The notes under the pieces were generated by a model that ran no database searches, was not told where the DNA came from, and saw only the letters and a program-made list of their open reading frames with translations. This document shows, in pieces, positions 1-42,125 of a stretch of DNA of 42,125 nucleotides. Every line of letters starts with the position of its first letter. Within the stretch, counting starts at the first letter, position 1. This DNA comes from a virus. Its lineage: Duplodnaviria > Heunggongvirae > Uroviricota > Caudoviricetes. The translations under genes and the position numbers were made by a program. The stretch spans positions 1 to 42,125 of the IMG/VR virus record IMGVR_UViG_2537561991_000019. One strand, given 5' to 3'.

Positions 1-935
1 CTTGTTGACGCGGCACTGGCAGACGACGCAGCCGCTGTTTTTGAGCCTGCCGCAGCTGAGGCGCTCTGTCCCGCTGCCGTCTCAGAAGACCTGGCGTTCG
101 TCTCGGACGTTTTTGCCGCCTTCGCGGAATTTGCTGCCGCCGTTGCCGAGGAAGCTGCGCTACTGGCGCTCGAGGATGCGTTCGTTTCTGATGATTTTGC
201 CGCCTCTTTTGAAGCCGACGCATCCCGGGCTGAGGTGGCAGCTTCTGACGCTTTCGTGGTCGCGGTGGATGCAGAAGTGGCGGCTGATTGTTGTGACGCT
301 GCAGCATTCGTTTCTGACGTTTTCGCGGCAGCGGCACTGGTAGCTGCCGCGCTTTTTGAGGACTCTGCAGCGGCAGCACTTTTTTCCGCTTCAGTGGCCT
401 TTGTTGATGCCGTTCCTGCGCTGGAAGACGCTGACTGAGCCGACGAAGCGGCCTGTCCGGCTGACGTGCTGGCTGCACGTGCTGAATCTGCAGCATCAGT
501 CGCATGGGTTGCCGCCTCACGGGCAGATGTGCCGGCATCACTGGCTGACTTCTTCGCGGCTGCCGTGTTCTGTGCCACCACGGACGCGTTACGCGCCACC
601 TCTTCCACCATCTGTTCAAAACGGCGCAGTGCCTCCGGACGGGCATCATCCTCCGTCATGGCACCGAGAAAATCATTCAGCGTACCGGGTTGAGAATCTT
701 CATACACGGTGATGGTCCCGGCATGTGACGGCGGGAATCCTTCCACCAACAGAATAACGCTGTACTGCCCGTACTCAACGTCCATGCTGTAACGCCCGGC
801 TTCATCCGGATTTTCTGAGGCCAGCGTGTTCACCACCACCGTGGTGCTGTTACGTTTTGCTTTCAGCTGGATTGTGCAGTTCTGTACCGGTTTTCCTGTG
901 CCGTCTTTCAGTACACCTGAAATCTTTACTGCCAT
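1..935 (-). CDS. stf: Side tail fibre protein Stf, N-terminal part; gene continues beyond the left edge of the window
   Basis: Minus-strand ATG at 935-933 opens a frame reading MAVKISGVLKDGTGKPVQNCTIQLKAKRNSTTVVVNT..., recognisably the lambda Stf N-terminus, followed by an Ala/Ser/Thr-rich region. Frame checked by hand at both ends and mid-way (around 440). Absent from the ORF track because no stop falls inside the window. Confidence 0.8.
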   Translation of the reverse strand, partial: MAVKISGVLKDGTGKPVQNCTIQLKAKRNSTTVVVNTLASENPDEAGRYSMDVEYGQYSVILLVEGFPPSHAGTITVYEDSQPGTLNDFLGAMTEDDARPEALRRFEQMVEEVARNASVVAQNTAAAKKSASDAGTSAREAATHATDAADSARAASTSAGQAASSAQSASSSAGTASTKATEAEKSAAAAESSKSAAATSAAAAKTSETNAAASQQSAATSASTATTKASEAATSARDASASKEAAKSSETNASSSASSAASSATAAANSAKAAKTSETNARSSETAAGQSASAAAGSKTAAASSASAAST

Positions 936-944
936 ATTCACCCC

Positions 945-975
945 ACAAAAAAGCCCGCCTGAACCGGCGGGCTGT
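945..975 (-). terminator. Rho-independent terminator-like hairpin downstream of lom
   Basis: Minus strand reads AGCCCGCC-GGTTCA-GGCGGGCT followed by TTTTTTG, about 27 nt after the lom stop at 1000-1002. Confidence 0.55.
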
Positions 976-999
976 CATAACACTGTGTTACCTGGCTAA

Positions 1000-1599
1000 T
1001 CAGAACTTATAGCCGACACCCACGATGAAGCCGTCAGTGCGCCAGTCACCACTGCCGGAACCTTCATAAGCAATATCAATGGCCACGGATTCGGTCGGGT
1101 TAAACTGCACGCCAGCCCCCCACGCCAGAGACGTGTTGCTGTGGCGACCGTCATCACTTCCGGTCAGCACGTCGTGCGTTTTCCCCTTGTTGTCAGTTAC
1201 GCGGAGATAATCCCCGGAGAAAGTCGACACACGGCTGTAAGCCACGCCCGCCATCGCATACGCGCTGAACCATTCATTCACGCGCACAGACGGCCCCGCC
1301 ATTACGCTGAACCAGCGGTTACGAACGGAATCTTCATGCCAGCGGGTATCGCTGTAACGGGTAAGCTGGCGATTCCTGTCTCCTGCATAGCTGAATGACG
1401 TCACCAGCCCCAGCGTGTCCGTAAATTCATAACGGTATTTCACGTTAATGCCCTTCAGGTCATCGCTGCCTGGCATATCAGTATGGGTCTGAAGATACCC
1501 GGCGCTTAGTGTGGACTGATGCTCTGCTGCGCTCGCTGGCGTACCAGCGGCAACCAGCCAGACTACTGCGGACAGAATAACAGCACATAATTTACGCAT
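1000..1599 (-). CDS. lom: Lom-like outer membrane protein (Ail/Lom family)
   Basis: 199-aa ORF with N-terminal signal peptide ([24 protein letters not shown]) and C-terminal beta-barrel ending GVGYKF; position immediately after J as in lambda. Confidence 0.9.
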
Positions 1600-1666
1600 A
1601 ATTACCTCTCGCTTTTCTGCAATAAAAAAGGCGCCATTTCTGGCGCCCGTATATGGGTTATAAAAT

Positions 1667-4600
1667 TCAGCTGATACTGATGCCTGCGGTGGCTTTCTTC
1701 ATCACCACAACCAGCAAATCGCTGATACTTGCTGTGGGATACCAGTTATTCACCAGCCATGCTGACACCGAAAACTCCAGCGTCATGTGACCGTGACCGG
1801 CAGGCATATCAATAACGCCACTGTAAATCAGCGTATTATCCAGCGCGGTACGGTTATAAATTTCAGCACCGTTTTTCCGCACTATCAGACGGCATGAGGA
1901 GTAAATATCAGTATGCTCTCTCTCATGTTTAGCGCCGCTGAATGCCACCGCCGGAATAACAATCTGCCGGTCAAACGGCTGATCGTCATAAACCCTGACG
2001 GTAATAGTCCCTGATGGCCACCGTTCCGGTGCACGGGAGTCCCGGGGGAAAGCTTTGCCCACTGTTTTAACGAGATCGCCTTCAATCTGGTTCGCGGACA
2101 GTTTTCCCAGAACCCGGCAGTTCTTGTTAATCGTGACGTTGTTGAGCGTCCCGGCGTTCGCATTCACGTTACCGCTGATATCCGCATTTCTCGCCGTCAG
2201 TCGCCCGTCCGGTGTCAGGGAAAATGCCGGAGGATTGCCACCACTGGTAATGGTGGGGGCCGTCAGGCGTTTCAGGAACACGTCATTCATGAATATCTGA
2301 TCACCCTGCGCCACAAACATCGGCGTTTCATTTCCGTTTGCCGGGTCAATAAACGCGATACGGTTAGCGGCAACCAGGAACTGGCTCAGTTTACCTTCCT
2401 CCGTGTCCTCCATGCTGAGGCCAATACCCGCGACATAATGTTTGCCGTCTTTGGTCTGCTCAATTTTGACGCCCCACATGGCATTCCATTTATCGTTGGC
2501 ATCTTTCCACTCTTTCGAAAACTCCTCCAGTTTGCTGGCGTTATCCTCCGTCAACTCGACTTTTTCCAGCAGCTCTTTACCGAGATGGGATTCGGTTATC
2601 TGGCCTTTGAAAAAATCCAGGTAACCTTCGGCATCATCGCTCGCCCGACCGACAGCCTCCACAAATGCCGATTTGCCAACGGTGTTCACACTGCGGATGT
2701 AAAAATAATAATCATGGCCCGGTTTGATATTGATACTGGCAGCTATCCAGTACAGCGCCGTGCCAAGATAGCGGGCTGTAGTTTCAACCTGCCTGATATC
2801 CGCAATCCGCTTTTCCGAGAACCAGAACTCAAACTGTACCGTCGGATCATAAACGGCAAGATGGGGCGTGGCGGTTATCTGAAAATAGCCCGGCGTCAGC
2901 TCAATCCGCGACGGCGCTGCCGGTGCGGCAATCCGGAACGATACCGATGCAGGATCGCCCTGCTGCCCCCAGGCATTTGCCGCCCGGACTGTCAGCCTGT
3001 AGCTTCCCAGCGCCAGCTGCCTGAAGCGGTATGTGGTTTCCGTCGTCCGGGCCGTGCTGACCAGCCGCTCACTGCCGTCATCCGCTGCCACGGTCAGGCG
3101 AAGCATAAAGCTCACACCCTTCACCACCTTCGGCGTATCCCAGCGCGCCAGCACCTGATATTCCCCGCTGTCTGCGGTGACTTCTGCGGTCAGGTGCTGC
3201 ACCGCTGGCGGCGTGACACCATTCACCGTGCCGCTCTGTTCGCCGTCAAAGTGCGCCCCGTTATCCACGATGGCCTCTTTTTCCGGCACATGCTGCACGG
3301 CGGTGATGGCATACGTGCCGTCGTCGTTCTCACGGATACTCACGCAGCGGAACAGTCGCTGGCGCAGCGTCGGCAGCTTCAGCCCCCATACGCTGTATTC
3401 AGCAACACCGTCAGGAACACGGCTCACTTTCACCTTCACGCCGTCGGTGACGGACTGAACCTCCACGCTGACCGGATTGCCACTTCCGTCAACCAGGCTT
3501 ATCAGCGTGGTACCGGAGGATGGCAGCGTGATTTCACGGTCGAGCGTCAGCGTCCGGGTCTGGCTGTTCACCGCCAGCACACGACCACCGGTGCTGATAC
3601 CGGCATAGTCATCATCACAGATTTCAATAACATCGCCCGGTACATGGCGAAGCCCTTCTGCGCCGACGCTGAAATCCACGGTCTGCGTTTCCAGCAGTTC
3701 TGTTTTAATCAGCCACAGCCCGGCGCGGTGTGCCTGCCCCCGACTGGTACAGCCAAAGGCATCCATCTTCGTGACGTTACGACCGTAACGGGCAATGGCC
3801 TGCGTGTCCTCCACAAGCTCTGTCGCCGTCTCCCAGCCGTTATCCGGGTCAATCCAGTTCACCTCAACGGCATTATGGCGATCCTTCAGGGCGCTGAAGC
3901 TGTAGCGGAACGGCGCGCCATCATCCGGCATCACCACATTACTGCGGTTATAGGTCCATACCTTATCCGATGGCCGGTCCTGCACGAACGTCAGCGTCTG
4001 CCCGTTCCATACCGGCATACAGCGCATCGCCGAACAGAAATCGCTGAGCACATCCCACGCCTTGCGCTGTGTGGTCAGCCAGGCATTACAGGTGATGCGC
4101 GGCTCCGTGCTGCCAAAGCCGTCCGGCACCGACTGGTCGCAGTAGTGGCCGATAACATACAGCGCCCATTTATCCACATCTGCCGCACCAAGACGTTTCC
4201 CCATGCCGTAGCGCGGGTGGGTCAGCATATCCCACAGACACCAGGCCATGTTGTTGCTGTATGCCGGTTTAAACGTTCCGTCCCAGATACCGCTGTATTG
4301 CCGCGTCTGCGGGTTATAGTTCGACGGCACCTGCAGAATACGCCCGCGAAGATGATAATTACGGCTCACCTGCTGGCTGCCGAACTGCTCCGAATCCACC
4401 TTTACGCCGACCAGTGCCGTGTTCGGGTAGCCCTGTTTCACATCGATGATTTCGGTGTATGACGACCAGAGCGTTTTGTTCTGCAGCTGGTCTGTGGTGC
4501 TGTCCGGCGTCATCCTGCGCATCCGGATATTGAACGGGCGCGGAGGCAGGTTATCCACCACCACCGAGGCCAGATACTGCGAGGTGGTTTTGCCCTTAAT

Positions 4601-5062
4601 GGTGATGTCTTTTTCCGTCACCCAGCCACCGTTACGCTGTATCTGAACCAGCAGGCGAACTTCCGACGGATTCCTGTCTCCCTTTGAGGTGGTTTCCACC
4701 AGTGCCTGTACACCGAAGGTAAAGCGCAGACGGTCGATGTTTGCCGACGTGATGGTGCGGGTGATCGGCGTGTCATATTTCACTTCCGTACCCAGCACCG
4801 TCTCGGAGCCGGAGGATTCAAACCCCTCCGGCGGAGTCTGCTCCTGCTCACCTGCCCGGAACACCACCGTGACACCGGAGATGTTGGTATTCCCCTCACT
4901 GTCCAGCACCGGCGTACTGTTCAGCAGCACGCTTTTTAAGCCATCCACCGGACCTTCAATCGGCCCTTCGCTGATGGCATCAATCACACTCAGCAACTGC
5001 GTGGACTTCAGGTTGTCCTTCGCTTCGCGCGGGGTATGCCCCTTACTGCTGCCTTTACCCAT
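1667..5062 (-). CDS. J: Tail tip / host specificity protein J (central tail fibre)
   Basis: 1131-aa ORF starting [24 protein letters not shown], lambda J length and N-terminus; position between I and lom. Confidence 0.95.
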
Positions 5063-5122
5063 TCCTCACGCTCCATAAACGACAAAACCGCCCGCAGGCG
5101 GTTTCACATAAAACATTTTGCA

Positions 5123-5770
5123 TCAGCGACCAATCACCACAACCTGACCACCATCCCCTTCGTCTGCCGTGCTGATCTCCTGAGAAACCACACGTGACCC
5201 CACGCGCATTTCACCGTACAGAACAGGCAGAACATTGCCCTGGGCAACCATGTTATCCAGTGAGGAGAAATAGGTGTTCTGTTTGCCGTTATCTGTACTG
5301 GCTGCCGTGGGCGTCCTGGCTTTCGGTGCCAGCATCTGCGCCACACCGCCCAGGATCATACTGGCCCCTGCCGCATACATGCCCGATACAGCCGCGGCAC
5401 CCAGCCAGCCCACAGGGTTCCACCATGCCACCGCAATCAACGCCGCCCCCAGCACCACCTGAAATACACCGCCACTTTTAGCTCCCGCCAGACGCGGCAC
5501 GATATGGATCACGGCACCATTTGCCAGCGGCTCATTAAGACGGGCAGATAATTCGGTTTCGCCTGCATCACGCCCGGCAATGCGCACCTGATACCAGCCC
5601 TCATTCAGTTTCTGACGAAACACCGGGAGCTGTGTGGCCAGTGCCCGGATGGCTTCAGCCCCCGTTTTCACACGAAGGTCGATACGGCGACCAAATCGTT
5701 GCAAATCCCCGTAAAGGCAGATGCGTGCCATGCCCGGTGACGCCAGAGGGAGTGTGTGCGTCGCTGCCAT
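5123..5770 (-). CDS. I: Tail assembly protein I
   Basis: 215 aa, MAATHTLPLASPGMARICLYGDLQRFGRRIDLRV... and C-terminus ...GEMRVGSRVVSQEISTADEGDGGQVVVIGR match remembered lambda I. Start could be a downstream Met. Confidence 0.85.
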   Translation of the reverse strand: MAATHTLPLASPGMARICLYGDLQRFGRRIDLRVKTGAEAIRALATQLPVFRQKLNEGWYQVRIAGRDAGETELSARLNEPLANGAVIHIVPRLAGAKSGGVFQVVLGAALIAVAWWNPVGWLGAAAVSGMYAAGASMILGGVAQMLAPKARTPTAASTDNGKQNTYFSSLDNMVAQGNVLPVLYGEMRVGSRVVSQEISTADEGDGGQVVVIGR

Positions 5771-6411
5771 TTGTCGGTGTACCTCTCTCGTTTACTCAGT
5801 TGTTCAGGAATATGGTGCAGCAGCTCGCCGTCGCCACAGTAAATGGCGGCATGATTCGGCACCGATGAACCAAAACAGCACAGCAGCACATCGCCCGGCT
5901 GCGCCGCTGACAACGGCACCTGATACAGCCTTGTGGCCTCCAGATTATCCAGATAGAGATTCTGACCGTGACGCCACCAGTCATCCCCGCGATGAAAATC
6001 CGGCATCTCAATTCCCGCCAGATGATAAGCATCCCGGAACAGCGTGTAACAGTCCGTCACCCCGTGCTCAAAGCGACGCCCGGTAAGATGCGGCACACAG
6101 CGGAATTTATGAATCTCACCCCGGCAGACCAGCCACCAAGGCAAATCGCTCTGCACCTGCAGCCGCCTGTCAGCCTCACTCAGCCAGGGCAGACCACCGG
6201 GGTGGCTGTGGACCAGCGCCACAATCTCACCCTGCATCTCTGCCCGCAGCCAGTCCTCCGGCGACATACGGAAATACGCCTCCGGCTCACCGGAGATATT
6301 CACGCAGGGAAAATATCTTTCCCCCTCCGGCGTTCTCACCACGAAGCCGCACGACTCCGCTGGCGCACATCGCCGGGCGTGCGCCAGAATCGCTGATTCT
6401 GTCTGTGTCAT
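5668..6411 (-). CDS. K: Tail assembly protein K (JAMM/MPN plus NlpC/P60 domains)
   Basis: Internal start MTQTESAILAHARRC at 6411, 4 nt after the L stop. HSHPGG JAMM-like motif and a downstream Cys/His NlpC/P60-like region. The 3' end overlaps the I start by about 100 nt, so one of the two boundaries is uncertain. Confidence 0.8.
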   Translation of the reverse strand: MTQTESAILAHARRCAPAESCGFVVRTPEGERYFPCVNISGEPEAYFRMSPEDWLRAEMQGEIVALVHSHPGGLPWLSEADRRLQVQSDLPWWLVCRGEIHKFRCVPHLTGRRFEHGVTDCYTLFRDAYHLAGIEMPDFHRGDDWWRHGQNLYLDNLEATRLYQVPLSAAQPGDVLLCCFGSSVPNHAAIYCGDGELLHHIPEQLSKRERYTDKWQRRTHSLWRHRAWHASAFTGICNDLVAVSTFV

Positions 6412-6415
6412 GGGA

Positions 6416-7114
6416 TTACTGCGAAAGTTTGTTAATGGAAAGGAAGCCGCCAAAGTTGCCGACGTTATTGCGAAACTTACAACCACTCAGGCATTTGCTG
6501 CATTTATCCTTCGTGATATCGGACGTCGGCTGGTCATATTCATCAGCGACAGCCGGACCGTGATAACCGCACTCATCACCGCGATAGGTCCAGGTGCAGG
6601 TATTAGCCAGCATGATGCGCCCCGGAAAAACAGCACCGTCCGTTTCCGTCGGCGTGGACAGTACAAAAGAGGCACTGACCGCGCTCAGTTCGCTGCACTG
6701 CTCGATGCGCCAGCGGCTGATCACCTCCTGCTCCGGATCGGCGTCACTGTTTCCGTTGACGAAGTTCACCGCATCCAGAAAACGGGCGTAAACCTTACGC
6801 CTGACCACCGTTCCGCCGACCAGACTCTGCAGGTCTTCCGCCATCCCGGTGACCATTCCGTGCAGGTTAGAAACCGTCAGTGTCGGACGGGCAGCACTGC
6901 CCTTGCCGTTCAGTTCAAATCCCGCCCCCTGAATGGGGTATGCCTGATACTGCCGCCCCTGCCAGGTAACCGGCTCACCTTTTTCGTTCTGCTCATTACA
7001 GAAAAAATAACGTTCACCACCGACCTCTGTCAGATCGATTTCCCAGAGCACCACCTGGGCTGACTGAGTGAGGCGTGTCGTCTCATGATGTGTTTCCTGT
7101 GGAATATCCTGCAT
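6416..7114 (-). CDS. L: Tail tip protein L
   Basis: 232 aa, MQDIPQETHHETTRLTQSAQVVLWEIDLTEVGGERYFF..., lambda L-like including the C-terminal Cys cluster. Confidence 0.9.
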   Translation of the reverse strand: MQDIPQETHHETTRLTQSAQVVLWEIDLTEVGGERYFFCNEQNEKGEPVTWQGRQYQAYPIQGAGFELNGKGSAARPTLTVSNLHGMVTGMAEDLQSLVGGTVVRRKVYARFLDAVNFVNGNSDADPEQEVISRWRIEQCSELSAVSASFVLSTPTETDGAVFPGRIMLANTCTWTYRGDECGYHGPAVADEYDQPTSDITKDKCSKCLSGCKFRNNVGNFGGFLSINKLSQ

Positions 7115-7123
7115 CAGAGCCTC

Positions 7124-7453
7124 CTATGCCACGACCTGTTCAAAATCTGCCGTTATGGTTACCCACAACGCCCCCACGCTTGCCGACCATTTACGACAAA
7201 CCACCCTGATCGGCTTCCAGTCATAAGGTGGCGTCCACTGAAATGCGCGGACGCCGCCGTGCCGTTCCAGAAAAGCTTTTAAAGATGGGTGTTCACATTT
7301 ACGAACACGTATCGTCACGCTGTAAGTCGACAACTGGTTATTCAGTCCCGCCGCACGACGCTGTTCATAACCATCGCCCAGCTTCACTGTCACCACTTTC
7401 GGCTCTGATACCACATTCATATCCGGGCGCACTTTCCAGTGAAACGTCTCCAT
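7124..7453 (-). CDS. M: Tail tip protein M
   Basis: 109 aa, METFHWKVRPDMNVVSEPKVVTVKLGDGYEQRRAAGLN..., lambda M-like; position between H and L. Confidence 0.9.
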   Translation of the reverse strand: METFHWKVRPDMNVVSEPKVVTVKLGDGYEQRRAAGLNNQLSTYSVTIRVRKCEHPSLKAFLERHGGVRAFQWTPPYDWKPIRVVCRKWSASVGALWVTITADFEQVVA

Positions 7454-10400
7454 TACCGATATGCTCCACTTAACCGACCACCATCACGGGCCTGCTGTTG
7501 CATAAAGTCCGCTGCCGCTTTTTTCCCAAGGTCATAAACCACCTTCAGGGCAGCCGGACCTATCTGCCCGTTCGTGCCATCGTTATTGATCTCGATGTTG
7601 TACTGCGGGGCAAACATCGCCATACCTGAACCACCAATATCCGCCACAACCCCCAGCTTACCGTCAGCACCACGACGCAGTGGCAGAATGGCTTCAGGTC
7701 CAGCTTCCCCCATCACACCCGCGCCTTTTGCAAAAGCAAAAAACGTCGGACGGTTAACCACCGTGCCACTGTAGCGACTCAAATCAGCAGACTGATAAAC
7801 ACCGCCATCCGCATTTGGTGTCACACTGGCAGCTGCTGCACTCCCCCAGCCAAACGCCGAACCAATCCCCTTCACTGCCTGCATCATGACCATCTGCGAC
7901 ATGATTTTTGCCAGATCAGAAAGGAGCGAGGCGGTAAAAGATCTGAAGTTCAGTTTTCCGGTGGTACAGAACGTCGCCAGTGCATTACCTGCACTGTTAA
8001 ATGCCGCTGTAAACATCTGCTCAGCGGTACCTGCTGCGTTATCCGCACTCTCTGTAAAATTCTGAAACGCCCGCATGGCACCGTTTTTCCAGTCTGCCTG
8101 CATCAGTTCCTGTTCCTGCCAGTAGCGTCTGTTTTCGTTCAGTTGCCGGTTAAGGCTGTCTGTCAGCATCTGCTCAGCATTCCGGTATTCATCTGTGCCG
8201 TATGTTCCTTTCTGTTTACTGTCACGCTCCAGTTGCTCCATCTGCTGCTGATATTTTTGCTGCAGGCTGAACTGTGTCTGGTACCGCTGACGCTGCTTAT
8301 CTCCCATTCCTGTTGTGGCGATATCCAGGTCATGTTGCTGACGCAGAGCCCGTTCCTCTTCCGCCAGCTGGCTGGCAAGCTGAATGGATTTTTTCTTCAG
8401 GTCATTCAGCGCCGTCTGCTTCTGCAGCTCCTGCTGTTTTGCATCCAGCAGCGTCAGTGCCTGAATCAGCTCATCCTTATGCGCCAGCACGCTTTTTTCA
8501 TCTGCTGTCAGCTTTTTACCCGCCAGGTCACTGATACGCTGCTGCAGGGCCAGAAGCTGCTTATGCGCCTCTGTCATTTTTTCCGTGGTCAGTCCCGCGG
8601 ACTGTCTGGCGGCGGCGATCTGCCCCTCCACCTGCGCCTGCTGCTGACTGTACTGCAACAGCAACCGGGTGGCTTCATCATTGCGGTTTTCAGATGTTTT
8701 TTTCTTAATGGCTTTCTCGTAACGTTCATTTTCACGTTGTATCGCCGCATCCCTGACAGCCTGATCGGCGTACTGCATGGCATTAATACGCGCAATTTCA
8801 CGCTGATGTCGTGCTGCTTCCGTTTCATTCATCCGGTTCAGTGCAGCATTTTCAGCATTACGGCGTTTCTGTTGCTCCTGATAATTCCGCTCTGCCTGCT
8901 CTTTTGCATCCTGCAAATCCTTCTGGCGTTTTTTCTCCTGAAGATCGTTAAGACGCTGCTGATCGTATTCAACCTGAGAAGATGATGCCGTCCAGGGGAG
9001 TCTTTTCGCCCGCGACACTTTCTCCTGTAAAGCGGCAATCTGTTCATCCAGCGAGTCTTCACGACCAATATTCATGGCCGCATCCCAGAAACGACTCCAT
9101 AAATCAGACAGATACTTCAGCGTACTGCCCAGCGCATTGAGGTTATTATCAATATCCGCAGTACGCCGACCGGTTTCCTCTGCCAGTGCAGACATGGCTA
9201 TCCGTGCCGCATCACTGGACCGCCCCTGATCCCCAAGGACGCGTATCTGCTCAAGCTGAGTGGCAGTAAGAAAATGCAGCTCATTGTCCAGAGCCTTCGC
9301 GGCATTTACAGGATCATCCTTCAGCCGCTTAAACTGATTTATGGTATCGCTGACCGACTGGCCAACCGATCGCTCCATCTTTGCGGCAGCTCTCGCCACC
9401 ATACCGATATCGTTTCCACGAAATGCACCACTCCCCACCACCTGAGCCAGCGCACCGGCTGCAGCATGTTGCGTGATACCATTCCCGGAAATAGCACGAC
9501 TGAGCGTCCACAGCTGCCCGGCAGTGACTCCGGCATAATGCCCCGTCAGTGACAGCTGGCGGTTAAATTCTTCCCCCTCCTTCTGACCGTCATACCAGGC
9601 TTTACCCAGACCATAGACGGCCGCGGCAATACCGCCAATAACCCCGCCCAGCATCATGCCTTTCGGTGACATCAATGTGTCTATCCACCCGGCACGGTTA
9701 GCCAGCGTTATTCCGGATCCCCTCAGCGCACCTAAATTTCCGCGGGCCAGTTCACCTATCAGAACGCCTATCTCCTGACGGGCCGCTGCACTTTTCAGAC
9801 CCAGCGAATGCGTGGCTTTTCCTGCCTGCTCCATTTTGCGGATATACACTTCTGCAGCACTGCTTACCCCCAGCTGGGCAGCCTTAGCACGAAGCAACTC
9901 AGAAGAAGAAAGATTCTGGCGGGTTGCCTGCTCTTTAAGCTGACGGATAAACGCCACTTTCTGTCGGGTAGCCTCTTCCTCAGCCTGTGTAAGAACACGG
10001 GTTTTCGCCGTAACCTCAGAAATCAGCGCCAGATAATCCTGCTGACCAATCCCGCCACTGTTTCTGGCCTGTCGGATCTGCTGCTGAATACGCTGTAATT
10101 CCTGCAGCCCCGCACTGGCCTGTTTCACACTGTCAATCTGACGATAAAACGCAGCAGCCGCTTTATCCTGAGCCTCCGCCAGAGCCATGGCCTGCGCCTG
10201 TTCCTCGCGCATTTTCTGGCTCAGCGCCTCCATGCGCTGGCGGGTTTTCTCCACCTCGCGGGCCATGCGTTCATGAGCCTGTGCGTTCTTCTCCACCGTC
10301 TGCGCATGGACGGATGCGGCTGTTGCAGCCGAAGAAGCCGCCTGCGTTGTCTGCCGGGCGGCCTGAGTCTGACGCTCCATAAAACGCTGCATACGGGCAG

Positions 10401-10518
10401 AAGACCGTTCTGCATCGCTGGCTGCACCATTCAGAAGGTTTTTGATACGGGGAATTTCATTTTTAAACTCTGCCGCATCAATCCCCAAATCAATGACCAG
10501 GTTGGCTATCTGGTCCAT
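7453..10518 (-). CDS. H: Tail tape measure protein H
   Basis: Start set at the internal Met (MDQIANLVIDLGIDAAEF) preceded by GGAGG 8 nt upstream. Long coiled-coil-rich middle; C-terminus ...EINNDGTNGQIGPAALKVVYDL... matches the lambda H C-terminus. About 1021 aa. Confidence 0.9.
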   Translation of the reverse strand: MDQIANLVIDLGIDAAEFKNEIPRIKNLLNGAASDAERSSARMQRFMERQTQAARQTTQAASSAATAASVHAQTVEKNAQAHERMAREVEKTRQRMEALSQKMREEQAQAMALAEAQDKAAAAFYRQIDSVKQASAGLQELQRIQQQIRQARNSGGIGQQDYLALISEVTAKTRVLTQAEEEATRQKVAFIRQLKEQATRQNLSSSELLRAKAAQLGVSSAAEVYIRKMEQAGKATHSLGLKSAAARQEIGVLIGELARGNLGALRGSGITLANRAGWIDTLMSPKGMMLGGVIGGIAAAVYGLGKAWYDGQKEGEEFNRQLSLTGHYAGVTAGQLWTLSRAISGNGITQHAAAGALAQVVGSGAFRGNDIGMVARAAAKMERSVGQSVSDTINQFKRLKDDPVNAAKALDNELHFLTATQLEQIRVLGDQGRSSDAARIAMSALAEETGRRTADIDNNLNALGSTLKYLSDLWSRFWDAAMNIGREDSLDEQIAALQEKVSRAKRLPWTASSSQVEYDQQRLNDLQEKKRQKDLQDAKEQAERNYQEQQKRRNAENAALNRMNETEAARHQREIARINAMQYADQAVRDAAIQRENERYEKAIKKKTSENRNDEATRLLLQYSQQQAQVEGQIAAARQSAGLTTEKMTEAHKQLLALQQRISDLAGKKLTADEKSVLAHKDELIQALTLLDAKQQELQKQTALNDLKKKSIQLASQLAEEERALRQQHDLDIATTGMGDKQRQRYQTQFSLQQKYQQQMEQLERDSKQKGTYGTDEYRNAEQMLTDSLNRQLNENRRYWQEQELMQADWKNGAMRAFQNFTESADNAAGTAEQMFTAAFNSAGNALATFCTTGKLNFRSFTASLLSDLAKIMSQMVMMQAVKGIGSAFGWGSAAAASVTPNADGGVYQSADLSRYSGTVVNRPTFFAFAKGAGVMGEAGPEAILPLRRGADGKLGVVADIGGSGMAMFAPQYNIEINNDGTNGQIGPAALKVVYDLGKKAAADFMQQQARDGGRLSGAYR

Positions 10519-10842
10519 AACGCACACCTCCGGAAATACCTTCCCCAAGATGCATCAGTTCTTCGTCCGTTCGCTCCGGTATCCCGTTCTCTTCCGGTAA
10601 AAGGCTGAAATCAGCCACCGCAGCATCACTGCTGCCGGACACCATTCTCACGATCAATGCCTTCAGCGAGGCAAACTGCGCATCCATCCACACATCACTG
10701 AAGCTCTGCATCCGGAAATAATCGCCCCACTCCCCAAGCTCAGTGGCCGACATTTCCGACAGCATCCGCCGCCAGTCTGCCCGCCGGAACTCCCGGGCAA
10801 GCCGCATGACAAACTGCATTTCCCGCGTCAGGACTTTTCCGG
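10490..10842 (-). CDS. T: T segment of the tail assembly chaperone GT, reached by programmed -1 frameshift from G
   Basis: 109-aa ORF in the -1 frame relative to G. The T frame is open from just inside the 3' end of G. A GGAAAAG-type slippery motif sits on the minus strand (plus-strand cttttccgg, 10834-10842) immediately before the G stop. Confidence 0.7.
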
Positions 10843-11214
10843 CGTCAGCACCTCATGCTCCAAATCCCCGGCATTCTCAATGGCTCCCATACCGCTCAGC
10901 GACAGAACCATCTCCGCCCCCGCACCCAGGGCATCATACGACCATGTTGTAATTACGGATGCGCAAAGCGTCTCAACATCCTGAGACTGTTCCGCATTCC
11001 ACAGTGAGCGGGAAACCAGCCAGGCATTGATATCCATCCCCATCCGCAGAAAAGCAATCTGTCGTTCAGCCTCCGGCAGTTCTCCCTCTTCGGCATCAAA
11101 CTTTGCCGTTCGCTGCTGAACAAACGCCAGATATTCAATTCTCTGCAGCCCGGACAGCTCACTGAGCACCACGGACTGCTTTTCATAATTAAACGTGCCC
11201 TGTTTCAGAAACAT
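10828..11214 (-). CDS. G: Tail assembly chaperone G
   Basis: MFLKQGTFNYEKQSVVLSELSGLQRIEYLAF... resembles lambda G; GGTGGAG Shine-Dalgarno upstream of tandem ATGs; position between V and H. Confidence 0.85.
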   Translation of the reverse strand: MFLKQGTFNYEKQSVVLSELSGLQRIEYLAFVQQRTAKFDAEEGELPEAERQIAFLRMGMDINAWLVSRSLWNAEQSQDVETLCASVITTWSYDALGAGAEMVLSLSGMGAIENAGDLEHEVLTPEKS

Positions 11215-11274
11215 CATGTTCTCCACCTGCAAAAAAGCCCCGGATAACCGGGGCAAATGATGAGTATCGTCCTG

Positions 11275-12018
11275 TTAACCTGCGGCGCTGACAGTCACCG
11301 TAGCCACTGCCACAAAATCGCCGTCAGAAGTCATGCCCACAATGCTGACACTGCCCTGCTTCACGCCTTTCACCGTGGCCACAAGCCCGTTCAGGGTCAC
11401 CGTGGCAGTCTGTGGATCTGTCGAATGCACACTGATCGCTTTGTCACTGGCTCCGTCAGGTTTTACTGTAAAGGTCAGCGTGGTGGTTGCTCCCACATTG
11501 ACACTGGCGGATGCCGGTGCCACCGTCAGCCCGGTAACGCCCACAGTTTGAGTGCCCTCCTCTGCCAGATATGGACGCCCCACACCGCTGATTTTCACGG
11601 TGCGGGTCATCACGTCTTTTGAGGCAATGGTTTTACCCAGTGAACTCAGCCAGCCACGGAAAACATCAACAGTGCCGTTGGGATATTTGATACGAAACGC
11701 GCAGACTTCACCGGAGTCGAACAACTGAACCAGTTTTTTCTGCCCGCTGTCACCCGGACGCCAGGCCAGCGTCGCCGAAGTATCACCGACGGATTTCTGC
11801 CCCTGGGTTGTCGTTTTCCAGTCTGCATCTTCATCATCGAGATAAGTGTCATCTTCTGCATCAGCGGTCATTTCGCCAGGTTGCAGATCCTTCACCATCG
11901 CAAGACGCAGCCAGTCAGTGTCCGACAGAGGATTCGCAAACGCATCGCCGTTGCCGGTATACATCCAGAACGTCGTCCCCGCACCTTTCGTCTTTGCCAG
12001 TGGATTTGGTGTGGTCAT
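11275..12018 (-). CDS. V: Major tail protein V with C-terminal Ig-like domain
   Basis: Start at internal Met MTTPNPLAKTKGAGTTFWMYTGNGDAFANPLSD..., closely resembling lambda V; C-terminal Thr/Val-rich Ig-like region. Confidence 0.9.
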   Translation of the reverse strand: MTTPNPLAKTKGAGTTFWMYTGNGDAFANPLSDTDWLRLAMVKDLQPGEMTADAEDDTYLDDEDADWKTTTQGQKSVGDTSATLAWRPGDSGQKKLVQLFDSGEVCAFRIKYPNGTVDVFRGWLSSLGKTIASKDVMTRTVKISGVGRPYLAEEGTQTVGVTGLTVAPASASVNVGATTTLTFTVKPDGASDKAISVHSTDPQTATVTLNGLVATVKGVKQGSVSIVGMTSDGDFVAVATVTVSAAG

Positions 12019-12028
12019 TACCACCTCC

Positions 12029-12430
12029 TTAATTCGTGTACGTGATCTGGTACGTGATTTCCGCCATCGCCCAGGTGGCCATCTCATTATCACGTTGATA
12101 GTTAAAACCGAGTGGGATCAGGGTGTCGATGAGTCCGGAAAGTGCCGGTACATCATTCAGAGCCGGGAAAATGGTGCTCTCCATCCACATATCCAGCTCT
12201 GAATCCGGTGCCTGTGCCCGGATGAAGACGGCAATATGCAGAACAGCCTGCCAGTCATCTTCATCCGTCATTTTTCCGGTGTACTGAGCATCACTCAGCC
12301 ACACCGCCACGGCAGGCAGTTCCTGCGCATCAATAAATGCCGGAAGCCCGTCAAAAAACGTGGCGCTGTCTCCACACTGTTCCCGAAGGCGTGCCAGTAC
12401 GACCTGGCGGATTTGTGTATGTCGGTTCAT
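12029..12430 (-). CDS. U: Tail terminator protein U
   Basis: Start chosen at MNRHTQ (ATGA overlap with the Z stop); ...ATFFDGLPAFIDAQELPAVAVWL... resembles lambda U. Confidence 0.8.
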   Translation of the reverse strand: MNRHTQIRQVVLARLREQCGDSATFFDGLPAFIDAQELPAVAVWLSDAQYTGKMTDEDDWQAVLHIAVFIRAQAPDSELDMWMESTIFPALNDVPALSGLIDTLIPLGFNYQRDNEMATWAMAEITYQITYTN

Positions 12431-13017
12431 CGGGTCAGCCATAATCTCAGTTGTTGTTTCAGTACATACCCCAGCTGTTTCGGCATTTCCGCAGCAATGA
12501 TGCGGTCGCGGGCATCTTCAAATGCCTGTGTCAGCGGTCCGGACAGCGGGATTTTCACTACCTCCACAGGAAGACGATTTTTCCTTGGCCTGCCCTGATA
12601 GTCATGCCCTGTTGCAAAACGCGCTTCAGGAAGACGCCTCAGAACATGCCAGCGGCCATTCGCCAGTTGCTGAACAAATGCCCCCCGGAAAAAGTATTTT
12701 CCCACTCTCAGTCCTTCACCAGCACGCCGCCGTGTTGTGTTCAGTTTGATGGCGGGCAGATTGCCCCGGTTAACGCGGATCCTGGCCGTCATTTTTCCTG
12801 ACGGACTGGCTTTAAACACCCGGACACGCTGACGTACCAGTTTCAGGGGGATCCCTTTCACCTGGTTATCTCCCGCAACGGTATTCCCGGCAACCTGCCG
12901 GGTGGCAACCGAGACCGCTTTCTGTGCCACACGGTTTATCGCCCATGCGCTGGCCTGTGGCACCATACGGGTATCAAGGCTGTTCAGATTGCGGATGGCA
13001 TTCTCAAGCCCCTTCAT
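12427..13017 (-). CDS. Z: Minor tail / tail completion protein Z
   Basis: 196 aa; gene order and size match lambda Z (family assignment from memory). Confidence 0.75.
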   Translation of the reverse strand: MKGLENAIRNLNSLDTRMVPQASAWAINRVAQKAVSVATRQVAGNTVAGDNQVKGIPLKLVRQRVRVFKASPSGKMTARIRVNRGNLPAIKLNTTRRRAGEGLRVGKYFFRGAFVQQLANGRWHVLRRLPEARFATGHDYQGRPRKNRLPVEVVKIPLSGPLTQAFEDARDRIIAAEMPKQLGYVLKQQLRLWLTR

Positions 13018-13028
13018 CCCACACCTCT

Positions 13029-13304
13029 TTACTCAATAAAGATCATTGGCTTACCGTTAAAGCGTTCATGCCGTGTGACCGTCCAATGTTGTCCGTCATA
13101 AACAACGCGATCCCCGCGCCGTGGGCGGTATCCCGAAGAAAACACCACCAGAGAGACCGCAGGTCCGGACAGAGCATTCAGCTCTGCCAGTGTTTCTCCC
13201 GGGATCACAGTCATATCGACATCATTAATCGAGGCTGTCTTTCCCATCTTTCTGACCGTGATCGCATCCATACGCGCTGCCAGCCGGGAAAAGGGATCAG
13301 ACAT
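13029..13304 (-). CDS. Small head-tail joining protein (FII-like by position)
   Basis: 91-aa ORF between the head genes and Z; assignment by synteny only. Confidence 0.35.
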   Translation of the reverse strand: MSDPFSRLAARMDAITVRKMGKTASINDVDMTVIPGETLAELNALSGPAVSLVVFSSGYRPRRGDRVVYDGQHWTVTRHERFNGKPMIFIE

Positions 13305-13620
13305 TGAGTTTTACCGGCACTTCTTCTGCACTGGTTCCGGCATCTGCCCAGACAACCCCGACCAGCGGATCAGAGCCGCTGTTAGTCAGCTGAACTTTTC
13401 CGGACTTCAGATAAACCTTCTTACCCGTTTTCATGTCATCCGTTTTCAGCTTAGGCAGCATAAACACACCTTCGGTCAGGCCGTCGCCTGTTTCACCCTG
13501 TGGAATATCGGTCAGCGCCACCGCAAAAACATCACCCACCTGCACCAGGTCTCCGCTGCTGATGGCTGCACTGGCAACAATCGCCACCGTTTTTCCTTCT
13601 TCTACAAAATTCTTTGCCAT
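13297..13620 (-). CDS. Small head-associated protein (DUF2190-like)
   Basis: Start set at MAKNFVEEGKTV, preceded by GGAG; sits directly after the capsid gene. Family recalled from memory. Confidence 0.4.
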   Translation of the reverse strand: MAKNFVEEGKTVAIVASAAISSGDLVQVGDVFAVALTDIPQGETGDGLTEGVFMLPKLKTDDMKTGKKVYLKSGKVQLTNSGSDPLVGVVWADAGTSAEEVPVKLNV

Positions 13621-13706
13621 AACTGTCTCCGCACAGCCCCGTTCAGGGGCTGATTTCAGGTACAAAAAAAGCCCTTACGGGCCATCAGAGTTGTTGTCTG
13701 CGACGT

Positions 13707-15665
13707 TTACGCCGTACATTTCACCAGACCGCGGTGATCAACTGGCGCGACACCGGCGTCAATACGCACTTTCGTTGTCACGCCATCCACACTGAAGCCC
13801 TCCATCTGATCAATATATGGCGTATCCACACCGTTGAGATAAGCCACTTCAATCGTATCGGAGCCTTTTGACGCAGCCAGGTAGAAGGTGGTCTGGCTGT
13901 TATCATCAAGACGAGGCTCTGCAATAACGGTCGCAAAATCTTTCACCGGGTTAATAATACCGGCGTTAATGTCAGCCCCCTTGACACTTGAGGAGCGAAT
14001 GACCTGGTTAGCAACAGACTCCATCGCCGTCGGTACCAGTACGAACGCAGGACGAATATTCAGATGACGCTCCCCCTCTTTCTGAACGCGCATCAACTGG
14101 CGGGCTTTATCCAGCGATGCCACGTCCATTGCAGCGCTCTCCAGTACGTTTGCATGTTTCGCTTTATCGAACAGACTTACATTATCTGTGGAGATTTTCG
14201 GGTTAGACGTCAGAATGGCATAAACCAGATCGGCAATAGTGGATTTCGCCGCACGGCCCAGCTTCATCGGGACATCGGTCAGCATATTCAGATCATCATT
14301 GATAATGGCCTGACGGGTGATACTGAACAGCTCGCCATAGGTCGCCAGTGCAATAGTGGCCTGTTTATCTCCGGTGGTGACGTATTTATATTCCGCCCCT
14401 TCACGCACCTGACGCAGAGCACTGAAGCCCCCCATACCCACACGATGGGCAATTTTAAAATCAGACAACTGACCTTTCCGCGTCCACTGTTCATAGGTTT
14501 CAGGGGCATCTTCCCAGCCCTGCAGAATGGCTTTGTTCGCAACATCCAGCAGAATATTACCGAAGTCAGACGTACTGTGTGTGAACGCCGCACCGACCAT
14601 CTGCATCGGGTTATAACTGGAAATCCCAATACCCCGTTCAGTCAGTGACATACGGGCATATTCACGCAGGGTCATCCCGTTGTAGACATTATCACGTTCG
14701 GTTTTTTCAAATCCGGCACGCGCCATCAGCGCCTGGCGAATCCCGTCCCCCACAAAATTACCGTTACCGGCATAAATATGAGCCGGGGTATTTTTATTGG
14801 ATGGCGTGGACTCGCGCCCCATCTCGTTCAACAGCTTTTCGCGGGCCTGCTCCAGCGAACATTCAGGATCGGCAAGACACTGAGCCTGCAGCGTCTGATA
14901 ACGCCCGCCAAACATGGCAAACAGATCATTAATACCGTTTACACGCGCTTTTTGCTCTGCCAGTACCTGCGCACGGATGCTGTTTTCATCCACCACGGGT
15001 GCTGCTGCCTGCACTGGCGTCCGGGAGGCTGCAGGTTCATCATCCTGTACGCGTGGAGCACTGTTGCGTGGCGGAGTAATCATGTTTCGAATGGATTCCG
15101 GCATCTTTTTAAATTCCTCTGTACGTTTTGACTGAATACATGCCATTGCCTTAACGGCTGGCGTCACCTGATCAGCAAATCCATGTGCCAGACATTCGGC
15201 ACCGGACATCCAGGTCTCATCCGCCAGCATGGCAGCAATTTCATCGGTGGTTTTCCCGGTTTTCTGTGCATAAGCGGGTAACAGAACCGCCTCAACCTTA
15301 TCGAGCAGGTCGGCATAGGTGCGCATGTCCTCCGCATCACCGCCCGTAAAGCCAAATGGTTTATGAATCATCATGAAGGTGTTTTCCGGCATAATGACCG
15401 GGTTTCCCACCATCGCAATGACCGACGCCATTGACGCCGCCACACCGTCGACATAAACGGTAATGGACGCACCATGTGTTTTCAGTGCATTAAAAATGGC
15501 GATGCCTTCAAAGACATCGCCACCCGGTGAATTGATATGGAGATTAATGTGGGTGATATCGCCCAGTGCATTCAGATCACTGATAAACTGCTTCGCTGTA
15601 ACACCCCAGAAACCAATCTCGTCATAAATATAAATATCCGCGTCACTCTGGTGACCAGCCTGCAT
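13707..15665 (-). CDS. Prohead protease (ClpP/S14-like) fused to major capsid protein
   Basis: N-terminal region has a ClpP-like serine protease signature (…INSPGGDVFEGIAIFNALK…MASVIAMVG…MMIHKP…); the C-terminal ~350 aa are capsid-like. Start set at the internal Met MQAGHQSDADIYIYDEIG just after the portal stop. Confidence 0.8.
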   Translation of the reverse strand: MQAGHQSDADIYIYDEIGFWGVTAKQFISDLNALGDITHINLHINSPGGDVFEGIAIFNALKTHGASITVYVDGVAASMASVIAMVGNPVIMPENTFMMIHKPFGFTGGDAEDMRTYADLLDKVEAVLLPAYAQKTGKTTDEIAAMLADETWMSGAECLAHGFADQVTPAVKAMACIQSKRTEEFKKMPESIRNMITPPRNSAPRVQDDEPAASRTPVQAAAPVVDENSIRAQVLAEQKARVNGINDLFAMFGGRYQTLQAQCLADPECSLEQAREKLLNEMGRESTPSNKNTPAHIYAGNGNFVGDGIRQALMARAGFEKTERDNVYNGMTLREYARMSLTERGIGISSYNPMQMVGAAFTHSTSDFGNILLDVANKAILQGWEDAPETYEQWTRKGQLSDFKIAHRVGMGGFSALRQVREGAEYKYVTTGDKQATIALATYGELFSITRQAIINDDLNMLTDVPMKLGRAAKSTIADLVYAILTSNPKISTDNVSLFDKAKHANVLESAAMDVASLDKARQLMRVQKEGERHLNIRPAFVLVPTAMESVANQVIRSSSVKGADINAGIINPVKDFATVIAEPRLDDNSQTTFYLAASKGSDTIEVAYLNGVDTPYIDQMEGFSVDGVTTKVRIDAGVAPVDHRGLVKCTA

Positions 15666-15678
15666 CCTGAACCAAGAA

Positions 15679-17187
15679 TTATTCTTCGGACTGGTCGTCG
15701 GTGTGCTGCGGCTCCTGTCGTTTCGTTGCGGCACTGCTGCCTCCTTTATCACTGGCCGGATCGGTATCAAATACCAGATCCAGCTTGCGGTTTTCATCAA
15801 TTTCGGCCTTGCGCCGACGTTTGACATCATCCGGATTACGACCACCAGCACGTACCCAGTCTGATTCTGTCGCCGCTCCACCACGAATCTGGATTTTCCA
15901 GGCCTCAGCCTCCTTAACAGGGTCAATCCACGGCATCACCGGTCCGGAATACACCGCGGTATACAGTGAAGAACGGTCAAGATCGCGGGGTAGCCTGATA
16001 ACACCGGATGCCACAGCCTGTTTCAGCCAGGCACGATACATCGGGCGGGTGACGGCACCAATAAACCAGTCCTGCAGGATCAGGTAGCCATCTGTGGATT
16101 CAACCAGCTCCTGACGCTGGGCGCTGTAAGTGCCGTTATAGTTGCGTGCCGTACTGGAAAAACTCAGACGACTGCCCGCCGCCACGGCACGCAACTGACC
16201 ATTACGAAAAGTTTCAAGGTTAGGATTGGGACGATCCGACTTCACCATTCCGATTTCTTCGCCGGGTTTCAGATCGTCGTAAATAATGCCTGGCTGAATG
16301 GTAAGCTCGCGTTCATTCTCCTTGCTGCCATTACCATCCGGTTCATAGCTCTGCCCGTCGCCTTTCCGGATGTACATCCCCAGAGCAGCGGCGACCCTTG
16401 CTGCAGTCAGCTCAGAATCTTCATACTCTTTCAGGGCACTGAGGCGGATCAGCACACCGGACAACAAAGACGTCCCGCGCATCTGGTGCAGACGGCGAAC
16501 AAATTTAAGATGCAGCATTCGCTCTGCATCCACTTCTTTGGTTTCCATCTGCCGCCAGGATACGGGACGACTTTTATACACCAGATATTTTTCGGGACGC
16601 CCCCAGTCATCAACAAACACGCCCTGATTCAGCCTGTTGCTCTCATCACTGGTCATGGGAATAAAGTCTGGCTCGAGCGCCTCCAGCCAGAAATGAACAC
16701 CGGCAGAAGGCGTCAGGTTGTTTATGCGCCCGGAAACCATCTGGGCAAACACCTCACCATCGCGCAGCCAGGTACGCAACATCAGACGTTCCAGCATCGG
16801 ACGGGTAAACTGCCCGGTGACTTCCGGGCTGACAGACCATTCACTCCATCGGGTGCGTATCTCCGCTGCCAGATCACGGGCAATGGCCCCATTGCGTAAT
16901 ACCGGATGTGGCTCGACAATAATCCCGTTTTTCCCCACCACCCGTTCTTCCAGCTTGTCAAATACACCAATAACCAGATCGTGGTTGTTATCAAGGTAAC
17001 GGGCCTGCTCACGTAACGACACGGCCCCGTACTGGCTTAACTGGTCGGCAGTTCGGTTTTCCCGCCGGGCTTTGTGTGTCCGCGTCGTTTTTACGGCCTC
17101 ATAAGCCTGGATCACCGCACGGGAACGCAGCCTTGCCGCTTTCCATCCTGGTGAAAAAACGCCAATCACATCATCAAGAATTGCCAT
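15679..17187 (-). CDS. Portal protein
   Basis: About 502 aa between W and the protease/capsid gene. Start ATG overlaps the W stop as TGATG (checked at 17185-17189). Confidence 0.85.
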   Translation of the reverse strand: MAILDDVIGVFSPGWKAARLRSRAVIQAYEAVKTTRTHKARRENRTADQLSQYGAVSLREQARYLDNNHDLVIGVFDKLEERVVGKNGIIVEPHPVLRNGAIARDLAAEIRTRWSEWSVSPEVTGQFTRPMLERLMLRTWLRDGEVFAQMVSGRINNLTPSAGVHFWLEALEPDFIPMTSDESNRLNQGVFVDDWGRPEKYLVYKSRPVSWRQMETKEVDAERMLHLKFVRRLHQMRGTSLLSGVLIRLSALKEYEDSELTAARVAAALGMYIRKGDGQSYEPDGNGSKENERELTIQPGIIYDDLKPGEEIGMVKSDRPNPNLETFRNGQLRAVAAGSRLSFSSTARNYNGTYSAQRQELVESTDGYLILQDWFIGAVTRPMYRAWLKQAVASGVIRLPRDLDRSSLYTAVYSGPVMPWIDPVKEAEAWKIQIRGGAATESDWVRAGGRNPDDVKRRRKAEIDENRKLDLVFDTDPASDKGGSSAATKRQEPQHTDDQSEE

Positions 17188-17405
17188 CAGAACCTCGCCA
17201 GCCGGTACCCGGGATGCCCCCGTCGTCGTGTAATCAGAGCCGCAAGGCGGCGCTCCCACTCCTGCCGTCCCTGCCGGATCTCAGATAAGTTTTCCATGGT
17301 CATCTGCTGACCATTAAAGGTGACGGATTTTCCGTCCAGCACCGCCATTTCAGCTTCCGTATAACGCTGAATCATGGCTTCGATATCATTCTGGTTCATA
17401 ACCAT
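17187..17405 (-). CDS. Head-to-tail joining protein W-like
   Basis: 72-aa ORF between large terminase and portal, overlapping both, as lambda W does. Confidence 0.55.
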   Translation of the reverse strand: MVMNQNDIEAMIQRYTEAEMAVLDGKSVTFNGQQMTMENLSEIRQGRQEWERRLAALITRRRGHPGYRLARF

Positions 17406-19498
17406 CCTCCGGAAGTCAGCCAGGGGTTAACATCGTCAGTTACTGTTTTCTTCCGTTTTTGTTTTTTAACAGGCGTGGATACCGGTTCCGGTGAGGGTGA
17501 CGGTTTGGTACTGTCCGGGACACACTCCAGCCAGGTTTCCCGGCTCGCCCATTCCGGTGCATCCGGCCAGCGGATCTTTTCGTATCCATGCAGAATGACC
17601 AGAGCCTCGGCATACACCATCAGGTCAAAAGCTTCGTTGGCACCGCGACCCGGCTTACTCCATTTCCCGTCACTGCTCCGCTCTTCATACGTCAGTTCGT
17701 CGTAAAACCAGCTCCCCAGCCAGTCAGGGAAATGCACATAGCCGGGACCTGGAGAGTCACGCCATAACGCGTTATTCACCCGGTCTTTCAGGGCATCCGT
17801 CTGAAGAAGCCAGAGCGGCACATCACCTGCGGCCTGCGCCCGTCGGCCCGTTCGTCCGGTGTTATCAGGGAATGTACGGGTGATCAGTTTTGCGCGCCGG
17901 ATGCTGTCGCCCTTAAACAAGTAAATACGTTTACCAAGGCCATCACGACGGCAACGACGCCAGAATTTATAGGCATTATCAGTGACCCCGTCTTCACCGC
18001 CGGAATCCACCGCCATTGCCATCAGTCGCATTTGTTGAGAAGGATCGGAGGCCAGCGGCCAGCTTTTATGAAAAACATCCGTCAGCAGGACATCCCAGTC
18101 TTCCGGATAGCTGGCCGGATCAATTCGCTGGCTCTCCCCGTCGCTGTCACCGCGCAATGACTGCGTGATGTTGTAACGATCAATAATCCAGCGTTCGCCA
18201 CGGCTGCCATAGCCCGTTACCTGAACCACAAAACGGCGATGACGTCCCGCCTGCACATCAACTGTCGCCACCAGGAAATTAACGCCATCCGGCACACTGC
18301 GGGAAGGAACTGGCTCTGCCCGCTGCTCAAGCAGTTCACTTTTTCGTTGCTCCATGCTGGCACGGGGAAGATAAGGTAATCCCCAGTCGGTATTGATAAC
18401 CGTCTTGAGTGTTTCTTCACTTCCGGTTGTCTCGTATTCCTGTTCTGCAGTAAGCAGTTTGTAAACGAGTTGCGAGAGTGTCTGGTAAGCAGCTGCCGGA
18501 CCCTCCATCCAGAATGACGCAATACGTGAGCGTCGGGGATCACCATAACGACTGCCATCCGCATTGATGGATTCACCATCCCGCAACCAGACCCCACGTC
18601 CGTTCAGCTCACGTTTTTGTTCAGGCATAATCCGTCCTGAACAGGAAGGACACTGAATATAAGCCGCCTCACTTGCCAGCACAGGATCGGCAATATCACG
18701 GAAACCAGCAACCACATCGCCGCAGGGCTGAAAATACTCACCACAGTGTGGGCAGGGCCAGTACCAGCGACGTCGATCGCCACGGTTATAGAGTGACAGT
18801 ATCCCCGTGGTTGGTGGAGCCTCATGCGGTGAAGTCCGTCGCCATTTCACATCCTTCACATCCCTGCCGGGGGAACTCTCCACCAGCGTCATACCACTGG
18901 ACATAAATGTGGTGGTACGTTTTGAGGCAAGAGAGAAGGCATCCCCCTCGCCATCAATATCTTCCGGAAAACGGTCATAATCCGTCAGCGCCACGCATTT
19001 ATAATCTGATGAGGACATGATATTGACTGACGGCCAGCCGATTTTCAGGTAGTTGCCAGCAAGGAATGTTCTGTCATAAACGTTGTTGTCATTTTTGTTC
19101 GGACTCAGGCGACTGACCACTTCCGGGCTGACGCGAAACGTTCTGGCAAGTCGTTTTTTGGAGTGTTCGCGGGCTTTTTCCTCCGTCATCTGAATGATCA
19201 GCATATCCGCAGGATCGCAAATCACGTTGTAAATCACCCAGCCGTCAATCAGGCCGATAGTCTTGCCGGTTCGTGCCGGACCAACAAATATCACTGCGTC
19301 GTATTCACGCGAGGCCAGGCAGTTCATCGGCTCAATAACATACGGTGCCACCAGCGGATCCCACGGGACTGAGTTCCCTGCCCCCATGGGCACCCGCATA
19401 TACTGAGCAACGGCATCAGCAACCCGCATTCGTCTCGGTGCGCGAAGGATATAACCTGAATCGGTTCGTGCTGCCTTTGCGGTTTCCTGATTCAGCAT
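17396..19498 (-). CDS. Terminase large subunit (lambda gpA family)
   Basis: 700 aa with a Walker A-like motif (VGPARTGKT) and a C-terminal nuclease region; order Nu1-A-W-B. Confidence 0.9.
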   Translation of the reverse strand: MLNQETAKAARTDSGYILRAPRRMRVADAVAQYMRVPMGAGNSVPWDPLVAPYVIEPMNCLASREYDAVIFVGPARTGKTIGLIDGWVIYNVICDPADMLIIQMTEEKAREHSKKRLARTFRVSPEVVSRLSPNKNDNNVYDRTFLAGNYLKIGWPSVNIMSSSDYKCVALTDYDRFPEDIDGEGDAFSLASKRTTTFMSSGMTLVESSPGRDVKDVKWRRTSPHEAPPTTGILSLYNRGDRRRWYWPCPHCGEYFQPCGDVVAGFRDIADPVLASEAAYIQCPSCSGRIMPEQKRELNGRGVWLRDGESINADGSRYGDPRRSRIASFWMEGPAAAYQTLSQLVYKLLTAEQEYETTGSEETLKTVINTDWGLPYLPRASMEQRKSELLEQRAEPVPSRSVPDGVNFLVATVDVQAGRHRRFVVQVTGYGSRGERWIIDRYNITQSLRGDSDGESQRIDPASYPEDWDVLLTDVFHKSWPLASDPSQQMRLMAMAVDSGGEDGVTDNAYKFWRRCRRDGLGKRIYLFKGDSIRRAKLITRTFPDNTGRTGRRAQAAGDVPLWLLQTDALKDRVNNALWRDSPGPGYVHFPDWLGSWFYDELTYEERSSDGKWSKPGRGANEAFDLMVYAEALVILHGYEKIRWPDAPEWASRETWLECVPDSTKPSPSPEPVSTPVKKQKRKKTVTDDVNPWLTSGGWL

Positions 19499-19992
19499 TA
19501 CTCCTCCTGCTGTAATTCCTCCTCATCATCCGCACCTGCTTCGGTCACCCGCAGGGCTATCTGATCGCGCAGATCATCAATAATGGACTGAACACGGCTC
19601 ACAGCGGCAGGCTGCAGACCGCAGTCACGTTCCAGAATATCCGGTAATGTCTCCAGTACCTGCACGACCGCTTTTGCCCAGATGGCAAACTCCCGTCTGA
19701 CATCACTGGCCGGAATGAGTTGTGCCGTTTCCTGTTCGAACTTAAGACGCTCACGTTCAGACTGATACCAGGCTTTGCGCTCATGCGCGTCCATTTCGCC
19801 TTCTGCAACCGGCGGTGGTAATGCCAGAAATGCCGACACAATATCAACCACCCGATAAAGCTTGAGGTTGCTTTCATGCCCCCCTGCAACGGGTAGATTT
19901 TGCAGCCTTGCCGCAGCAGTCTGGCGATGTACACCTGACAGTGCCGCCAGTTGACTGATATTCAGCGTCAGATTTTTTAACTCTTGATCCAT
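19498..19992 (-). CDS. Terminase small subunit
   Basis: 164 aa with an N-terminal HTH-like segment (LNISQLAALSGVHRQTAAARL) and acidic C-terminus; directly upstream of and overlapping the large subunit. Confidence 0.7.
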   Translation of the reverse strand: MDQELKNLTLNISQLAALSGVHRQTAAARLQNLPVAGGHESNLKLYRVVDIVSAFLALPPPVAEGEMDAHERKAWYQSERERLKFEQETAQLIPASDVRREFAIWAKAVVQVLETLPDILERDCGLQPAAVSRVQSIIDDLRDQIALRVTEAGADDEEELQQEE

Positions 19993-20149
19993 ACCCGCTC
20001 CAGAATGTTTTAAACATGCATCTTGCGAACAACTTTAGGCAAACGGTGTTAGTGATGAACAAAAAACAATCAAAATCGACACCATAAAAATAAAACTAAT
20101 GCAATATCAATGCATTACAGTAGTGGTGATGACGAATGAAATTTCAAAA

Positions 20150-20200
20150 ACTAGCCTTTTTCCGCGCCGCTCCCGCCCCGTGGCAGGCCACCCCACCGGA
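20150..20200 (-). other. Predicted cos site (cosN-like nicking region)
   Basis: Minus strand reads ...CCACGGGGCGGGAGCGGCGCGG..., resembling lambda ACGGGGCGGCGACCTCGCGGG, about 180 bp upstream of the terminase small subunit start, with AT-rich sequence between them. Confidence 0.4.
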
Positions 20201-20445
20201 AGGACCCGCCAAAATGAGAGTGATTATCACCATTGCTGATGAATAAATTGATGAAAATCATTGAAACGCCTTTCAGCAAGATAACGGCGACGGTCGTTGT
20301 TGAACTCCGTAACTCTGCTACTAAGGTTAAAAGCATGGCCATCTTTTGCCACCGGCAAATCTTCAATGGATTTCCCCTGCCGGTTTTTTATTCCTCACAT
20401 TATCGCAGCCCCTCAGTGAAGGGCTGCTGTAATGCCTGCTGTTAC

Positions 20446-20829
20446 TCAGTAACGACCGCGCCTTCCGGTAATTTCATACCGGCAAATACCGGACAGCCCG
20501 GGGATCGTTATCTGCAGCTGGTTAGCCAGGGAGTTAATCTCAGCGACCAACACTGGCTTCGTATAGCGCCATGCCGCCAGCCCTTGTCCACAGAAGCTCG
20601 CCATATCTTTTTTCTGATCAAACTCATGACACTTCATATTGAGCTGCGCACTTAAGCTGTTGCGATGCTGAAGTTCTCCGGTGAAGTAGTCATCCAGGAC
20701 TTTATAGGCTGCATATTTAAATCCGGGGTTTAGCCATGCTGCATAATCATAAGCAACAAACTTCCCGCCATATGTTCCACCGTGTACACCGCGCTCAGTA
20801 AAAACCACAGATTCGTGTTTTTTCTCCAT
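20446..20829 (-). CDS. Hypothetical late-region protein
   Basis: 127-aa ORF immediately downstream of Rz; no family confidently recognised. Confidence 0.45.
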   Translation of the reverse strand: MEKKHESVVFTERGVHGGTYGGKFVAYDYAAWLNPGFKYAAYKVLDDYFTGELQHRNSLSAQLNMKCHEFDQKKDMASFCGQGLAAWRYTKPVLVAEINSLANQLQITIPGLSGICRYEITGRRGRY

Positions 20830-21297
20830 CTACTTAATGCGCTGGGTGCGGATATATTCCTGCGCCCCTTCCAGTTGCTTCTGCATCGTCATCAACCGTT
20901 CTCTGAGGGTGAAATAATCCCGTTCAGCGGTGTCTGCCAGTCGGGGGCTGGTTGCATTATCCATGCTGGTGGGTCCGGTGGCTTCACGCACGGCTGCGGA
21001 GCAACTGGCATTGACCCGCAGGCGCTTACGACCAGCGGCAACATCAGCGCGCAGAGTTTCATTTTCAGTTTTCGCATCGGCTAACTCCTTCGTGTATTTT
21101 GCATCGATCGCAGCAACATCACGCTGACGCTGCTGCATGTCAGCGATGGTGGCGGTCGCCTGCTTCAGCTCACTGACTTTTTTATCACGCTGTTCTTTGT
21201 AGGCGATGGCGTTATCACGGTAATGATTAACAGCCCATGACAGGCAGGCGATGATACAAATAACCAGAGCGGAGATAATCGCGGTTACTCTGCTCAT
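20830..21297 (-). CDS. Rz: Spanin, inner membrane subunit (i-spanin)
   Basis: 155 aa, [34 protein letters not shown]..., near-identical in pattern to lambda Rz. Confidence 0.9.
20892..21077 (-). CDS. Rz1: Spanin, outer membrane lipoprotein subunit (o-spanin), embedded in the +1 frame of Rz
   Basis: [22 protein letters not shown]... has a lipobox (VVSAC) and a Pro-rich body ending ...[15 protein letters not shown], as lambda Rz1. Exact start Met uncertain. Confidence 0.8.
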
Positions 21298-21770
21298 ACC
21301 TCAATCTCTCTGACCGTTCCGCCTGCTTCTTTGAATTTTGCAATCAGGCTGTCAACTTTATGCTCGAACTGACCATAACCAGCGCCCGGTAGTGAAGCCC
21401 AGATATTGCTGCAACGGTCGATAGCCTGACGAATATCACCGCGATCAATCATCGGTAAAGCGCCACGCTCTTTAATCTGCTGCAGAGCTACAGCGTCCTG
21501 GCTTTCTGGAGAAAAATCTTTCAGGCCAAGCTGTTTACGGTAAGCATCCCACCAGCGTGAAAGAAGCTGGTAACGTCCGGCGGCTGTTGATTTGAGTTTG
21601 GGGTTTAGCGTGACAAGTTTGCGAGGATGATCGGAGTAATCCGTGAATAACTCACCACCTACAATAACGTCGTAGCCGTGATTGCGGGTTGGCTGTCGCC
21701 CGTTATCCGTTCCTTCTGACCACGCCAACATATCGAGGAAAGCTTTACGCTGGGAATTTAGTACCTGCAT
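21294..21770 (-). CDS. R: Endolysin (lambda R-type lytic transglycosylase)
   Basis: 158 aa, ...[20 protein letters not shown]...[20 protein letters not shown]..., matching lambda R almost residue for residue. Confidence 0.95.
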
Positions 21771-21773
21771 AAA

Positions 21774-22109
21774 TTACTCCTTAGAGCCACCAAACTTGTT
21801 ACCGATTACTCGCATTGCAGCCCCACGAATAGCATCGACACCGATCAGCCCCACACCGCCACCAATGGCAACAGAAAGTGATTTAGGCCATCCGACATAC
21901 TCAAGAGCGGATGCAAAGGTCAGCGTCAGAGCGCCACAGAGCAAAATCTCGAGCGTTTTTCGCTTCCAGCCACCACCACCGCCAAAATAGGCGATGCGCA
22001 AACCAGCCATAACGATCGACATAATCACTGCACCCAGCGGCGTGTCTCCACGCCACCAGCTCTGAAACAACTCCAGCCAGTCCGGCCAGGTATTTGGGTT
22101 ATGAGGCAT
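21774..22109 (-). CDS. Holin (three predicted transmembrane segments; not lambda S-like)
   Basis: Start at MPHNPNTW preceded by GAGGTGAGAG; three hydrophobic stretches; immediately upstream of the endolysin. Confidence 0.75.
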   Translation of the reverse strand: MPHNPNTWPDWLELFQSWWRGDTPLGAVIMSIVMAGLRIAYFGGGGGWKRKTLEILLCGALTLTFASALEYVGWPKSLSVAIGGGVGLIGVDAIRGAAMRVIGNKFGGSKE

Positions 22110-22140
22110 TTCGTCATCTCTCACCTCGCGATATTTGCGG

Positions 22141-22170
22141 GTGCTGTGTTGGAAATAAAAAGGCCACGCA
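22141..22170 (-). terminator. Intrinsic terminator (tR'-like) between the methyltransferase gene and the holin
   Basis: Minus strand GGCCACG-TTGC-GTGGCC followed by TTTTTATTT (plus-strand hairpin 22152-22168), about 30 nt upstream of the holin start. Confidence 0.55.
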
Positions 22171-22185
22171 ACGTGGCCACCAGAA

Positions 22186-23238
22186 TTATTTCCCCACCAG
22201 TTCACTTACCTCTTTCACCGTCTGATTAAACCGCTCTGACTCAAGTTCAACACCTAACGCCCGACGCCCCAGCGCCATTGCTGCTTTTATTGTGGAACCG
22301 GATCCCATAAAGAAATCAGCAACCAGATCACCAGGGCGACTACTGGCATTGATTATTTGCCGGAGCATATCCGCCGGTTTCTCGCACGGATGTTTACCCG
22401 GGTAGAACTGAACGGGTTTATGCGTCCAGACATCGGTATAAGGCACGGAGACTGATACGGAGAAATAGCGCCGGAGAGATTTAAACTCATCCAGCAATTC
22501 AGAATATTTGCGATTCAGTGAATCATAAGATGCCACCAGCTGGTGGTGTGGTTGTTCCAGTTGTTGTTCCTGAAACTTCTCTGCCGCTATACGGGAAAAC
22601 AGTGCCTGTAACTTCCGATAGTCAGCCTCATTCGGCAACTGCCACTGACTGGCACCAAACCAGTGGGAAACCATATTTTTCTTACCTGTGGCTTCGGCAA
22701 TTTGTTTTGCCGTTATACCCAGTTCGGCACGAGCATCCCTGAAATACGATATCAGCGGTGCCATTATGTGCTGTTTGAGTTCCCTTTCTTTTGCTGCATA
22801 GCCGTCACTTTTGCCGCGATATGGCCCCTGGTAATGTTCAGCAAACAGAACGCGCTCTGTGGCAGGAAAATATGCGCGCAGACTTTCTTTATTACACCCA
22901 TTCCAACGTCCGGACGGCTTCGCCCAGATGATATGGTTAAGCACGTTGAAACGTTCACGCATCATGATCTCAATATCAGATGCCAGGCGATGCCCACAGA
23001 ACAGATAAAGGCTTCCGGCAGGTTTTAACACCCGCCAGAACTGGGCCAGACAGTGGTCCAGCCACTTAAGGTAATCTTCGTCCCCTTTCCACTGATTGTC
23101 CCAACCGTTGGGTTTCACCTTGAAGTACGGCGGATCGGTAACAATCAGGTCAATGGAATCATCAGGCAGGGACTGAATAAAATGCAGGCAATCAGCGTTG
23201 ATTAAATCAACACTGTTTATTTTTACAGTATTTTTCAT
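22186..23238 (-). CDS. DNA methyltransferase, beta-class N6-adenine/N4-cytosine type
   Basis: DPPY motif (VTDPPYF) near the N-terminus and an AdoMet-binding FxGSGST motif (FFMGSGST) near the C-terminus. No Shine-Dalgarno before the only available ATG. Confidence 0.8.
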   Translation of the reverse strand: MKNTVKINSVDLINADCLHFIQSLPDDSIDLIVTDPPYFKVKPNGWDNQWKGDEDYLKWLDHCLAQFWRVLKPAGSLYLFCGHRLASDIEIMMRERFNVLNHIIWAKPSGRWNGCNKESLRAYFPATERVLFAEHYQGPYRGKSDGYAAKERELKQHIMAPLISYFRDARAELGITAKQIAEATGKKNMVSHWFGASQWQLPNEADYRKLQALFSRIAAEKFQEQQLEQPHHQLVASYDSLNRKYSELLDEFKSLRRYFSVSVSVPYTDVWTHKPVQFYPGKHPCEKPADMLRQIINASSRPGDLVADFFMGSGSTIKAAMALGRRALGVELESERFNQTVKEVSELVGK

Positions 23239-23388
23239 GGATCAGTAAGCGTAACTCTGGTAGGCTCACTCTGCTTTTGCGCTAAAGCAGTGGGCCGTGG
23301 TTCGCTTGTGACCAGTAAGCATGAGCGAATGGCTGGCAGGTGCTACCAACACCCACCAGCCGCCCATTTTCACAGCAGGAAACCGCCA

Positions 23389-23616
23389 TTACTGGCAGCG
23401 TCTGAATTTATTCCCGTACCCGCCGTTATCCTTCGCCAGCCCCGCCAGAACTAACTGAGTCAGTATTAACTGGCACCGGGCTTCGCTTACTCCGGTAGTT
23501 CTCGTCATCATGCGTGGCGTTACCCACTTGTCAGCAGGTAAGAAATGAAGGACTGCGGCGGCGGTTTCTGTCATATCTTGCTGTTTTAGCATGTCTTTTT
23601 CCCTTCTGGTTAACAT
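23389..23616 (-). CDS. Small hypothetical protein
   Basis: 75-aa ORF (or shorter from an internal Met with AGGG upstream) between the upstream terminator and the methyltransferase gene. Confidence 0.3.
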   Translation of the reverse strand: MLTRREKDMLKQQDMTETAAAVLHFLPADKWVTPRMMTRTTGVSEARCQLILTQLVLAGLAKDNGGYGNKFRRCQ

Positions 23617-23711
23617 GACATACCAATAACTCTTGTCTAAAAAGCCAGCAAGATAAAAAGTCAGTATTCACGACCACCAGCGTGTTTACTGTACTGCACC
23701 AAGTTTACAGG

Positions 23712-23742
23712 TACAAAAAACCCGCTCAGTGGCGGGTTTAAG
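23712..23742. terminator. Bidirectional intrinsic terminator downstream of the uncharacterised cargo gene
   Basis: AAACCCGC-CACTGA-GCGGGTTTTTTG on the minus strand; the same stem is flanked by an A-run and a shorter T-run on the plus strand. Confidence 0.55.
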
Positions 23743-23868
23743 TTGTGTGGCGAAGTAACCACTCTTAACACACTAATAGCATTTTTGTTATAACACAAGT
23801 AGCTCATTCAGTATTTTTAGAATCTTGACTTTCTTAAGCACGGCGAACTCTGAATACCAAACATAAAA

Positions 23869-24486
23869 TCAATTATCTTCCAGGCCGGATGCTATCAACG
23901 AAAGCCTCTCAAAAAACGCTGTAGCAGCCTTGTCCAAAGTTGAATAAGTACTGTATTCTCCGTGTTCGGGACCAACCACTACCCATGGTCGTCTTTTTGG
24001 GATTCGGGATTTCTCAGAAATCACTGTTCCAGATATACCAATATCAATTGTTACACCTGTTATTATTTTCTCTTCATCTCTTTCCCTGAACTCAATTGCC
24101 ATAAATGCCGTTTTTTTTCGTTTCCCGTTTTTAAAAAAATCAAATAAAGCAAAGCGATGCTCATTAAAATCAACACCCCATCGTCCTTCAGGATAAAGGG
24201 CATGAAAGTTGTCATTTACGCTCTGCATCGTCTCATAAGCTTTAACTTCTAAATCTCCATAATGCATAGATACCGCGCAGGAGTCACTGGGTAACTGTAT
24301 TTTCCCAAGATTGAAAACCTTTACTGCTCCAGAACTATGGCATCTTGCCCGCAACTTATCCCCATTTATACTAATCGGAGAAATATTCCTTAATGTTCCG
24401 GGCTGGCTCCCTCCTAAGTAAACGACTGTTAAAGATTGCTTATTTTCAATTGCATCAACTAATACATGCTCTACATTTTTATCCAT
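23869..24486 (-). CDS. Uncharacterised protein (~205 aa) in AT-rich cargo DNA between Q and the lysis genes
   Basis: Start at MDKNVEHVLVD preceded by GGGAGG; region visibly more AT-rich than the flanks; followed by its own terminator. No recognisable catalytic motif. Confidence 0.6.
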   Translation of the reverse strand: MDKNVEHVLVDAIENKQSLTVVYLGGSQPGTLRNISPISINGDKLRARCHSSGAVKVFNLGKIQLPSDSCAVSMHYGDLEVKAYETMQSVNDNFHALYPEGRWGVDFNEHRFALFDFFKNGKRKKTAFMAIEFRERDEEKIITGVTIDIGISGTVISEKSRIPKRRPWVVVGPEHGEYSTYSTLDKAATAFFERLSLIASGLEDN

Positions 24487-24561
24487 AATAACCTCCCAAT
24501 GAACAGGTATCATCAGGAGGTTATTATAAAATATGATTATTTACTTTGATTGAATTTATTA

Positions 24562-24948
24562 CTATATGTAACAATCAATTTCTAAAGATACCCCCAACAT
24601 TGCCAGACAACCGTCAATAAACCCTTCAGCTTTCTGCAGTCTGATAACAACCTGATTAAGTGATATCCCCAGTTTTACCCCCAACGCCCGTAATGTAACC
24701 CCATACACATAATACATTTCCAGTAATTCGTATTGATACGGTTCCTTTTTCTTAAGAACTGTCATCGCAGAGCTAATGATCAGGCCATCGTCATCGCTAC
24801 ATTGCGGGCGGGATTTTACTTTCGAAGGAATTAATCCCTTAAAACCTGCAGCAACAGATGACCATTCCACATCCTCGTGATTATTTGCCACCCATGCCCC
24901 CCAACGTTCAAGAACCATTTGAGTATCACGCATCAACTTTCTCCACAA
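24562..24948 (-). CDS. Late-gene antiterminator Q (QuuD-like short Q family)
   Basis: ~123-128 aa, ...MRDTQMVLERWGAWVANNHEDVEWSSVAAGFKGL..., resembling the remembered DLP12 QuuD; sits just upstream of the late region. Start could be the Met at 24933. Confidence 0.7.
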   Translation of the reverse strand: MWRKLMRDTQMVLERWGAWVANNHEDVEWSSVAAGFKGLIPSKVKSRPQCSDDDGLIISSAMTVLKKKEPYQYELLEMYYVYGVTLRALGVKLGISLNQVVIRLQKAEGFIDGCLAMLGVSLEIDCYI

Positions 24949-24950
24949 AA

Positions 24951-25946
24951 TCAGGGCAGCACGCCTATTGCCAGCGCACGATCGATAAAACGAAATATCA
25001 GCTCCAGCTGGGAGCCATACTTCTCTTCAAATGCCACGGTATCCGCATGCAGCTCGTCGTGATGCTTTCTGCACAAAGGCAACACAAAAAGGTCATGCGC
25101 TTTTGTAGCCATTCCACCCTGACCGTGACCTATCAGGTGGTGGGGATCATCAGCAGGCTTTCCACAACATGCACACGGCTGTGTCTTAACCCAGCGCGTG
25201 TACTTTTCATTAACCCAGCGGCGACGTTTTGGGCGTAACATAAAAGACTCCGGCGACTCCGGATCCACTTTCAGCGCCAGCACCTTTTTCGCTTTATCCT
25301 GGATGATGCTGGTGGCAGGAACCGAAGGCACAAGGTCACTTTCCCGGGTGACAGACGGCACAACAGGCTTCGGTAATCTCAGTGCCTTACGGGCTGCACT
25401 TTCCGGTAAGGCATCCGCCAGGTCATTACGAATCAGCCACCAGCACAGTTCCGGCATTGTCACAACGTGACTGTCATCAAAACCGAGATCCCGACGCACA
25501 ACAGACAACACCCAGCGGGTACAGTTATCCGTTGCCATTGATTCCAGTCGTTCCGTGAACTGATCGCGCAGCTGGTTATCGCAGTGCCAGCACAGACGGA
25601 TTGCACCCGGAGCGTGTCGCATTGTGGTCATGTTCTCGCTGTGCCAGTCGGAATGAGGCCACTGGCAGCCTTTTTCACGAAGTAACCAGCTTTCAAGACA
25701 TTCCACGCCACCAGCACGACGGATCACTGCCTCATTGCGGAACACGGCCCGAACGGCAGGATCATCCGCCAGCGGTTGTGATGCCGCCGGAACGGCACCA
25801 CTGGCGAAAGATGAATAACGCTCCGGCTCAGGCTCCAGCAGGACACGCCCCTGCATAAACAGGGGCATCAGCTCTGAACCTGGCCTGAACAATACGATCC
25901 CCATACGCGGGGCAATTTCAGGGGTCAGTAGTGCTCTCACGGTCAC
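24951..25946 (-). CDS. DUF968-like phage protein with C-terminal HNH-like Cys/His motif
   Basis: 331 aa; C-terminal ...CACCGKPADDPHHLIGHG...LPLCRKHHDELH... resembles an HNH/zinc-finger motif; adjacent to Q. Confidence 0.5.
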   Translation of the reverse strand: MTVRALLTPEIAPRMGIVLFRPGSELMPLFMQGRVLLEPEPERYSSFASGAVPAASQPLADDPAVRAVFRNEAVIRRAGGVECLESWLLREKGCQWPHSDWHSENMTTMRHAPGAIRLCWHCDNQLRDQFTERLESMATDNCTRWVLSVVRRDLGFDDSHVVTMPELCWWLIRNDLADALPESAARKALRLPKPVVPSVTRESDLVPSVPATSIIQDKAKKVLALKVDPESPESFMLRPKRRRWVNEKYTRWVKTQPCACCGKPADDPHHLIGHGQGGMATKAHDLFVLPLCRKHHDELHADTVAFEEKYGSQLELIFRFIDRALAIGVLP

Positions 25947-25947
25947 C

Positions 25948-26757
25948 TCAATGAACGGTATCGAGCAGCTTTAACAGCTCAGGGAATCGGGATTCGAAGA
26001 AATGCGGCTGTGTCTCGCGCGGATTTGCGGGACTGGTGATGTTCTTGCCGAACATGCAACCTTTCGCTGTCAGCGACCAGAATTTTTTGATGTTGTTAAT
26101 CGCAGTGCGGCTGTATCGTTCGCGCTGCTCGACGATCCCCAGTTTCACCATCTGGTGATATGCCTGATTAGCCGTCAGGCGTATACCATACTGCTTCAGC
26201 AGTGCACTCAGTGACAGTGTCGGGCGACTTGAGCCATCAGGCGCGTCAGCAGGAGCATCAATGGCATAGCGCGGTGCCAGATTCGGTAAGCCAACAGCCT
26301 CCTGGAGTTTCTGACAGGCACCAAGCACTGAAGAGTTAGACAGGTTTAATTCCCGGCGCATAAAGTCCAGCAGAATCACACCAGCCTGCATCTTGTCAGC
26401 AGCCTGTCCGGATAATTTTTCCGGTGCGCTGGTTACCATGTCGAAAGTACGGATCACCTTCAGATGGAATGACGGGCTGATCCACATTGCATAGGCATAC
26501 ACCAGTTCCTTGCAGACATACGTTCCCCGTTCATTTCCCCCATGAATCACACTCACCGGGTCAACACCCAAATTCTGGGTGTTGGTCAATTCATGAACAA
26601 GCTCAACAGTTTGTTGGCTGGAAAGAAACTTTCCTGGCTCCTTGGTTCTGGCATTTGCACCAGATGCTACTGCTGCGCGATGCAGATCGTTCAGGCTGTA
26701 ACGCCCATAAGCATCACGACGAACTTCAATACCATCAATGACCATCAGATTATTCAT
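25948..26757 (-). CDS. Phage protein with possible KilA-N-type N-terminal DNA-binding domain
   Basis: 269 aa beginning MNNLMVIDGIEVRRDAYGRYSLNDLHRAA; assignment weak. Confidence 0.35.
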   Translation of the reverse strand: MNNLMVIDGIEVRRDAYGRYSLNDLHRAAVASGANARTKEPGKFLSSQQTVELVHELTNTQNLGVDPVSVIHGGNERGTYVCKELVYAYAMWISPSFHLKVIRTFDMVTSAPEKLSGQAADKMQAGVILLDFMRRELNLSNSSVLGACQKLQEAVGLPNLAPRYAIDAPADAPDGSSRPTLSLSALLKQYGIRLTANQAYHQMVKLGIVEQRERYSRTAINNIKKFWSLTAKGCMFGKNITSPANPRETQPHFFESRFPELLKLLDTVH

Positions 26758-26776
26758 ACTTCGTTTCTCCTCTTAA

Positions 26777-27166
26777 TCAGGCGGCTGCACCCGCCGTTTT
26801 CTCGTACTTACTGATAGTGATCTCGACCTTCCCTTTCGGGATAACCGGTCCCCACTCCACCAGCATTCTTTTCACCTGTCTGTCGTCTTCCCACACACCC
26901 GCGTGGGTCAGGGCGTCAAACAGCGCCTTGTTATAGTTGTCCAGATCACGGATCCGGTTATCCGGCGGAAACAACACGATCTCCACTGAAGCAGGTGCCG
27001 ACGTTGGTTTCGGCAGACGACGTAACTGCTCAACTATTGCTGCGCACGCCGCGCTCTGAAATTTTCGCCCCGCCTCGCTTATCAGGCTCTTACCAGCAAA
27101 TGCCCCTTTGTTGGGGTGTCGCCAGTACGTGTTCACACTGGGCGGGAAAGGAAGGATCAACTTCAT
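26777..27166 (-). CDS. rusA: Holliday junction resolvase RusA
   Basis: 129 aa with the RusA pattern ...DNRIRDLDNYNKALFDALTHAGVWEDDRQV... Confidence 0.85.
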   Translation of the reverse strand: MKLILPFPPSVNTYWRHPNKGAFAGKSLISEAGRKFQSAACAAIVEQLRRLPKPTSAPASVEIVLFPPDNRIRDLDNYNKALFDALTHAGVWEDDRQVKRMLVEWGPVIPKGKVEITISKYEKTAGAAA

Positions 27167-27489
27167 ACTTTCAGGCCCCTCTCATGTAACCAGTGGGCTG
27201 CACGCAACCTGGCGCTCTCCTCACCGGCAAGCAGTGCGCGGATGATACCGACCGCTTCGCTGTCGTCGTCCTTCACTGCGGTATGAAGCGTGATCCCCCG
27301 GGCCACGCCACGCTTTATCGTGATGACGCCTTTTTTCTCCAGTGCGCGAAGATGCTCCACCGCTGCATTCACTGAACGGTATCCCAGCATGGTTGCCACC
27401 TCCTGATTGGTTGGCGGAAAGCCACGCTCTTGCTGGTAAGAAATCAGCATATCCAGCACCTGCTGCTGGCATTGAGTTAACGTCGTCAT
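27163..27489 (-). CDS. LexA-like winged-helix DNA-binding domain protein lacking the S24 peptidase domain
   Basis: 108 aa; LTQCQQQVLDMLISYQQERGFPPTNQEVATMLGYRSVNAAVEHLRALEKKGVITIKRGVARGITL aligns with the LexA N-terminal domain; no C-terminal Ser-Lys peptidase region. Confidence 0.6.
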   Translation of the reverse strand: MTTLTQCQQQVLDMLISYQQERGFPPTNQEVATMLGYRSVNAAVEHLRALEKKGVITIKRGVARGITLHTAVKDDDSEAVGIIRALLAGEESARLRAAHWLHERGLKV

Positions 27490-28139
27490 GCCGCCATCTC
27501 CCTGACAAGTTTTTCTGCCTGCTGGCGAACCTGCGCCAGAAACGCCTCACCACATGCCTCAAGTTCATCGCGCCCGATGTAGCTGATTGCCGGTCCCTTC
27601 CAGGTCTTGTCGAAAACAGCAATAGCACCAGCGAAGAAAGCGCCTGTCGGCACCTGCTTCTCGTCCTTCGGGATAAACCAGGCTGGCAGTTCAAAACCAA
27701 TACGCCCGCGAATAAAAGCAATATGGTCTGCATCTTCCGGCCACCACACTTCGCTGGTGGCAGCTTTGATCAGGAAAACATAGCGCCCGCCTTTATCACG
27801 CATAGCACTGGCATGTTTCATGATGTAACGCATGCCGGTGATGTATTGCCCCTCATGCTGACTGGCGCGGCTGTACGGGGGATTACCAAAGGCAGCACCT
27901 TTAAGCTCCGCAAGACGTTCTGACCAGTCATGCGCCAGCGCGTTGTCTTCCGCAGTGTAATAAGCGGCACATTTGGCGTTATCACCATCAGTGAACAGAT
28001 CCAGAACAAACGGGCCAAACAGGGTGTTAATTCCCCAGAAAATGTTGTCCGGCGTGCGCCACTGATCGCCCACTTCCTTCAGTTCATGGGCTGGTTTGTT
28101 CCGCAGTTCCACCAGCGCCTGGCAATATTTATTACTCAT
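27486..28139 (-). CDS. Phage Dam-family N6-adenine DNA methyltransferase
   Basis: Start at MSNKYCQALVEL (TAATG overlap with the upstream stop); NPPY motif (AFGNPPYS). Confidence 0.75.
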   Translation of the reverse strand: MSNKYCQALVELRNKPAHELKEVGDQWRTPDNIFWGINTLFGPFVLDLFTDGDNAKCAAYYTAEDNALAHDWSERLAELKGAAFGNPPYSRASQHEGQYITGMRYIMKHASAMRDKGGRYVFLIKAATSEVWWPEDADHIAFIRGRIGFELPAWFIPKDEKQVPTGAFFAGAIAVFDKTWKGPAISYIGRDELEACGEAFLAQVRQQAEKLVREMAA

Positions 28140-28633
28140 TAAGCCCCCACGTAATTCCCTGATAGATACCACTCTTCACCTGATGCAGCGCGCTTGCTGC
28201 TTTTCCGTAAGCACCGCTCACGACGCGCCAGAAAATTGTTTCGTTCTGGCTGGGAGTGGCTTTCACGGAATGCCGCCATCCACACGGTTGCAGCACGACG
28301 GTATAAGCCCCTTGACTCCAGTTCTTCAGCCTGGCGGGTCAGGCACAAAATCACCCGGGGATCGTTAGTGCCGACATAGAAATTGCGCACAGGTCTGGTT
28401 TCACGAACTGGTTGTGGTTCCGGCTCCTGCGCTCTCTCAGTCAGGCGTGGGAAATGTCTGCGTGTATCTCCTTCACAACGGTGAGCCACACGCCCACTCT
28501 GACGTAACTTGCTTGCAGACTGCAGAACGCGCTGCCGTGAGTAACCTGCAAAAGCATCCGCAATGTCTCCGGAAGTACACCCCGGATGGGCTTCAATGAA
28601 TTTCTGAACTTCATTCAAAAGACTCATGATCAC
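28139..28633 (-). CDS. Hypothetical protein, possibly with a PerC-like regulator C-terminal region
   Basis: 164 aa; ...GLYRRAATVWMAAF... recalls PerC-family regulators (weak); translationally coupled to flanking genes. Confidence 0.35.
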   Translation of the reverse strand: MIMSLLNEVQKFIEAHPGCTSGDIADAFAGYSRQRVLQSASKLRQSGRVAHRCEGDTRRHFPRLTERAQEPEPQPVRETRPVRNFYVGTNDPRVILCLTRQAEELESRGLYRRAATVWMAAFRESHSQPERNNFLARRERCLRKSSKRAASGEEWYLSGNYVGA

Positions 28634-29448
28634 CCCCTGAATCCTACCGGGATCTGGCTGTAGTCCACATTGTCGTAACTGGCTTTGAAGTACGGGTCCT
28701 CGCGTCTGGCTGCAGATACCGCAGGAACTTCCCAGGATTCTTCGAAATGACGATCCGGACCAAAGAACGTGACAGCCTGTTTCACAAATTGTGTGCCGCT
28801 GTTACCCATCGCAGATACCCAGCCCGCGTAGCGTTTCACACCTTCCAGCATGGTTTCGGGGTTTACCCCCTCATTCAAACGGGCTTTCCAGGCTTTGAAG
28901 GCTGCAGATTTTGAATTGCCACCAGCACGTTTGGGATATACCAGCCATGCCTGCTCAAACTCCGGAGAGTATTCCGGTCGGTTTGAACGAACTCGCACAG
29001 ACTCATCAGCAGATGCACCAACAGCTATTGGTTCATTGACTGGTTCTTTGACTGGTTCAAAAGAGTGACTGGTTCTGGGTGAATCTCCTGCACTACCCCC
29101 TGGTGCAACTCCTGCACTACCTGGTGAATTTGCTGCACCAGATAGTGAATTATTTGCACTACCCCCTAGTGAATCTCCTGCACCATCCAGATGAAGGAGA
29201 TAGATATTACTTGAGTTACCTTTTTCACCTTTCCGGGTGACTTTTTTTACCAGCCCGGACTCACAAAGGGCCGCAATATGATTCATCACAGAACGTTTGC
29301 TAATCTCGCACTGGTCAGCAATATGCTGGTAGCTGGGCCAGCACTCCCCCTGATCGCTGGCATTATCAGCCAGCTTGATCAGAACCAGTTTTCGCAATGG
29401 ATTTCCCACTCGAATTTTCATCGCTTTAACCATCAGCTCCATACTCAT
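28630..29448 (-). CDS. Replication initiator (lambda O-like) with internal origin iterons
   Basis: N-terminal HTH/winged-helix region; Gly/Ser/Ala-rich linker encoded by the repeat array; conserved C-terminal domain. Confidence 0.65.
   Translation of the reverse strand: MSMELMVKAMKIRVGNPLRKLVLIKLADNASDQGECWPSYQHIADQCEISKRSVMNHIAALCESGLVKKVTRKGEKGNSSNIYLLHLDGAGDSLGGSANNSLSGAANSPGSAGVAPGGSAGDSPRTSHSFEPVKEPVNEPIAVGASADESVRVRSNRPEYSPEFEQAWLVYPKRAGGNSKSAAFKAWKARLNEGVNPETMLEGVKRYAGWVSAMGNSGTQFVKQAVTFFGPDRHFEESWEVPAVSAARREDPYFKASYDNVDYSQIPVGFRG
29078..29188. repeat. Candidate replication-origin iterons: about five ~21-23 bp direct repeats inside the O-like gene
   Basis: Plus-strand units ggtgaatctcctgcactaccccc / tggtgcaactcctgcactacc / tggtgaatttgctgcaccag / atagtgaattatttgcactaccccc / tagtgaatctcctgcaccatcc, followed by AT-rich sequence. 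Confidence 0.55.
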
Positions 29449-29669
29449 GCAGCACCTCCGAGATGCTTCATGTTTTTTCCGGAGCGAAAGGCTATAAGCG
29501 GCATACTGACGCGGTAATTACGGCCCAGCGGTTCACAAACCACCTTCTGACATTCACGGTCAACCAGGCTAACACGTAGAACATGCCCTGCAGGCGTGGT
29601 GTACCACTGACCCGGACGAGGACAACGGAAAGTCTGATTGGTAAAACGTTTGAAAATATTCCGGATCAT
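29445..29669 (-). CDS. Small hypothetical protein
   Basis: 74-aa ORF with ATGA-type overlaps to both neighbours. Confidence 0.3.
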   Translation of the reverse strand: MIRNIFKRFTNQTFRCPRPGQWYTTPAGHVLRVSLVDRECQKVVCEPLGRNYRVSMPLIAFRSGKNMKHLGGAA

Positions 29670-30109
29670 TTGCGCCCCCTTACCTCTGAAGAGTTCAGCG
29701 ACGAATGAATAAGACGGGCAAGAAATGCCGCATCGTTAATTCGGTCATACAGACTTACAGCCAGCGGTGATTCAGCTTTTTCCAGCATGGGATAAAGCTG
29801 CTGCAACCAGACCTGATGAATTGATGAAATGTAGGAATAGAGAACGCTGGCGTTATGTGCAACGTCGCTCGGTACAGAGGGCTTTGAAAGCTGTTTCTCC
29901 ATCTGGTTAAAGGCATTGATGTATGCCTCTTTGAACTGGGCAGCACGTTTACCCGTGAAACCCATAGCAAGAAACGCAAAGCCATCGCGGGTTATTTGAT
30001 AGCAAGGTAGTTTGCGAGTACCGCCGTTGGGCTGGCGTACCAAAATTGATGTCTCCGCAAAATTGCGGGCACAAAACTCTGGAGAACAATCCAAAATGCG
30101 AATCTTTTT
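29666..30109 (-). pseudogene. 3' fragment of a Rha-domain regulatory gene split by the IS66 insertion
   Basis: ...YQITRDGFAFLAMGFTGKRAAQFKEAYINAFNQME... is the remembered Rha core; the reading frame rejoins in frame with the fragment at 32809-32931 when the IS and one copy of the target duplication are removed. Confidence 0.7.
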
Positions 30110-30162
30110 GTAACCGGCTCATTTAAACCGTCTGGTCTGTTTCCTCCGGCTCTACAAAAATA

Positions 30163-30840
30163 ATGTCCATCATTTTTAATGGACACTATCGTATGAAACA
30201 CCGGACCTGGATCACTGAAGCTTTACGTCTTCACTTTGAAGAACATTTACCCCGGGTTGTGGCCGGGCGTCGCCTGGGTGTACCAAAATCAACAGTTTGT
30301 AGTATGTTCGTGCGCTTTCGGAGAGCTGGCCTTTCGTGGCCTTTGCCCGCAGGCATGTCGGAGCAGGAACTTGATGCCTGCCTTTACGGACAATTTTCCA
30401 CGGTACCAGTCGTACGTCCTGAAAGCACCGTTATATCCGAAGCCCCCGTGGTAAAAAAACGTCCCCGGCGGCCCAACTTCCCTTATGAGTTTAAAATCGC
30501 CTTAGTGGAGCAGTCACTGCAGCCCGGAGCCTGTGTGGCGCAGATCGCCCGGGAAAACGGAATCAACGATAACCTGCTCTTCAACTGGCGCCATCAATAC
30601 CGGAAAGGTGGCCTGCTGCCTTCCGGAAAAAATATGCCGGCACTGCTTCCCGTGACGTTAACGCCGGAGCCGGATAATAAAATCCCGGCCCCCGCACAGG
30701 AACCAGAGCAGATAAATACACCGTCCGACAGTCTGTGTTGTGAGCTGGTTCTGCCGGCCGGAACTCTCAGGCTTAAAGGTAAACTGACGCCGGCGTTATT
30801 ACAGACACTTATCCGCGAAATAAAAGGGAGCAGCCACTGA
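30163..30840 (+). CDS. IS66-family accessory protein (orfA)
   Basis: First ORF of the element with an HTH-like segment; stop overlaps the orfB start. Confidence 0.65.
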   Translation: MSIIFNGHYRMKHRTWITEALRLHFEEHLPRVVAGRRLGVPKSTVCSMFVRFRRAGLSWPLPAGMSEQELDACLYGQFSTVPVVRPESTVISEAPVVKKRPRRPNFPYEFKIALVEQSLQPGACVAQIARENGINDNLLFNWRHQYRKGGLLPSGKNMPALLPVTLTPEPDNKIPAPAQEPEQINTPSDSLCCELVLPAGTLRLKGKLTPALLQTLIREIKGSSH

Positions 30841-31187
30841 TGATATCTCTCCCTGCAGGTTCGCGTATCTGGCTGGTTGCAGGTATCACCGATATGCGAA
30901 ATGGCTTTAACGGCCTGGCATCAAAAGTTCAGAACGTCCTGAAGGATGACCCGTTCTCCGGACACCTGTTCATCTTCCGCGGACGCCGGGGTGACCAGAT
31001 AAAAGTGTTGTGGGCTGACAGTGACGGACTGTGCCTCTTCACCAAACGCCTGGAGCGGGGCCGCTTCGTCTGGCCAGTCACCCGTGACGGCAAGGTGCAC
31101 CTTACTCCGGCTCAGTTATCCATGCTTCTTGAAGGTATCAACTGGAAGCACCCGAAACGAACGGAACGCGCTGGAATCCGCATATAA
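30840..31187 (+). CDS. IS66-family accessory protein (orfB)
   Basis: 115 aa, MISLPAGSRIWLVAGITDMRNGFNGLA..., characteristic IS66 Orf2. Confidence 0.8.
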   Translation: MISLPAGSRIWLVAGITDMRNGFNGLASKVQNVLKDDPFSGHLFIFRGRRGDQIKVLWADSDGLCLFTKRLERGRFVWPVTRDGKVHLTPAQLSMLLEGINWKHPKRTERAGIRI

Positions 31188-31206
31188 CCCGTTGTAAAGT
31201 GAGGAT

Positions 31207-32779
31207 ATGGACACCTCACTTGCTCATGAGAACGCCCGCCTGCGGGCACTGTTGCAGACGCAACAGGACACCATCCGCCAGATGGCTGAATACAACCGCC
31301 TGCTCTCACAGCGGGTGGCGGCTTATGCTTCCGAAATCAACCGGCTGAAGGCGCTGGTTGCGAAACTGCAACGTATGCAGTTCGGTAAAAGCTCAGAAAA
31401 ACTTCGTGCAAAAACCGAACGGCAGATACAGGAAGCACAGGAGCGAATCAGCGCACTTCAGGAAGAAATGGCGGAAACGCTGGGTGAGCAATATGACCCG
31501 GTACTGCCATCCGCCCTGCGCCAGTCTTCAGCCCGTAAACCGTTACCGGCCTCACTTCCCCGTGAAACCCGGGTTATCCGGCCGGAAGAGGAATGCTGTC
31601 CTGCCTGTGGTGGTGAACTCAGTTCTCTGGGATGTGATGTGTCAGAGCAACTGGAGCTTATCAGCAGCGCCTTTAAGGTTATCGAAACACAACGTCCGAA
31701 ACAGGCCTGTTGCCGGTGCGACCATATCGTGCAGGCACCAGTACCTTCAAAACCCATTGCACGCAGTTATGCCGGAGCGGGGCTTCTGGCCCATGTTGTC
31801 ACCGGGAAATATGCAGACCATCTGCCGTTATACCGCCAGTCAGAAATATACCGTCGTCAGGGAGTGGAGCTGAGCCGTGCCACACTGGGGCGCTGGACAG
31901 GTGCTGTTGCTGAACTGCTGGAGCCGCTGTATGACGTCCTGCGCCAGTATGTGCTGAATGCCCGGTAAAGTCCATGCTGATGATATCCCCGTCCCGGTCC
32001 AGGAGCCGGGCAGCGGTAAAACCCGGACAGCCCGGCTGTGGGTCTACGTCCGTGATGACCGTAACGCCGGTTCACAGATGCCCCCGGCGGTCTGGTTCGC
32101 GTACAGTCCGGACCGGAAAGGTATCCATCCACAAAATCACCTGGCCGGTTACAGCGGTGTGCTTCAGGCCGATGCTTACGGTGGTTACCGGGCGTTATAC
32201 GAATCCGGCAGAATAACGGAAGTCGCGTGTATGGCTCATGCCCGGAGAAAAATCCACGATGTGCATGCAAGAGCGCCCACCTACATCACCACGGAAGCCC
32301 TGCAGCGTATCGGTGAACTGTATGCCATCGAGGCAGAGGTCCGGGGCTGTTCAGCAGAACAGCGTCTGGCGGCAAGAAAAGCCAGAGCCGCGCCACTGAT
32401 GCAGTCACTGTATGACTGGATACAGCAACAGATGAAAACACTGTCGCGTCACTCAGATACGGCAAAAGCGTTCGCATACCTGCTGAAACAGTGGGATGCA
32501 CTGAACGTGTACTGCAGTAATGGCTGGGTGGAAATCGACAACAACATCGCAGAGAACGCCTTACGGGGAGTGGCCGTAGGCCGGAAAAACTGGATGTTCG
32601 CGGGTTCCGACAGCGGTGGTGAACATGCGGCGGTGTTGTACTCGCTGATCGGCACATGCCGTCTGAACAATGTGGAGCCAGAAAAGTGGCTGCGTTACGT
32701 CATTGAACATATCCAGGACTGGCCGGCAAACCGGGTACGCGATCTGTTGCCCTGGAAAGTTGATCTGAGCTCTCAGTAA
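31207..32779 (+). pseudogene. IS66-family transposase (orfC) interrupted by a frameshift near 31958-31968
   Basis: Two overlapping ORFs (253 aa and 273 aa) together have the length and features of one IS66 transposase (leucine-zipper-like N-terminus, CPACGGEL zinc-finger-like motif, catalytic core). Confidence 0.7.
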
Positions 32780-32808
32780 ATATCAATACGGTTCTGACGA
32801 GTCGCTTA

Positions 32809-33537
32809 CATCTTTTTCAGAACATCGTCATGACGTTTAGAGAAGAAGTCAGCAACAGCCAAAGAAGATGTAACAGCCTGACCATCAACGATGGCAATTT
32901 CAGGTTGAGAGAGGGTTGGGAGAGTAGTCATAGTGACAGCCCCGGTAGTCAGTTTTTTAGAAAACTCACCACATGGGACGCCAATCACAGAGGTGGTGAG
33001 ACGTACAGGGTTGGCGTTACCGGAGACTACCGAACCCGGCCCGACCGAAGTCGGCCCTGTACGCCCCACCATAATTTGGGCGTAGCAATGCTCATGACAC
33101 GAAAAAACCGCATGAGCGCGGTTATGCTCAGTAATCAATTTCAGGACGCCAATCCCGGCACCCGCTTTATAAGGTGCCTGAACAGTGTAACGTCCCGGAA
33201 TGGCAGAATCAATGTGCTGGTGGTCCTTCACACTCAACAAAATCACGCCTGAATTTCCACAAAGGACTAAAGCACTCATGCGGGTAGTCTTTGCGAAGAT
33301 AGATAACGCGCTGAGTTTCTGGCTCCCAACGAATAACATGGACATAAAGCCCTCTTCCATCACGAAACCAGCGGTTAAGTTCCTGCACAACTCGCCCCCC
33401 ACAGTCAGGTAAAGTTCTCTGTGGTTACTTACAGCCAGGTGATTTGGTAATCTGCATTCATGCCGTAACAACAGGTGTTCAGCGACACTGACCACCAGCT
33501 GTTGCGACAAACGGTTATTTGCCGTTAAACTGTTCAT
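32809..33537 (-). pseudogene. 5' portion of the IS-disrupted gene; its last 41 codons are the Rha-domain N-terminus
   Basis: MTTLPTLSQPEIAIVDGQAVTSSLAVADFFSKRHDDVLKK runs into the IS inverted repeat. The open frame extends upstream to an ATGA overlap with the preceding gene, so the true start is unclear. Confidence 0.5.
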
Positions 33538-34097
33538 GCGTTAGTTTCTCCACAGACACAAAACGCCACGACGCCCGGAGCTGCACACTCGCGGGCGTCA
33601 CTCTTTTCTAGAGCGCAAAAGATTTTGTAGACCAGTGCTGCATGCTCCTGGAGCTTCGAAATTGACAGATACAACTCATCATTAATTGCTGTCTGCTCGT
33701 GTGGCTCCACTACCCCATCTTCGATTGCCGAACGAATCTGCTTTGAGTAACTCCCGATCTGTTCGATGACTTCCAGCAGGCGCTGGTTTATATCGGCGTT
33801 CTCTACTTCCTCAATTTCAGGAAGCGATACAAACACCCCACCAGCAGACTGTGCGACAGCATCCGCAATGTAGTGAGTGCCAGCCGCGCGCTGTAAAATC
33901 ATTGCCCATCCCAGCGGGAAAATCTGATCGCCATCTGCACGAAGGCGGTTGAATAAAGCGTTCTCTGTTACATCCAGCCACTCAGCAGCTTCAGCGTAAC
34001 CCCCCGGCAACGCCGCGATAGTTTTTCTGACAGCTTTCACGTACCACTCAGGCTGTTTTTCTACTTTCCAGTGATGCTTACCCACGGTTAGCCTCAT
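33534..34097 (-). CDS. Putative CII-like early regulator (assigned by position after cro)
   Basis: 187-aa ORF directly downstream of cro and translationally coupled to the next gene; no confident sequence-level family call. Confidence 0.35.
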   Translation of the reverse strand: MRLTVGKHHWKVEKQPEWYVKAVRKTIAALPGGYAEAAEWLDVTENALFNRLRADGDQIFPLGWAMILQRAAGTHYIADAVAQSAGGVFVSLPEIEEVENADINQRLLEVIEQIGSYSKQIRSAIEDGVVEPHEQTAINDELYLSISKLQEHAALVYKIFCALEKSDARECAAPGVVAFCVCGETNA

Positions 34098-34128
34098 CGT
34101 TCTGTGGTTAAAAATTGAAGGTGTTCTG

Positions 34129-34329
34129 TTAATCTTTCGGATAGATATCCGGTCTTAAGTCAGATTTCGTAATTGCACCTGACGTGCATTGCTCAAGTTT
34201 TTTAGCCAACACAAAACTGGCTTTTTTATAACCATTGAAAACCAGCCGTAAGTAGCCTGATGTTGAGCCAACTTTTCCGGCCAACTCGCCCTGCTGTTCT
34301 TTGGTTAAAGAGTCCCAATACGCTTTCAT
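34129..34329 (-). CDS. cro: Cro-like HTH repressor
   Basis: 66 aa, MKAYWDSLTKEQQGELAGKVGSTSGYLRLVFNGYKK..., HTH pattern; divergent from the cI-like gene; GGAGG 10 nt upstream of the ATG. Confidence 0.7.
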   Translation of the reverse strand: MKAYWDSLTKEQQGELAGKVGSTSGYLRLVFNGYKKASFVLAKKLEQCTSGAITKSDLRPDIYPKD

Positions 34330-34335
34330 ACAATA

Positions 34336-34402
34336 TGTACCTCCGATGTACATATTACATGATTGAGATGAACCTTCAAGATACTTGTACCCTATCGGTA
34401 CA
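34336..34402. promoter_or_regulatory. Right-operator-like region: two 17-bp palindromic operators in the cro/cI divergent promoter region
   Basis: TGTACC-TCCGA-TGTACA at 34336-34352 and TGTACC-CTATC-GGTACA at 34386-34402, between the cro start (34329) and cI start (34420); candidate -10/-35 elements overlap them. Confidence 0.55.
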
Positions 34403-34419
34403 AAGGTTTTAATTTCGTT

Positions 34420-35094
34420 ATGAAAACAGTCCATGACATCCGGCGGTCTAACGCCAGAAAACTGAGAGATGGTGTTGGCGGGAATTCTTCCTTTGCCACC
34501 ATGATTGATCGCGAGCCAACCCAGACCAGCAGGTTTATGGGAGATGGTGCTACTAAAAATATCGGTGACAGCATGGCACGGCACATCGAAAAATGTTTCG
34601 ACCTGCCTGTCGGATGGCTTGATCAAGAACACCAGACAACAAACATCACAAAAAAACCTGATGTTTCAATTACTAACAAACAAATAACGTTAGTCCCTGT
34701 CATATCATGGGTACAGGCCGGAGCATGGAAAGAAGTTGGCTATTCTGAGGTTGATTTGAGCACAGCAGAAACTTATCCCTGCCCTGTACCCTGTGGCGAA
34801 ATGACTTATATCTTGCGGGTGATTGGTGATTCAATGATTGATGAGTACCGCCCGGGAGACATGATTTTTGTTGATCCTGAAGTCCCTGCCTGCCACGGTG
34901 ACGACGTTATTGCATTGATGCACGATACAGGCGAAACCACCTTCAAGCGGTTGATAGAAGATGGAACACAGCGTTATCTCAAAGCATTAAACCCAAACTG
35001 GCCTGAGCCTTACATTAAGATTAACGGTAATTGCTCTATAATTGGTACAGTAATTTTCTCAGGAAAACCAAGAAGATACAAAATAAAGGCCTAA
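34420..35094 (+). CDS. cI: CI-type prophage repressor (N-terminal HTH, C-terminal S24 LexA-like autopeptidase domain)
   Basis: 224 aa; C-terminal RVIGDSM serine motif and an Ala-Gly candidate cleavage site (VQAGAW); divergent from cro; essentially leaderless. Confidence 0.85.
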   Translation: MKTVHDIRRSNARKLRDGVGGNSSFATMIDREPTQTSRFMGDGATKNIGDSMARHIEKCFDLPVGWLDQEHQTTNITKKPDVSITNKQITLVPVISWVQAGAWKEVGYSEVDLSTAETYPCPVPCGEMTYILRVIGDSMIDEYRPGDMIFVDPEVPACHGDDVIALMHDTGETTFKRLIEDGTQRYLKALNPNWPEPYIKINGNCSIIGTVIFSGKPRRYKIKA

Positions 35095-35106
35095 TCAATA
35101 TTTATA

Positions 35107-35129
35107 ACCTGCTTCGGCAGGTTTTTTTA
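35107..35129 (+). terminator. Intrinsic terminator after cI
   Basis: ACCTGC-TTCG-GCAGGT followed by TTTTTTT, 13 nt after the cI stop. Confidence 0.65.
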
Positions 35130-35132
35130 TAC

Positions 35133-35160
35133 TTGACAATGTACCCTTGAGATACATAAT
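35133..35160 (+). promoter_or_regulatory. PL-like early-left promoter with embedded operator
   Basis: -35 TTGACA (35133-35138), 16-nt spacer, -10 CATAAT (35155-35160); third operator copy TGTACC-CTTGA-GATACA at 35140-35156 overlaps spacer and -10. Confidence 0.5.
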
Positions 35161-35760
35161 GTATCTAAAAGAAACATGCCACAGGCAAGATTAAACAAAA
35201 TTTGCTTGTAACACGGCGTATGGCACATGCGTCGTTAGCGGTCTGGGGACGTTAAAGGGGACAATCCACTCCTTGCTCGGGCAAACAAACCAGGTAGCCG
35301 GAATGTGCAAGTCAATGAGGATGCTGATAAGACGCCTAACCAGCGTGGCGATTCGGTTTGACGCCTGGGAAGAGACCAGGGTGCAACGATGAGGGCATTT
35401 ATGGAGCCGCGACAAAGTGTGGTGCCGTAACTGGCTAAGTGCTCTCAGCGTTGTGGTAATCCGCGAAATGGCGCGGCGGTAAGTATGGCGGGGTTACTCT
35501 TTCCCCGTTGAGGACACCGGATTGTCAGGTTGACCATACGCCTGAGTGACAACCCCACCACAACAGCCACTGCTTTGGCGGTACCAGTTTGTGCACTTGC
35601 TTCCGGCTGGTACCGCTCTTTTTACAAAACAGAGAAGAGCATCACCGGACGACGGGCTCATAACCCAATCCATCCGGGCGGCTGCCACCGCAGGTGTTCT
35701 TCTCTGTTTTGTGGAGAAACCAACCGACCTTGCAGGGTCGATATGATGAGGAGCAGCAAA

Positions 35761-36123
35761 ATGGCTAGCGAACGCAGTACTGATGTGCAGGCATTTATCG
35801 GGGAGTTGGACGGCGGCGTATTTGAAACCAAAATCGGCGCAGTTCTCAGTGAAGTCGCTTCAGGTGTGATGAACACGAAAACCAAAGGTAAGGTCTCACT
35901 CAACCTGGAAATCGAACCATTTGATGAGAACCGTGTGAAAATCAAACACAAACTCTCATATGTTCGCCCGACTAACCGCGGGAAAATTTCTGAAGAAGAC
36001 ACCACCGAAACGCCGATGTATGTCAATCGCGGTGGTCGCCTGACTATTCTGCAGGAAGACCAGGGACAATTACTGACTCTTGCCGGTGAACCTGACGGAA
36101 AACTCCGCGCAGCAGGTCATTAA
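35761..36123 (+). CDS. Hypothetical early-left protein (yfdP-like by position)
   Basis: 120 aa from MASERSTDVQAF with GAGGAG upstream; first clear gene after a ~600-nt leader. Confidence 0.45.
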   Translation: MASERSTDVQAFIGELDGGVFETKIGAVLSEVASGVMNTKTKGKVSLNLEIEPFDENRVKIKHKLSYVRPTNRGKISEEDTTETPMYVNRGGRLTILQEDQGQLLTLAGEPDGKLRAAGH

Positions 36124-36188
36124 TATCGTTCTTAATTAACTGATTATTTATCTCATCACTGAATATCTTTATATAGTGAGGACTTATT

Positions 36189-37013
36189 ATGTCTCAGAAC
36201 TTAGACGCAACCGCAATTAATCAAATCCATGCTCTTATTTCTGCTCAGGGTGTTAATGAAATTATCAGTAAGATTGGTGCCGATGCTGTGGCATTGCCTG
36301 AGAATTTCCGCATTCATGATCTGGAAAAATTTAATTTAAATCGCTTCCGTTTCCGTGGTGCGCTTTCCACTGCCAGCATCGATGACTTTACCCGTTATTC
36401 TAAAGATCTTGCAGATGAAGGCACCCGCTGCTTTATCGACGCCGATAATATGCGTGCCGTCAGTGTACTTAACCTGGGTACTATCGATGAACCAGGTCAC
36501 GCAGATAACACCGCCACTCTCAAACTGAAAAAGACAGCACCGTTCTCTGCCCTGTTGTCTGTTAACGGCGAGCGTAACTCCCAGAAGTCACTGGCAGAAT
36601 GGATTGAAGACTGGGCCGACTACCTTGTGGGCTTTGATGCTAATGGTGACGCCATTCAGGCAACCAAAGCGGCTGCGGCGATCCGTAAAATCACAATTGA
36701 AGCGAACCAGACAGCTGATTTTGAAGATAATGACTTCAGCGGCAAACGCTCCCTGATGGAGTCAGTCGAAGCGAAGACCAAAGACATTATGCCAGTGGCA
36801 TTTGAATTTAAATGCGTTCCGTTTGAAGGCCTGAAAGAACGTCCGTTTAAATTACGCCTCAGCATTATCACTGGCGATCGTCCTGTACTGGTTCTGCGCA
36901 TTATTCAGCTGGAAGCGGTGCAGGAAGAAATGGCTAACGAATTTCGTGATCTGCTTGTTGAGAAATTCAAAGACAGCAAAGTCGAAACCTTTATTGGTAC
37001 TTTCACCGCCTGA
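36189..37013 (+). CDS. yfdQ: YfdQ-like protein (DUF2303 family)
   Basis: 274 aa; size and position upstream of an HD-domain gene match the remembered CPS-53 yfdQ-yfdR arrangement. Confidence 0.6.
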
Positions 37014-37140
37014 TTTCATTACTGCAAATGCCCCTGCGGGGGCATTTATGGAAACGTAATTAACTCAATAATCACCGGATGGTGAGAGCTTCCTTTTACC
37101 AGAATTCAGCGCGGTGCAGCGCATATACGTGGAGAACAAA

Positions 37141-37677
37141 ATGTCATTTATTAAAACTTTTTCCGGGAAGCATTTTTATTATGACAAGATAAATAAAGAC
37201 GACATCGTGCTTAACGATATCGCAGTTTCCCTCTCAAATATCTGTCGCTTTGCAGGGCATCTTTCACACTTCTACAGCGTCGCCCAACATGCGGTGCTTT
37301 GCAGCCAGCTGGTACCGCAGGAGTTTGCTTTCGAAGCGTTAATGCATGATGCAACAGAAGCATATTGCCAGGACATCCCCGCGCCACTGAAACGACTTCT
37401 TCCTGACTATAAACGGATGGAAGAAAAAATAGACGCCGTAATCCGTGAGAAATACGGGTTACCTCCTGTTATGAGCACGCCAGTGAAATATGCCGATCTC
37501 ATTATGCTGGCAACCGAACGCCGCGATCTCGGGCTTGATGATGGCTCTTTCTGGCCTGTACTGGAAGGCATCCCGGCAACAGAGATGTTCAAAGTTATTC
37601 CACTGTCACCAGGCCATGCCTACGGGATGTTTATGGAACGTTTTAACGAGTTATCGGAATTACGCAAATGTGCATAA
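37141..37677 (+). CDS. yfdR: HD-domain phosphohydrolase (YfdR-like 5'-deoxynucleotidase)
   Basis: Start at MSFIKTF preceded by GGAGAA; HD-type metal-binding pattern (...AQHAVLC...MHDATEAY...). Confidence 0.7.
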   Translation: MSFIKTFSGKHFYYDKINKDDIVLNDIAVSLSNICRFAGHLSHFYSVAQHAVLCSQLVPQEFAFEALMHDATEAYCQDIPAPLKRLLPDYKRMEEKIDAVIREKYGLPPVMSTPVKYADLIMLATERRDLGLDDGSFWPVLEGIPATEMFKVIPLSPGHAYGMFMERFNELSELRKCA

Positions 37678-38546
37678 CTCATGTAGTTAGTTTTTCTGGC
37701 GGGAGAACATCTGCATATCTTGTTCACCTGATGGAAGAACAAAGAAAGACTGGAAATAACGTCTGCTACATCTTTATGGATACCGGTTGCGAACATCCGC
37801 TGACATACCGCTTTATTCGGGAGGTTGTGAAGTTCTGGGGCATACCGCTAACTGTGTTGCAGGTCGATATAAATCCAGAGCTTGGGCAGCCAAATGGTTA
37901 TACGGAATGGGAACCAAAGGATATTCAGACACGAATGCCGGTGCTTAAACCGTTTATGGACATGGTAAAAAAATATGGCACGCCATACATCGGCGGCGCG
38001 TTCTGCACTGACAGATTAAAACTCACCCCCTTCACAAAATACTGCGATGACCATTTCGGACGAGGGAATTACATCACATGGCTGGGTATTCGTGCAGACG
38101 AACCTCGTAGGCTGAAACCGAAATCGGGCGTCCGGTATCTTGCCGAGCTATCTGATTTTGATAAGTCGGATGTTATCCGGTGGTGGCATAAACAACCTTT
38201 TGATTTGCAAATCCCGGAGCACCTCGGGAACTGTGTTTTCTGCATCAAAAAGTCCACGCAAAAGCTGGGGCTTGCATGTAAAGACGAACCTGGTCTGATG
38301 CGAGTTTTTAATGAGCTGGTTACAGGTAAACACGTCCGGGATGGTCACCGAAAGACAAATAAAGACGTTATGTACCGTGGTCATCTGAGCCTTGACGGGA
38401 TTGCCAGAATGTATGCCGACAGCGACTACAGAAATTTGTATCAGGCGATGGTGCAAGCCAGGCGATTCGATACCGGCTCGTGTTCAGAGTCATGTGAAAT
38501 CTGGGGTGATCAATTGGAATTGAAATTCGAAGAGGTGGTGGCATGA
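37668..38546 (+). CDS. PAPS-reductase-like / PP-loop ATP pyrophosphatase family protein
   Basis: N-terminal SFSGGRTS PP-loop-like motif; overlaps the end of the yfdR-like gene. Confidence 0.6.
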   Translation: MCITHVVSFSGGRTSAYLVHLMEEQRKTGNNVCYIFMDTGCEHPLTYRFIREVVKFWGIPLTVLQVDINPELGQPNGYTEWEPKDIQTRMPVLKPFMDMVKKYGTPYIGGAFCTDRLKLTPFTKYCDDHFGRGNYITWLGIRADEPRRLKPKSGVRYLAELSDFDKSDVIRWWHKQPFDLQIPEHLGNCVFCIKKSTQKLGLACKDEPGLMRVFNELVTGKHVRDGHRKTNKDVMYRGHLSLDGIARMYADSDYRNLYQAMVQARRFDTGSCSESCEIWGDQLELKFEEVVA

Positions 38547-38746
38547 CAATCGTAAAAACCCATACCGGCATTGTGATCACCAAAGACGGCCCGCAGGTAA
38601 AAAAACTTCACCAGACAGAGCGGATGTGGGTCGTCGGCAAAAACGAGTTTTACCACAAAGAAACCGGACGCCGCCACTTTGCAGAAAATACGCGCCGCCG
38701 ACTACTGATCGACACCATCAAGCCTATCGAGGTGAAGCATGTTTAA
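38543..38746 (+). CDS. Small hypothetical protein
   Basis: 67-aa ORF overlapping the stops and starts of its neighbours in an operon-like arrangement. Confidence 0.35.
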   Translation: MTIVKTHTGIVITKDGPQVKKLHQTERMWVVGKNEFYHKETGRRHFAENTRRRLLIDTIKPIEVKHV

Positions 38747-38978
38747 ACAGAACGAAAAATCTATCGCTCAAATTGCTGAGTATATCCCGCGTGCGTGCCG
38801 GGGTATGCAGTTGCAGGAAGCCAAAGCACGCCTGGAGAAAAAAATTGCGCTCTATATCGATGACGGCTGTGATGCTGCCGTTCTTAACGCGGCGTTCGCG
38901 CCAGCTCTTAACAGTCATACGCGAGAGTCTTTTTTTTCGTGCATCGCTGCGCAGATCCGTAAAGGAGGCAACCAGTGA
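38739..38978 (+). CDS. Small hypothetical protein
   Basis: 79-aa ORF, translationally coupled to neighbours. Confidence 0.35.
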   Translation: MFKQNEKSIAQIAEYIPRACRGMQLQEAKARLEKKIALYIDDGCDAAVLNAAFAPALNSHTRESFFSCIAAQIRKGGNQ

Positions 38979-39373
38979 GCAAGATTGACTATCAGGCACT
39001 GCGTGAGGCGGCGGAACGTGCAATTCAAGCAATGGAACGCCTGTTAATGTTGCCAGCTGCTGATGATTTGTTAAGTGAACAGGAACTTAAAGATTACGGT
39101 GTGGATATTGATGTGCTCAACGCCTTCAAATTTCTGACCGGACCAGAAACCGTGCTGGCGCTGCTGGATGAACTAGAAGCTAAAAACAAACGCATTACAG
39201 AACTGGAAGCGAGGGAAGTTCAATTACCGACTCGCTACGACCTTCGATATGGGCACCCAATAAATGCTGATAAGCGACATGTCATGATACCTAAAGAAAA
39301 TGGCAGTTGGCTTTGCCTGATTGACTTAGAACACGCACTACGCGTCGCTGGCATTCGCATCAAAGGAGAGTGA
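38975..39373 (+). CDS. Hypothetical protein (possibly Ead/Ea22-like)
   Basis: 132-aa ORF with coiled-coil-like middle; family assignment uncertain. Confidence 0.35.
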   Translation: MSKIDYQALREAAERAIQAMERLLMLPAADDLLSEQELKDYGVDIDVLNAFKFLTGPETVLALLDELEAKNKRITELEAREVQLPTRYDLRYGHPINADKRHVMIPKENGSWLCLIDLEHALRVAGIRIKGE

Positions 39374-39374
39374 T

Positions 39375-39638
39375 ATGGCAACTTTGACAAAAAAGGAACA
39401 GGCATGGTTGAGCGAATTACAGAACGTTCTTGATCGCTGCCCGTCACCGAAAAAAATTGGTTTTTACACCATTGGCGATAAAAGCATTTACCTGTATGAC
39501 CTACGCCGCATGGATGAAATCATGGAGGCTCTTGATGATCGTTCGTCAATGGATTGGTGTGTTGCTGTCCATGATATGAATGCCGGATTTAAAGAAAAGA
39601 TTTTGTTCCCCTCGTCAGTTGAAAGCACTGCGGGTTAA
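39375..39638 (+). CDS. Small hypothetical protein
   Basis: 87-aa ORF in the same operon. Confidence 0.35.
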   Translation: MATLTKKEQAWLSELQNVLDRCPSPKKIGFYTIGDKSIYLYDLRRMDEIMEALDDRSSMDWCVAVHDMNAGFKEKILFPSSVESTAG

Positions 39639-39648
39639 GGAGTAACAC

Positions 39649-40227
39649 ATGACCACTATTACCAAAGAACGTATTGAATTGTTCATTAAAAATCCGCTTG
39701 GAAACGGACTTACCCGTGGCGAACAAATGGAACTGGCACGAATTGCACTGGCATCACTGGCAGCAGTATCGGATGAACGAGCAGCCTATGAATTATTTAT
39801 GGAGAAGCGTTTCGGGGAATCTGTAGATCGCCGCAGGGCGAAAAATGGCGATAGAGAATACATGGCATGGGATATGGCGCTTGGCTGGATTATCTGGTGT
39901 CACCGCGCCGCCATGCTTCAGGCTGGAAACTTTCGGGAAAATAAGGATTCGTCAACCAATAATTTTCGGGAAACCTCGGAAACGTCAACCAACTCTCCGG
40001 TAACTCCGGATAGTTGGATAAGCTGTAGTGAGCGAATGCCTGAGAAGAATCAGAACGTGCTCATTTCGGTGAATTTCGATAGCTCTCTGGTTGAACCGCT
40101 AATATGCTCCGCACGCTATACCGGAAGCACTTTTCGGCGCGGAGATGCAACGATTAAGTCGGGTAATGGTATTGAGCAAGCAACTCACTGGATGCCGCTA
40201 CCGGAACCGCCGCAGGAGGTGAAGTGA
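39649..40227 (+). CDS. Hypothetical protein with C-terminal DUF551-like region
   Basis: 192 aa; C-terminal ...WISCSERMPEKNQNVLIS...HWMPLPEPP... recalls DUF551 prophage proteins. Confidence 0.45.
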   Translation: MTTITKERIELFIKNPLGNGLTRGEQMELARIALASLAAVSDERAAYELFMEKRFGESVDRRRAKNGDREYMAWDMALGWIIWCHRAAMLQAGNFRENKDSSTNNFRETSETSTNSPVTPDSWISCSERMPEKNQNVLISVNFDSSLVEPLICSARYTGSTFRRGDATIKSGNGIEQATHWMPLPEPPQEVK

Positions 40228-40799
40228 TGAACAACTTAATGATCGACCTTGAGACGATGGGGAAAAATAAGGATGCGCCGATCGTTTCTATTGGCGCGGT
40301 GTTCTTCACTCCAGAAACCGGAGACATCGGACAAGAATTCTATGCGGTTGTCAGCCTGGACAGTGCTATGAAGCAAGGAGCTACACCTGACGGCGATACC
40401 ATCCTGTGGTGGTTGAAACAAAGCCCTGAAGCGCGAGCTGCAATCTGTATTGATGATACTTTGTCGATCAGCGATGCTCTCTCAGAACTAAACCATTTCA
40501 TTAACCGGCACGCAGACAATACGAAATATTTAAAAGTCTGGGGTAACGGGGCCACCTTCGACAACGTAATTTTACGTGGAGCTTATGAGCGAGCAGGACA
40601 AATCTGCCCGTGGGCGTACTGGAATGACCACGATGTACGCACGATCGTTACGCTTGGGCGTTCCATCGGATTCGACCCCAAAATGGACATGCCTTTCGAT
40701 GGCGAACGGCACAACGCCCTGGCTGATGCCCGTCATCAGGCAAAATATGTTTCCGCTATCTGGCAGAAATTAATTCCTGCCACCAGCACAGAATTATGA
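40224..40799 (+). CDS. DEDDh-type 3'-5' exonuclease
   Basis: IDLETMG (Exo I-like D-x-E) near the N-terminus and ...GERHNALADA... (Exo III-like H/D) near the C-terminus. Confidence 0.65.
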   Translation: MMNNLMIDLETMGKNKDAPIVSIGAVFFTPETGDIGQEFYAVVSLDSAMKQGATPDGDTILWWLKQSPEARAAICIDDTLSISDALSELNHFINRHADNTKYLKVWGNGATFDNVILRGAYERAGQICPWAYWNDHDVRTIVTLGRSIGFDPKMDMPFDGERHNALADARHQAKYVSAIWQKLIPATSTEL

Positions 40800-40808
40800 T
40801 TTTCCCGG

Positions 40809-41108
40809 GTGCAGCCGGTTTTGATGGAGAAAATTATGAACACCTTGTTTTTACTGATGGCTGAATTCAATACCCCAAACATTGAGCTGTCAGCTGTATG
40901 CCAAAAGTATTTCGGTATGAGCCCTAACACAGCAGAAGCGAAAGCAAATGCATGCCAGTTGCCGATCCCGACTTATCGTGTTGGTACATCACAGAAAGCA
41001 AAGCGCTGCATCAACATTCAGGATCTTGCTGAATATATAGATAAACGGCGTGAAGAAGGCAGAATTGAATGGGAGAGGGTAAGAACAAATAGGAAAATAA
41101 ATAACTAA
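40809..41108 (+). CDS. PrtN-like phage transcriptional activator / excisionase-like DNA-binding protein
   Basis: ...MNTLFLLMAEF...INIQDLAEYIDKRREEGR... resembles the PrtN (pyocin activator) family; last gene of the plus-strand operon. Start Met uncertain. Confidence 0.45.
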   Translation: MQPVLMEKIMNTLFLLMAEFNTPNIELSAVCQKYFGMSPNTAEAKANACQLPIPTYRVGTSQKAKRCINIQDLAEYIDKRREEGRIEWERVRTNRKINN

Positions 41109-41112
41109 TCTC

Positions 41113-41143
41113 ACAAAAAACCCGCTTCGGCGGGTTAGTTTTC
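41113..41143. terminator. Bidirectional intrinsic terminator between the convergent operons
   Basis: CCCGC-TTCG-GCGGG flanked by AAAAAA on one side and TTAGTTTTC on the other; sits between the plus-strand gene ending at 41108 and the minus-strand gene ending at 41135. Confidence 0.6.
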
Positions 41144-41569
41144 ATCTTTATAATTCTGGGCAATTCGCGCCAGATAGCTCATCACATCATGTTTTCTTGC
41201 TTTTTCATGTGCATCGGGATACATAATAGCAATGAGTGAATATTTATTCTCATAAAGCTCACCTTGGACATACACAAGACAAGCATCATTATCAGGATCA
41301 CCTTTCTTGCAGACCCTATCCGGTTGTGGAAGTTTCTCGGGAAACTTGTTTGGCGGTAGACAAAGATGGATATGCATCAACCCAGCCCGAAAAGCACCAT
41401 AAGGCTGAGTATACGCAACGTCCCTACCGAAATAATGCGGAAGCTCACCGGTTGCTTTGTATCTCTTGAAATCATCAATGATAGAAGACTCTAGCTCCGG
41501 GAATTTGAGAAAAACTTCATCAAAAAATTCAGCTCTAGTTTCTGGATTAATAGAGACTTCTAGATGCAT
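41135..41569 (-). CDS. Hypothetical protein, possibly a YafO-family toxin
   Basis: 144 aa; several motifs (...HYFGRD...HIHL...LVYVQG...SLIAIMYPDAHEKAR...) resemble my recollection of YafO-family mRNA interferases; AT-rich locus. Memory-based and unverified. Confidence 0.3.
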   Translation of the reverse strand: MHLEVSINPETRAEFFDEVFLKFPELESSIIDDFKRYKATGELPHYFGRDVAYTQPYGAFRAGLMHIHLCLPPNKFPEKLPQPDRVCKKGDPDNDACLVYVQGELYENKYSLIAIMYPDAHEKARKHDVMSYLARIAQNYKDEN

Positions 41570-41585
41570 GGTCGTCCGCTATCGG

Positions 41586-42125
41586 TTAGTGAAATTGCAT
41601 CGATTTTAGCTTATTTGATGTGTGACTAGCTAGTGCTGCAATTCCAGCAAGATCCGCGCGCCCGCTAAAAGTAACAGTTTCTTTAAATATGCTCTTTATG
41701 TAATTGTTAAGGCGAGTGACAGATGAGCGAGCTTTAGCAATATGACGCCAGTAAACCTTCAGTTCTGACCTGATAAATTCAGGCAGAGGCGATTCAATTG
41801 TACGCTTCACTTCTTCTTCAAAAGCACGCAGGAACATTTCGCATGCCTCTGTCGTATCTGTCCCGTTTTTGGAAACAAACTCGCGAGCATCTTGGCTATT
41901 AAGATCAATCAAACAGATATAGTAGTCATCTGCTGCAATTGTTAACTTTTGCAAGATCTCCTTACCCTCTTCCATTTTGCGTGAGAATTCCTCAACAGAA
42001 GGAGAGTACTCAAAAGGTTTAGCAATCACAGGGGCTGGCTGGATGATGAACTCCTGCGCCATAGCAGCAGGACAAGCCAGAGGCCCGCACAATGCAGCAA
42101 AAGTAATGGCGTTAAACGGATTCAT
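41586..42125 (-). CDS. Hypothetical protein with signal-peptide-like N-terminus, upstream partner of the possible toxin gene
   Basis: 179-aa ORF whose first codon is at the very edge of the window (may extend beyond); 17 nt upstream of the YafO-like ORF. Confidence 0.4.
   Translation of the reverse strand: MNPFNAITFAALCGPLACPAAMAQEFIIQPAPVIAKPFEYSPSVEEFSRKMEEGKEILQKLTIAADDYYICLIDLNSQDAREFVSKNGTDTTEACEMFLRAFEEEVKRTIESPLPEFIRSELKVYWRHIAKARSSVTRLNNYIKSIFKETVTFSGRADLAGIAALASHTSNKLKSMQFH

What the first reader, a model, noticed from the sequence alone, without database searches (positions are those of the whole stretch)
34336..35156. Three copies of a 17-bp palindromic operator (TGTACC-N5-GGTACA) flanking the cI gene
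Two copies lie between the divergent cro and cI starts and a third is embedded between the -35 and -10 of a promoter just downstream of the cI terminator. This mirrors the lambda OR/OL logic with a different operator sequence, defining the immunity specificity of this prophage and a likely CI-repressed early-left promoter. The cI mRNA appears leaderless (-10-like TTTAAT about 8 nt before the ATG).
Basis: seen in the sequence. Interest (0 to 1): 0.45.

Follow-up and report, generated by a model that had tools for sequence, protein, structure and literature searches.

The report
Operators of an e14-type prophage switch
These short palindromes are very probably the repressor-binding sites of a lambda-like on/off switch, almost identical to the one in the e14 prophage of E. 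coli K-12: real and well conserved, but ordinary and already annotated elsewhere.

Summary
The lambda-like reading holds, but the count is too low. Two degenerate sites were missed: OR2 (34369-34385, over the PR -35) and OL2 (35160-35176, just after the PL -10).

The resulting 3 + 2 layout recurs, at almost the same offsets from the cI start, next to homologous CI/Cro pairs in about 30 species, from Enterobacterales to Vibrio and Pseudomonas. Half-sites are conserved there while the central 5 bp and the inter-site DNA drift.

The module is not new. CI differs by one residue from YmfK (CohE) of K-12 prophage e14, and Cro by two from YmfT. The region is 97-99% identical to phages cdtI, SfV and Stx2c, and 1324 of 5426 complete E. 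coli genomes carry it. The SfV GenBank record annotates exactly OR1-OR3 as a "putative operator region". Published K-12 dRNA-seq gives ymfK a leader of 0 nt. Binding by CI or Cro was not tested here, and I found no such test in the papers I could read.

In passing: the PL leader holds a covarying ~166-nt RNA that matches no Rfam family.

The parts
34336..34352 (.). OR1: operator TGTACCTCCGATGTACA. It covers about -7 to +10 of PR, and its centre holds the cro Shine-Dalgarno (GGAGG on the minus strand).
   Evidence: Found at -84 from the cI ATG in about 30 homologous loci; mean 1.06 mismatches to the consensus.
34369..34385 (.). OR2: degenerate operator TGAACCTTCAAGATACT. It covers the PR -35 and is centred at -43 from the PRM start. 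It abuts OR3.
   Evidence: 3 mismatches. The same degenerate site sits 17 bp (25 loci) or 16 bp (7 loci) upstream of OR3 in relatives. It is 76% identical to OL1 (family D5).
34386..34402 (.). OR3: perfect operator TGTACCCTATCGGTACA. Its left half forms the PRM -35 and it fills the PRM spacer.
   Evidence: Half-sites carry 1.79 bits against 0.36 bits for the central 5 bp across 32 non-redundant loci. The site is perfect in 19 of 32.
35140..35156 (.). OL1: operator TGTACCCTTGAGATACA in the PL spacer, overlapping the -10 by 2 nt.
   Evidence: Found at +720/721 from the cI ATG in most enteric relatives. Half-sites 1.90 bits against 0.52 for the centre.
35160..35176 (.). OL2: degenerate operator TGTATCTAAAAGAAACA, 3 bp after OL1, covering about -7 to +10 of PL.
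   Evidence: The left half TGTACC is conserved in most relatives; the right half is GAAACA-like or lost. Edwardsiella phage EPP-1 has TGTACTTATAAGATACA here.
34352..34379 (-). PR (predicted): -35 TTGAAG (34379..34374), 16-nt spacer, -10 TAATAT (34357..34352). It drives cro and the cII-like gene.
   Evidence: Read from the sequence. It matches 8/12, below the scan threshold. The -10 positions 2, 5 and 6 are highly conserved. Inferred, not mapped.
34385..34413 (+). PRM (predicted): -35 TTGTAC (34385-34390), 17-nt spacer, -10 TTTAAT (34408-34413). The start falls at the A of the cI ATG (34420).
   Evidence: A TnTAAT-like hexamer lies 6-7 nt before the ATG in relatives, with no conserved SD. The K-12 ymfK TSS has a leader of 0 nt.
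35133..35160 (+). PL: TTGACA, 16-nt spacer, CATAAT.
   Evidence: 11/12. Annotated as a promoter in phage Ayreon with the identical sequence. TTGACA and the spacing are conserved in relatives.
34420..35094 (+). cI repressor, 224 aa, ortholog of e14 YmfK/CohE.
   Evidence: Pfam Peptidase_S24. One residue differs from K-12 YmfK. The N-terminal profile hits PDB 5d50 and 7nkv.
34129..34329 (-). cro, 66 aa, ortholog of e14 YmfT/CroE.
   Evidence: Weak YdaS/HTH_3 Pfam hits. Two residues differ from YmfT. Homologs are present in all related loci that could be checked.
35106..35129 (+). Intrinsic terminator of cI.
   Evidence: Conserved in relatives.
35214..35379 (+). Side observation: a conserved structured RNA element in the PL leader. 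It lies just outside the immunity cassette, whose boundary is at about 35194-35206.
   Evidence: No Rfam match.

Best explanation
This is the immunity region of a lambdoid prophage of the e14/SfV/cdtI immunity type. Five 17-bp sites with the half-site TGTAC(C) are the shared operators of the CI repressor (cI, 34420-35094) and of Cro.

In the lysogen (inferred), CI dimers occupy three groups of sites:
- OR1, over the PR -10/+1 and the cro ribosome-binding site.
- OR2, over the PR -35.
- OL1/OL2, over the PL spacer, -10 and +1.
This silences both early operons.

cI itself is transcribed from the weak promoter PRM as a leaderless mRNA that starts at its ATG. OR3 overlaps the PRM -35 and spacer, so occupancy by Cro, or by excess CI, would shut PRM off. 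CI at OR2 is centred at -43 of PRM, the geometry lambda CI uses to activate PRM, so activation is plausible but only inferred.

DNA damage would trigger RecA-stimulated self-cleavage of CI at Ala100-Gly101 by the Ser138/Lys176 dyad, releasing PR and PL.

Shown by computation or literature: the sites, their non-random occurrence, their conservation with the CI/Cro pair, the promoter overlaps, the leaderless start in the K-12 ortholog, and the S24 motifs.
Inferred: who binds where, the affinity order, cooperativity, and activation.
For: Statistics: 3 hits at up to 1 mismatch against 0.03 expected. The two 3-mismatch sites fall immediately beside strong sites.

Architecture conserved across about 30 species, with CI N-terminal domains from 99% down to 55% identical: OR1 at -84, OR2 at -51, OR3 at -34, OL1 at +721 and OL2 at +741 from the cI ATG. 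The OR1-OR3 spacing is 50 bp in 30 of 32 loci.

Phylogenetic footprint: OR3 half-sites 1.79 bits against 0.36 for the centre; OL1 1.90 against 0.52; inter-site DNA 0.67.

Population data, among 87 loci with the same CI: 6 of 60 half-site positions vary against 17 of 25 central positions (Fisher P = 1.6e-7).

Specificity controls: H-19B CI (41% identical DNA-binding domain) has TTTATC/GATAAA-type repeats. mEp460 shares the PL leader from about 35206 onward but has another repressor, other palindromes and no TGTACC site.

Proteins: S24 domain; the C-terminal domain aligns to the lambda CI C-terminal domain; the N-terminal profile hits the repressor DNA-binding domain of 5d50 at E 2.6e-9; Cro homologs co-occur.

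Identity with e14: YmfK differs at 1 residue, YmfT at 2.

K-12 data: the ymfK TSS has a leader of 0 nt, and no TSS is listed at the PR or PL positions in the lysogen. Genes on both arms co-vary with the SOS genes sulA and recN in the 'YmfT iModulon'. sfiC of e14 is SOS-inducible but not LexA-controlled.

Annotation: the SfV GenBank 'putative operator region' equals window 34335-34403, and the Ayreon promoter equals PL.
Against: - No binding or reporter experiment was available for this operator set. The SfV and e14 genome papers could not be read.
- Pfam detects no HTH family in the CI N-terminal domain, even at E up to 10. Only the PDB profile search does.
- The best consensus matches are OR3 (on PRM) and OL1, not the PR-proximal sites. 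That is the reverse of lambda's CI affinity order if match to consensus predicts affinity.
- OR2 and OR3 abut, 17 bp centre to centre, so the dimers would sit on roughly opposite DNA faces. This does not fit lambda-style adjacent cooperativity.
- PR matches the sigma-70 consensus at only 8/12, and its start is unmapped.
Confidence: 0.9

Rival explanations
1. Same parts, different logic. CI and Cro do bind these sites, but the switch is not wired like lambda. The strongest sites would be OR3 and OL1. CI would mainly autorepress at PRM and block PL, with OR1/OR2 filled through long-range OL-OR contacts. Alternatively OR2 and OR3 would be mutually exclusive, and there would be no PRM activation.
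For: OR3 and OL1 are the closest to consensus in the window and across relatives: mean mismatches 0.50 and 0.48, against 1.06 for OR1, 2.69 for OR2 and 3.6 for OL2. OR2-OR3 are 16-17 bp apart and OR1-OR2 33 bp apart, unlike lambda's 23-24 bp. OR and OL are only about 0.8 kb apart.
Against: Match to a 12-position consensus is a poor predictor of affinity in the 434 and P22 systems, where central and flanking bases matter (my own knowledge). OR2 centred at -43 of PRM reproduces lambda's activating geometry. K-12 data show PRM active while no TSS is listed at PR or PL, which any of these variants also predicts.
Confidence: 0.3
2. The palindromes act at the RNA level, as hairpins that terminate transcription or mask the cro ribosome-binding site, rather than as protein-binding DNA.
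For: The scan calls OR3 plus the downstream T-rich stretch terminator-like. OR1 would place the cro SD in a hairpin loop.
Against: - The half-site sequence, not merely its complementarity, is the same at five sites and in about 30 species, with no compensatory changes. The 'loops' vary freely.
- The T-rich tail after OR3 is not conserved.
- With the predicted starts, the PR and PL transcripts begin inside OR1 and OL2, and PRM starts downstream of OR3, so these transcripts carry no complete palindrome.
Confidence: 0.03
3. The sites are bound by some other protein, such as a host factor, LexA, or the neighbouring CII-like protein, and not by CI or Cro.
For: Co-occurrence cannot by itself separate CI from Cro, or from the adjacent CII-like gene (Phage_CP76), which is also part of the cassette.
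Against: - The sites lie on core promoter elements, which are repressor positions and not activator positions.
- They persist in hosts as distant as Vibrio and Pseudomonas, which argues against a host-specific factor.
- They are replaced when the repressor gene is replaced, although the flanking leader is kept.
- The sequence is not a LexA box (CTGT-N8-ACAG; my own knowledge).
Confidence: 0.04
4. Chance palindromes.
For: Two unrelated 2-mismatch hits occur at 3735 and 4707, so loose matches do arise by chance.
Against: 3 hits against 0.03 expected at up to 1 mismatch, all within 820 bp around cI, at conserved offsets in about 30 species.
Confidence: 0.005

Closest known systems
e14 cryptic prophage of E. 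coli K-12: ymfK (cohE) repressor, ymfT (croE) and their intergenic region
   Same: CI differs from YmfK at 1 residue (V4I) and Cro from YmfT at 2. OR1, OR2, OR3, OL1 and OL2 lie at the same positions, and all half-sites are identical except OL2 position 5 (T in the window, C in e14). Differences in OR fall in operator centres and between sites. ymfK mRNA is leaderless. This immunity module is present in 1324 of 5426 complete E. coli genomes.
   Different: The sequence downstream of OL2 differs: e14 runs into ymfJ-xisE-intE, whereas the window has a roughly 570-nt leader followed by yfdP/yfdQ-like genes. The window prophage has lambda-like structural genes related to mEp460 and PhiR phages, whereas e14 is a 15-kb remnant.
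Phages SfV, SfIV, cdtI, Ayreon, 2H10 and Stx2c-converting phages (same immunity module)
   Same: 96.8-99.4% nucleotide identity over cro-cI-PL. The SfV record annotates 26377-26445, which equals window 34335-34403, as a 'putative operator region'. Ayreon annotates the PL promoter.
   Different: SfV and SfIV carry an insertion or replacement downstream of PL (75% coverage). The records I read annotate no OL operator.
Bacteriophage lambda OR/OL-CI-Cro switch
   Same: - Divergent cI and cro.
- Three 17-bp palindromic operators in OR that overlap PR and PRM.
- Operators on PL.
- Leaderless cI mRNA from PRM.
- An S24 self-cleaving C-terminal domain that aligns to the lambda CI C-terminal domain (E 2e-9).
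- OR2 centred near -42/-43 of PRM.
   Different: - The operator sequence differs (TGTACC-N5-GGTACA against TATCACCGC/GCGGTGATA-type).
- The spacings differ: OR1-OR2 33 bp and OR2-OR3 17 bp, against 24 and 23 bp in lambda.
- There are two rather than three recognisable OL sites.
- OL lies about 0.8 kb from OR instead of 2.4 kb, because rexAB is absent.
- The best consensus site is OR3.
- No N gene follows PL.
- The N-terminal domain is not detectably related by sequence to the lambda CI N-terminal domain.
Salmonella phage SPC32H repressor Rep (PDB 5d50)
   Same: [quoted passage not shown]
   Different: As I recall, Rep lacks an S24 self-cleavage domain, works as a tetramer and is inactivated by an antirepressor. 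The CI here has a complete S24 domain. I could not retrieve the Rep operator sequences.

Membership tests
Lambdoid CI/Cro immunity switch | Divergently transcribed repressor and cro genes separated by a short regulatory region | tested here: met
   cI 34420-35094 (+) and cro 34329..34129 (-), with 90 bp between the start codons.
Lambdoid CI/Cro immunity switch | Repressor with an N-terminal helix-turn-helix DNA-binding domain | tested here: met
   Pfam finds none. A profile of 23 N-terminal domains hits the DNA-binding domains of solved phage repressors: 5d50 at E 2.6e-9 and 7nkv at E 3e-5. T34, Q35, S37 and R38 are invariant or nearly so.
Lambdoid CI/Cro immunity switch | C-terminal S24 (LexA-like) self-cleaving domain with an Ala-Gly site and a Ser/Lys dyad | tested here: met
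   Peptidase_S24 at E 1.5e-26. Alignment to the lambda CI C-terminal domain places Lys176 at the FKKL/FKRL motif. Ala100-Gly101 and Ser138 are present.
Lambdoid CI/Cro immunity switch | Several similar palindromic operators overlapping PR and PRM | tested here: met
   OR1, OR2 and OR3 overlap the predicted PR -10/+1, the PR -35 and the PRM -35/spacer. They are conserved in about 30 species.
Lambdoid CI/Cro immunity switch | Operators of the same sequence on an early-left promoter beyond cI | tested here: met
   OL1 and OL2 lie on TTGACA-16-CATAAT.
Lambdoid CI/Cro immunity switch | Leaderless cI mRNA from PRM | tested here: met
   There is no SD, and a -10-like hexamer lies 6-7 nt before the ATG in the window and in relatives. 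dRNA-seq of the K-12 ortholog ymfK gives a leader length of 0. The window strain itself was not assayed.
Lambdoid CI/Cro immunity switch | CI and Cro physically bind the operators with opposite preference orders; CI binds cooperatively | not testable with these tools
   This needs EMSA or footprinting. No such data turned up in the papers I could reach.
Lambdoid CI/Cro immunity switch | RecA-dependent induction | not testable with these tools
   Only indirect evidence. Papers call YmfK/CohE SOS-sensitive. e14 genes co-vary with sulA and recN.
e14/SfV/cdtI immunity group (same repressor specificity) | Near-identical repressor DNA-binding domain and Cro | tested here: met
   One residue differs from YmfK and two from YmfT. 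The N-terminal domain is 100% identical in SfV, cdtI and Stx2c phages.
e14/SfV/cdtI immunity group (same repressor specificity) | Same operator half-sites at the same positions | tested here: met
   Among 87 same-immunity loci only 6 of 60 half-site positions vary.
e14/SfV/cdtI immunity group (same repressor specificity) | Cross-immunity in vivo (a lysogen of one excludes the others) | not testable with these tools
   This needs superinfection tests.

The most novel reading that the evidence does not exclude
The operators are ordinary, but what they control may not be. The first roughly 0.5 kb transcribed from the CI-repressed PL is not a gene. It is a leader that contains a ~166-nt RNA (35214-35379) with four covarying helices and a possible pseudoknot.

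This RNA matches none of the 4227 Rfam families. It recurs in P1-like phages (between a tRNA gene and ban), in epsilon15-like phages (just upstream of tRNA-Arg) and in many lambdoid phages.

If it is an undescribed functional RNA class, for example an N-independent antitermination element or a stable RNA processed together with tRNAs, then this immunity switch gates a new phage RNA. A smaller novel reading concerns the switch itself: its site hierarchy (OR3 and OL1 closest to consensus, OR2 abutting OR3) may reflect wiring that is not lambda-like.
Probability: 0.3. Interest if true: 0.6.

Novelty: already known. Interest (0 to 1): 0.15.

Why it matters
For the finding itself, the value is limited. 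It assigns this prophage to the e14/SfV/cdtI/Stx2c immunity group, which about a quarter of complete E. coli genomes carry. A resident e14-type repressor should therefore repress incoming or co-resident phages of the group, including Cdt-I and Stx2c converting phages, and the reverse should also hold.

The comparative analysis adds an explicit five-site operator map and a consensus for YmfK/CohE and YmfT/CroE, two 'y-genes' of K-12 still labelled putative. These predictions can be tested directly.

The unclassified structured RNA in the PL leader is the more interesting lead, but it lies outside the finding.

Tried and rejected
Literature:
- The SfV genome paper, the e14 analysis paper, the SPC32H Rep paper and the P1 genome paper are not held. 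I therefore could not check whether the operators were described in print beyond the GenBank feature.
- Full-text searches for TGTACC plus operator returned only primers. Searching PDB codes returned noise.

Searches that added little:
- The search for homologous proteins with the 91-aa N-terminal domain gave mostly fragments of the same protein.
- The IMG/VR scan with the N-terminal alignment returned 80 loci with 99-100% identical N-terminal domains. These were useless for divergence, but I reused them for the polymorphism test.
- Pfam finds no HTH in the CI N-terminal domain; the PDB profile search resolved this.

Features explained away:
- The perfect palindrome AGATACATAATGTATCT (35150-35166) is the junction of OL1's right half and OL2's left half, not a separate element.
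- The terminator-like call at 34385-34403 is OR3 itself.
- The hits at 3735 and 4707 (2 mismatches) lie in structural genes and were treated as chance.

Leader RNA: Rfam and ARAGORN do not identify it.
Full report
THE OBSERVATION

The three sites are TGTACCTCCGATGTACA at 34336-34352, the perfect TGTACCCTATCGGTACA at 34386-34402, and TGTACCCTTGAGATACA at 35140-35156. At up to one mismatch these are the only three matches in 42,125 bp. Dinucleotide-preserving shuffles give 0.03 on average and never three. At up to two mismatches, two more hits appear far away in structural genes (3735 and 4707), as chance predicts.

GENE CONTEXT

The 224-aa ORF at 34420-35094 (+) carries a Peptidase_S24 domain (E 1.5e-26). 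The 66-aa ORF starting at the ATG at 34329 (-) is a weak YdaS/HTH_3 match. The next minus-strand gene is a Phage_CP76 CII-like protein.

An intrinsic terminator at 35106-35123 follows cI. Directly after it comes TTGACA-16-CATAAT at 35133-35160, an 11/12 sigma-70 match. The third palindrome fills that spacer and overlaps the -10 by 2 nt.

At three mismatches, two extra matches fall right beside the strong sites. The background rate at this stringency is about 12 per 42 kb.
- 34369-34385, TGAACCTTCAAGATACT, abuts the perfect site.
- 35160-35176, TGTATCTAAAAGAAACA, lies 3 bp after the third site.

Alone this would be only suggestive. The comparative data below settle it. I call the five sites OR1, OR2, OR3, OL1 and OL2.

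The perfect palindrome AGATACATAATGTATCT (35150-35166) that I noticed is simply the back-to-back junction of OL1 and OL2.

PROMOTER GEOMETRY (read from the sequence; inferred)

- PR, on the minus strand, is TTGAAG (34379..34374), a 16-nt spacer, then TAATAT (34357..34352). OR1 then spans about -7 to +10 and holds the cro Shine-Dalgarno GGAGG in its centre. OR2 covers the -35.
- PRM, on the plus strand, is TTGTAC (34385-34390), a 17-nt spacer, then TTTAAT (34408-34413), followed by 6 nt and the ATG. The start therefore falls on the A of the ATG. OR3's left half is the -35 hexamer. OR2 is centred at -43, the position from which lambda CI activates PRM (my own knowledge).
- At PL, OL1 spans about -27 to -11 and OL2 about -7 to +10. 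The -10 hexamer is formed by the OL1-TAA-OL2 junction.

RELATIVES

tblastn with the first 91 residues of CI found identical domains in SfV, cdtI and Stx2c phages. It also found domains 55-60% identical in Edwardsiella phage EPP-1, a Vibrio phage and Pseudomonas phages, and a 41% identical domain in H-19B.

EPP-1 has this layout:
- OR: TGTACCTCCTAGATACA, 16 bp, TGAACCTGCAAGATACT, then directly TGTACCAATTTGGTACA.
- After its repressor gene: a terminator, TTGACA, A, TGTACCCATGCGGTACA, TAA, TGTACTTATAAGATACA.

That is the same 3 + 2 layout. The Vibrio and Pseudomonas phages keep the three OR sites. H-19B has different repeats (TTTATC/GATAAA).

A scan of one genome per species with an alignment of the N-terminal domain gave 31 loci, with 99% to 55% identity. 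In nearly all of them the sites start at these offsets from the cI ATG:
- OR1 at -84
- OR2 at -51
- OR3 at -34
- OL1 at about +721
- OL2 at about +741

The OR1-OR3 spacing is 50 bp in 30 of 32 non-redundant loci. OR2-OR3 is 17 bp in 25 loci and 16 bp in 7.

Information content shows a textbook footprint:
- OR3 half-sites 1.79 bits, central 5 bp 0.36.
- OL1 half-sites 1.90 bits, centre 0.52.
- DNA between sites 0.67; DNA after OL2 0.34.

The centres of OR1 and OR2 are less free because they hold the cro SD and the PR -35. Cro homologs with a conserved YLRLVF/YLRQVL helix accompany the repressor in every locus that could be checked.

POPULATION-LEVEL TEST

Among 87 loci with an identical or nearly identical CI (IMG/VR, phages, e14), the variable positions are:
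- 6 of 60 half-site positions.
- 17 of 25 operator-centre positions.
- 18 of 95 other positions.

Fisher tests give P = 1.6e-7 for half-site against centre and P = 5.8e-6 for centre against other. So half-sites are protected, and centres are, if anything, hypervariable.

MODULE-SWAP CONTROL

Phage mEp460 shares the sequence downstream of PL from about window 35206 onward. It has a different repressor and Cro, different palindromes (TTGCGYRA-type) and no TGTACC-type site at up to 3 mismatches. The operators travel with the repressor gene.

IDENTITY OF THE MODULE

The cro-cI-PL stretch is 99.4% identical to phage cdtI, 98.7% to Stx2c phages, 98.3% to Ayreon and 96.8% to SfV. In RefSeq E. coli the two genes are annotated ymfK and ymfT, and 1324 of 5426 complete genomes carry the region.

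Against K-12 MG1655 e14, CI differs from YmfK only at V4I, and Cro from YmfT at two residues. The OR differences fall in operator centres and between sites.

The SfV GenBank record marks 26377-26445 as a 'putative operator region'. That is ATGTACC...GGTACAA, exactly OR1 through OR3. Ayreon annotates the PL hexamers as a promoter. The rest of the window is a lambda-like siphovirus prophage related to mEp460 and PhiR phages.

PROTEINS

The CI C-terminal domain aligns to the lambda CI C-terminal domain (1f39, E 1.9e-9) and has Ala100-Gly101, Ser138 and Lys176. Pfam sees no HTH in the N-terminal domain. A profile of 23 N-terminal domains hits the DNA-binding domain of the SPC32H repressor (5d50, E 2.6e-9) and a phage CI N-terminal domain (7nkv, E 3e-5).

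EXPERIMENTAL SUPPORT FROM THE LITERATURE

Romero et al. 2014 (PMC4681348) list ymfK among five leaderless E. coli mRNAs. Their supplement gives the TSS at the first base of the start codon, a leader of 0. Between old coordinates 1196078 and 1207102 it lists no TSS at the positions expected for PR or PL. This fits a repressed lysogen in which only PRM fires.

[quoted passage not shown] It is most active under oxidative stress or in fur mutants (PMC10602906, PMC12132413).

CohE is described as a CI-like, SOS-responsive repressor, and the e14 division inhibitor as SOS-inducible but not LexA-controlled (bioRxiv 10.1101/2020.11.19.390815). I found no footprint, EMSA or ChIP for these operators, and the two genome papers most likely to discuss them are not held.

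MECHANISM AND CAVEATS

The best explanation is a lambda-type switch, as set out in the Best explanation section. Two features are not lambda-like and are unresolved:
- The sites closest to consensus are OR3 and OL1, not the PR-proximal ones.
- OR2 abuts OR3, which puts neighbouring dimers on roughly opposite faces of the DNA.

Whether this reflects Cro's preference, long-range OL-OR cooperation over 0.8 kb, or just the weakness of consensus match as an affinity proxy cannot be decided computationally.

SIDE OBSERVATION: AN RNA IN THE PL LEADER

PL is followed by about 570 nt without a credible ORF, ending in a GC-rich hairpin plus T-run at about 35578-35626. The leader folds more stably than shuffles (z = -3.0).

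Its segment 35214-35379 has homologs in several phage groups:
- P1, P7, RCS47 and SJ46, between tRNA-Met(cat) and ban.
- phiV10, SPN9TCW and other epsilon15-like phages, just upstream of tRNA-Arg(tct).
- Many lambdoid phages.

An invariant 19-mer occurs in at least 119 IMG/VR contigs. On 40 diverse copies, a five-helix model is 98.9% paired, against 26-44% when the partners are slid. Nine pairs change on both sides, and the covariation score is 0.255 against 0.111 in shuffles (0 of 500 shuffles reach it). Columns 85-102 were fixed by the search pattern, so their invariance is by construction, and the putative pseudoknot (GCACAU with AUGUGC) cannot be tested.

No Rfam family matches it in the window or in four other phages. 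46 of 126 copies have a same-strand tRNA within 200 nt. I could not identify it.

VERDICT

The finding is a correct reading of an ordinary, already catalogued feature. Its interest is low. The RNA in the PL leader deserves its own look.

Noticed in passing
window 35214-35379 (+), within the PL leader 35167-35736: A ~166-nt conserved structured RNA-like element with covarying helices: 9 pairs with two-sided changes and 98.9% pairing, against 26-44% in slid controls. It has hairpin loops UCACCA/UAACCA and GAAGAGA and a possible pseudoknot. No Rfam 15 match. Homologs occur in P1-like phages (tRNA-Met to ban interval), in epsilon15-like phages (just upstream of tRNA-Arg) and in many lambdoid phages, and in at least 119 IMG/VR contigs. 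Function unknown.
   Followed up: partly
window about 30100-32800: An IS66-family element: orfA 30163-30840, tnpB 30840-31187, and tnpC split into two ORFs at 31207-31968 and 31958-32779. It interrupts a Rha/antirepressor-like gene. The N-terminal piece ends near 32806 (minus strand) and the C-terminal piece is ORF 29666..30094.
   Followed up: partly
window 32989-33076 (-) and 33101-33177 (-): Rfam C4 antisense RNA (82 bits) and isrK (59 bits) lie between the cII-like gene and the IS-disrupted antirepressor gene. This is a P1/P7-type c4-ant or Gifsy isrK second immunity module, apparently disabled here by the IS.
   Followed up: no
operator centres: 34342-34346, 34375-34379, 34392-34396, 35146-35150, 35166-35170: Among prophages with the same CI, the central 5 bp of the operators are polymorphism hotspots: 17 of 25 positions vary against 18 of 95 for other non-coding positions (P = 6e-6). 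This could be neutral drift, or tuning of affinity.
   Followed up: partly
L120 (K-12 e14), L001 (SfV), L088-L102, just after OL2: In e14, SfV and many enteric relatives the sequence after OL2 is a different conserved block, AACAGGCAGGACGCCCACGAAGTAGCC. It persists across species whose immunity regions have diverged. The window has another sequence here. Unexplained.
   Followed up: no
K-12 e14, old coordinates 1203046 and 1203132 (reverse strand), equivalent to the window's cII-like gene region at about 33500-33600: Published dRNA-seq lists two reverse-strand TSSs inside or after ymfL, pointing towards cI. These may be PRE-like establishment promoters.
   Followed up: no
window 35578-35626 (+): A GC-rich hairpin GGCGGTACCAG...CTGGTACCGC followed by TCTTTTT, about 460 nt downstream of PL and before the first plausible gene (ATG 35737). 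No N-like gene is present, so read-through would need another mechanism.
   Followed up: no

Follow-up and report, generated by a model that had tools for sequence, protein, structure and literature searches.

A noncoding mosaic of structured RNA modules, one of them homologous to the DicF precursor, behind the PL-like promoter of an N-less lambdoid phage

The stretch of DNA analysed here (the window) comprises the 42,125 nucleotides of a Caudoviricetes record in IMG/VR (IMGVR_UViG_2537561991_000019) and carries a lambdoid immunity region. A cI-like repressor gene, recognised by Pfam as Peptidase_S24, lies on the + strand (34420-35094), and genes for a Cro/YdaS-like protein (34132-34335) and a CII (CP76)-like protein (33537-34097), assigned from the list of open reading frames (ORFs) and Pfam, lie on the − strand. 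The repressor gene is followed by an intrinsic terminator (35106-35130, +) formed by a GC-rich hairpin of 7 bp (35106-35123) and a T-run; the annotations of phages Ayreon and SfV also list it as a terminator. Next comes a PL-like sigma-70 promoter (35133-35160, +) with the elements TTGACA and CATAAT around a 16-nt spacer, which matches the consensus at 11 of 12 positions and is annotated as a promoter in Ayreon. It is overlapped by an operator-like inverted repeat, ATGTACCcttgagATACAT, whose half-sites, as read from the sequence, recur in the operators on the cro side. Transcription is expected to start near 35167. The first gene of the early left operon is yfdP (ATG at 35761, to 36123, +), which encodes a protein of 120 aa that belongs to no Pfam family and is preceded by a small hairpin (35725-35740, +) and a Shine-Dalgarno sequence, GAGGAG (35748-35753, +).

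Between the PL-like promoter and the yfdP start codon extends a leader of about 600 nt, with a GC content of 0.54-0.565 (35200-35700) compared to 0.335-0.46 in its flanks. A first-pass annotation of this DNA had described it as ORF-poor and GC-rich; position, composition and promoter hold, and the term ORF-poor needs qualifying in view of ORFs of 39-74 aa and a 197-aa ORF that begins at a TTG and runs into yfdP. Interest in the region was justified. Folding and comparison of homologues, both proposed at the time as checks, each gave a signal: the + strand folds below shuffled sequence with a z of −5.7 (− strand, −2.9), and compensatory changes are found across homologues in the three elements called modules A, B and C below.

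The mechanical ORFs of the leader, 26-74 aa long in addition to the 197-aa frame, include some that the records of Ayreon, mEp460 and cdtI list as hypothetical proteins. Pfam has no match for any leader ORF. In diverged homologues at 75-85% DNA identity all of them are broken by stops or frameshifts and interrupted by length-variable insertions, whereas YfdP stays intact and full-length in diverged phages at 60-74% amino acid identity. Because the ORFs are disrupted while YfdP is conserved, the leader is a real and noncoding element. That it encodes small proteins, as had been offered earlier and as the several annotated frames might suggest, deserves next to no credence, given these lesions and substitutions that follow compensatory pairing and are not codon-like.

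From 5' to 3' the leader is composed of module A (about 170 nt, with a long closing stem), module B, a DicF-like hairpin with its U-tract, and module C upstream of the yfdP ribosome-binding site. BLAST searches against phage genomes find A, B and C each separately in other phages; four RNA modules that recombine as units make up this mosaic leader. Some part of it is present in 4769 of 5426 complete E. coli genomes. The Rfam scan that had also been proposed brought no family to light: with Rfam 15, positions 35165-35760 yield none at gathering score and chance-level matches at E <= 10, and the leader of mEp460 likewise matches no family. The only matches at gathering score in the window are C4 and isrK, on the − strand of the PR side (32989-33177). 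The prophage Pas sRNAs were considered as an identity and rejected, as they occur in other genomic contexts, namely the Q, holin and RusA regions.

The core of module A (35212-35383, +) is supported by a covariance model, R1, and by covariation. Immediately 5' of the module sits a small hairpin (35182-35208, +), CAGGCAAG...UUUGCUUG, which appears in both minimum free energy and centroid folds and ends in GUUGUAAC; the UUGGUUGUAAC junction at this hairpin is common to mEp460 and P1. According to the alignments, the core of about 170 nt holds four helices on the + strand, P1 (35214-22/35226-34), P2 (35242-46/35290-94), P3 (35332-35/35343-46) and P4 (35364-68/35376-80), together with a pseudoknot (35338-41/35355-58, +). 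In the latter the loop of P3, AACC, pairs with GGUU, and in other lineages CACC pairs with GGUG, a switch that also separates two otherwise similar Kosakonia copies. Across 36 diverse sequences, 96.2% of cells are paired and 12 of the 27 pairs change on both sides. The observed covariation score is reached by none of 500 shuffles, and controls with a slid structure attain at most 0.082 compared to 0.296 observed. The G-U pairs are compatible with the + strand alone. R1 scores 135.9 bits at this site, the sole copy in the window, and its search finds module A to be absent from Qin-type loci, SfV, ST64B and HK022.

The most conserved part of the core is a 19-mer, GGUAGCCGGAAUGUGCAAG (35293-35311, +), which occurs exactly in at least 119 IMG/VR contigs and in 24 genome loci. 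Among 148 loci seeded independently, from the P1 hairpin, it is exact in 142 and carries a single substitution in five. Its first base or two pair in P2 and the remainder takes part in no tested helix. A mere scaffold is unlikely because this segment is largely unpaired in the tested model and yet nearly invariant; module A probably does something specific. Rfam holds no match for it, and a full-text search of the literature for strings that are invariant in modules A and B turned up no paper. Module A is a well-supported structured RNA, and it is absent from Rfam and RefSeq annotation.

The core is followed by a closing stem of about 14 bp with one A.G mismatch (35384-35397 with 35440-35453, +), which folds at −33.9 kcal/mol and is proposed to be an RNase III site. 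It encloses a variable insert (35398-35439, +) whose length differs widely in homologues, by well over 100 nt. The stem itself covaries, with GAGAGCA/UGCUCUC replaced by AAGAGCA/UGCUCUU or by GAGCGCAC/GUGCGCUC. GUUGU occurs both in its 3' strand and in the 5' strand of the stem that closes module B, and the two closing helices therefore compete.

Module A is widespread. It is found in 1834 of the 5426 complete E. coli genomes and is unannotated in every record listed. A species-level genome scan returned 24 loci from about 20 genomes, all of them in Enterobacterales genera except two metagenome bins, which may be contaminated. Among phage genomes, BLAST finds it (35200-35456) also in P1 and P7, in the Uetakeviruses phiV10, TL-2011b and SPN1S, in a Klebsiella phage and in mEp390. 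A promoter-like site is found within 140 nt upstream, frequently at a distance of about 50 nt, in 28% of distinct contexts as compared to 6% of background windows. The slot behind the closing stem, where this stem is found, is filled by tRNA-Arg(UCU), by module B or by some other structured unit, and further on there is usually a hairpin of the UUGGCGG type.

In the window this slot is taken by module B (35450-35564, +), which is 89% identical to its counterpart in the Qin prophage of K-12. The match extends over 123 nt (35450-35572) and corresponds to the segment just upstream of dicF; the same stretch is found by BLAST in PPompW prophages, in Evi and in a phage deposited as Actinobacillus phage. 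Module B is also 75% identical to the start of the P1 ban leader, and in the Uetakevirus phages tRNA-Arg(UCU) occupies its slot. The module is bounded by a closing stem of GUUGUGGY with RYYRCAAC (35450-57/35557-64) and contains a CCGCG/CGCGG hairpin (35461-65/35472-76), a variable inner hairpin (35489-93/35503-07) and an H-type pseudoknot that combines GUAUGG/CCAUAC (35483-88/35534-39) with GUUGUCA/UGACAAC (35520-27/35547-54), all on the + strand. Over 19 sequences 94.1% of cells are paired and six pairs change on both sides, a modest covariation since the sequences are close to one another. Its conserved G-U pairs fit the + strand alone.

Module B is joined by a DicF-like 3' element (35565-35624, +), proposed to be an intrinsic terminator and the 3' end of a small RNA. 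It comprises UUUGGCGGUACCAGUUU, a hairpin stem (35577-35587/35607-35617, +) and a U-tract (35619-35623, +); the hairpin folds at −24.3 kcal/mol and UCUUUUU follows it, and positions 35574-35590 align to dicF at 94%. In the 20 representatives aligned, module B is in each case followed downstream by a stem and a U-run, and the stems and loops differ between lineages. Module B therefore resembles a platform on which terminator-type 3' hairpins can be exchanged. The Rfam DicF model (RF00039) finds no match in 35050-35850 even at E <= 10; of the variants tested it recognises just those of K-12 (76.7 bits) and L159 (61.1 bits), which served as positive controls at a gathering threshold of 48 bits. 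A predicted duplex of the DicF-like hairpin with the translation-initiation region of ftsZ is no better than with shuffled sequence, and therefore no target is claimed.

What is known of DicF, a cell-division sRNA, gives this similarity its meaning. In K-12, DicF is excised from the dicBF transcript; RNase E generates a 53-nt form, and the 3' end is a Rho-independent terminator (PMC5069750; bioRxiv 10.1101/2023.04.14.536235). A 190-nt pre-DicF species with an RNase III-dependent 5' end has been mapped experimentally in the same strain (bioRxiv 10.1101/2023.04.14.536235). Both ends, like the trans action of DicF that depends on Hfq, are known from Qin alone. Judged from its length, this 5' end would fall about 6 nt upstream of the GUUGUGG in Qin that marks the start of module B, inside a long stem which folds alike in Qin and in the window. 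Taken by sequence, module B and the hairpin are homologues of pre-DicF. Among the options offered by the first-pass annotation, a processed sRNA fares best, as the sequence of 35450-35572 is 89% identical to the RNase III-dependent pre-DicF body.

The last module, C, is a 24-bp stem (35619-35643 with 35693-35717, +) that encloses two hairpins; it is identified by RNAalifold and proposed as another RNase III site. Its 5' strand starts inside the terminator U-tract, and its 3' end lies about 45 nt before the yfdP start codon and about 30 nt before the Shine-Dalgarno sequence. In 14 homologues RNAalifold predicts 29 pairs, five of them with compensatory changes, as well as conserved U-G pairs, which fit the + strand alone; the region 35613-35760, which includes the stem, folds at −63.5 kcal/mol. 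Module C accompanies yfdP in SfV, ST64B and others, and BLAST against phage genomes matches 35575-35765 to SfV, SfII and ST64B. One of its hairpins, GGG-CUCAUAA-CCC (35653-35666, +), is an exact 14-nt match to the anticodon arm of the E. coli initiator tRNA (metY positions 29-42). This is the longest substring in common with metY; 300 shuffles share on average 7.5 nt and at most 12. Two of its three G-C pairs are invariant and the third is present in 12 of 14 homologues, and the UCAU core of the loop is kept in 14 of 14.

Taken together, we consider it probable that the leader is a noncoding, multi-domain precursor RNA that is transcribed from a repressor-controlled PL, is processed to stable RNAs and contains an attenuator hairpin. 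In the course of events that we infer, inactivation of the repressor would let PL fire, and the DicF-like hairpin would stop many of the transcripts and thereby attenuate entry into yfdP. RNase III would cut the closing stem of A and release a 5' RNA with module A and a second RNA, of about 170 nt, made up of module B and the hairpin, the presumptive counterpart of the 190-nt pre-DicF. Like DicF, this second RNA or a shorter 3' product of it may act on host mRNAs in trans. Read-through transcripts would form stem C and be cut there, which would separate the mRNA of the yfdP operon from the sRNA part. A simple scan from yfdP to the end of the operon (41119-41136) shows only weak terminator-like sites on the + strand, except for a 9-bp candidate at 40274. 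Therefore, one attenuator at the start would be sufficient and processive antitermination would not be required. Should module A have a role other than scaffold or processing, it would come on top of this scheme.

What could such a role be? One answer is that module A is an autonomous functional RNA, such as a riboswitch-like sensor, a self-cleaving ribozyme or a protein-binding RNA, which chooses between the closing stems of A and B and thereby determines what becomes of the RNA downstream. Several features are in keeping with this: a pseudoknot and four covarying helices, high conservation of the sequence outside them, two mutually exclusive closing stems, the recombination of A as a unit before different cargos, and its lack of an Rfam family. 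The sequence, however, points to no ligand, protein partner or cleavage site, and no consistent neighbouring gene suggests a metabolite, and we regard this answer as rather unlikely. A bolder version, in which module A would be a new class of structured RNA, be it a ribozyme or an element binding a ligand or RNA polymerase, that sets the balance between cleavage or termination and read-through and so replaces N, appears unlikely. If true, this would make module A the RNA that stands in for N in a large group of N-less lambdoid prophages and has also been recruited by P1 and the Uetakeviruses.

A more specific proposal is modelled on the put elements of HK022. Here, module A would work in cis on RNA polymerase or the nascent transcript, altering it so that the DicF-like terminator is read through, again as a substitute for N. 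The phage has no N, some 45 nt separate module A from the expected transcription start and a strong predicted terminator lies downstream of it, promoter-like sites are enriched upstream of it as given above, and its segments outside the tested helices are nearly invariant. In addition, experts have raised the possibility of a put-like RNA for N-less lambdoid phages related to 2H10 (PMC12315714), and 2H10 carries a leader of the type found in the window. Yet module A has no sequence similarity to putL or putR of HK022, and blastn of the leader against the HK022 immunity region returns a 13-nt chance match alone. There is a single copy in the window and none on the PR side; SfV and ST64B share the yfdP operon and a terminator-type hairpin and do without A. 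In the Uetakeviruses A comes first in a short unit with a tRNA and a small ORF, and in P1 it is located 2.3 kb from Pban, directly before ban. The left operon, too, offers no other clearly strong internal terminator to be overcome. Altogether, antitermination of this kind is distinctly unlikely.

The initiator-tRNA arm in module C brings to mind that modules B and C could be tRNA mimics, acting as decoys or sensors that, for example, titrate an anticodon nuclease or a tRNA-binding enzyme. VapC toxins of enterobacteria reportedly cleave the anticodon loop of the initiator tRNA, and the copy of this arm is exact and conserved. Module B moreover sits in a slot elsewhere held by tRNA-Arg and has an acceptor-like closing stem, and real tRNAs stand in the related P1 leader. 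Against this, tRNA models fail on B, C and related units: ARAGORN detects no tRNA or tmRNA in the window, and RF00005 has no match at E <= 10 in the leaders of the window and of mEp460. The hairpin could also be the relic of a tRNA gene, and mimicry is a very unlikely explanation.

Hardly conceivable, finally, is a lambda-type nutL, composed of boxA and boxB and served by an unrecognised N-like protein. It was invited by the resemblance of CGCUCUUUUUAC to the boxA consensus, for which the boxA sequences of lambda and rrn were used. The string called boxA-like in the first-pass annotation, CCGCTCTTTTTAC (35613-35625, +), turns out to be the last bases of the 3' arm of the DicF-like terminator plus its U-tract, and its core, GCUCUU, reads GCCCUU, GACCUU or CAAUUU in homologues; conservation of a CGCUCUUA-like boxA among relatives is absent. 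The hairpin proposed along with it fares no better. GCTCTT (35615-35620) is able to pair with AAGAGC (35635-35640), but this pairing is not kept in homologues, and its bases belong to other conserved helices, those of the DicF-like terminator and of stem C. It is the sole local pairing downstream of the supposed boxA, where no boxB-type hairpin is conserved. The absence of an N-like gene had been noted correctly, in that none of the leader and neighbouring ORFs submitted to Pfam matches an N-type antiterminator. YfdP, the first gene product after PL, is not arginine-rich, and orf33 of SfV, which replaces modules A and B in that phage, was considered as an N-like gene and discarded as neither arginine-rich nor N-like. 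The nut/N reading is contradicted by these tests.

These observations reveal what lies behind PL in a large group of N-less lambdoid prophages with medical relevance, among them cdtI, Stx2c-converting phages, SfV, mEp460, 2H10 and relatives of CPS-53, and they make it testable how such phages get past an intrinsic terminator that directly follows their early promoter. They also extend the biology of DicF, whose precursor body emerges as a conserved, pseudoknotted platform with only some of its 3' hairpins being canonical DicF. And they add module A, an unannotated RNA with strong covariation that is carried by P1, by Uetakeviruses and by a third of the complete E. coli genomes.

How does this leader compare to known systems? 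As in lambda, where the nutL/N leader is found directly after PL, a structured leader follows the promoter and a long stem is placed right before the first gene. The lambda N leader is cut by RNase III. Unlike lambda, the window has no N gene and no conserved boxA or boxB. With the put elements of HK022 it shares the setting of a structured RNA just downstream of PL in an N-less lambdoid phage. The put RNAs, which act in cis and by way of the zinc domain of the RNA polymerase beta' subunit to let terminators be read through, however, measure about 70 nt, have two stem-loops and occur at both PL and PR, whereas the RNA of the window is much larger, is present once and is followed by an sRNA-type terminator. 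Immunity RNAs such as C4 of P1 and P7 and the CI RNA of P4, which are processed by RNase P or RNase III, are likewise carved from early-operon leaders. Neither family matches the PL leader, and a true C4 and isrK pair resides on the PR side of the window.

Closer relations exist to P1. The leader of its ban operon, annotated as a 'dicF-like region' with tRNA genes, has module B and then a terminator hairpin right after the C1-controlled Pban, and it carries the core of module A as well, between tRNA-Ile and ban. In contrast to the window, the order is B before A, with 2.3 kb of tRNAs and small genes in between, and the P1 copy of A has no closing stem and directly adjoins the ribosome-binding site of ban.

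The closest relative is the dicF locus of Qin, which, like the leader of the window, belongs to a repressor-controlled early operon. Body, hairpin and U-run come in the same order, the hairpin starts in both cases with UUUGGCGGUAxCAGUUU and ends in a stem and U-run terminator, and a long stem precedes the unit, in Qin the one in which, by length, the RNase III end would lie. The two differ in that the window lacks the 5' third of DicF (UUUCUGGUGACG), which is generated by RNase E, and the AU-rich RNase E site, and in the hairpin loop. Furthermore, the Qin unit follows ydfABC and has no module A core, whereas in the window the unit is promoter-proximal and stands behind A. As a whole, the leader is most likely a variant of the DicF-type processed leader.

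In the leader, GUUGU (35450-35454) belongs both to the 3' strand of the closing stem of the pseudoknotted module A and to the 5' strand of that of module B, the pre-DicF body homologue, and because both use it, the two conserved closing helices are mutually exclusive. Competition between them could provide a processing-dependent switch.

The same elements recur in different surroundings. In phage P1, module B and its terminator hairpin lie directly after Pban in the leader of the ban operon (L005 730-883), at a site overlapping the annotated 'dicF-like region'. The core of module A is flanked by tRNA-Ile on one side and the start codon of ban on the other (L005 3001-3185), at a site where the P1 record carries no annotation. 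In some prophages (L159 4650-5234; L226 775-1359), isrK and C4 come after module B and its 3' hairpin, on the same strand and less than about 300 nt downstream; this hairpin is a canonical DicF in L159, and Rfam gives no DicF call in L226. The modules of the leader RNA therefore recombine with immI-type RNAs. The window has an immI-type module of its own, located 3' of the CII-like gene on the PR side (32989-33177, minus strand, with 31958-32779 and 32806-33537), in which Rfam identifies isrK (59.3 bits) and the C4 antisense RNA (82.3 bits). It is followed by a Rha/antirepressor-like ORF, which adjoins a transposase-like ORF and appears truncated.

For Qin of K-12, the sequence 3' of dicF (L013 2436-2600) contains UUUUGUGAUG, which, as read from the sequence, would pair with CAUCACAAAA about 130 nt on. 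This putative stem would surround a GUGAAUGCGG... unit of the kind found after module A elsewhere, and its 5' strand would contain the 3' end that RNase III is reported to give the 72-nt DicF.

Module C of the leader includes, at 35653-35666, the sequence CGGGCUCAUAACCC. Its 14 nt reproduce the anticodon arm of the E. coli initiator tRNA exactly, and its three G-C pairs and UCAU loop core are largely kept in 14 homologues. Candidate purposes for this copy are a mimic, a decoy or a relic. Behind the leader, the early-left operon (36189-41108, plus strand) encodes YfdQ (DUF2303), an HD-domain YfdR-like 5'-deoxynucleotidase, several small ORFs and, judged by eye, ORFs resembling a PAPS reductase (37668-38546), a DnaQ-like exonuclease (40224-40799) and an excisionase (40809-41108), before a bidirectional terminator (41119-41136) closes it.

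The 19-mer of module A also matches contigs L141 and L153 from two metagenome bins, one labelled Oscillospiraceae and the other Bacillota. The matches probably reflect DNA of enterobacterial phages that was binned wrongly, or else arose by chance, about four chance matches being expected in the genome-contig collection searched.

Uetakeviruses (phiV10-like, SPN1S), like one Klebsiella phage, carry module A in a short unit (L006 2501-2900; L008 1400-1800; L009 1440-1800). The other members of the unit are tRNA-Arg(UCU), a AAUCACGCC...GUGAU hairpin and a terminator hairpin of the UUGGCGG type. The unit resembles a moron in that it points the other way from the terminase and portal genes around it.

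Follow-up and report, generated by a model that had tools for sequence, protein, structure and literature searches.

The four early-left genes at 35761-38546 are two independently shuffled, already catalogued modules and not one conserved unit. Module A consists of yfdP-yfdQ-yfdR, and module B consists of a homologue of lambda ninC and two small ORFs. They lie next to the promoter in the early-left (pL) operon, under CI repression, of a lambdoid prophage of E. coli. Throughout, the window means the whole stretch of DNA that was analysed, 42,125 nucleotides. We give about an even chance to the following overall explanation: two separate mosaic modules sit in the pL operon of a Chi-rich lambdoid prophage without a Red/Erf-type module, where module A shuts off host replication and NinC, in module B, protects from phosphorothioate-dependent restriction. 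The features of the locus are:

34420-35094, upstream of the four ORFs: S24 CI-like repressor gene
35106-35123, past the repressor gene: terminator-like hairpin
35133-35160, forward strand: pL-like sigma-70 promoter, TTGACA-16-CATAAT, 11 of 12 matches in a promoter scan
35140-35156, overlapping the pL-like promoter: operator-like 17-mer, TGTACCY-N4-RRTACA
35761-38546, forward strand: the four co-directional early-left ORFs
35761-36123, forward strand: yfdP, 120 aa, PHROG 204 (E 1e-49)
36189-37013, forward strand: yfdQ, 274 aa, DUF2303 (PF10065, Pfam E 6e-93)
37141-37677, forward strand: yfdR, HD phosphohydrolase, 178 aa from the most likely start; ORF open from GTG 37114
37666-37675, unstranded: mosaic joint formed by recombination, with the yfdPQR module on one side and the ninC-like module on the other, inside the 10-nt overlap of yfdR and ninC
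37668-38546, forward strand: ninC-like gene, 292 aa, N-terminal PF01507 match (E 4e-9), PHROG 424 (E 1e-93)
38543-38746 and 38739-38978, forward strand: small ORFs travelling with the ninC-like gene, 67 aa and 79 aa, PHROG 1226 and 1344

The initial annotation described four tightly linked genes under a repressor-controlled early-left promoter, and this description holds. The four ORFs have the coordinates given there, and the family assignments (YfdP, YfdQ/DUF2303, YfdR HD, PAPS-reductase-like) are confirmed by Pfam and PHROG profile matches. The genes are separated by gaps of 65 and about 127 nt, followed by the 10-nt overlap of yfdR and ninC and a 4-nt overlap with the next ORF. Control by the repressor is supported by the CI-like repressor gene, the pL-like promoter match and the shared operator 17-mer. 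In the whole window, the 17-mer is found only at the pL-like promoter and twice in the cro/cI intergenic region (34336-34352 and 34386-34402), i.e. six strand-matches versus 0.19 expected by chance. Both modules would be expressed only upon derepression of the pL operon.

The window contains 21 Chi sites, where 1.9 are expected. Among the ORFs at 35761-41108 we found no SSAP, exonuclease or Gam-type gene of a Red/Erf/RecT module, and the single nuclease there is a Rv2179c-like 3'-5' exonuclease (40224-40799). Other E. coli chromosomes carry the same DNA with 98-99.4% identity and identical annotation. The locus is an ordinary, already annotated mosaic, with the same DNA annotated in hundreds of E. 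coli genomes.

A covarying structured RNA was found just 5' of yfdP:

35577-35717, forward strand: conserved leader RNA in two parts, first a terminator-like hairpin and its U-run (about 35577-35622), then a long covarying hairpin (35619-35717)

The 596-nt leader has a folding z-score of -4.5, and its nucleotide conservation is 72-97% across more than 20 genera. In the proposed structure 97.4% of the cells are paired, and nine pairs show compensatory changes. None of 500 shuffles attains this, and slid controls stay at or below 64%. No credible match was found in Rfam. A reading of the hairpin as a put-like element, as in HK022, is less likely because the terminator-like hairpin comes first.

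The division into two modules is seen directly at the junction. Homology to the cryptic prophage CPS-53 of K-12 (97.2%) spans 35742-37675 and then stops, and homology to the Stx phage Lys12581Vzw (91.9%) begins at 37666 and extends to 39042, which places the joint within the overlap of yfdR and ninC. Among 61 species-level YfdQ loci, an HD gene follows yfdQ in 44, directly adjacent in 38 of them, and a NinC-like gene is present in none. Of 5,426 E. coli genomes, 2,661 have the yfdQ-yfdR junction versus 283 with the yfdR-ninC junction. In K-12 yfdS directly follows yfdPQR and NinC is missing; lambda and P22-like phages have NinC within the nin region and carry no yfd genes. Gene contexts are variable, both in 80 viral loci and in isolated phages. 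The proposal that the HD and PP-loop enzymes belong to one conserved four-gene pathway is therefore not supported, and conserved co-occurrence of the four genes is lacking, an outcome that the initial annotation itself had named as refuting. Some linkage of yfdR and ninC exists, since three viral loci (L015, L032, L037) retain this pair without yfdPQ.

YfdP is assigned to its family by the PHROG 204 match, by PF27127 (the YfdP family), which is carried by the 99%-identical database cluster P0241, and by its place directly 5' of yfdQ. In 61 of 61 loci from different species yfdP is immediately upstream of yfdQ, and the two form an obligate pair. YfdQ matches DUF2303 with 311 bits (cut-off 26.6) over residues 7-272. 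Clustered at 50% identity, its family falls into 1,842 groups, all of about 270 aa, and no fusions are seen in the 150 best hits listed. A family member has a structure in PDB, 9o7m 'YfdQ Protein' (36 chains, E 3e-59), of which a literature search found no mention. The AF2 model of YfdQ (pLDDT 76) has no significant fold neighbour in the libraries searched, which are without 9o7m. PADLOC gave no match for YfdP, YfdQ, YfdR or the two small ORFs, and NCBIfam gave none for YfdP or YfdQ. The strict coupling of yfdP and yfdQ, together with the large YfdQ family, suggests another primary function for this pair.

From the place of yfdP and yfdQ directly after pL in most loci, an N-like antiterminator was also considered. 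This candidate was rejected because Stx phages have YfdP/YfdQ after Gam-RecT-Exo-SSB and because YfdP is without an arginine-rich motif.

For yfdR, the most likely start is the ATG at 37141, because M10 of the longer frame is invariant in 42 orthologues and corresponds to the K-12 start. The protein matches PHROG 318 (E 1e-110) and the HD protein in PDB 2gz4 (E 3e-13). It has the metal-ligand motif (H, HD, D) of YfdR-type HD proteins; the HD ligands H59, H78-D79, E82 and D128, numbered from 37114, are invariant in the 42 orthologues at 40-98% identity. YfdR shares the conserved H...HD..E...D motif with HD 5'-deoxynucleotidases of the YfbR and phage T5 Dmp type; PHROG 318 is named dNMP phosphatase, and RefSeq names yfdR 5'-deoxynucleotidase. 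However, it scores below the YfbR cut-offs of both Pfam (PF12917, 24.2 versus 25.9) and NCBIfam (NF003009 equivalog, 19.8 versus 122). The conserved HD active site would imply a hydrolytic activity of YfdR on a nucleotide substrate as well.

The yfdP/yfdQ/HD trio is a common lambdoid early-left cluster (PMC12315714). In module A the HD phosphohydrolase is usually third. The initial annotation considered the combined role of the genes undefined; it is not wholly so, as effects on replication are published. K-12 YfdR binds domain I of DnaA via Phe46, competing with DiaA and DnaB (Noguchi & Katayama 2016, PMC4776307). In multicopy, the K-12 genes yfdQ and yfdR plus either yfdS or yfdT block initiation at oriC, and yfdP is dispensable (PMC4776307). 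The block is seen only with multicopy or overproduced genes, and a K-12 yfdQRST deletion has no initiation phenotype (PMC4776307). Weak sensitivity to MMS is known for a yfdQ deletion (cited in PMC4776307).

Given 97.8% identity to K-12 YfdR, the window protein probably also binds DnaA domain I and inhibits the binding of DiaA and DnaB. Once induced, module A would shut off new rounds of host chromosome replication and thus act as a host-takeover function. This role in the phage cycle is inferred, and it has against it that the inhibition needed multicopy or overproduction and that the yfdQRST deletion gave no initiation phenotype. A candidate third component of the replication inhibition lies further downstream:

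39649-40227, forward strand: protein of 192 aa, YfdT-like at the N-terminus and DUF551 (YfdS-type) at the C-terminus

In this protein DUF551 is matched at residues 122-189 (E 2e-22), and residues 1-89 are 57% identical to K-12 YfdT.

The closest relative of module A is found in CPS-53 (KpLE1), with 97.2% DNA identity over 35742-37675. YfdP, YfdQ and YfdR are 99.2%, 99.6% and 97.8% identical to the K-12 proteins, with the same gene order and spacing. Unlike the window, the K-12 prophage no longer has the repressor/pL region, nor the conserved leader RNA, for which there is no match in it. Further, yfdS directly follows yfdR in CPS-53, whereas the window has the ninC-like gene, the two small ORFs, Ead/Ea22 and an 87-aa ORF in that place, and the YfdT-like and DUF551 parts, separate as yfdS and yfdT in CPS-53, are fused in the single 192-aa protein.

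The fourth gene encodes a homologue of lambda NinC (orf290). A tblastn search of a phage collection with the protein matched lambda NinC, and the two are identical at 227 of 290 positions (78%) over the full length without gaps, with the same length, motifs and C-terminal tail. Over 283 residues the protein also shares 55% identity with the PAPS domain in p0018 of Vibrio phage 44E38.1. Across 38 homologues (52-93% identical), the motifs SFSGG(R/Q)xS, (D/N)TGxEH, C113, GNC189xxC192xKK and C272-x3-C276-E are conserved, and the distant phage members that were aligned keep them too. According to the AF2 model (pLDDT 86.5), the tail at 266-292 is disordered. Among PDB folds, CysH/APS reductase is matched best (E 3e-5, TM-score 0.37-0.47). 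The fold of the protein is of the PP-loop / adenine-nucleotide alpha-hydrolase type, its C-terminal tail is flexible and carries cysteines, and the conserved cysteines are compatible with a metal or Fe-S site.

The protein falls outside CysH, since PF01507 covers only profile positions 2-66 of 175 and NF002537 scores 20 bits versus 154. The catalytic motif ECGLH was not found at its C-terminus, where SCSESCE is invariant in the family. In PADLOC the closest match is SspD (E 1.4e-15, residues 5-150), and DndC (E about 1e-3) and BrxP are also matched. The PAPS-reductase-like PP-loop N-terminal domain is shared with DndC and SspD. However, the match is limited to residues 5-150 and the NinC-like protein is much shorter than DndC (profiles of 468-481 positions). 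The protein is not a Dnd/Ssp component, as the profile matches are only partial, its neighbours are yfdR, small phage ORFs and Ead/Ea22, and no DndA/B/D/E or SspA/B/C partners were found near the gene.

The window and lambda differ in the position of the gene, which in lambda lies between ninB and ninD, within the early-right nin region, and in the window is in the early-left operon after yfdR. The small ORFs 3' of the window gene are unrelated to those of lambda; by BLASTP they have no similarity to lambda NinD/NinE or to p0017, p0019 and p0020 of 44E38.1. Their stop and start codons overlap. They belong to the same Stx-phage homology block as ninC, and they accompany ninC in loci without yfd genes.

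In other phages members of the NinC family are fused or adjacent to Dam. The window has a Dam gene of its own:

27486-28172, reverse strand: Dam-type DNA adenine methyltransferase in the nin-equivalent region, PF05869 (E 1e-45)

This Dam matches positions 283-492 of PHROG 33262 and the NinC-like protein matches positions 2-279; the Dam is the counterpart of the second half of the PAPS-Dam fusions. With the Dam domain of p0018 it shares 28% identity (E 1e-13). The window resembles 44E38.1 (Piel et al.) in having a PAPS domain with all conserved motifs and a PF05869 Dam. However, p0018 is a PAPS-Dam fusion, whereas the NinC and Dam of the window are separate, about 10 kb apart and in different operons. 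No homologue of p0019 was found in the window.

A two-gene cassette including p0018 of 44E38.1 confers on Vibrio phage escape from host Dnd restriction, and the PAPS domain was transferred jointly with the Dam domain and p0019 (bioRxiv 10.1101/2021.05.05.442762). The experiment is cited as an anti-Dnd experiment in PMC13551039. The suggested link of the PAPS-reductase-like protein to DNA modification and defence is thus well founded, both by SspD as the closest PADLOC match and by this 55%-identical homologue. Judged from the identity to the p0018 PAPS domain, the window NinC may allow escape from DndFGH restriction. It would then act on the phage DNA or on the restriction machinery, possibly together with the Dam methylase of the prophage, giving protection from phosphorothioate-dependent restriction. 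For the lambda NinC family as a whole, this gene included, we make a tentative proposal, and on balance a doubtful one: its members would be stand-alone, ATP-dependent counter-defence enzymes of the PP-loop type, in which cysteines hold a metal or Fe-S site and the Cys tail at the C-terminus is catalytic, and they would act on DNA, perhaps jointly with the phage Dam, against Dnd/Ssp. A literature search found no paper linking NinC with phosphorothioation, and the Vibrio preprint (bioRxiv 10.1101/2021.05.05.442762) does not mention NinC. Papers retrieved with 'NinC' as a whole word mostly concerned nickel catalysts and psychology.

We weighed two other explanations for the yfd genes. The four genes could form one pathway, with the HD deoxynucleotidase and the PP-loop enzyme jointly altering the nucleotide pool or producing a modified base or backbone in DNA. 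The overlap of the yfdR stop with the ninC start would fit, as would the 283 E. coli genomes with the junction, the three viral loci that keep yfdR-ninC without yfdPQ, and the distant NinC homologue that Chi-like phages have near ThyX and nucleoside 2-deoxyribosyltransferase. However, the absence of NinC from all 61 YfdQ loci and the breakpoint exactly between yfdR and ninC make this pathway unlikely. In addition, lambda, SE16, Oslo and Vibrio phages carry NinC without any HD or yfd gene, K-12 has yfdS after yfdR at the same overlap, and Stx phages join ninC with diverged yfdPQ, an unrelated 147-aa ORF replacing the HD gene. It is similarly improbable that yfdP-yfdQ-yfdR is an unrecognised recombination or repair module, substituting for Red/Erf in phages without a Rec module. 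The early-left ORFs of the window contain no Bet/RecT/Erf/Gam, Chi sites are strongly enriched as in 'LLS-type' phages, the yfdQ deletion is weakly MMS-sensitive (cited in PMC4776307), and phage JC1 has a DUF2303 gene near RecT/YqaJ, all in favour of such a module. Stx phage Lys12581Vzw, on the other hand, has Gam, RecT, Exo and SSB besides yfdP-like and DUF2303 genes, the same conclusion was drawn from phage ArgO145 (PMC12315714), and YfdQ has no fold similarity to SSAPs or nucleases.

For the fourth gene, an accessory role in recombination, together with NinB/Orf and NinG/Rap, would agree with ninC adjoining ninB in lambda, SE16 and Oslo and lying near ninG in Vibrio phages. We regard this role as quite unlikely: in the window the gene is in another operon and distant from every ninB or ninG, no known recombination mediator resembles its enzyme-like PP-loop and Cys motifs, and lambda ninC is non-essential, the literature examined recording no recombination phenotype for it. 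NinC-like proteins sometimes carry the annotation 'NinC-like recombination protein'. A genuine auxiliary metabolic PAPS/APS reductase, boosting host sulfur assimilation, is very improbable. The PF01507 match, the CysH/APS reductase folds as best PDB matches and the common 'AMG' annotations point to it. However, the Pfam match spans no more than 66 of the 175 positions in the profile, NCBIfam CysH gives 20 bits where 154 are required, the invariant SCSESCE replaces the C-terminal ECGLH, the TM-scores are just 0.37-0.47, and family members are fused to DNA methylases.

Although the locus is ordinary, three points about it are of wider interest. Few phage proteins are known to target the host initiator DnaA, and YfdR is one of them. 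YfdP-YfdQ is a very widespread, strictly coupled phage pair right behind pL, without fold relatives found. The counter-defence reading of NinC, if true, would give a function to a long-characterised orphan gene of lambda, and it would explain why ninC turns up variously in the nin region, in the early-left operon and in Dam fusions. Through the sequence link to an experimentally supported anti-Dnd determinant, the function of this orphan gene can be tested directly in the phage whose genetics are best developed.

The window is a lambdoid prophage of E. coli. The 3.4 kb around the four plus-strand ORFs match E. coli chromosomes at 98-99.4% with identical annotation, and the locus is already in databases under these gene names. 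Family and profile matches confirm the gene calls of the initial annotation, yfdP, yfdQ, yfdR and a PAPS-reductase-like gene. The features of the prophage considered here are:

27486-28172, minus strand: Dam-type adenine methyltransferase, PF05869, in the nin-equivalent region
34420-35094, plus strand: CI-like repressor, S24/LexA-type
35106-35123, plus strand: terminator-like hairpin, 3' of the CI-like repressor gene
35133-35160, plus strand: near-consensus promoter match TTGACA-16-CATAAT, upstream of the four ORFs
~35577-35622, plus strand: terminator-like hairpin with U-run
35619-35717, plus strand: long hairpin of ~100 nt with strong covariation, after the terminator-like hairpin
35761-36123, plus strand: YfdP, PHROG 204; PF27127 on its database cluster
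36189-37013, plus strand: YfdQ, DUF2303, E = 6e-93
37141-37677, plus strand: YfdR, HD phosphohydrolase, PHROG 318
37668-38546, plus strand: NinC-like protein, PAPS-reductase N-terminal domain
39649-40227, plus strand: 192-aa protein, N-terminus 57% identical to K-12 YfdT, C-terminus DUF551, the YfdS domain

The start of yfdR is most likely the ATG at 37141, since 42 orthologues all have this methionine and the K-12 protein starts with it. The promoter match overlaps a 17-mer, TGTACCY-N4-RRTACA, found elsewhere in the whole 42 kb only at 34336-34352 and 34386-34402 (0.19 expected by chance), both between the divergent cro-like and cI genes. The promoter match and the distribution of this operator-like 17-mer support the earlier proposal that a repressor-controlled early-left promoter drives the genes; at the level of sequence, operon structure and repressor control are shown. 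No N-like gene is present between pL and yfdP (35161-35760).

The four genes had also been proposed to form one conserved unit, and the co-occurrence data refute this. We surveyed 61 YfdQ loci, taking one genome per species and covering Enterobacterales plus Pseudomonas, Alcanivorax, Hydrogenophaga and Gallionella. yfdP is directly upstream of yfdQ in all 61, a YfdR-type HD gene follows yfdQ within 1.5 kb in 44 (adjacent in 38), and a CI-like repressor lies upstream in 50; a NinC-like gene within 6 kb of yfdQ was found in none of the 61. Published work already recognises the yfdP/yfdQ/HD trio as a common early-left cluster (PMC12315714). In a set of 5,426 complete E. coli genomes, 2,661 have the yfdQ-yfdR junction but 283 the yfdR-ninC junction, and 423 have the ninC allele of the window. 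DNA homology to K-12 spans 35742-37675 and then stops, while homology to the Stx phage Lys12581Vzw runs from 37666 through ninC and the two small ORFs behind it (38543-38978) to 39042, which places a mosaic joint inside the 10-nt yfdR/ninC overlap. At this position K-12 instead joins yfdR to yfdS. Lys12581Vzw has the order Gam-RecT-Exo-SSB, yfdP-like, DUF2303, an unrelated 147-aa ORF, NinC and then the two small ORFs also found in the window.

Eighty viral contigs with close NinC relatives were compared as well. Loci with NinC at least 94% identical come from the E. coli lineage that also includes the window; here yfdR adjoins ninC wherever there is enough upstream sequence, and nearly all also carry yfdP-yfdQ. 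At 91-93% identity, eight loci have strongly diverged yfdP (57%) and yfdQ (52%) and no HD gene, and ten have no yfd gene at all, while the 78-81% group consists of lambda-type nin regions. In three loci of the first of these groups (L015, L032, L037) yfdR is directly upstream of the NinC-like gene, without yfdP-yfdQ despite 8 kb of upstream sequence, the only hint that yfdR and ninC might associate independently of yfdPQ. We consider it very probable that two lambdoid modules are chance neighbours here, module A (yfdP-yfdQ-yfdR) and module B (the NinC homologue and the two small ORFs). Modularity and catalytic-motif conservation are shown by sequence comparison; for the two-module reading together with the functions proposed below, we see the chances as even.

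The proteins of module A are nearly identical to those of the K-12 cryptic prophage CPS-53 (YfdP 99.2%, YfdQ 99.6%, YfdR 97.8%). In K-12, multicopy yfdQ and yfdR plus yfdS or yfdT suppress over-initiation mutants, and the same set inhibits initiation at oriC, both in vitro and in cells of the wild type (Noguchi & Katayama, PMC4776307). According to the same study, the K-12 YfdR protein binds DnaA experimentally, yfdP is not needed for these effects, gene deletion gives no initiation phenotype, and yfdQR requires one further gene, yfdS or yfdT, which K-12 encodes separately (PMC4776307). The 192-aa protein of the window combines YfdT-like and DUF551 parts, so every component of the K-12 inhibitory set is represented. 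The combined role, described in the initial annotation as undefined, is therefore partly published for K-12 yfdQ/R/S/T (PMC4776307). Upon derepression, module A would arrest new host initiations. The metal ligands of the HD motif in YfdR do not vary among orthologues that are 40-98% identical, which implies selection on a hydrolytic activity too. YfdR scores below the curated Pfam and NCBIfam thresholds for the YfbR family and is not a member of it.

The 600-nt leader that separates pL from yfdP has an unusually stable fold (z -4.5). Its last 140 nt, which hold the terminator-like hairpin and the long hairpin, are 72-97% identical at the nucleotide level in more than 20 genera; YfdQ in these genera is only 55-70% identical. 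In the hairpin at 35619-35717, 97.4% of cells are paired (at most 64% in slid controls) and nine pairs show compensatory changes; none of 500 shuffles attained the observed value, and conserved G-U pairs make the structure plus-strand specific. The leader has no Rfam match. The lambda N leader has an RNase III-sensitive hairpin, which the position of this element recalls, and the element could be a similar RNase III or translation-control site, or another early-left cis-regulator.

The fourth gene encodes a homologue of lambda NinC, a non-essential and uncharacterised protein, and not a sulfate-assimilation enzyme. Lambda NinC is 78% identical over the full length (tblastn, isolated phages), whereas the PF01507 match is confined to the first 66 positions of a 175-position profile and the score for the CysH equivalog, 20 bits, falls short of its cut-off of 154. 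In 38 homologues, 52-93% identical, we found invariant a PP-loop-like S-F-S-G-G-R-x-S, D-T-G-x-E-H, C113, G-N-C189-x-F-C192-x-K-K and a C-terminal S-C272-S-E-S-C276-E, where PAPS reductases have ECGLH. Members from Chi-like and Vibrio phages, 30% identical, keep the cysteines except for C126. Apart from its C-terminal tail the protein is modelled with confidence by AF2 (pLDDT 86.5), and the model matches CysH/APS reductase and other PP-loop enzymes in the core fold only (TM 0.37-0.47). Among defence-system profiles SspD matches best (E = 1.4e-15), with BrxP and DndC next.

Several NinC homologues carry a C-terminal Dam methylase fusion (PF05869). One is p0018 of Vibrio phage 44E38.1 (database protein P0094), whose PAPS domain is 55% identical to the NinC-like protein of the window (157/283, E = 2e-110). 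When p0018 and its neighbour p0019 were moved into a sensitive phage, that phage became fully infectious on an otherwise restricting Dnd host (preprint of Piel et al., 10.1101/2021.05.05.442762); anti-Dnd activity is shown for this cassette, which contains a NinC-type domain, the PAPS domain being transferred jointly with Dam and p0019 and not separately. A later citation states that a phage PAPS reductase promotes Dnd evasion (PMC13551039). Salmonella phage Oslo has a separate Dam gene directly upstream of ninC. The Dam and NinC-like proteins of the window match the C-terminal and N-terminal halves of PHROG 33262, so the prophage carries both halves of the Vibrio PAPS-Dam protein as separate genes in different operons. 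Module B would shield the DNA of the phage against phosphorothioate-dependent restriction; a stand-alone role of NinC-family enzymes against such restriction is less likely than not. The library searched contained no paper linking NinC with phosphorothioation.

Other features of the prophage were also observed. Chi (GCTGGTGG) is ~11-fold enriched in the window, with 21 sites (1.9 expected), of which 16 lie on the minus strand (e.g. 15842-33845 for the sites overall). Pfam and PHROG profile searches found no Red, Erf, RecT or Gam gene in the early-left operon, and a Chi-rich window without a Rec module matches the 'LLS-type' Chi-rich lambdoid phages (PMC12315714). Three plus-strand transposase ORFs of IS elements (30163-32779, PHROG 2422 and 688) separate the cII-like/regulator genes from the O-like replication gene (28630-29448); the early-right operon thus seems to be interrupted, and the prophage could be defective. 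Downstream in the yfdPQR operon is a plus-strand Rv2179c-like 3'-5' exonuclease (40224-40799), a frequent but not constant companion, since ~20 of the 61 species-level loci have a homologue downstream of yfdQ at a distance of up to 5 kb. A PrtN/excisionase-like gene (40809-41108, plus strand) converges with a YafO-family toxin gene (41135-41569, minus strand), near which lies a bidirectional terminator-like hairpin (41119-41136); 40809-41569 resembles a moron of the toxin-antitoxin type, placed where the prophage ends.

A full HMM search gave 1,842 YfdQ clusters at 50% identity. The best 150 of these are single-domain proteins of ~264-288 aa, a few shorter fragments apart, and include no fusions. 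Seven residues (E46, T61, G97, H104, Q132, D141, R166) are each at least 95% conserved in 143 diverse representatives, which would fit an active or binding site without being diagnostic of one. A hidden recombination role for yfdP/yfdQ is unlikely, since the genes coexist with complete Rec modules (Stx phage Lys12581Vzw; PMC12315714). In Burkholderia phage JC1 a DUF2303 protein was detected in virions. A solved 'YfdQ Protein' of the DUF2303 family (E = 3e-59), PDB 9o7m, contains 36 chains of one sequence; the job of YfdQ could become apparent from the oligomeric state of this protein.

Follow-up and report, generated by a model that had tools for sequence, protein, structure and literature searches.

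Two minus-strand genes at the right end of the window (the whole stretch of 42,125 nucleotides analyzed, a lambdoid Escherichia coli prophage) encode a YafO-family toxin-like protein and, directly upstream of it, a member of a separate protein family, herein referred to as the partner. In total, more than 50 distinct pairs of these two families were found at many unrelated insertion sites. Comparison of these loci shows a horizontally mobile two-gene module, obligately paired and carrying a putative promoter and terminator of its own. The toxin adds one member to a known family. What is new is the partner family and its pairing with YafO, and no description of either was found in the literature searched.

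A whole clade of YafO toxins has, by this comparison, a dedicated and previously unrecognised partner family. With moderate confidence, the pair is interpreted as a non-canonical toxin-antitoxin (TA)-like module, in which a YafO toxin and its partner would serve in abortive infection or exclusion and/or in retention of the prophage or phage-plasmid. For programs that search for TA and defence systems, this is a new pair to model.

Setting and composition of the cassette

Over its terminal 1.4 kb, the window matches the temperate phages PhiR40_1 and PhiR55_1 with 100% identity; of 5,426 complete E. coli genomes, 48 contain this segment in its entirety. Cultures of PhiR40.1 and PhiR55.1 exist, which makes the cassette directly testable.

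Both minus-strand open reading frames reported in the initial annotation were recovered by the ORF call. The partner gene (41586-42125, minus strand) has 540 nt and encodes a protein of 179 aa, identical to WP_001067896.1 ("hypothetical protein") and matching phrog_8416 with E=3.9e-86. The toxin-like gene (41135-41569, minus strand) encodes a protein of 144 aa with a RelE/BECR fold, identical to WP_000549966.1. The spacer between the two genes (41570-41585, minus strand; CCGATAGCGGACGACC) has 16 nt, one fewer than the 17 nt initially counted. A weak Shine-Dalgarno-like GGA for the toxin, and nothing stronger, is located inside this spacer. Such a short distance and such a weak site are consistent with a single operon, possibly with coupled translation.

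The upstream reading frame had been suspected to continue past the window or to be the tail of a larger gene. This was not the case. The last base of the window falls on the partner ATG, and the same 540-nt extent is annotated in PV340560 and NZ_AP022351. The Shine-Dalgarno sequence GAGG is located 5 nt upstream of this ATG, identically in the phage and prophage records, and all full-length partner homologues begin at the same Met in the family alignment. Thus, the partner gene is complete.

The GC content of the cassette is 42.6%, compared with 52.2% for the remainder of the window, in agreement with the AT-richness noted initially. Among segments of cassette size, only 2.5% are equally AT-rich, and all of these are located within one other island at approximately 23.4-24.9 kb.

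On its inner side, the cassette faces a PrtN-type excisionase gene (40836-41108, plus strand, PGAP extent; PF11112, 84.8 bits; phrog_1300 excisionase). This is the final gene of the early-left operon, which converges on the cassette. A terminator-like hairpin (41119-41136, both strands; AACCCGC-TTCG-GCGGGTT) is located between the end of the excisionase gene (41108, plus strand) and the toxin stop codon (41135-41137, minus strand), which it overlaps by 2 nt. Its G+C-rich stem of 7 bp lies between an A-run and a T-run and has a terminator score on both strands. The proposed bidirectional terminator is thereby borne out, and it would be common to the cassette and the early-left operon.

On the outer side, a sigma-70-like promoter (TTGACC-17-TAGACT) was found 54-82 nt upstream of the partner ATG, outside the window. 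This promoter-like site lies within the approximately 200 bp that separate the partner gene from the attachment site beside zur. The integrase is encoded at the opposite end of the prophage, and the cassette is therefore the outermost cargo at its own end. No LexA box was found near the cassette. No operator-like palindrome or inverted repeat was conserved upstream in the six loci compared.

Additional components of the cassette were also considered. No small upstream ORF shared between clades was found that could represent a third component. The sole upstream "family" shared between loci corresponds to the C-terminal part of the adjacent tail chaperone gene. No Rfam RNA was detected at the cassette at E<0.1, and a type III layout was rejected, the tandem repeats being impossible in a 16-nt spacer.

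The toxin, the partner family and their pairing

The 144-aa protein matches the Pfam family YafO_toxin (PF13957) with 76.5 bits at a gathering cutoff of 25, and positions 1-100 of the 101 in the model align to toxin residues 35-141. It is 36% identical to YafO of E. coli K-12 over 117 residues (E 2e-19). The score for the NCBIfam equivalog NF007377 is 75.8 bits, under its cutoff of 153; thus, the protein is a member of the YafO family and not an ortholog of YafO. The YafO resemblance reported initially thus proved correct at the level of family and fold.

Thirteen residues are invariant across 32 sequences, including K-12 YafO: F34, P44, F47, G48, P56, H66, I67, H68, L98, V99, Y100, P118, and H121. 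The codons for H66-I67-H68, placed by the alignment that includes K-12 YafO, are located at 41366-41374 (minus strand). H66-I67-H68 together with F47, G48, L98, V99, Y100, P118, and H121 may be considered candidate active-site residues. The protein has a RelE-like alpha/beta fold, and the YafO/RelE fold spans its whole length. Structure comparison with RelE-type toxins revealed an extra three-helix region at its N-terminus. For K-12 YafO, translation arrest via mRNA cleavage has been described (Zhang et al., 2009; Christensen-Dalsgaard et al., 2010). By homology, mRNA cleavage and translation arrest would also be expected for the 144-aa protein.

The partner has no family in Pfam or NCBIfam. 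Pfam scans of 28 diverse members of the partner family revealed neither a recurrent family nor a DNA-binding domain. A PDB profile search with the partner family gave nothing meaningful, and fold comparison was likewise uninformative. BLASTP detected no similarity to YafN (E 1.7). The initial remark that the partner looks unlike the usual antitoxin therefore holds: it lacks a DNA-binding domain, does not resemble YafN, and begins with a signal-peptide-like segment. In PADLOC-DB 2.0, the toxin had no match and the partner matched only an unrelated model (E=0.017).

The partner is called "hypothetical" in every source examined, apart from two phage records where it is labelled "YafM antitoxin". 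This label is unsupported, there being no similarity to K-12 YafM/RayT, and is corrected here.

The partner family is small, with 22 clusters at 90% identity among 5.8 billion proteins and 23 representatives at 50% identity among 1.84 billion proteins. A contig profile search with a narrow alignment matched 4 species genomes. Members of the family have a length of about 170-205 aa. Residues Y69, E96, R100, E103, R133, and L165 are conserved family-wide, as are the motif FESxIDxxxLxxLA and F-H at the C-terminus. A five-helix bundle is predicted for codons 44-175 (41601-41996, minus strand). The partner is, by this model, a new all-helical protein family of about 180 aa that stands in place of YafN.

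For the analysis of pairing, loci were gathered via the partner, via the toxin, and from IMG/VR, and were scanned with HMMs of both families. In the 106 loci scanned, each YafO-like gene with upstream DNA has a same-strand ORF of the partner family directly upstream, at a distance of -1 to 35 nt; 50 distinct partner sequences are represented in all. The lone exception is K-12 yafO, which is preceded by yafN. Distant pairs found by tblastn follow the same order. These include gp17/gp18 of phage HK639, gp093/gp092 of the Pseudomonas aeruginosa phage YMC11/02/R656, an IS5-flanked copy on a Klebsiella IncFIB plasmid, and pairs on SSU5-like phage-plasmids of Klebsiella, Enterobacter, and E. coli.

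The paired clade ranges over prophages of Enterobacterales and Pseudomonas, phage HK639, and about 600 plasmids of Klebsiella, Enterobacter, and E. coli. Insertion sites differ between hosts. In Escherichia and Phytobacter-like hosts, the pair borders att/xis. In siphovirus prophages of Serratia, Pantoea, Providencia, and Enterobacter, it separates the tail chaperone gene from the tape measure gene, and in myovirus prophages of Photorhabdus, Yersinia, and Gilliamella, it is part of baseplate or tail modules. In phage-plasmids, it adjoins the integrase. Between clades, partners are 15-25% identical and toxins 47-52%; the partner thus evolves much faster. Pairing is still kept where partner identity falls to about 15-20% and toxin identity to about 30%.

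This strict synteny, with more than 50 distinct pairs in many insertion contexts, rules out the orphan toxin that had been one of the options at the outset. The other options, a non-canonical TA pair or a two-gene cassette, stand as far as the module is concerned, by virtue of the strict pairing; neutralisation of the toxin by the partner is what we infer. A defence role, also suggested at the outset, would be conceivable, but PADLOC gave no match.

The same data bear on an alternative in which the two genes are independent cargo. Here, the partner would be a periplasmic protein of lysogenic conversion or superinfection exclusion. The YafO-like protein would be an orphan toxin in its own right, either inactive, expressed weakly, or kept in check by the host, for example through chromosomal YafN. 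An exported-looking partner fits this alternative, as do the moron positions in tail modules and beside att, which are typical of exclusion genes. Independent cargo, however, would not be expected to remain strictly paired across such divergence, insertion sites, and host genera. Moreover, spacers of 3-16 nt together with the weak toxin Shine-Dalgarno sequence suggest coupled expression, and the toxin keeps all residues that are invariant with K-12 YafO. Rescue by an E. coli-type YafN is not to be assumed in hosts that include Gilliamella, Photorhabdus, and Pseudomonas. A further point on the side of independent cargo is that published prophage and tailocin surveys list a "YafO toxin" without an antitoxin. 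These surveys probably overlooked the partner family: reports on prophages, tailocins, and phage-plasmids routinely treat the YafO gene as an orphan, and the gene upstream is always "hypothetical". Taken together, we consider independent cargo doubtful.

The N-terminus of the partner and possible control by export

The hydrophobic N-terminus noted initially for the 179-aa protein is present both in the sequence and in the family alignment. The signal-peptide-like segment comprises codons 1-23 (42057-42125, minus strand) and reads MNPFNAITFAALCGPLACPAAMA, with QEF following the putative cleavage site. It belongs to an uncharged stretch of 24 residues that contains an h-region of 12 residues, Pro at -5, and A-x-A at -3/-1. 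The h-region is moderately hydrophobic (mean Kyte-Doolittle value 1.88) and is followed by P-A-A-M-A and then Q-E-F at an acidic mature start. Thus, the h-region, the small residues at -3/-1, and the non-basic mature N-terminus of a Sec signal were all found. A basic n-region is absent from the window clade (MNPFN, without K/R), whereas most other clades have K/R. In the AF2 model, partner residues 6-24 form a detached helix with pLDDT 66-72.

Nearly all clades have this architecture, but in unrelated sequences and usually with a basic n-region, for example MARTKIPFSKVAMLSLALSVSTSCA before Q, MKTTLSICAAALSMALSSPNVLA before R, MNLSLRSCLAVVLFGGVLSVPSFSA before G, and MKDSITKIAMVVALALSSLSHGSYA before K. 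A signal-like N-terminus was also found in the distant phage-plasmid partners. In the HK639/Klebsiella-plasmid clade, the hydrophobic core is short and is accompanied by a conserved AAxxGLLMQQ, whose aligned counterpart in the window clade is FAALCGPLAQP. A rule-based signal heuristic was passed by 49 of 50 distinct partners but also by 17 of 87 arbitrary ORFs of the window, which makes it a weak test. That the signal character is kept though the sequence is not provides more supportive evidence for export than the heuristic does. Judging from these features, the partner encoded in the window is quite probably a Sec substrate. It does not appear to be a lipoprotein: Cys13 and Cys18 lie outside any lipobox, and Cys18 is replaced by Gln in most homologues.

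The N-terminal segment is also unevenly conserved. The best conserved part of the protein in the window clade is the segment of residues 1-23, with a mean pairwise identity of 0.84 versus 0.59 for the bundle. Compared with the remainder of the gene, codons 1-33 of this clade have a dN lower by a factor of 3-6. Synonymous sites are somewhat less diverged in these codons (pS 0.21-0.72 versus 0.72-0.90 elsewhere) but still clearly diverged. Constraint at the nucleotide level is only partly supported as the cause of this conservation. In the Pseudomonas-type clade, the N-terminal 25-30 residues or so have a value of 0.83 versus 0.48 for the mature domain. The Photorhabdus clade shows no extra N-terminal conservation.

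These features would fit a control of the toxin that is coupled to export and separated by compartment. According to this alternative, the partner would be exported by Sec, its precursor alone would reach the toxin, and export would determine how much of the regulator is present in the cytoplasm. One possibility is a precursor that neutralises the toxin and is steadily removed by export. Another is a precursor that activates the toxin, is ordinarily held apart from it, and accumulates when an infecting phage perturbs the membrane potential or Sec. The module would then act as an abortive-infection switch reading the integrity of the envelope or of export.

The signal character retained in clades with unrelated N-termini, even at 28-36% toxin identity, argues for such control. 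The c-region of the window clade, QPAAMA before Q, is a textbook signal-peptidase I site, which we take to be similar to that of the PelB leader. In two clades, the N-terminal segment is better conserved than the mature domain, which suggests that the pre-sequence has a job beyond targeting, and the n-region of the window clade, being without a basic residue, should slow export. Three observations point the other way, namely the Photorhabdus clade, the unspecific heuristic, and one sub-clade of partners (pJN2-26, CMS-2020a) that has no hydrophobic N-terminus. The helical core and the terminal F-H are nevertheless retained in this sub-clade, an argument that the core is able to function in the cytoplasm. 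No precedent for an export-controlled toxin partner was found in the literature searched, and to our knowledge none exists for export-coupled control of a toxin. Such control is thus regarded as unlikely.

In its most explicit form, the proposal would be that a periplasmic protein, while transiently in the cytoplasm as a precursor, controls a cytoplasmic RelE-fold RNase. Sec export, and with it membrane energisation and the integrity of the envelope, would set the activity of the toxin, as an abortive-infection switch that responds when an incoming phage perturbs the envelope or export. This form is improbable as well, when judged on the sequences at hand. A partner that is truly exported would challenge the rule that a protein antitoxin shares the compartment of its toxin. 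If the proposal were true, export, and not proteolysis, would make the regulator labile, and the pair would be a two-gene system for the study of export as a lability mechanism or as an infection sensor.

An inter-bacterial toxin-immunity pair, with the RNase released, for example, at prophage-induced lysis and the exported partner protecting kin at the envelope, would suit the BECR fold of the 144-aa protein, BECR-fold RNases being common warheads of polymorphic toxins, as well as the signal peptides usual on periplasm-acting immunity proteins, but it is very unlikely: the 144-aa protein has neither a secretion signal nor a domain for delivery, receptor binding, or translocation and is occupied over its whole length by the YafO/RelE fold, none of 49 toxins passed the signal heuristic, and immunity to cytoplasm-acting nucleases is normally cytoplasmic.

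Proposed role and comparison with known systems

The preferred interpretation is the non-canonical TA-like module. The cassette would be a self-contained, mobile prophage moron, with its promoter between the att site and the first gene. A YafO-family endoribonuclease-type toxin of RelE fold would be its effector, and the partner would most likely neutralise or gate this toxin. In a lysogen, the module may cause abortive infection or exclusion of other phages, and/or it may stabilise the prophage or phage-plasmid. The placement of the partner ahead of the toxin fits the operon logic of type II systems, as do the short spacer and the weak Shine-Dalgarno sequence of the toxin.

Counting against the TA reading are the lack of a recognisable antitoxin or DNA-binding domain, of YafN similarity, and of an operator palindrome. 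A periplasmic protein cannot sequester a cytoplasmic RNase, and the signal-peptide-like N-terminus of the partner therefore also counts against an antitoxin role. If the signal peptide is cleaved, contact with the toxin in the cytoplasm could be made by the precursor or by a form of the partner that is exported slowly or tethered to the membrane. Alternatively, control of the toxin by the partner would be indirect.

Among known systems, YafN-YafO of E. coli K-12 (dinB-yafN-yafO-yafP operon) has a toxin of the same family, PF13957, with the same invariant residues, and likewise has the partner gene first with a short gap. In contrast to YafN, the partner in the cassette is twice as long, all-helical in prediction, unrelated in sequence, and provided with a signal-peptide-like N-terminus. 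The settings differ too: the cassette is a prophage moron without a LexA box, whereas the K-12 genes belong to the LexA-controlled dinB operon. The mRNA interferases RelE, HigB, YafQ, and YoeB share the BECR fold. The toxin of the cassette is just 6-17% identical to them and differs in its extra three-helix N-terminal region, and their partners are small cytoplasmic DNA-binding antitoxins. With canonical type II TA systems in general, the cassette shares a bicistronic layout of adjacent same-strand genes and a short gap (16 nt here). It differs from them in having neither a small DNA-binding antitoxin (RHH, HTH, Phd/YefM, AbrB) nor operator repeats.

Exported exclusion or conversion proteins encoded by prophage morons include HK97 gp15, lambda Lom/Bor, and T4 Imm/Sp. 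The cassette resembles these in its site (att or tail module), its own promoter and terminator, its low GC content, and an exported-looking product. These morons, however, are single genes without an RNase toxin, and no similarity of sequence or fold to the partner was found for them.

The pairs gp17/gp18 of HK639 and gp093/gp092 of YMC11/02/R656, both isolated phages, are annotated solely as "hypothetical protein" and "YafO family toxin". The partner-family HMM matches both partners, with E 1.6e-46 for HK639 and 5.8e-15 for YMC11/02/R656. Both pairs comprise the same two families as the cassette, in the same order and with an 8-nt gap, and they differ from it in their insertion sites and in their toxins, which are 44-51% identical to that of the window.

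Tail-module positions and another possible cargo region

The cassette, formed by the partner gene and the gene for the YafO-like toxin, was found in an identical slot in several genera, directly after a gene for a DUF6246 tail-chaperone-like protein and before the tape-measure gene (loci L004, L005, L018, L024, L056, L057, L070, and L073). Because the same slot is occupied in several genera, this position of the siphovirus tail module suggests a recurrent insertion site for morons, the extra cargo genes of prophages. In Yersinia (locus L015, 2328-3176), a ParD-ParE pair and an extra ParD fragment are immediately followed by the cassette within a myovirus tail module, and together these genes form a small toxin-module cluster.

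A second AT-rich island, with a GC content of 0.38-0.41, is located at positions 23400-24950 of the window. This island contains the gene for the Q antiterminator (PF06530; 24562-24948, minus strand), which is followed by an ORF for a 214-aa protein (23869-24513), whose sole match, a WYL-like one, falls below the threshold. The region of this ORF downstream of Q may be another moron.

Prophage ends and the region upstream of the partner gene

Genes for the integrase and for a PrtN-type excisionase are held by opposite prophage ends, and attP lies between int and the cassette (phage record PV340560.1, 40960-42057 and 1-1511; locus L002, 7427-7850). The integration site adjoins zur. The partner is annotated as "YafM antitoxin" in the two phage records PV340560.1 (222-761) and PV340571.1 (206-742); no similarity was found between the partner and K-12 YafM/RayT or YafN.

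The ATG of the partner gene is the exact right end of the window (42125), and many IMG/VR proviruses (loci L027-L055) stop at the identical base or at the ATG of the toxin gene. Thus, trimming of proviruses at gene edges routinely severs the cassette from its promoter or halves it. A promoter-like site, TTGACC-17-TAGACT, was found outside the window, 54-82 nt upstream of the start codon of the partner gene (L001, 4480-4508). Its spacer contains the 10-bp palindrome AACCGCGGTT, which is replaced by AACTCCAGTT in the homologue from ENNIH3 (Enterobacteriaceae), with complementarity of the outer arms being kept. This palindrome could be an operator or could have arisen by chance.

Copies on plasmids

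Genes for YafO-like proteins with 28-51% identity were found on about 611 plasmids (matches including H55-H88), with the locus NZ_CP083052.1 4577-10026 (L109) among them. A partner-family gene was located upstream of the YafO-like gene in all four plasmids inspected, and in one of these four a copy of IS5 lies on each side of the pair. The majority of the plasmids are non-mobilizable IncFIB replicons of ~110 kb from Klebsiella and Enterobacter, and these replicons look like SSU5-type phage-plasmids.
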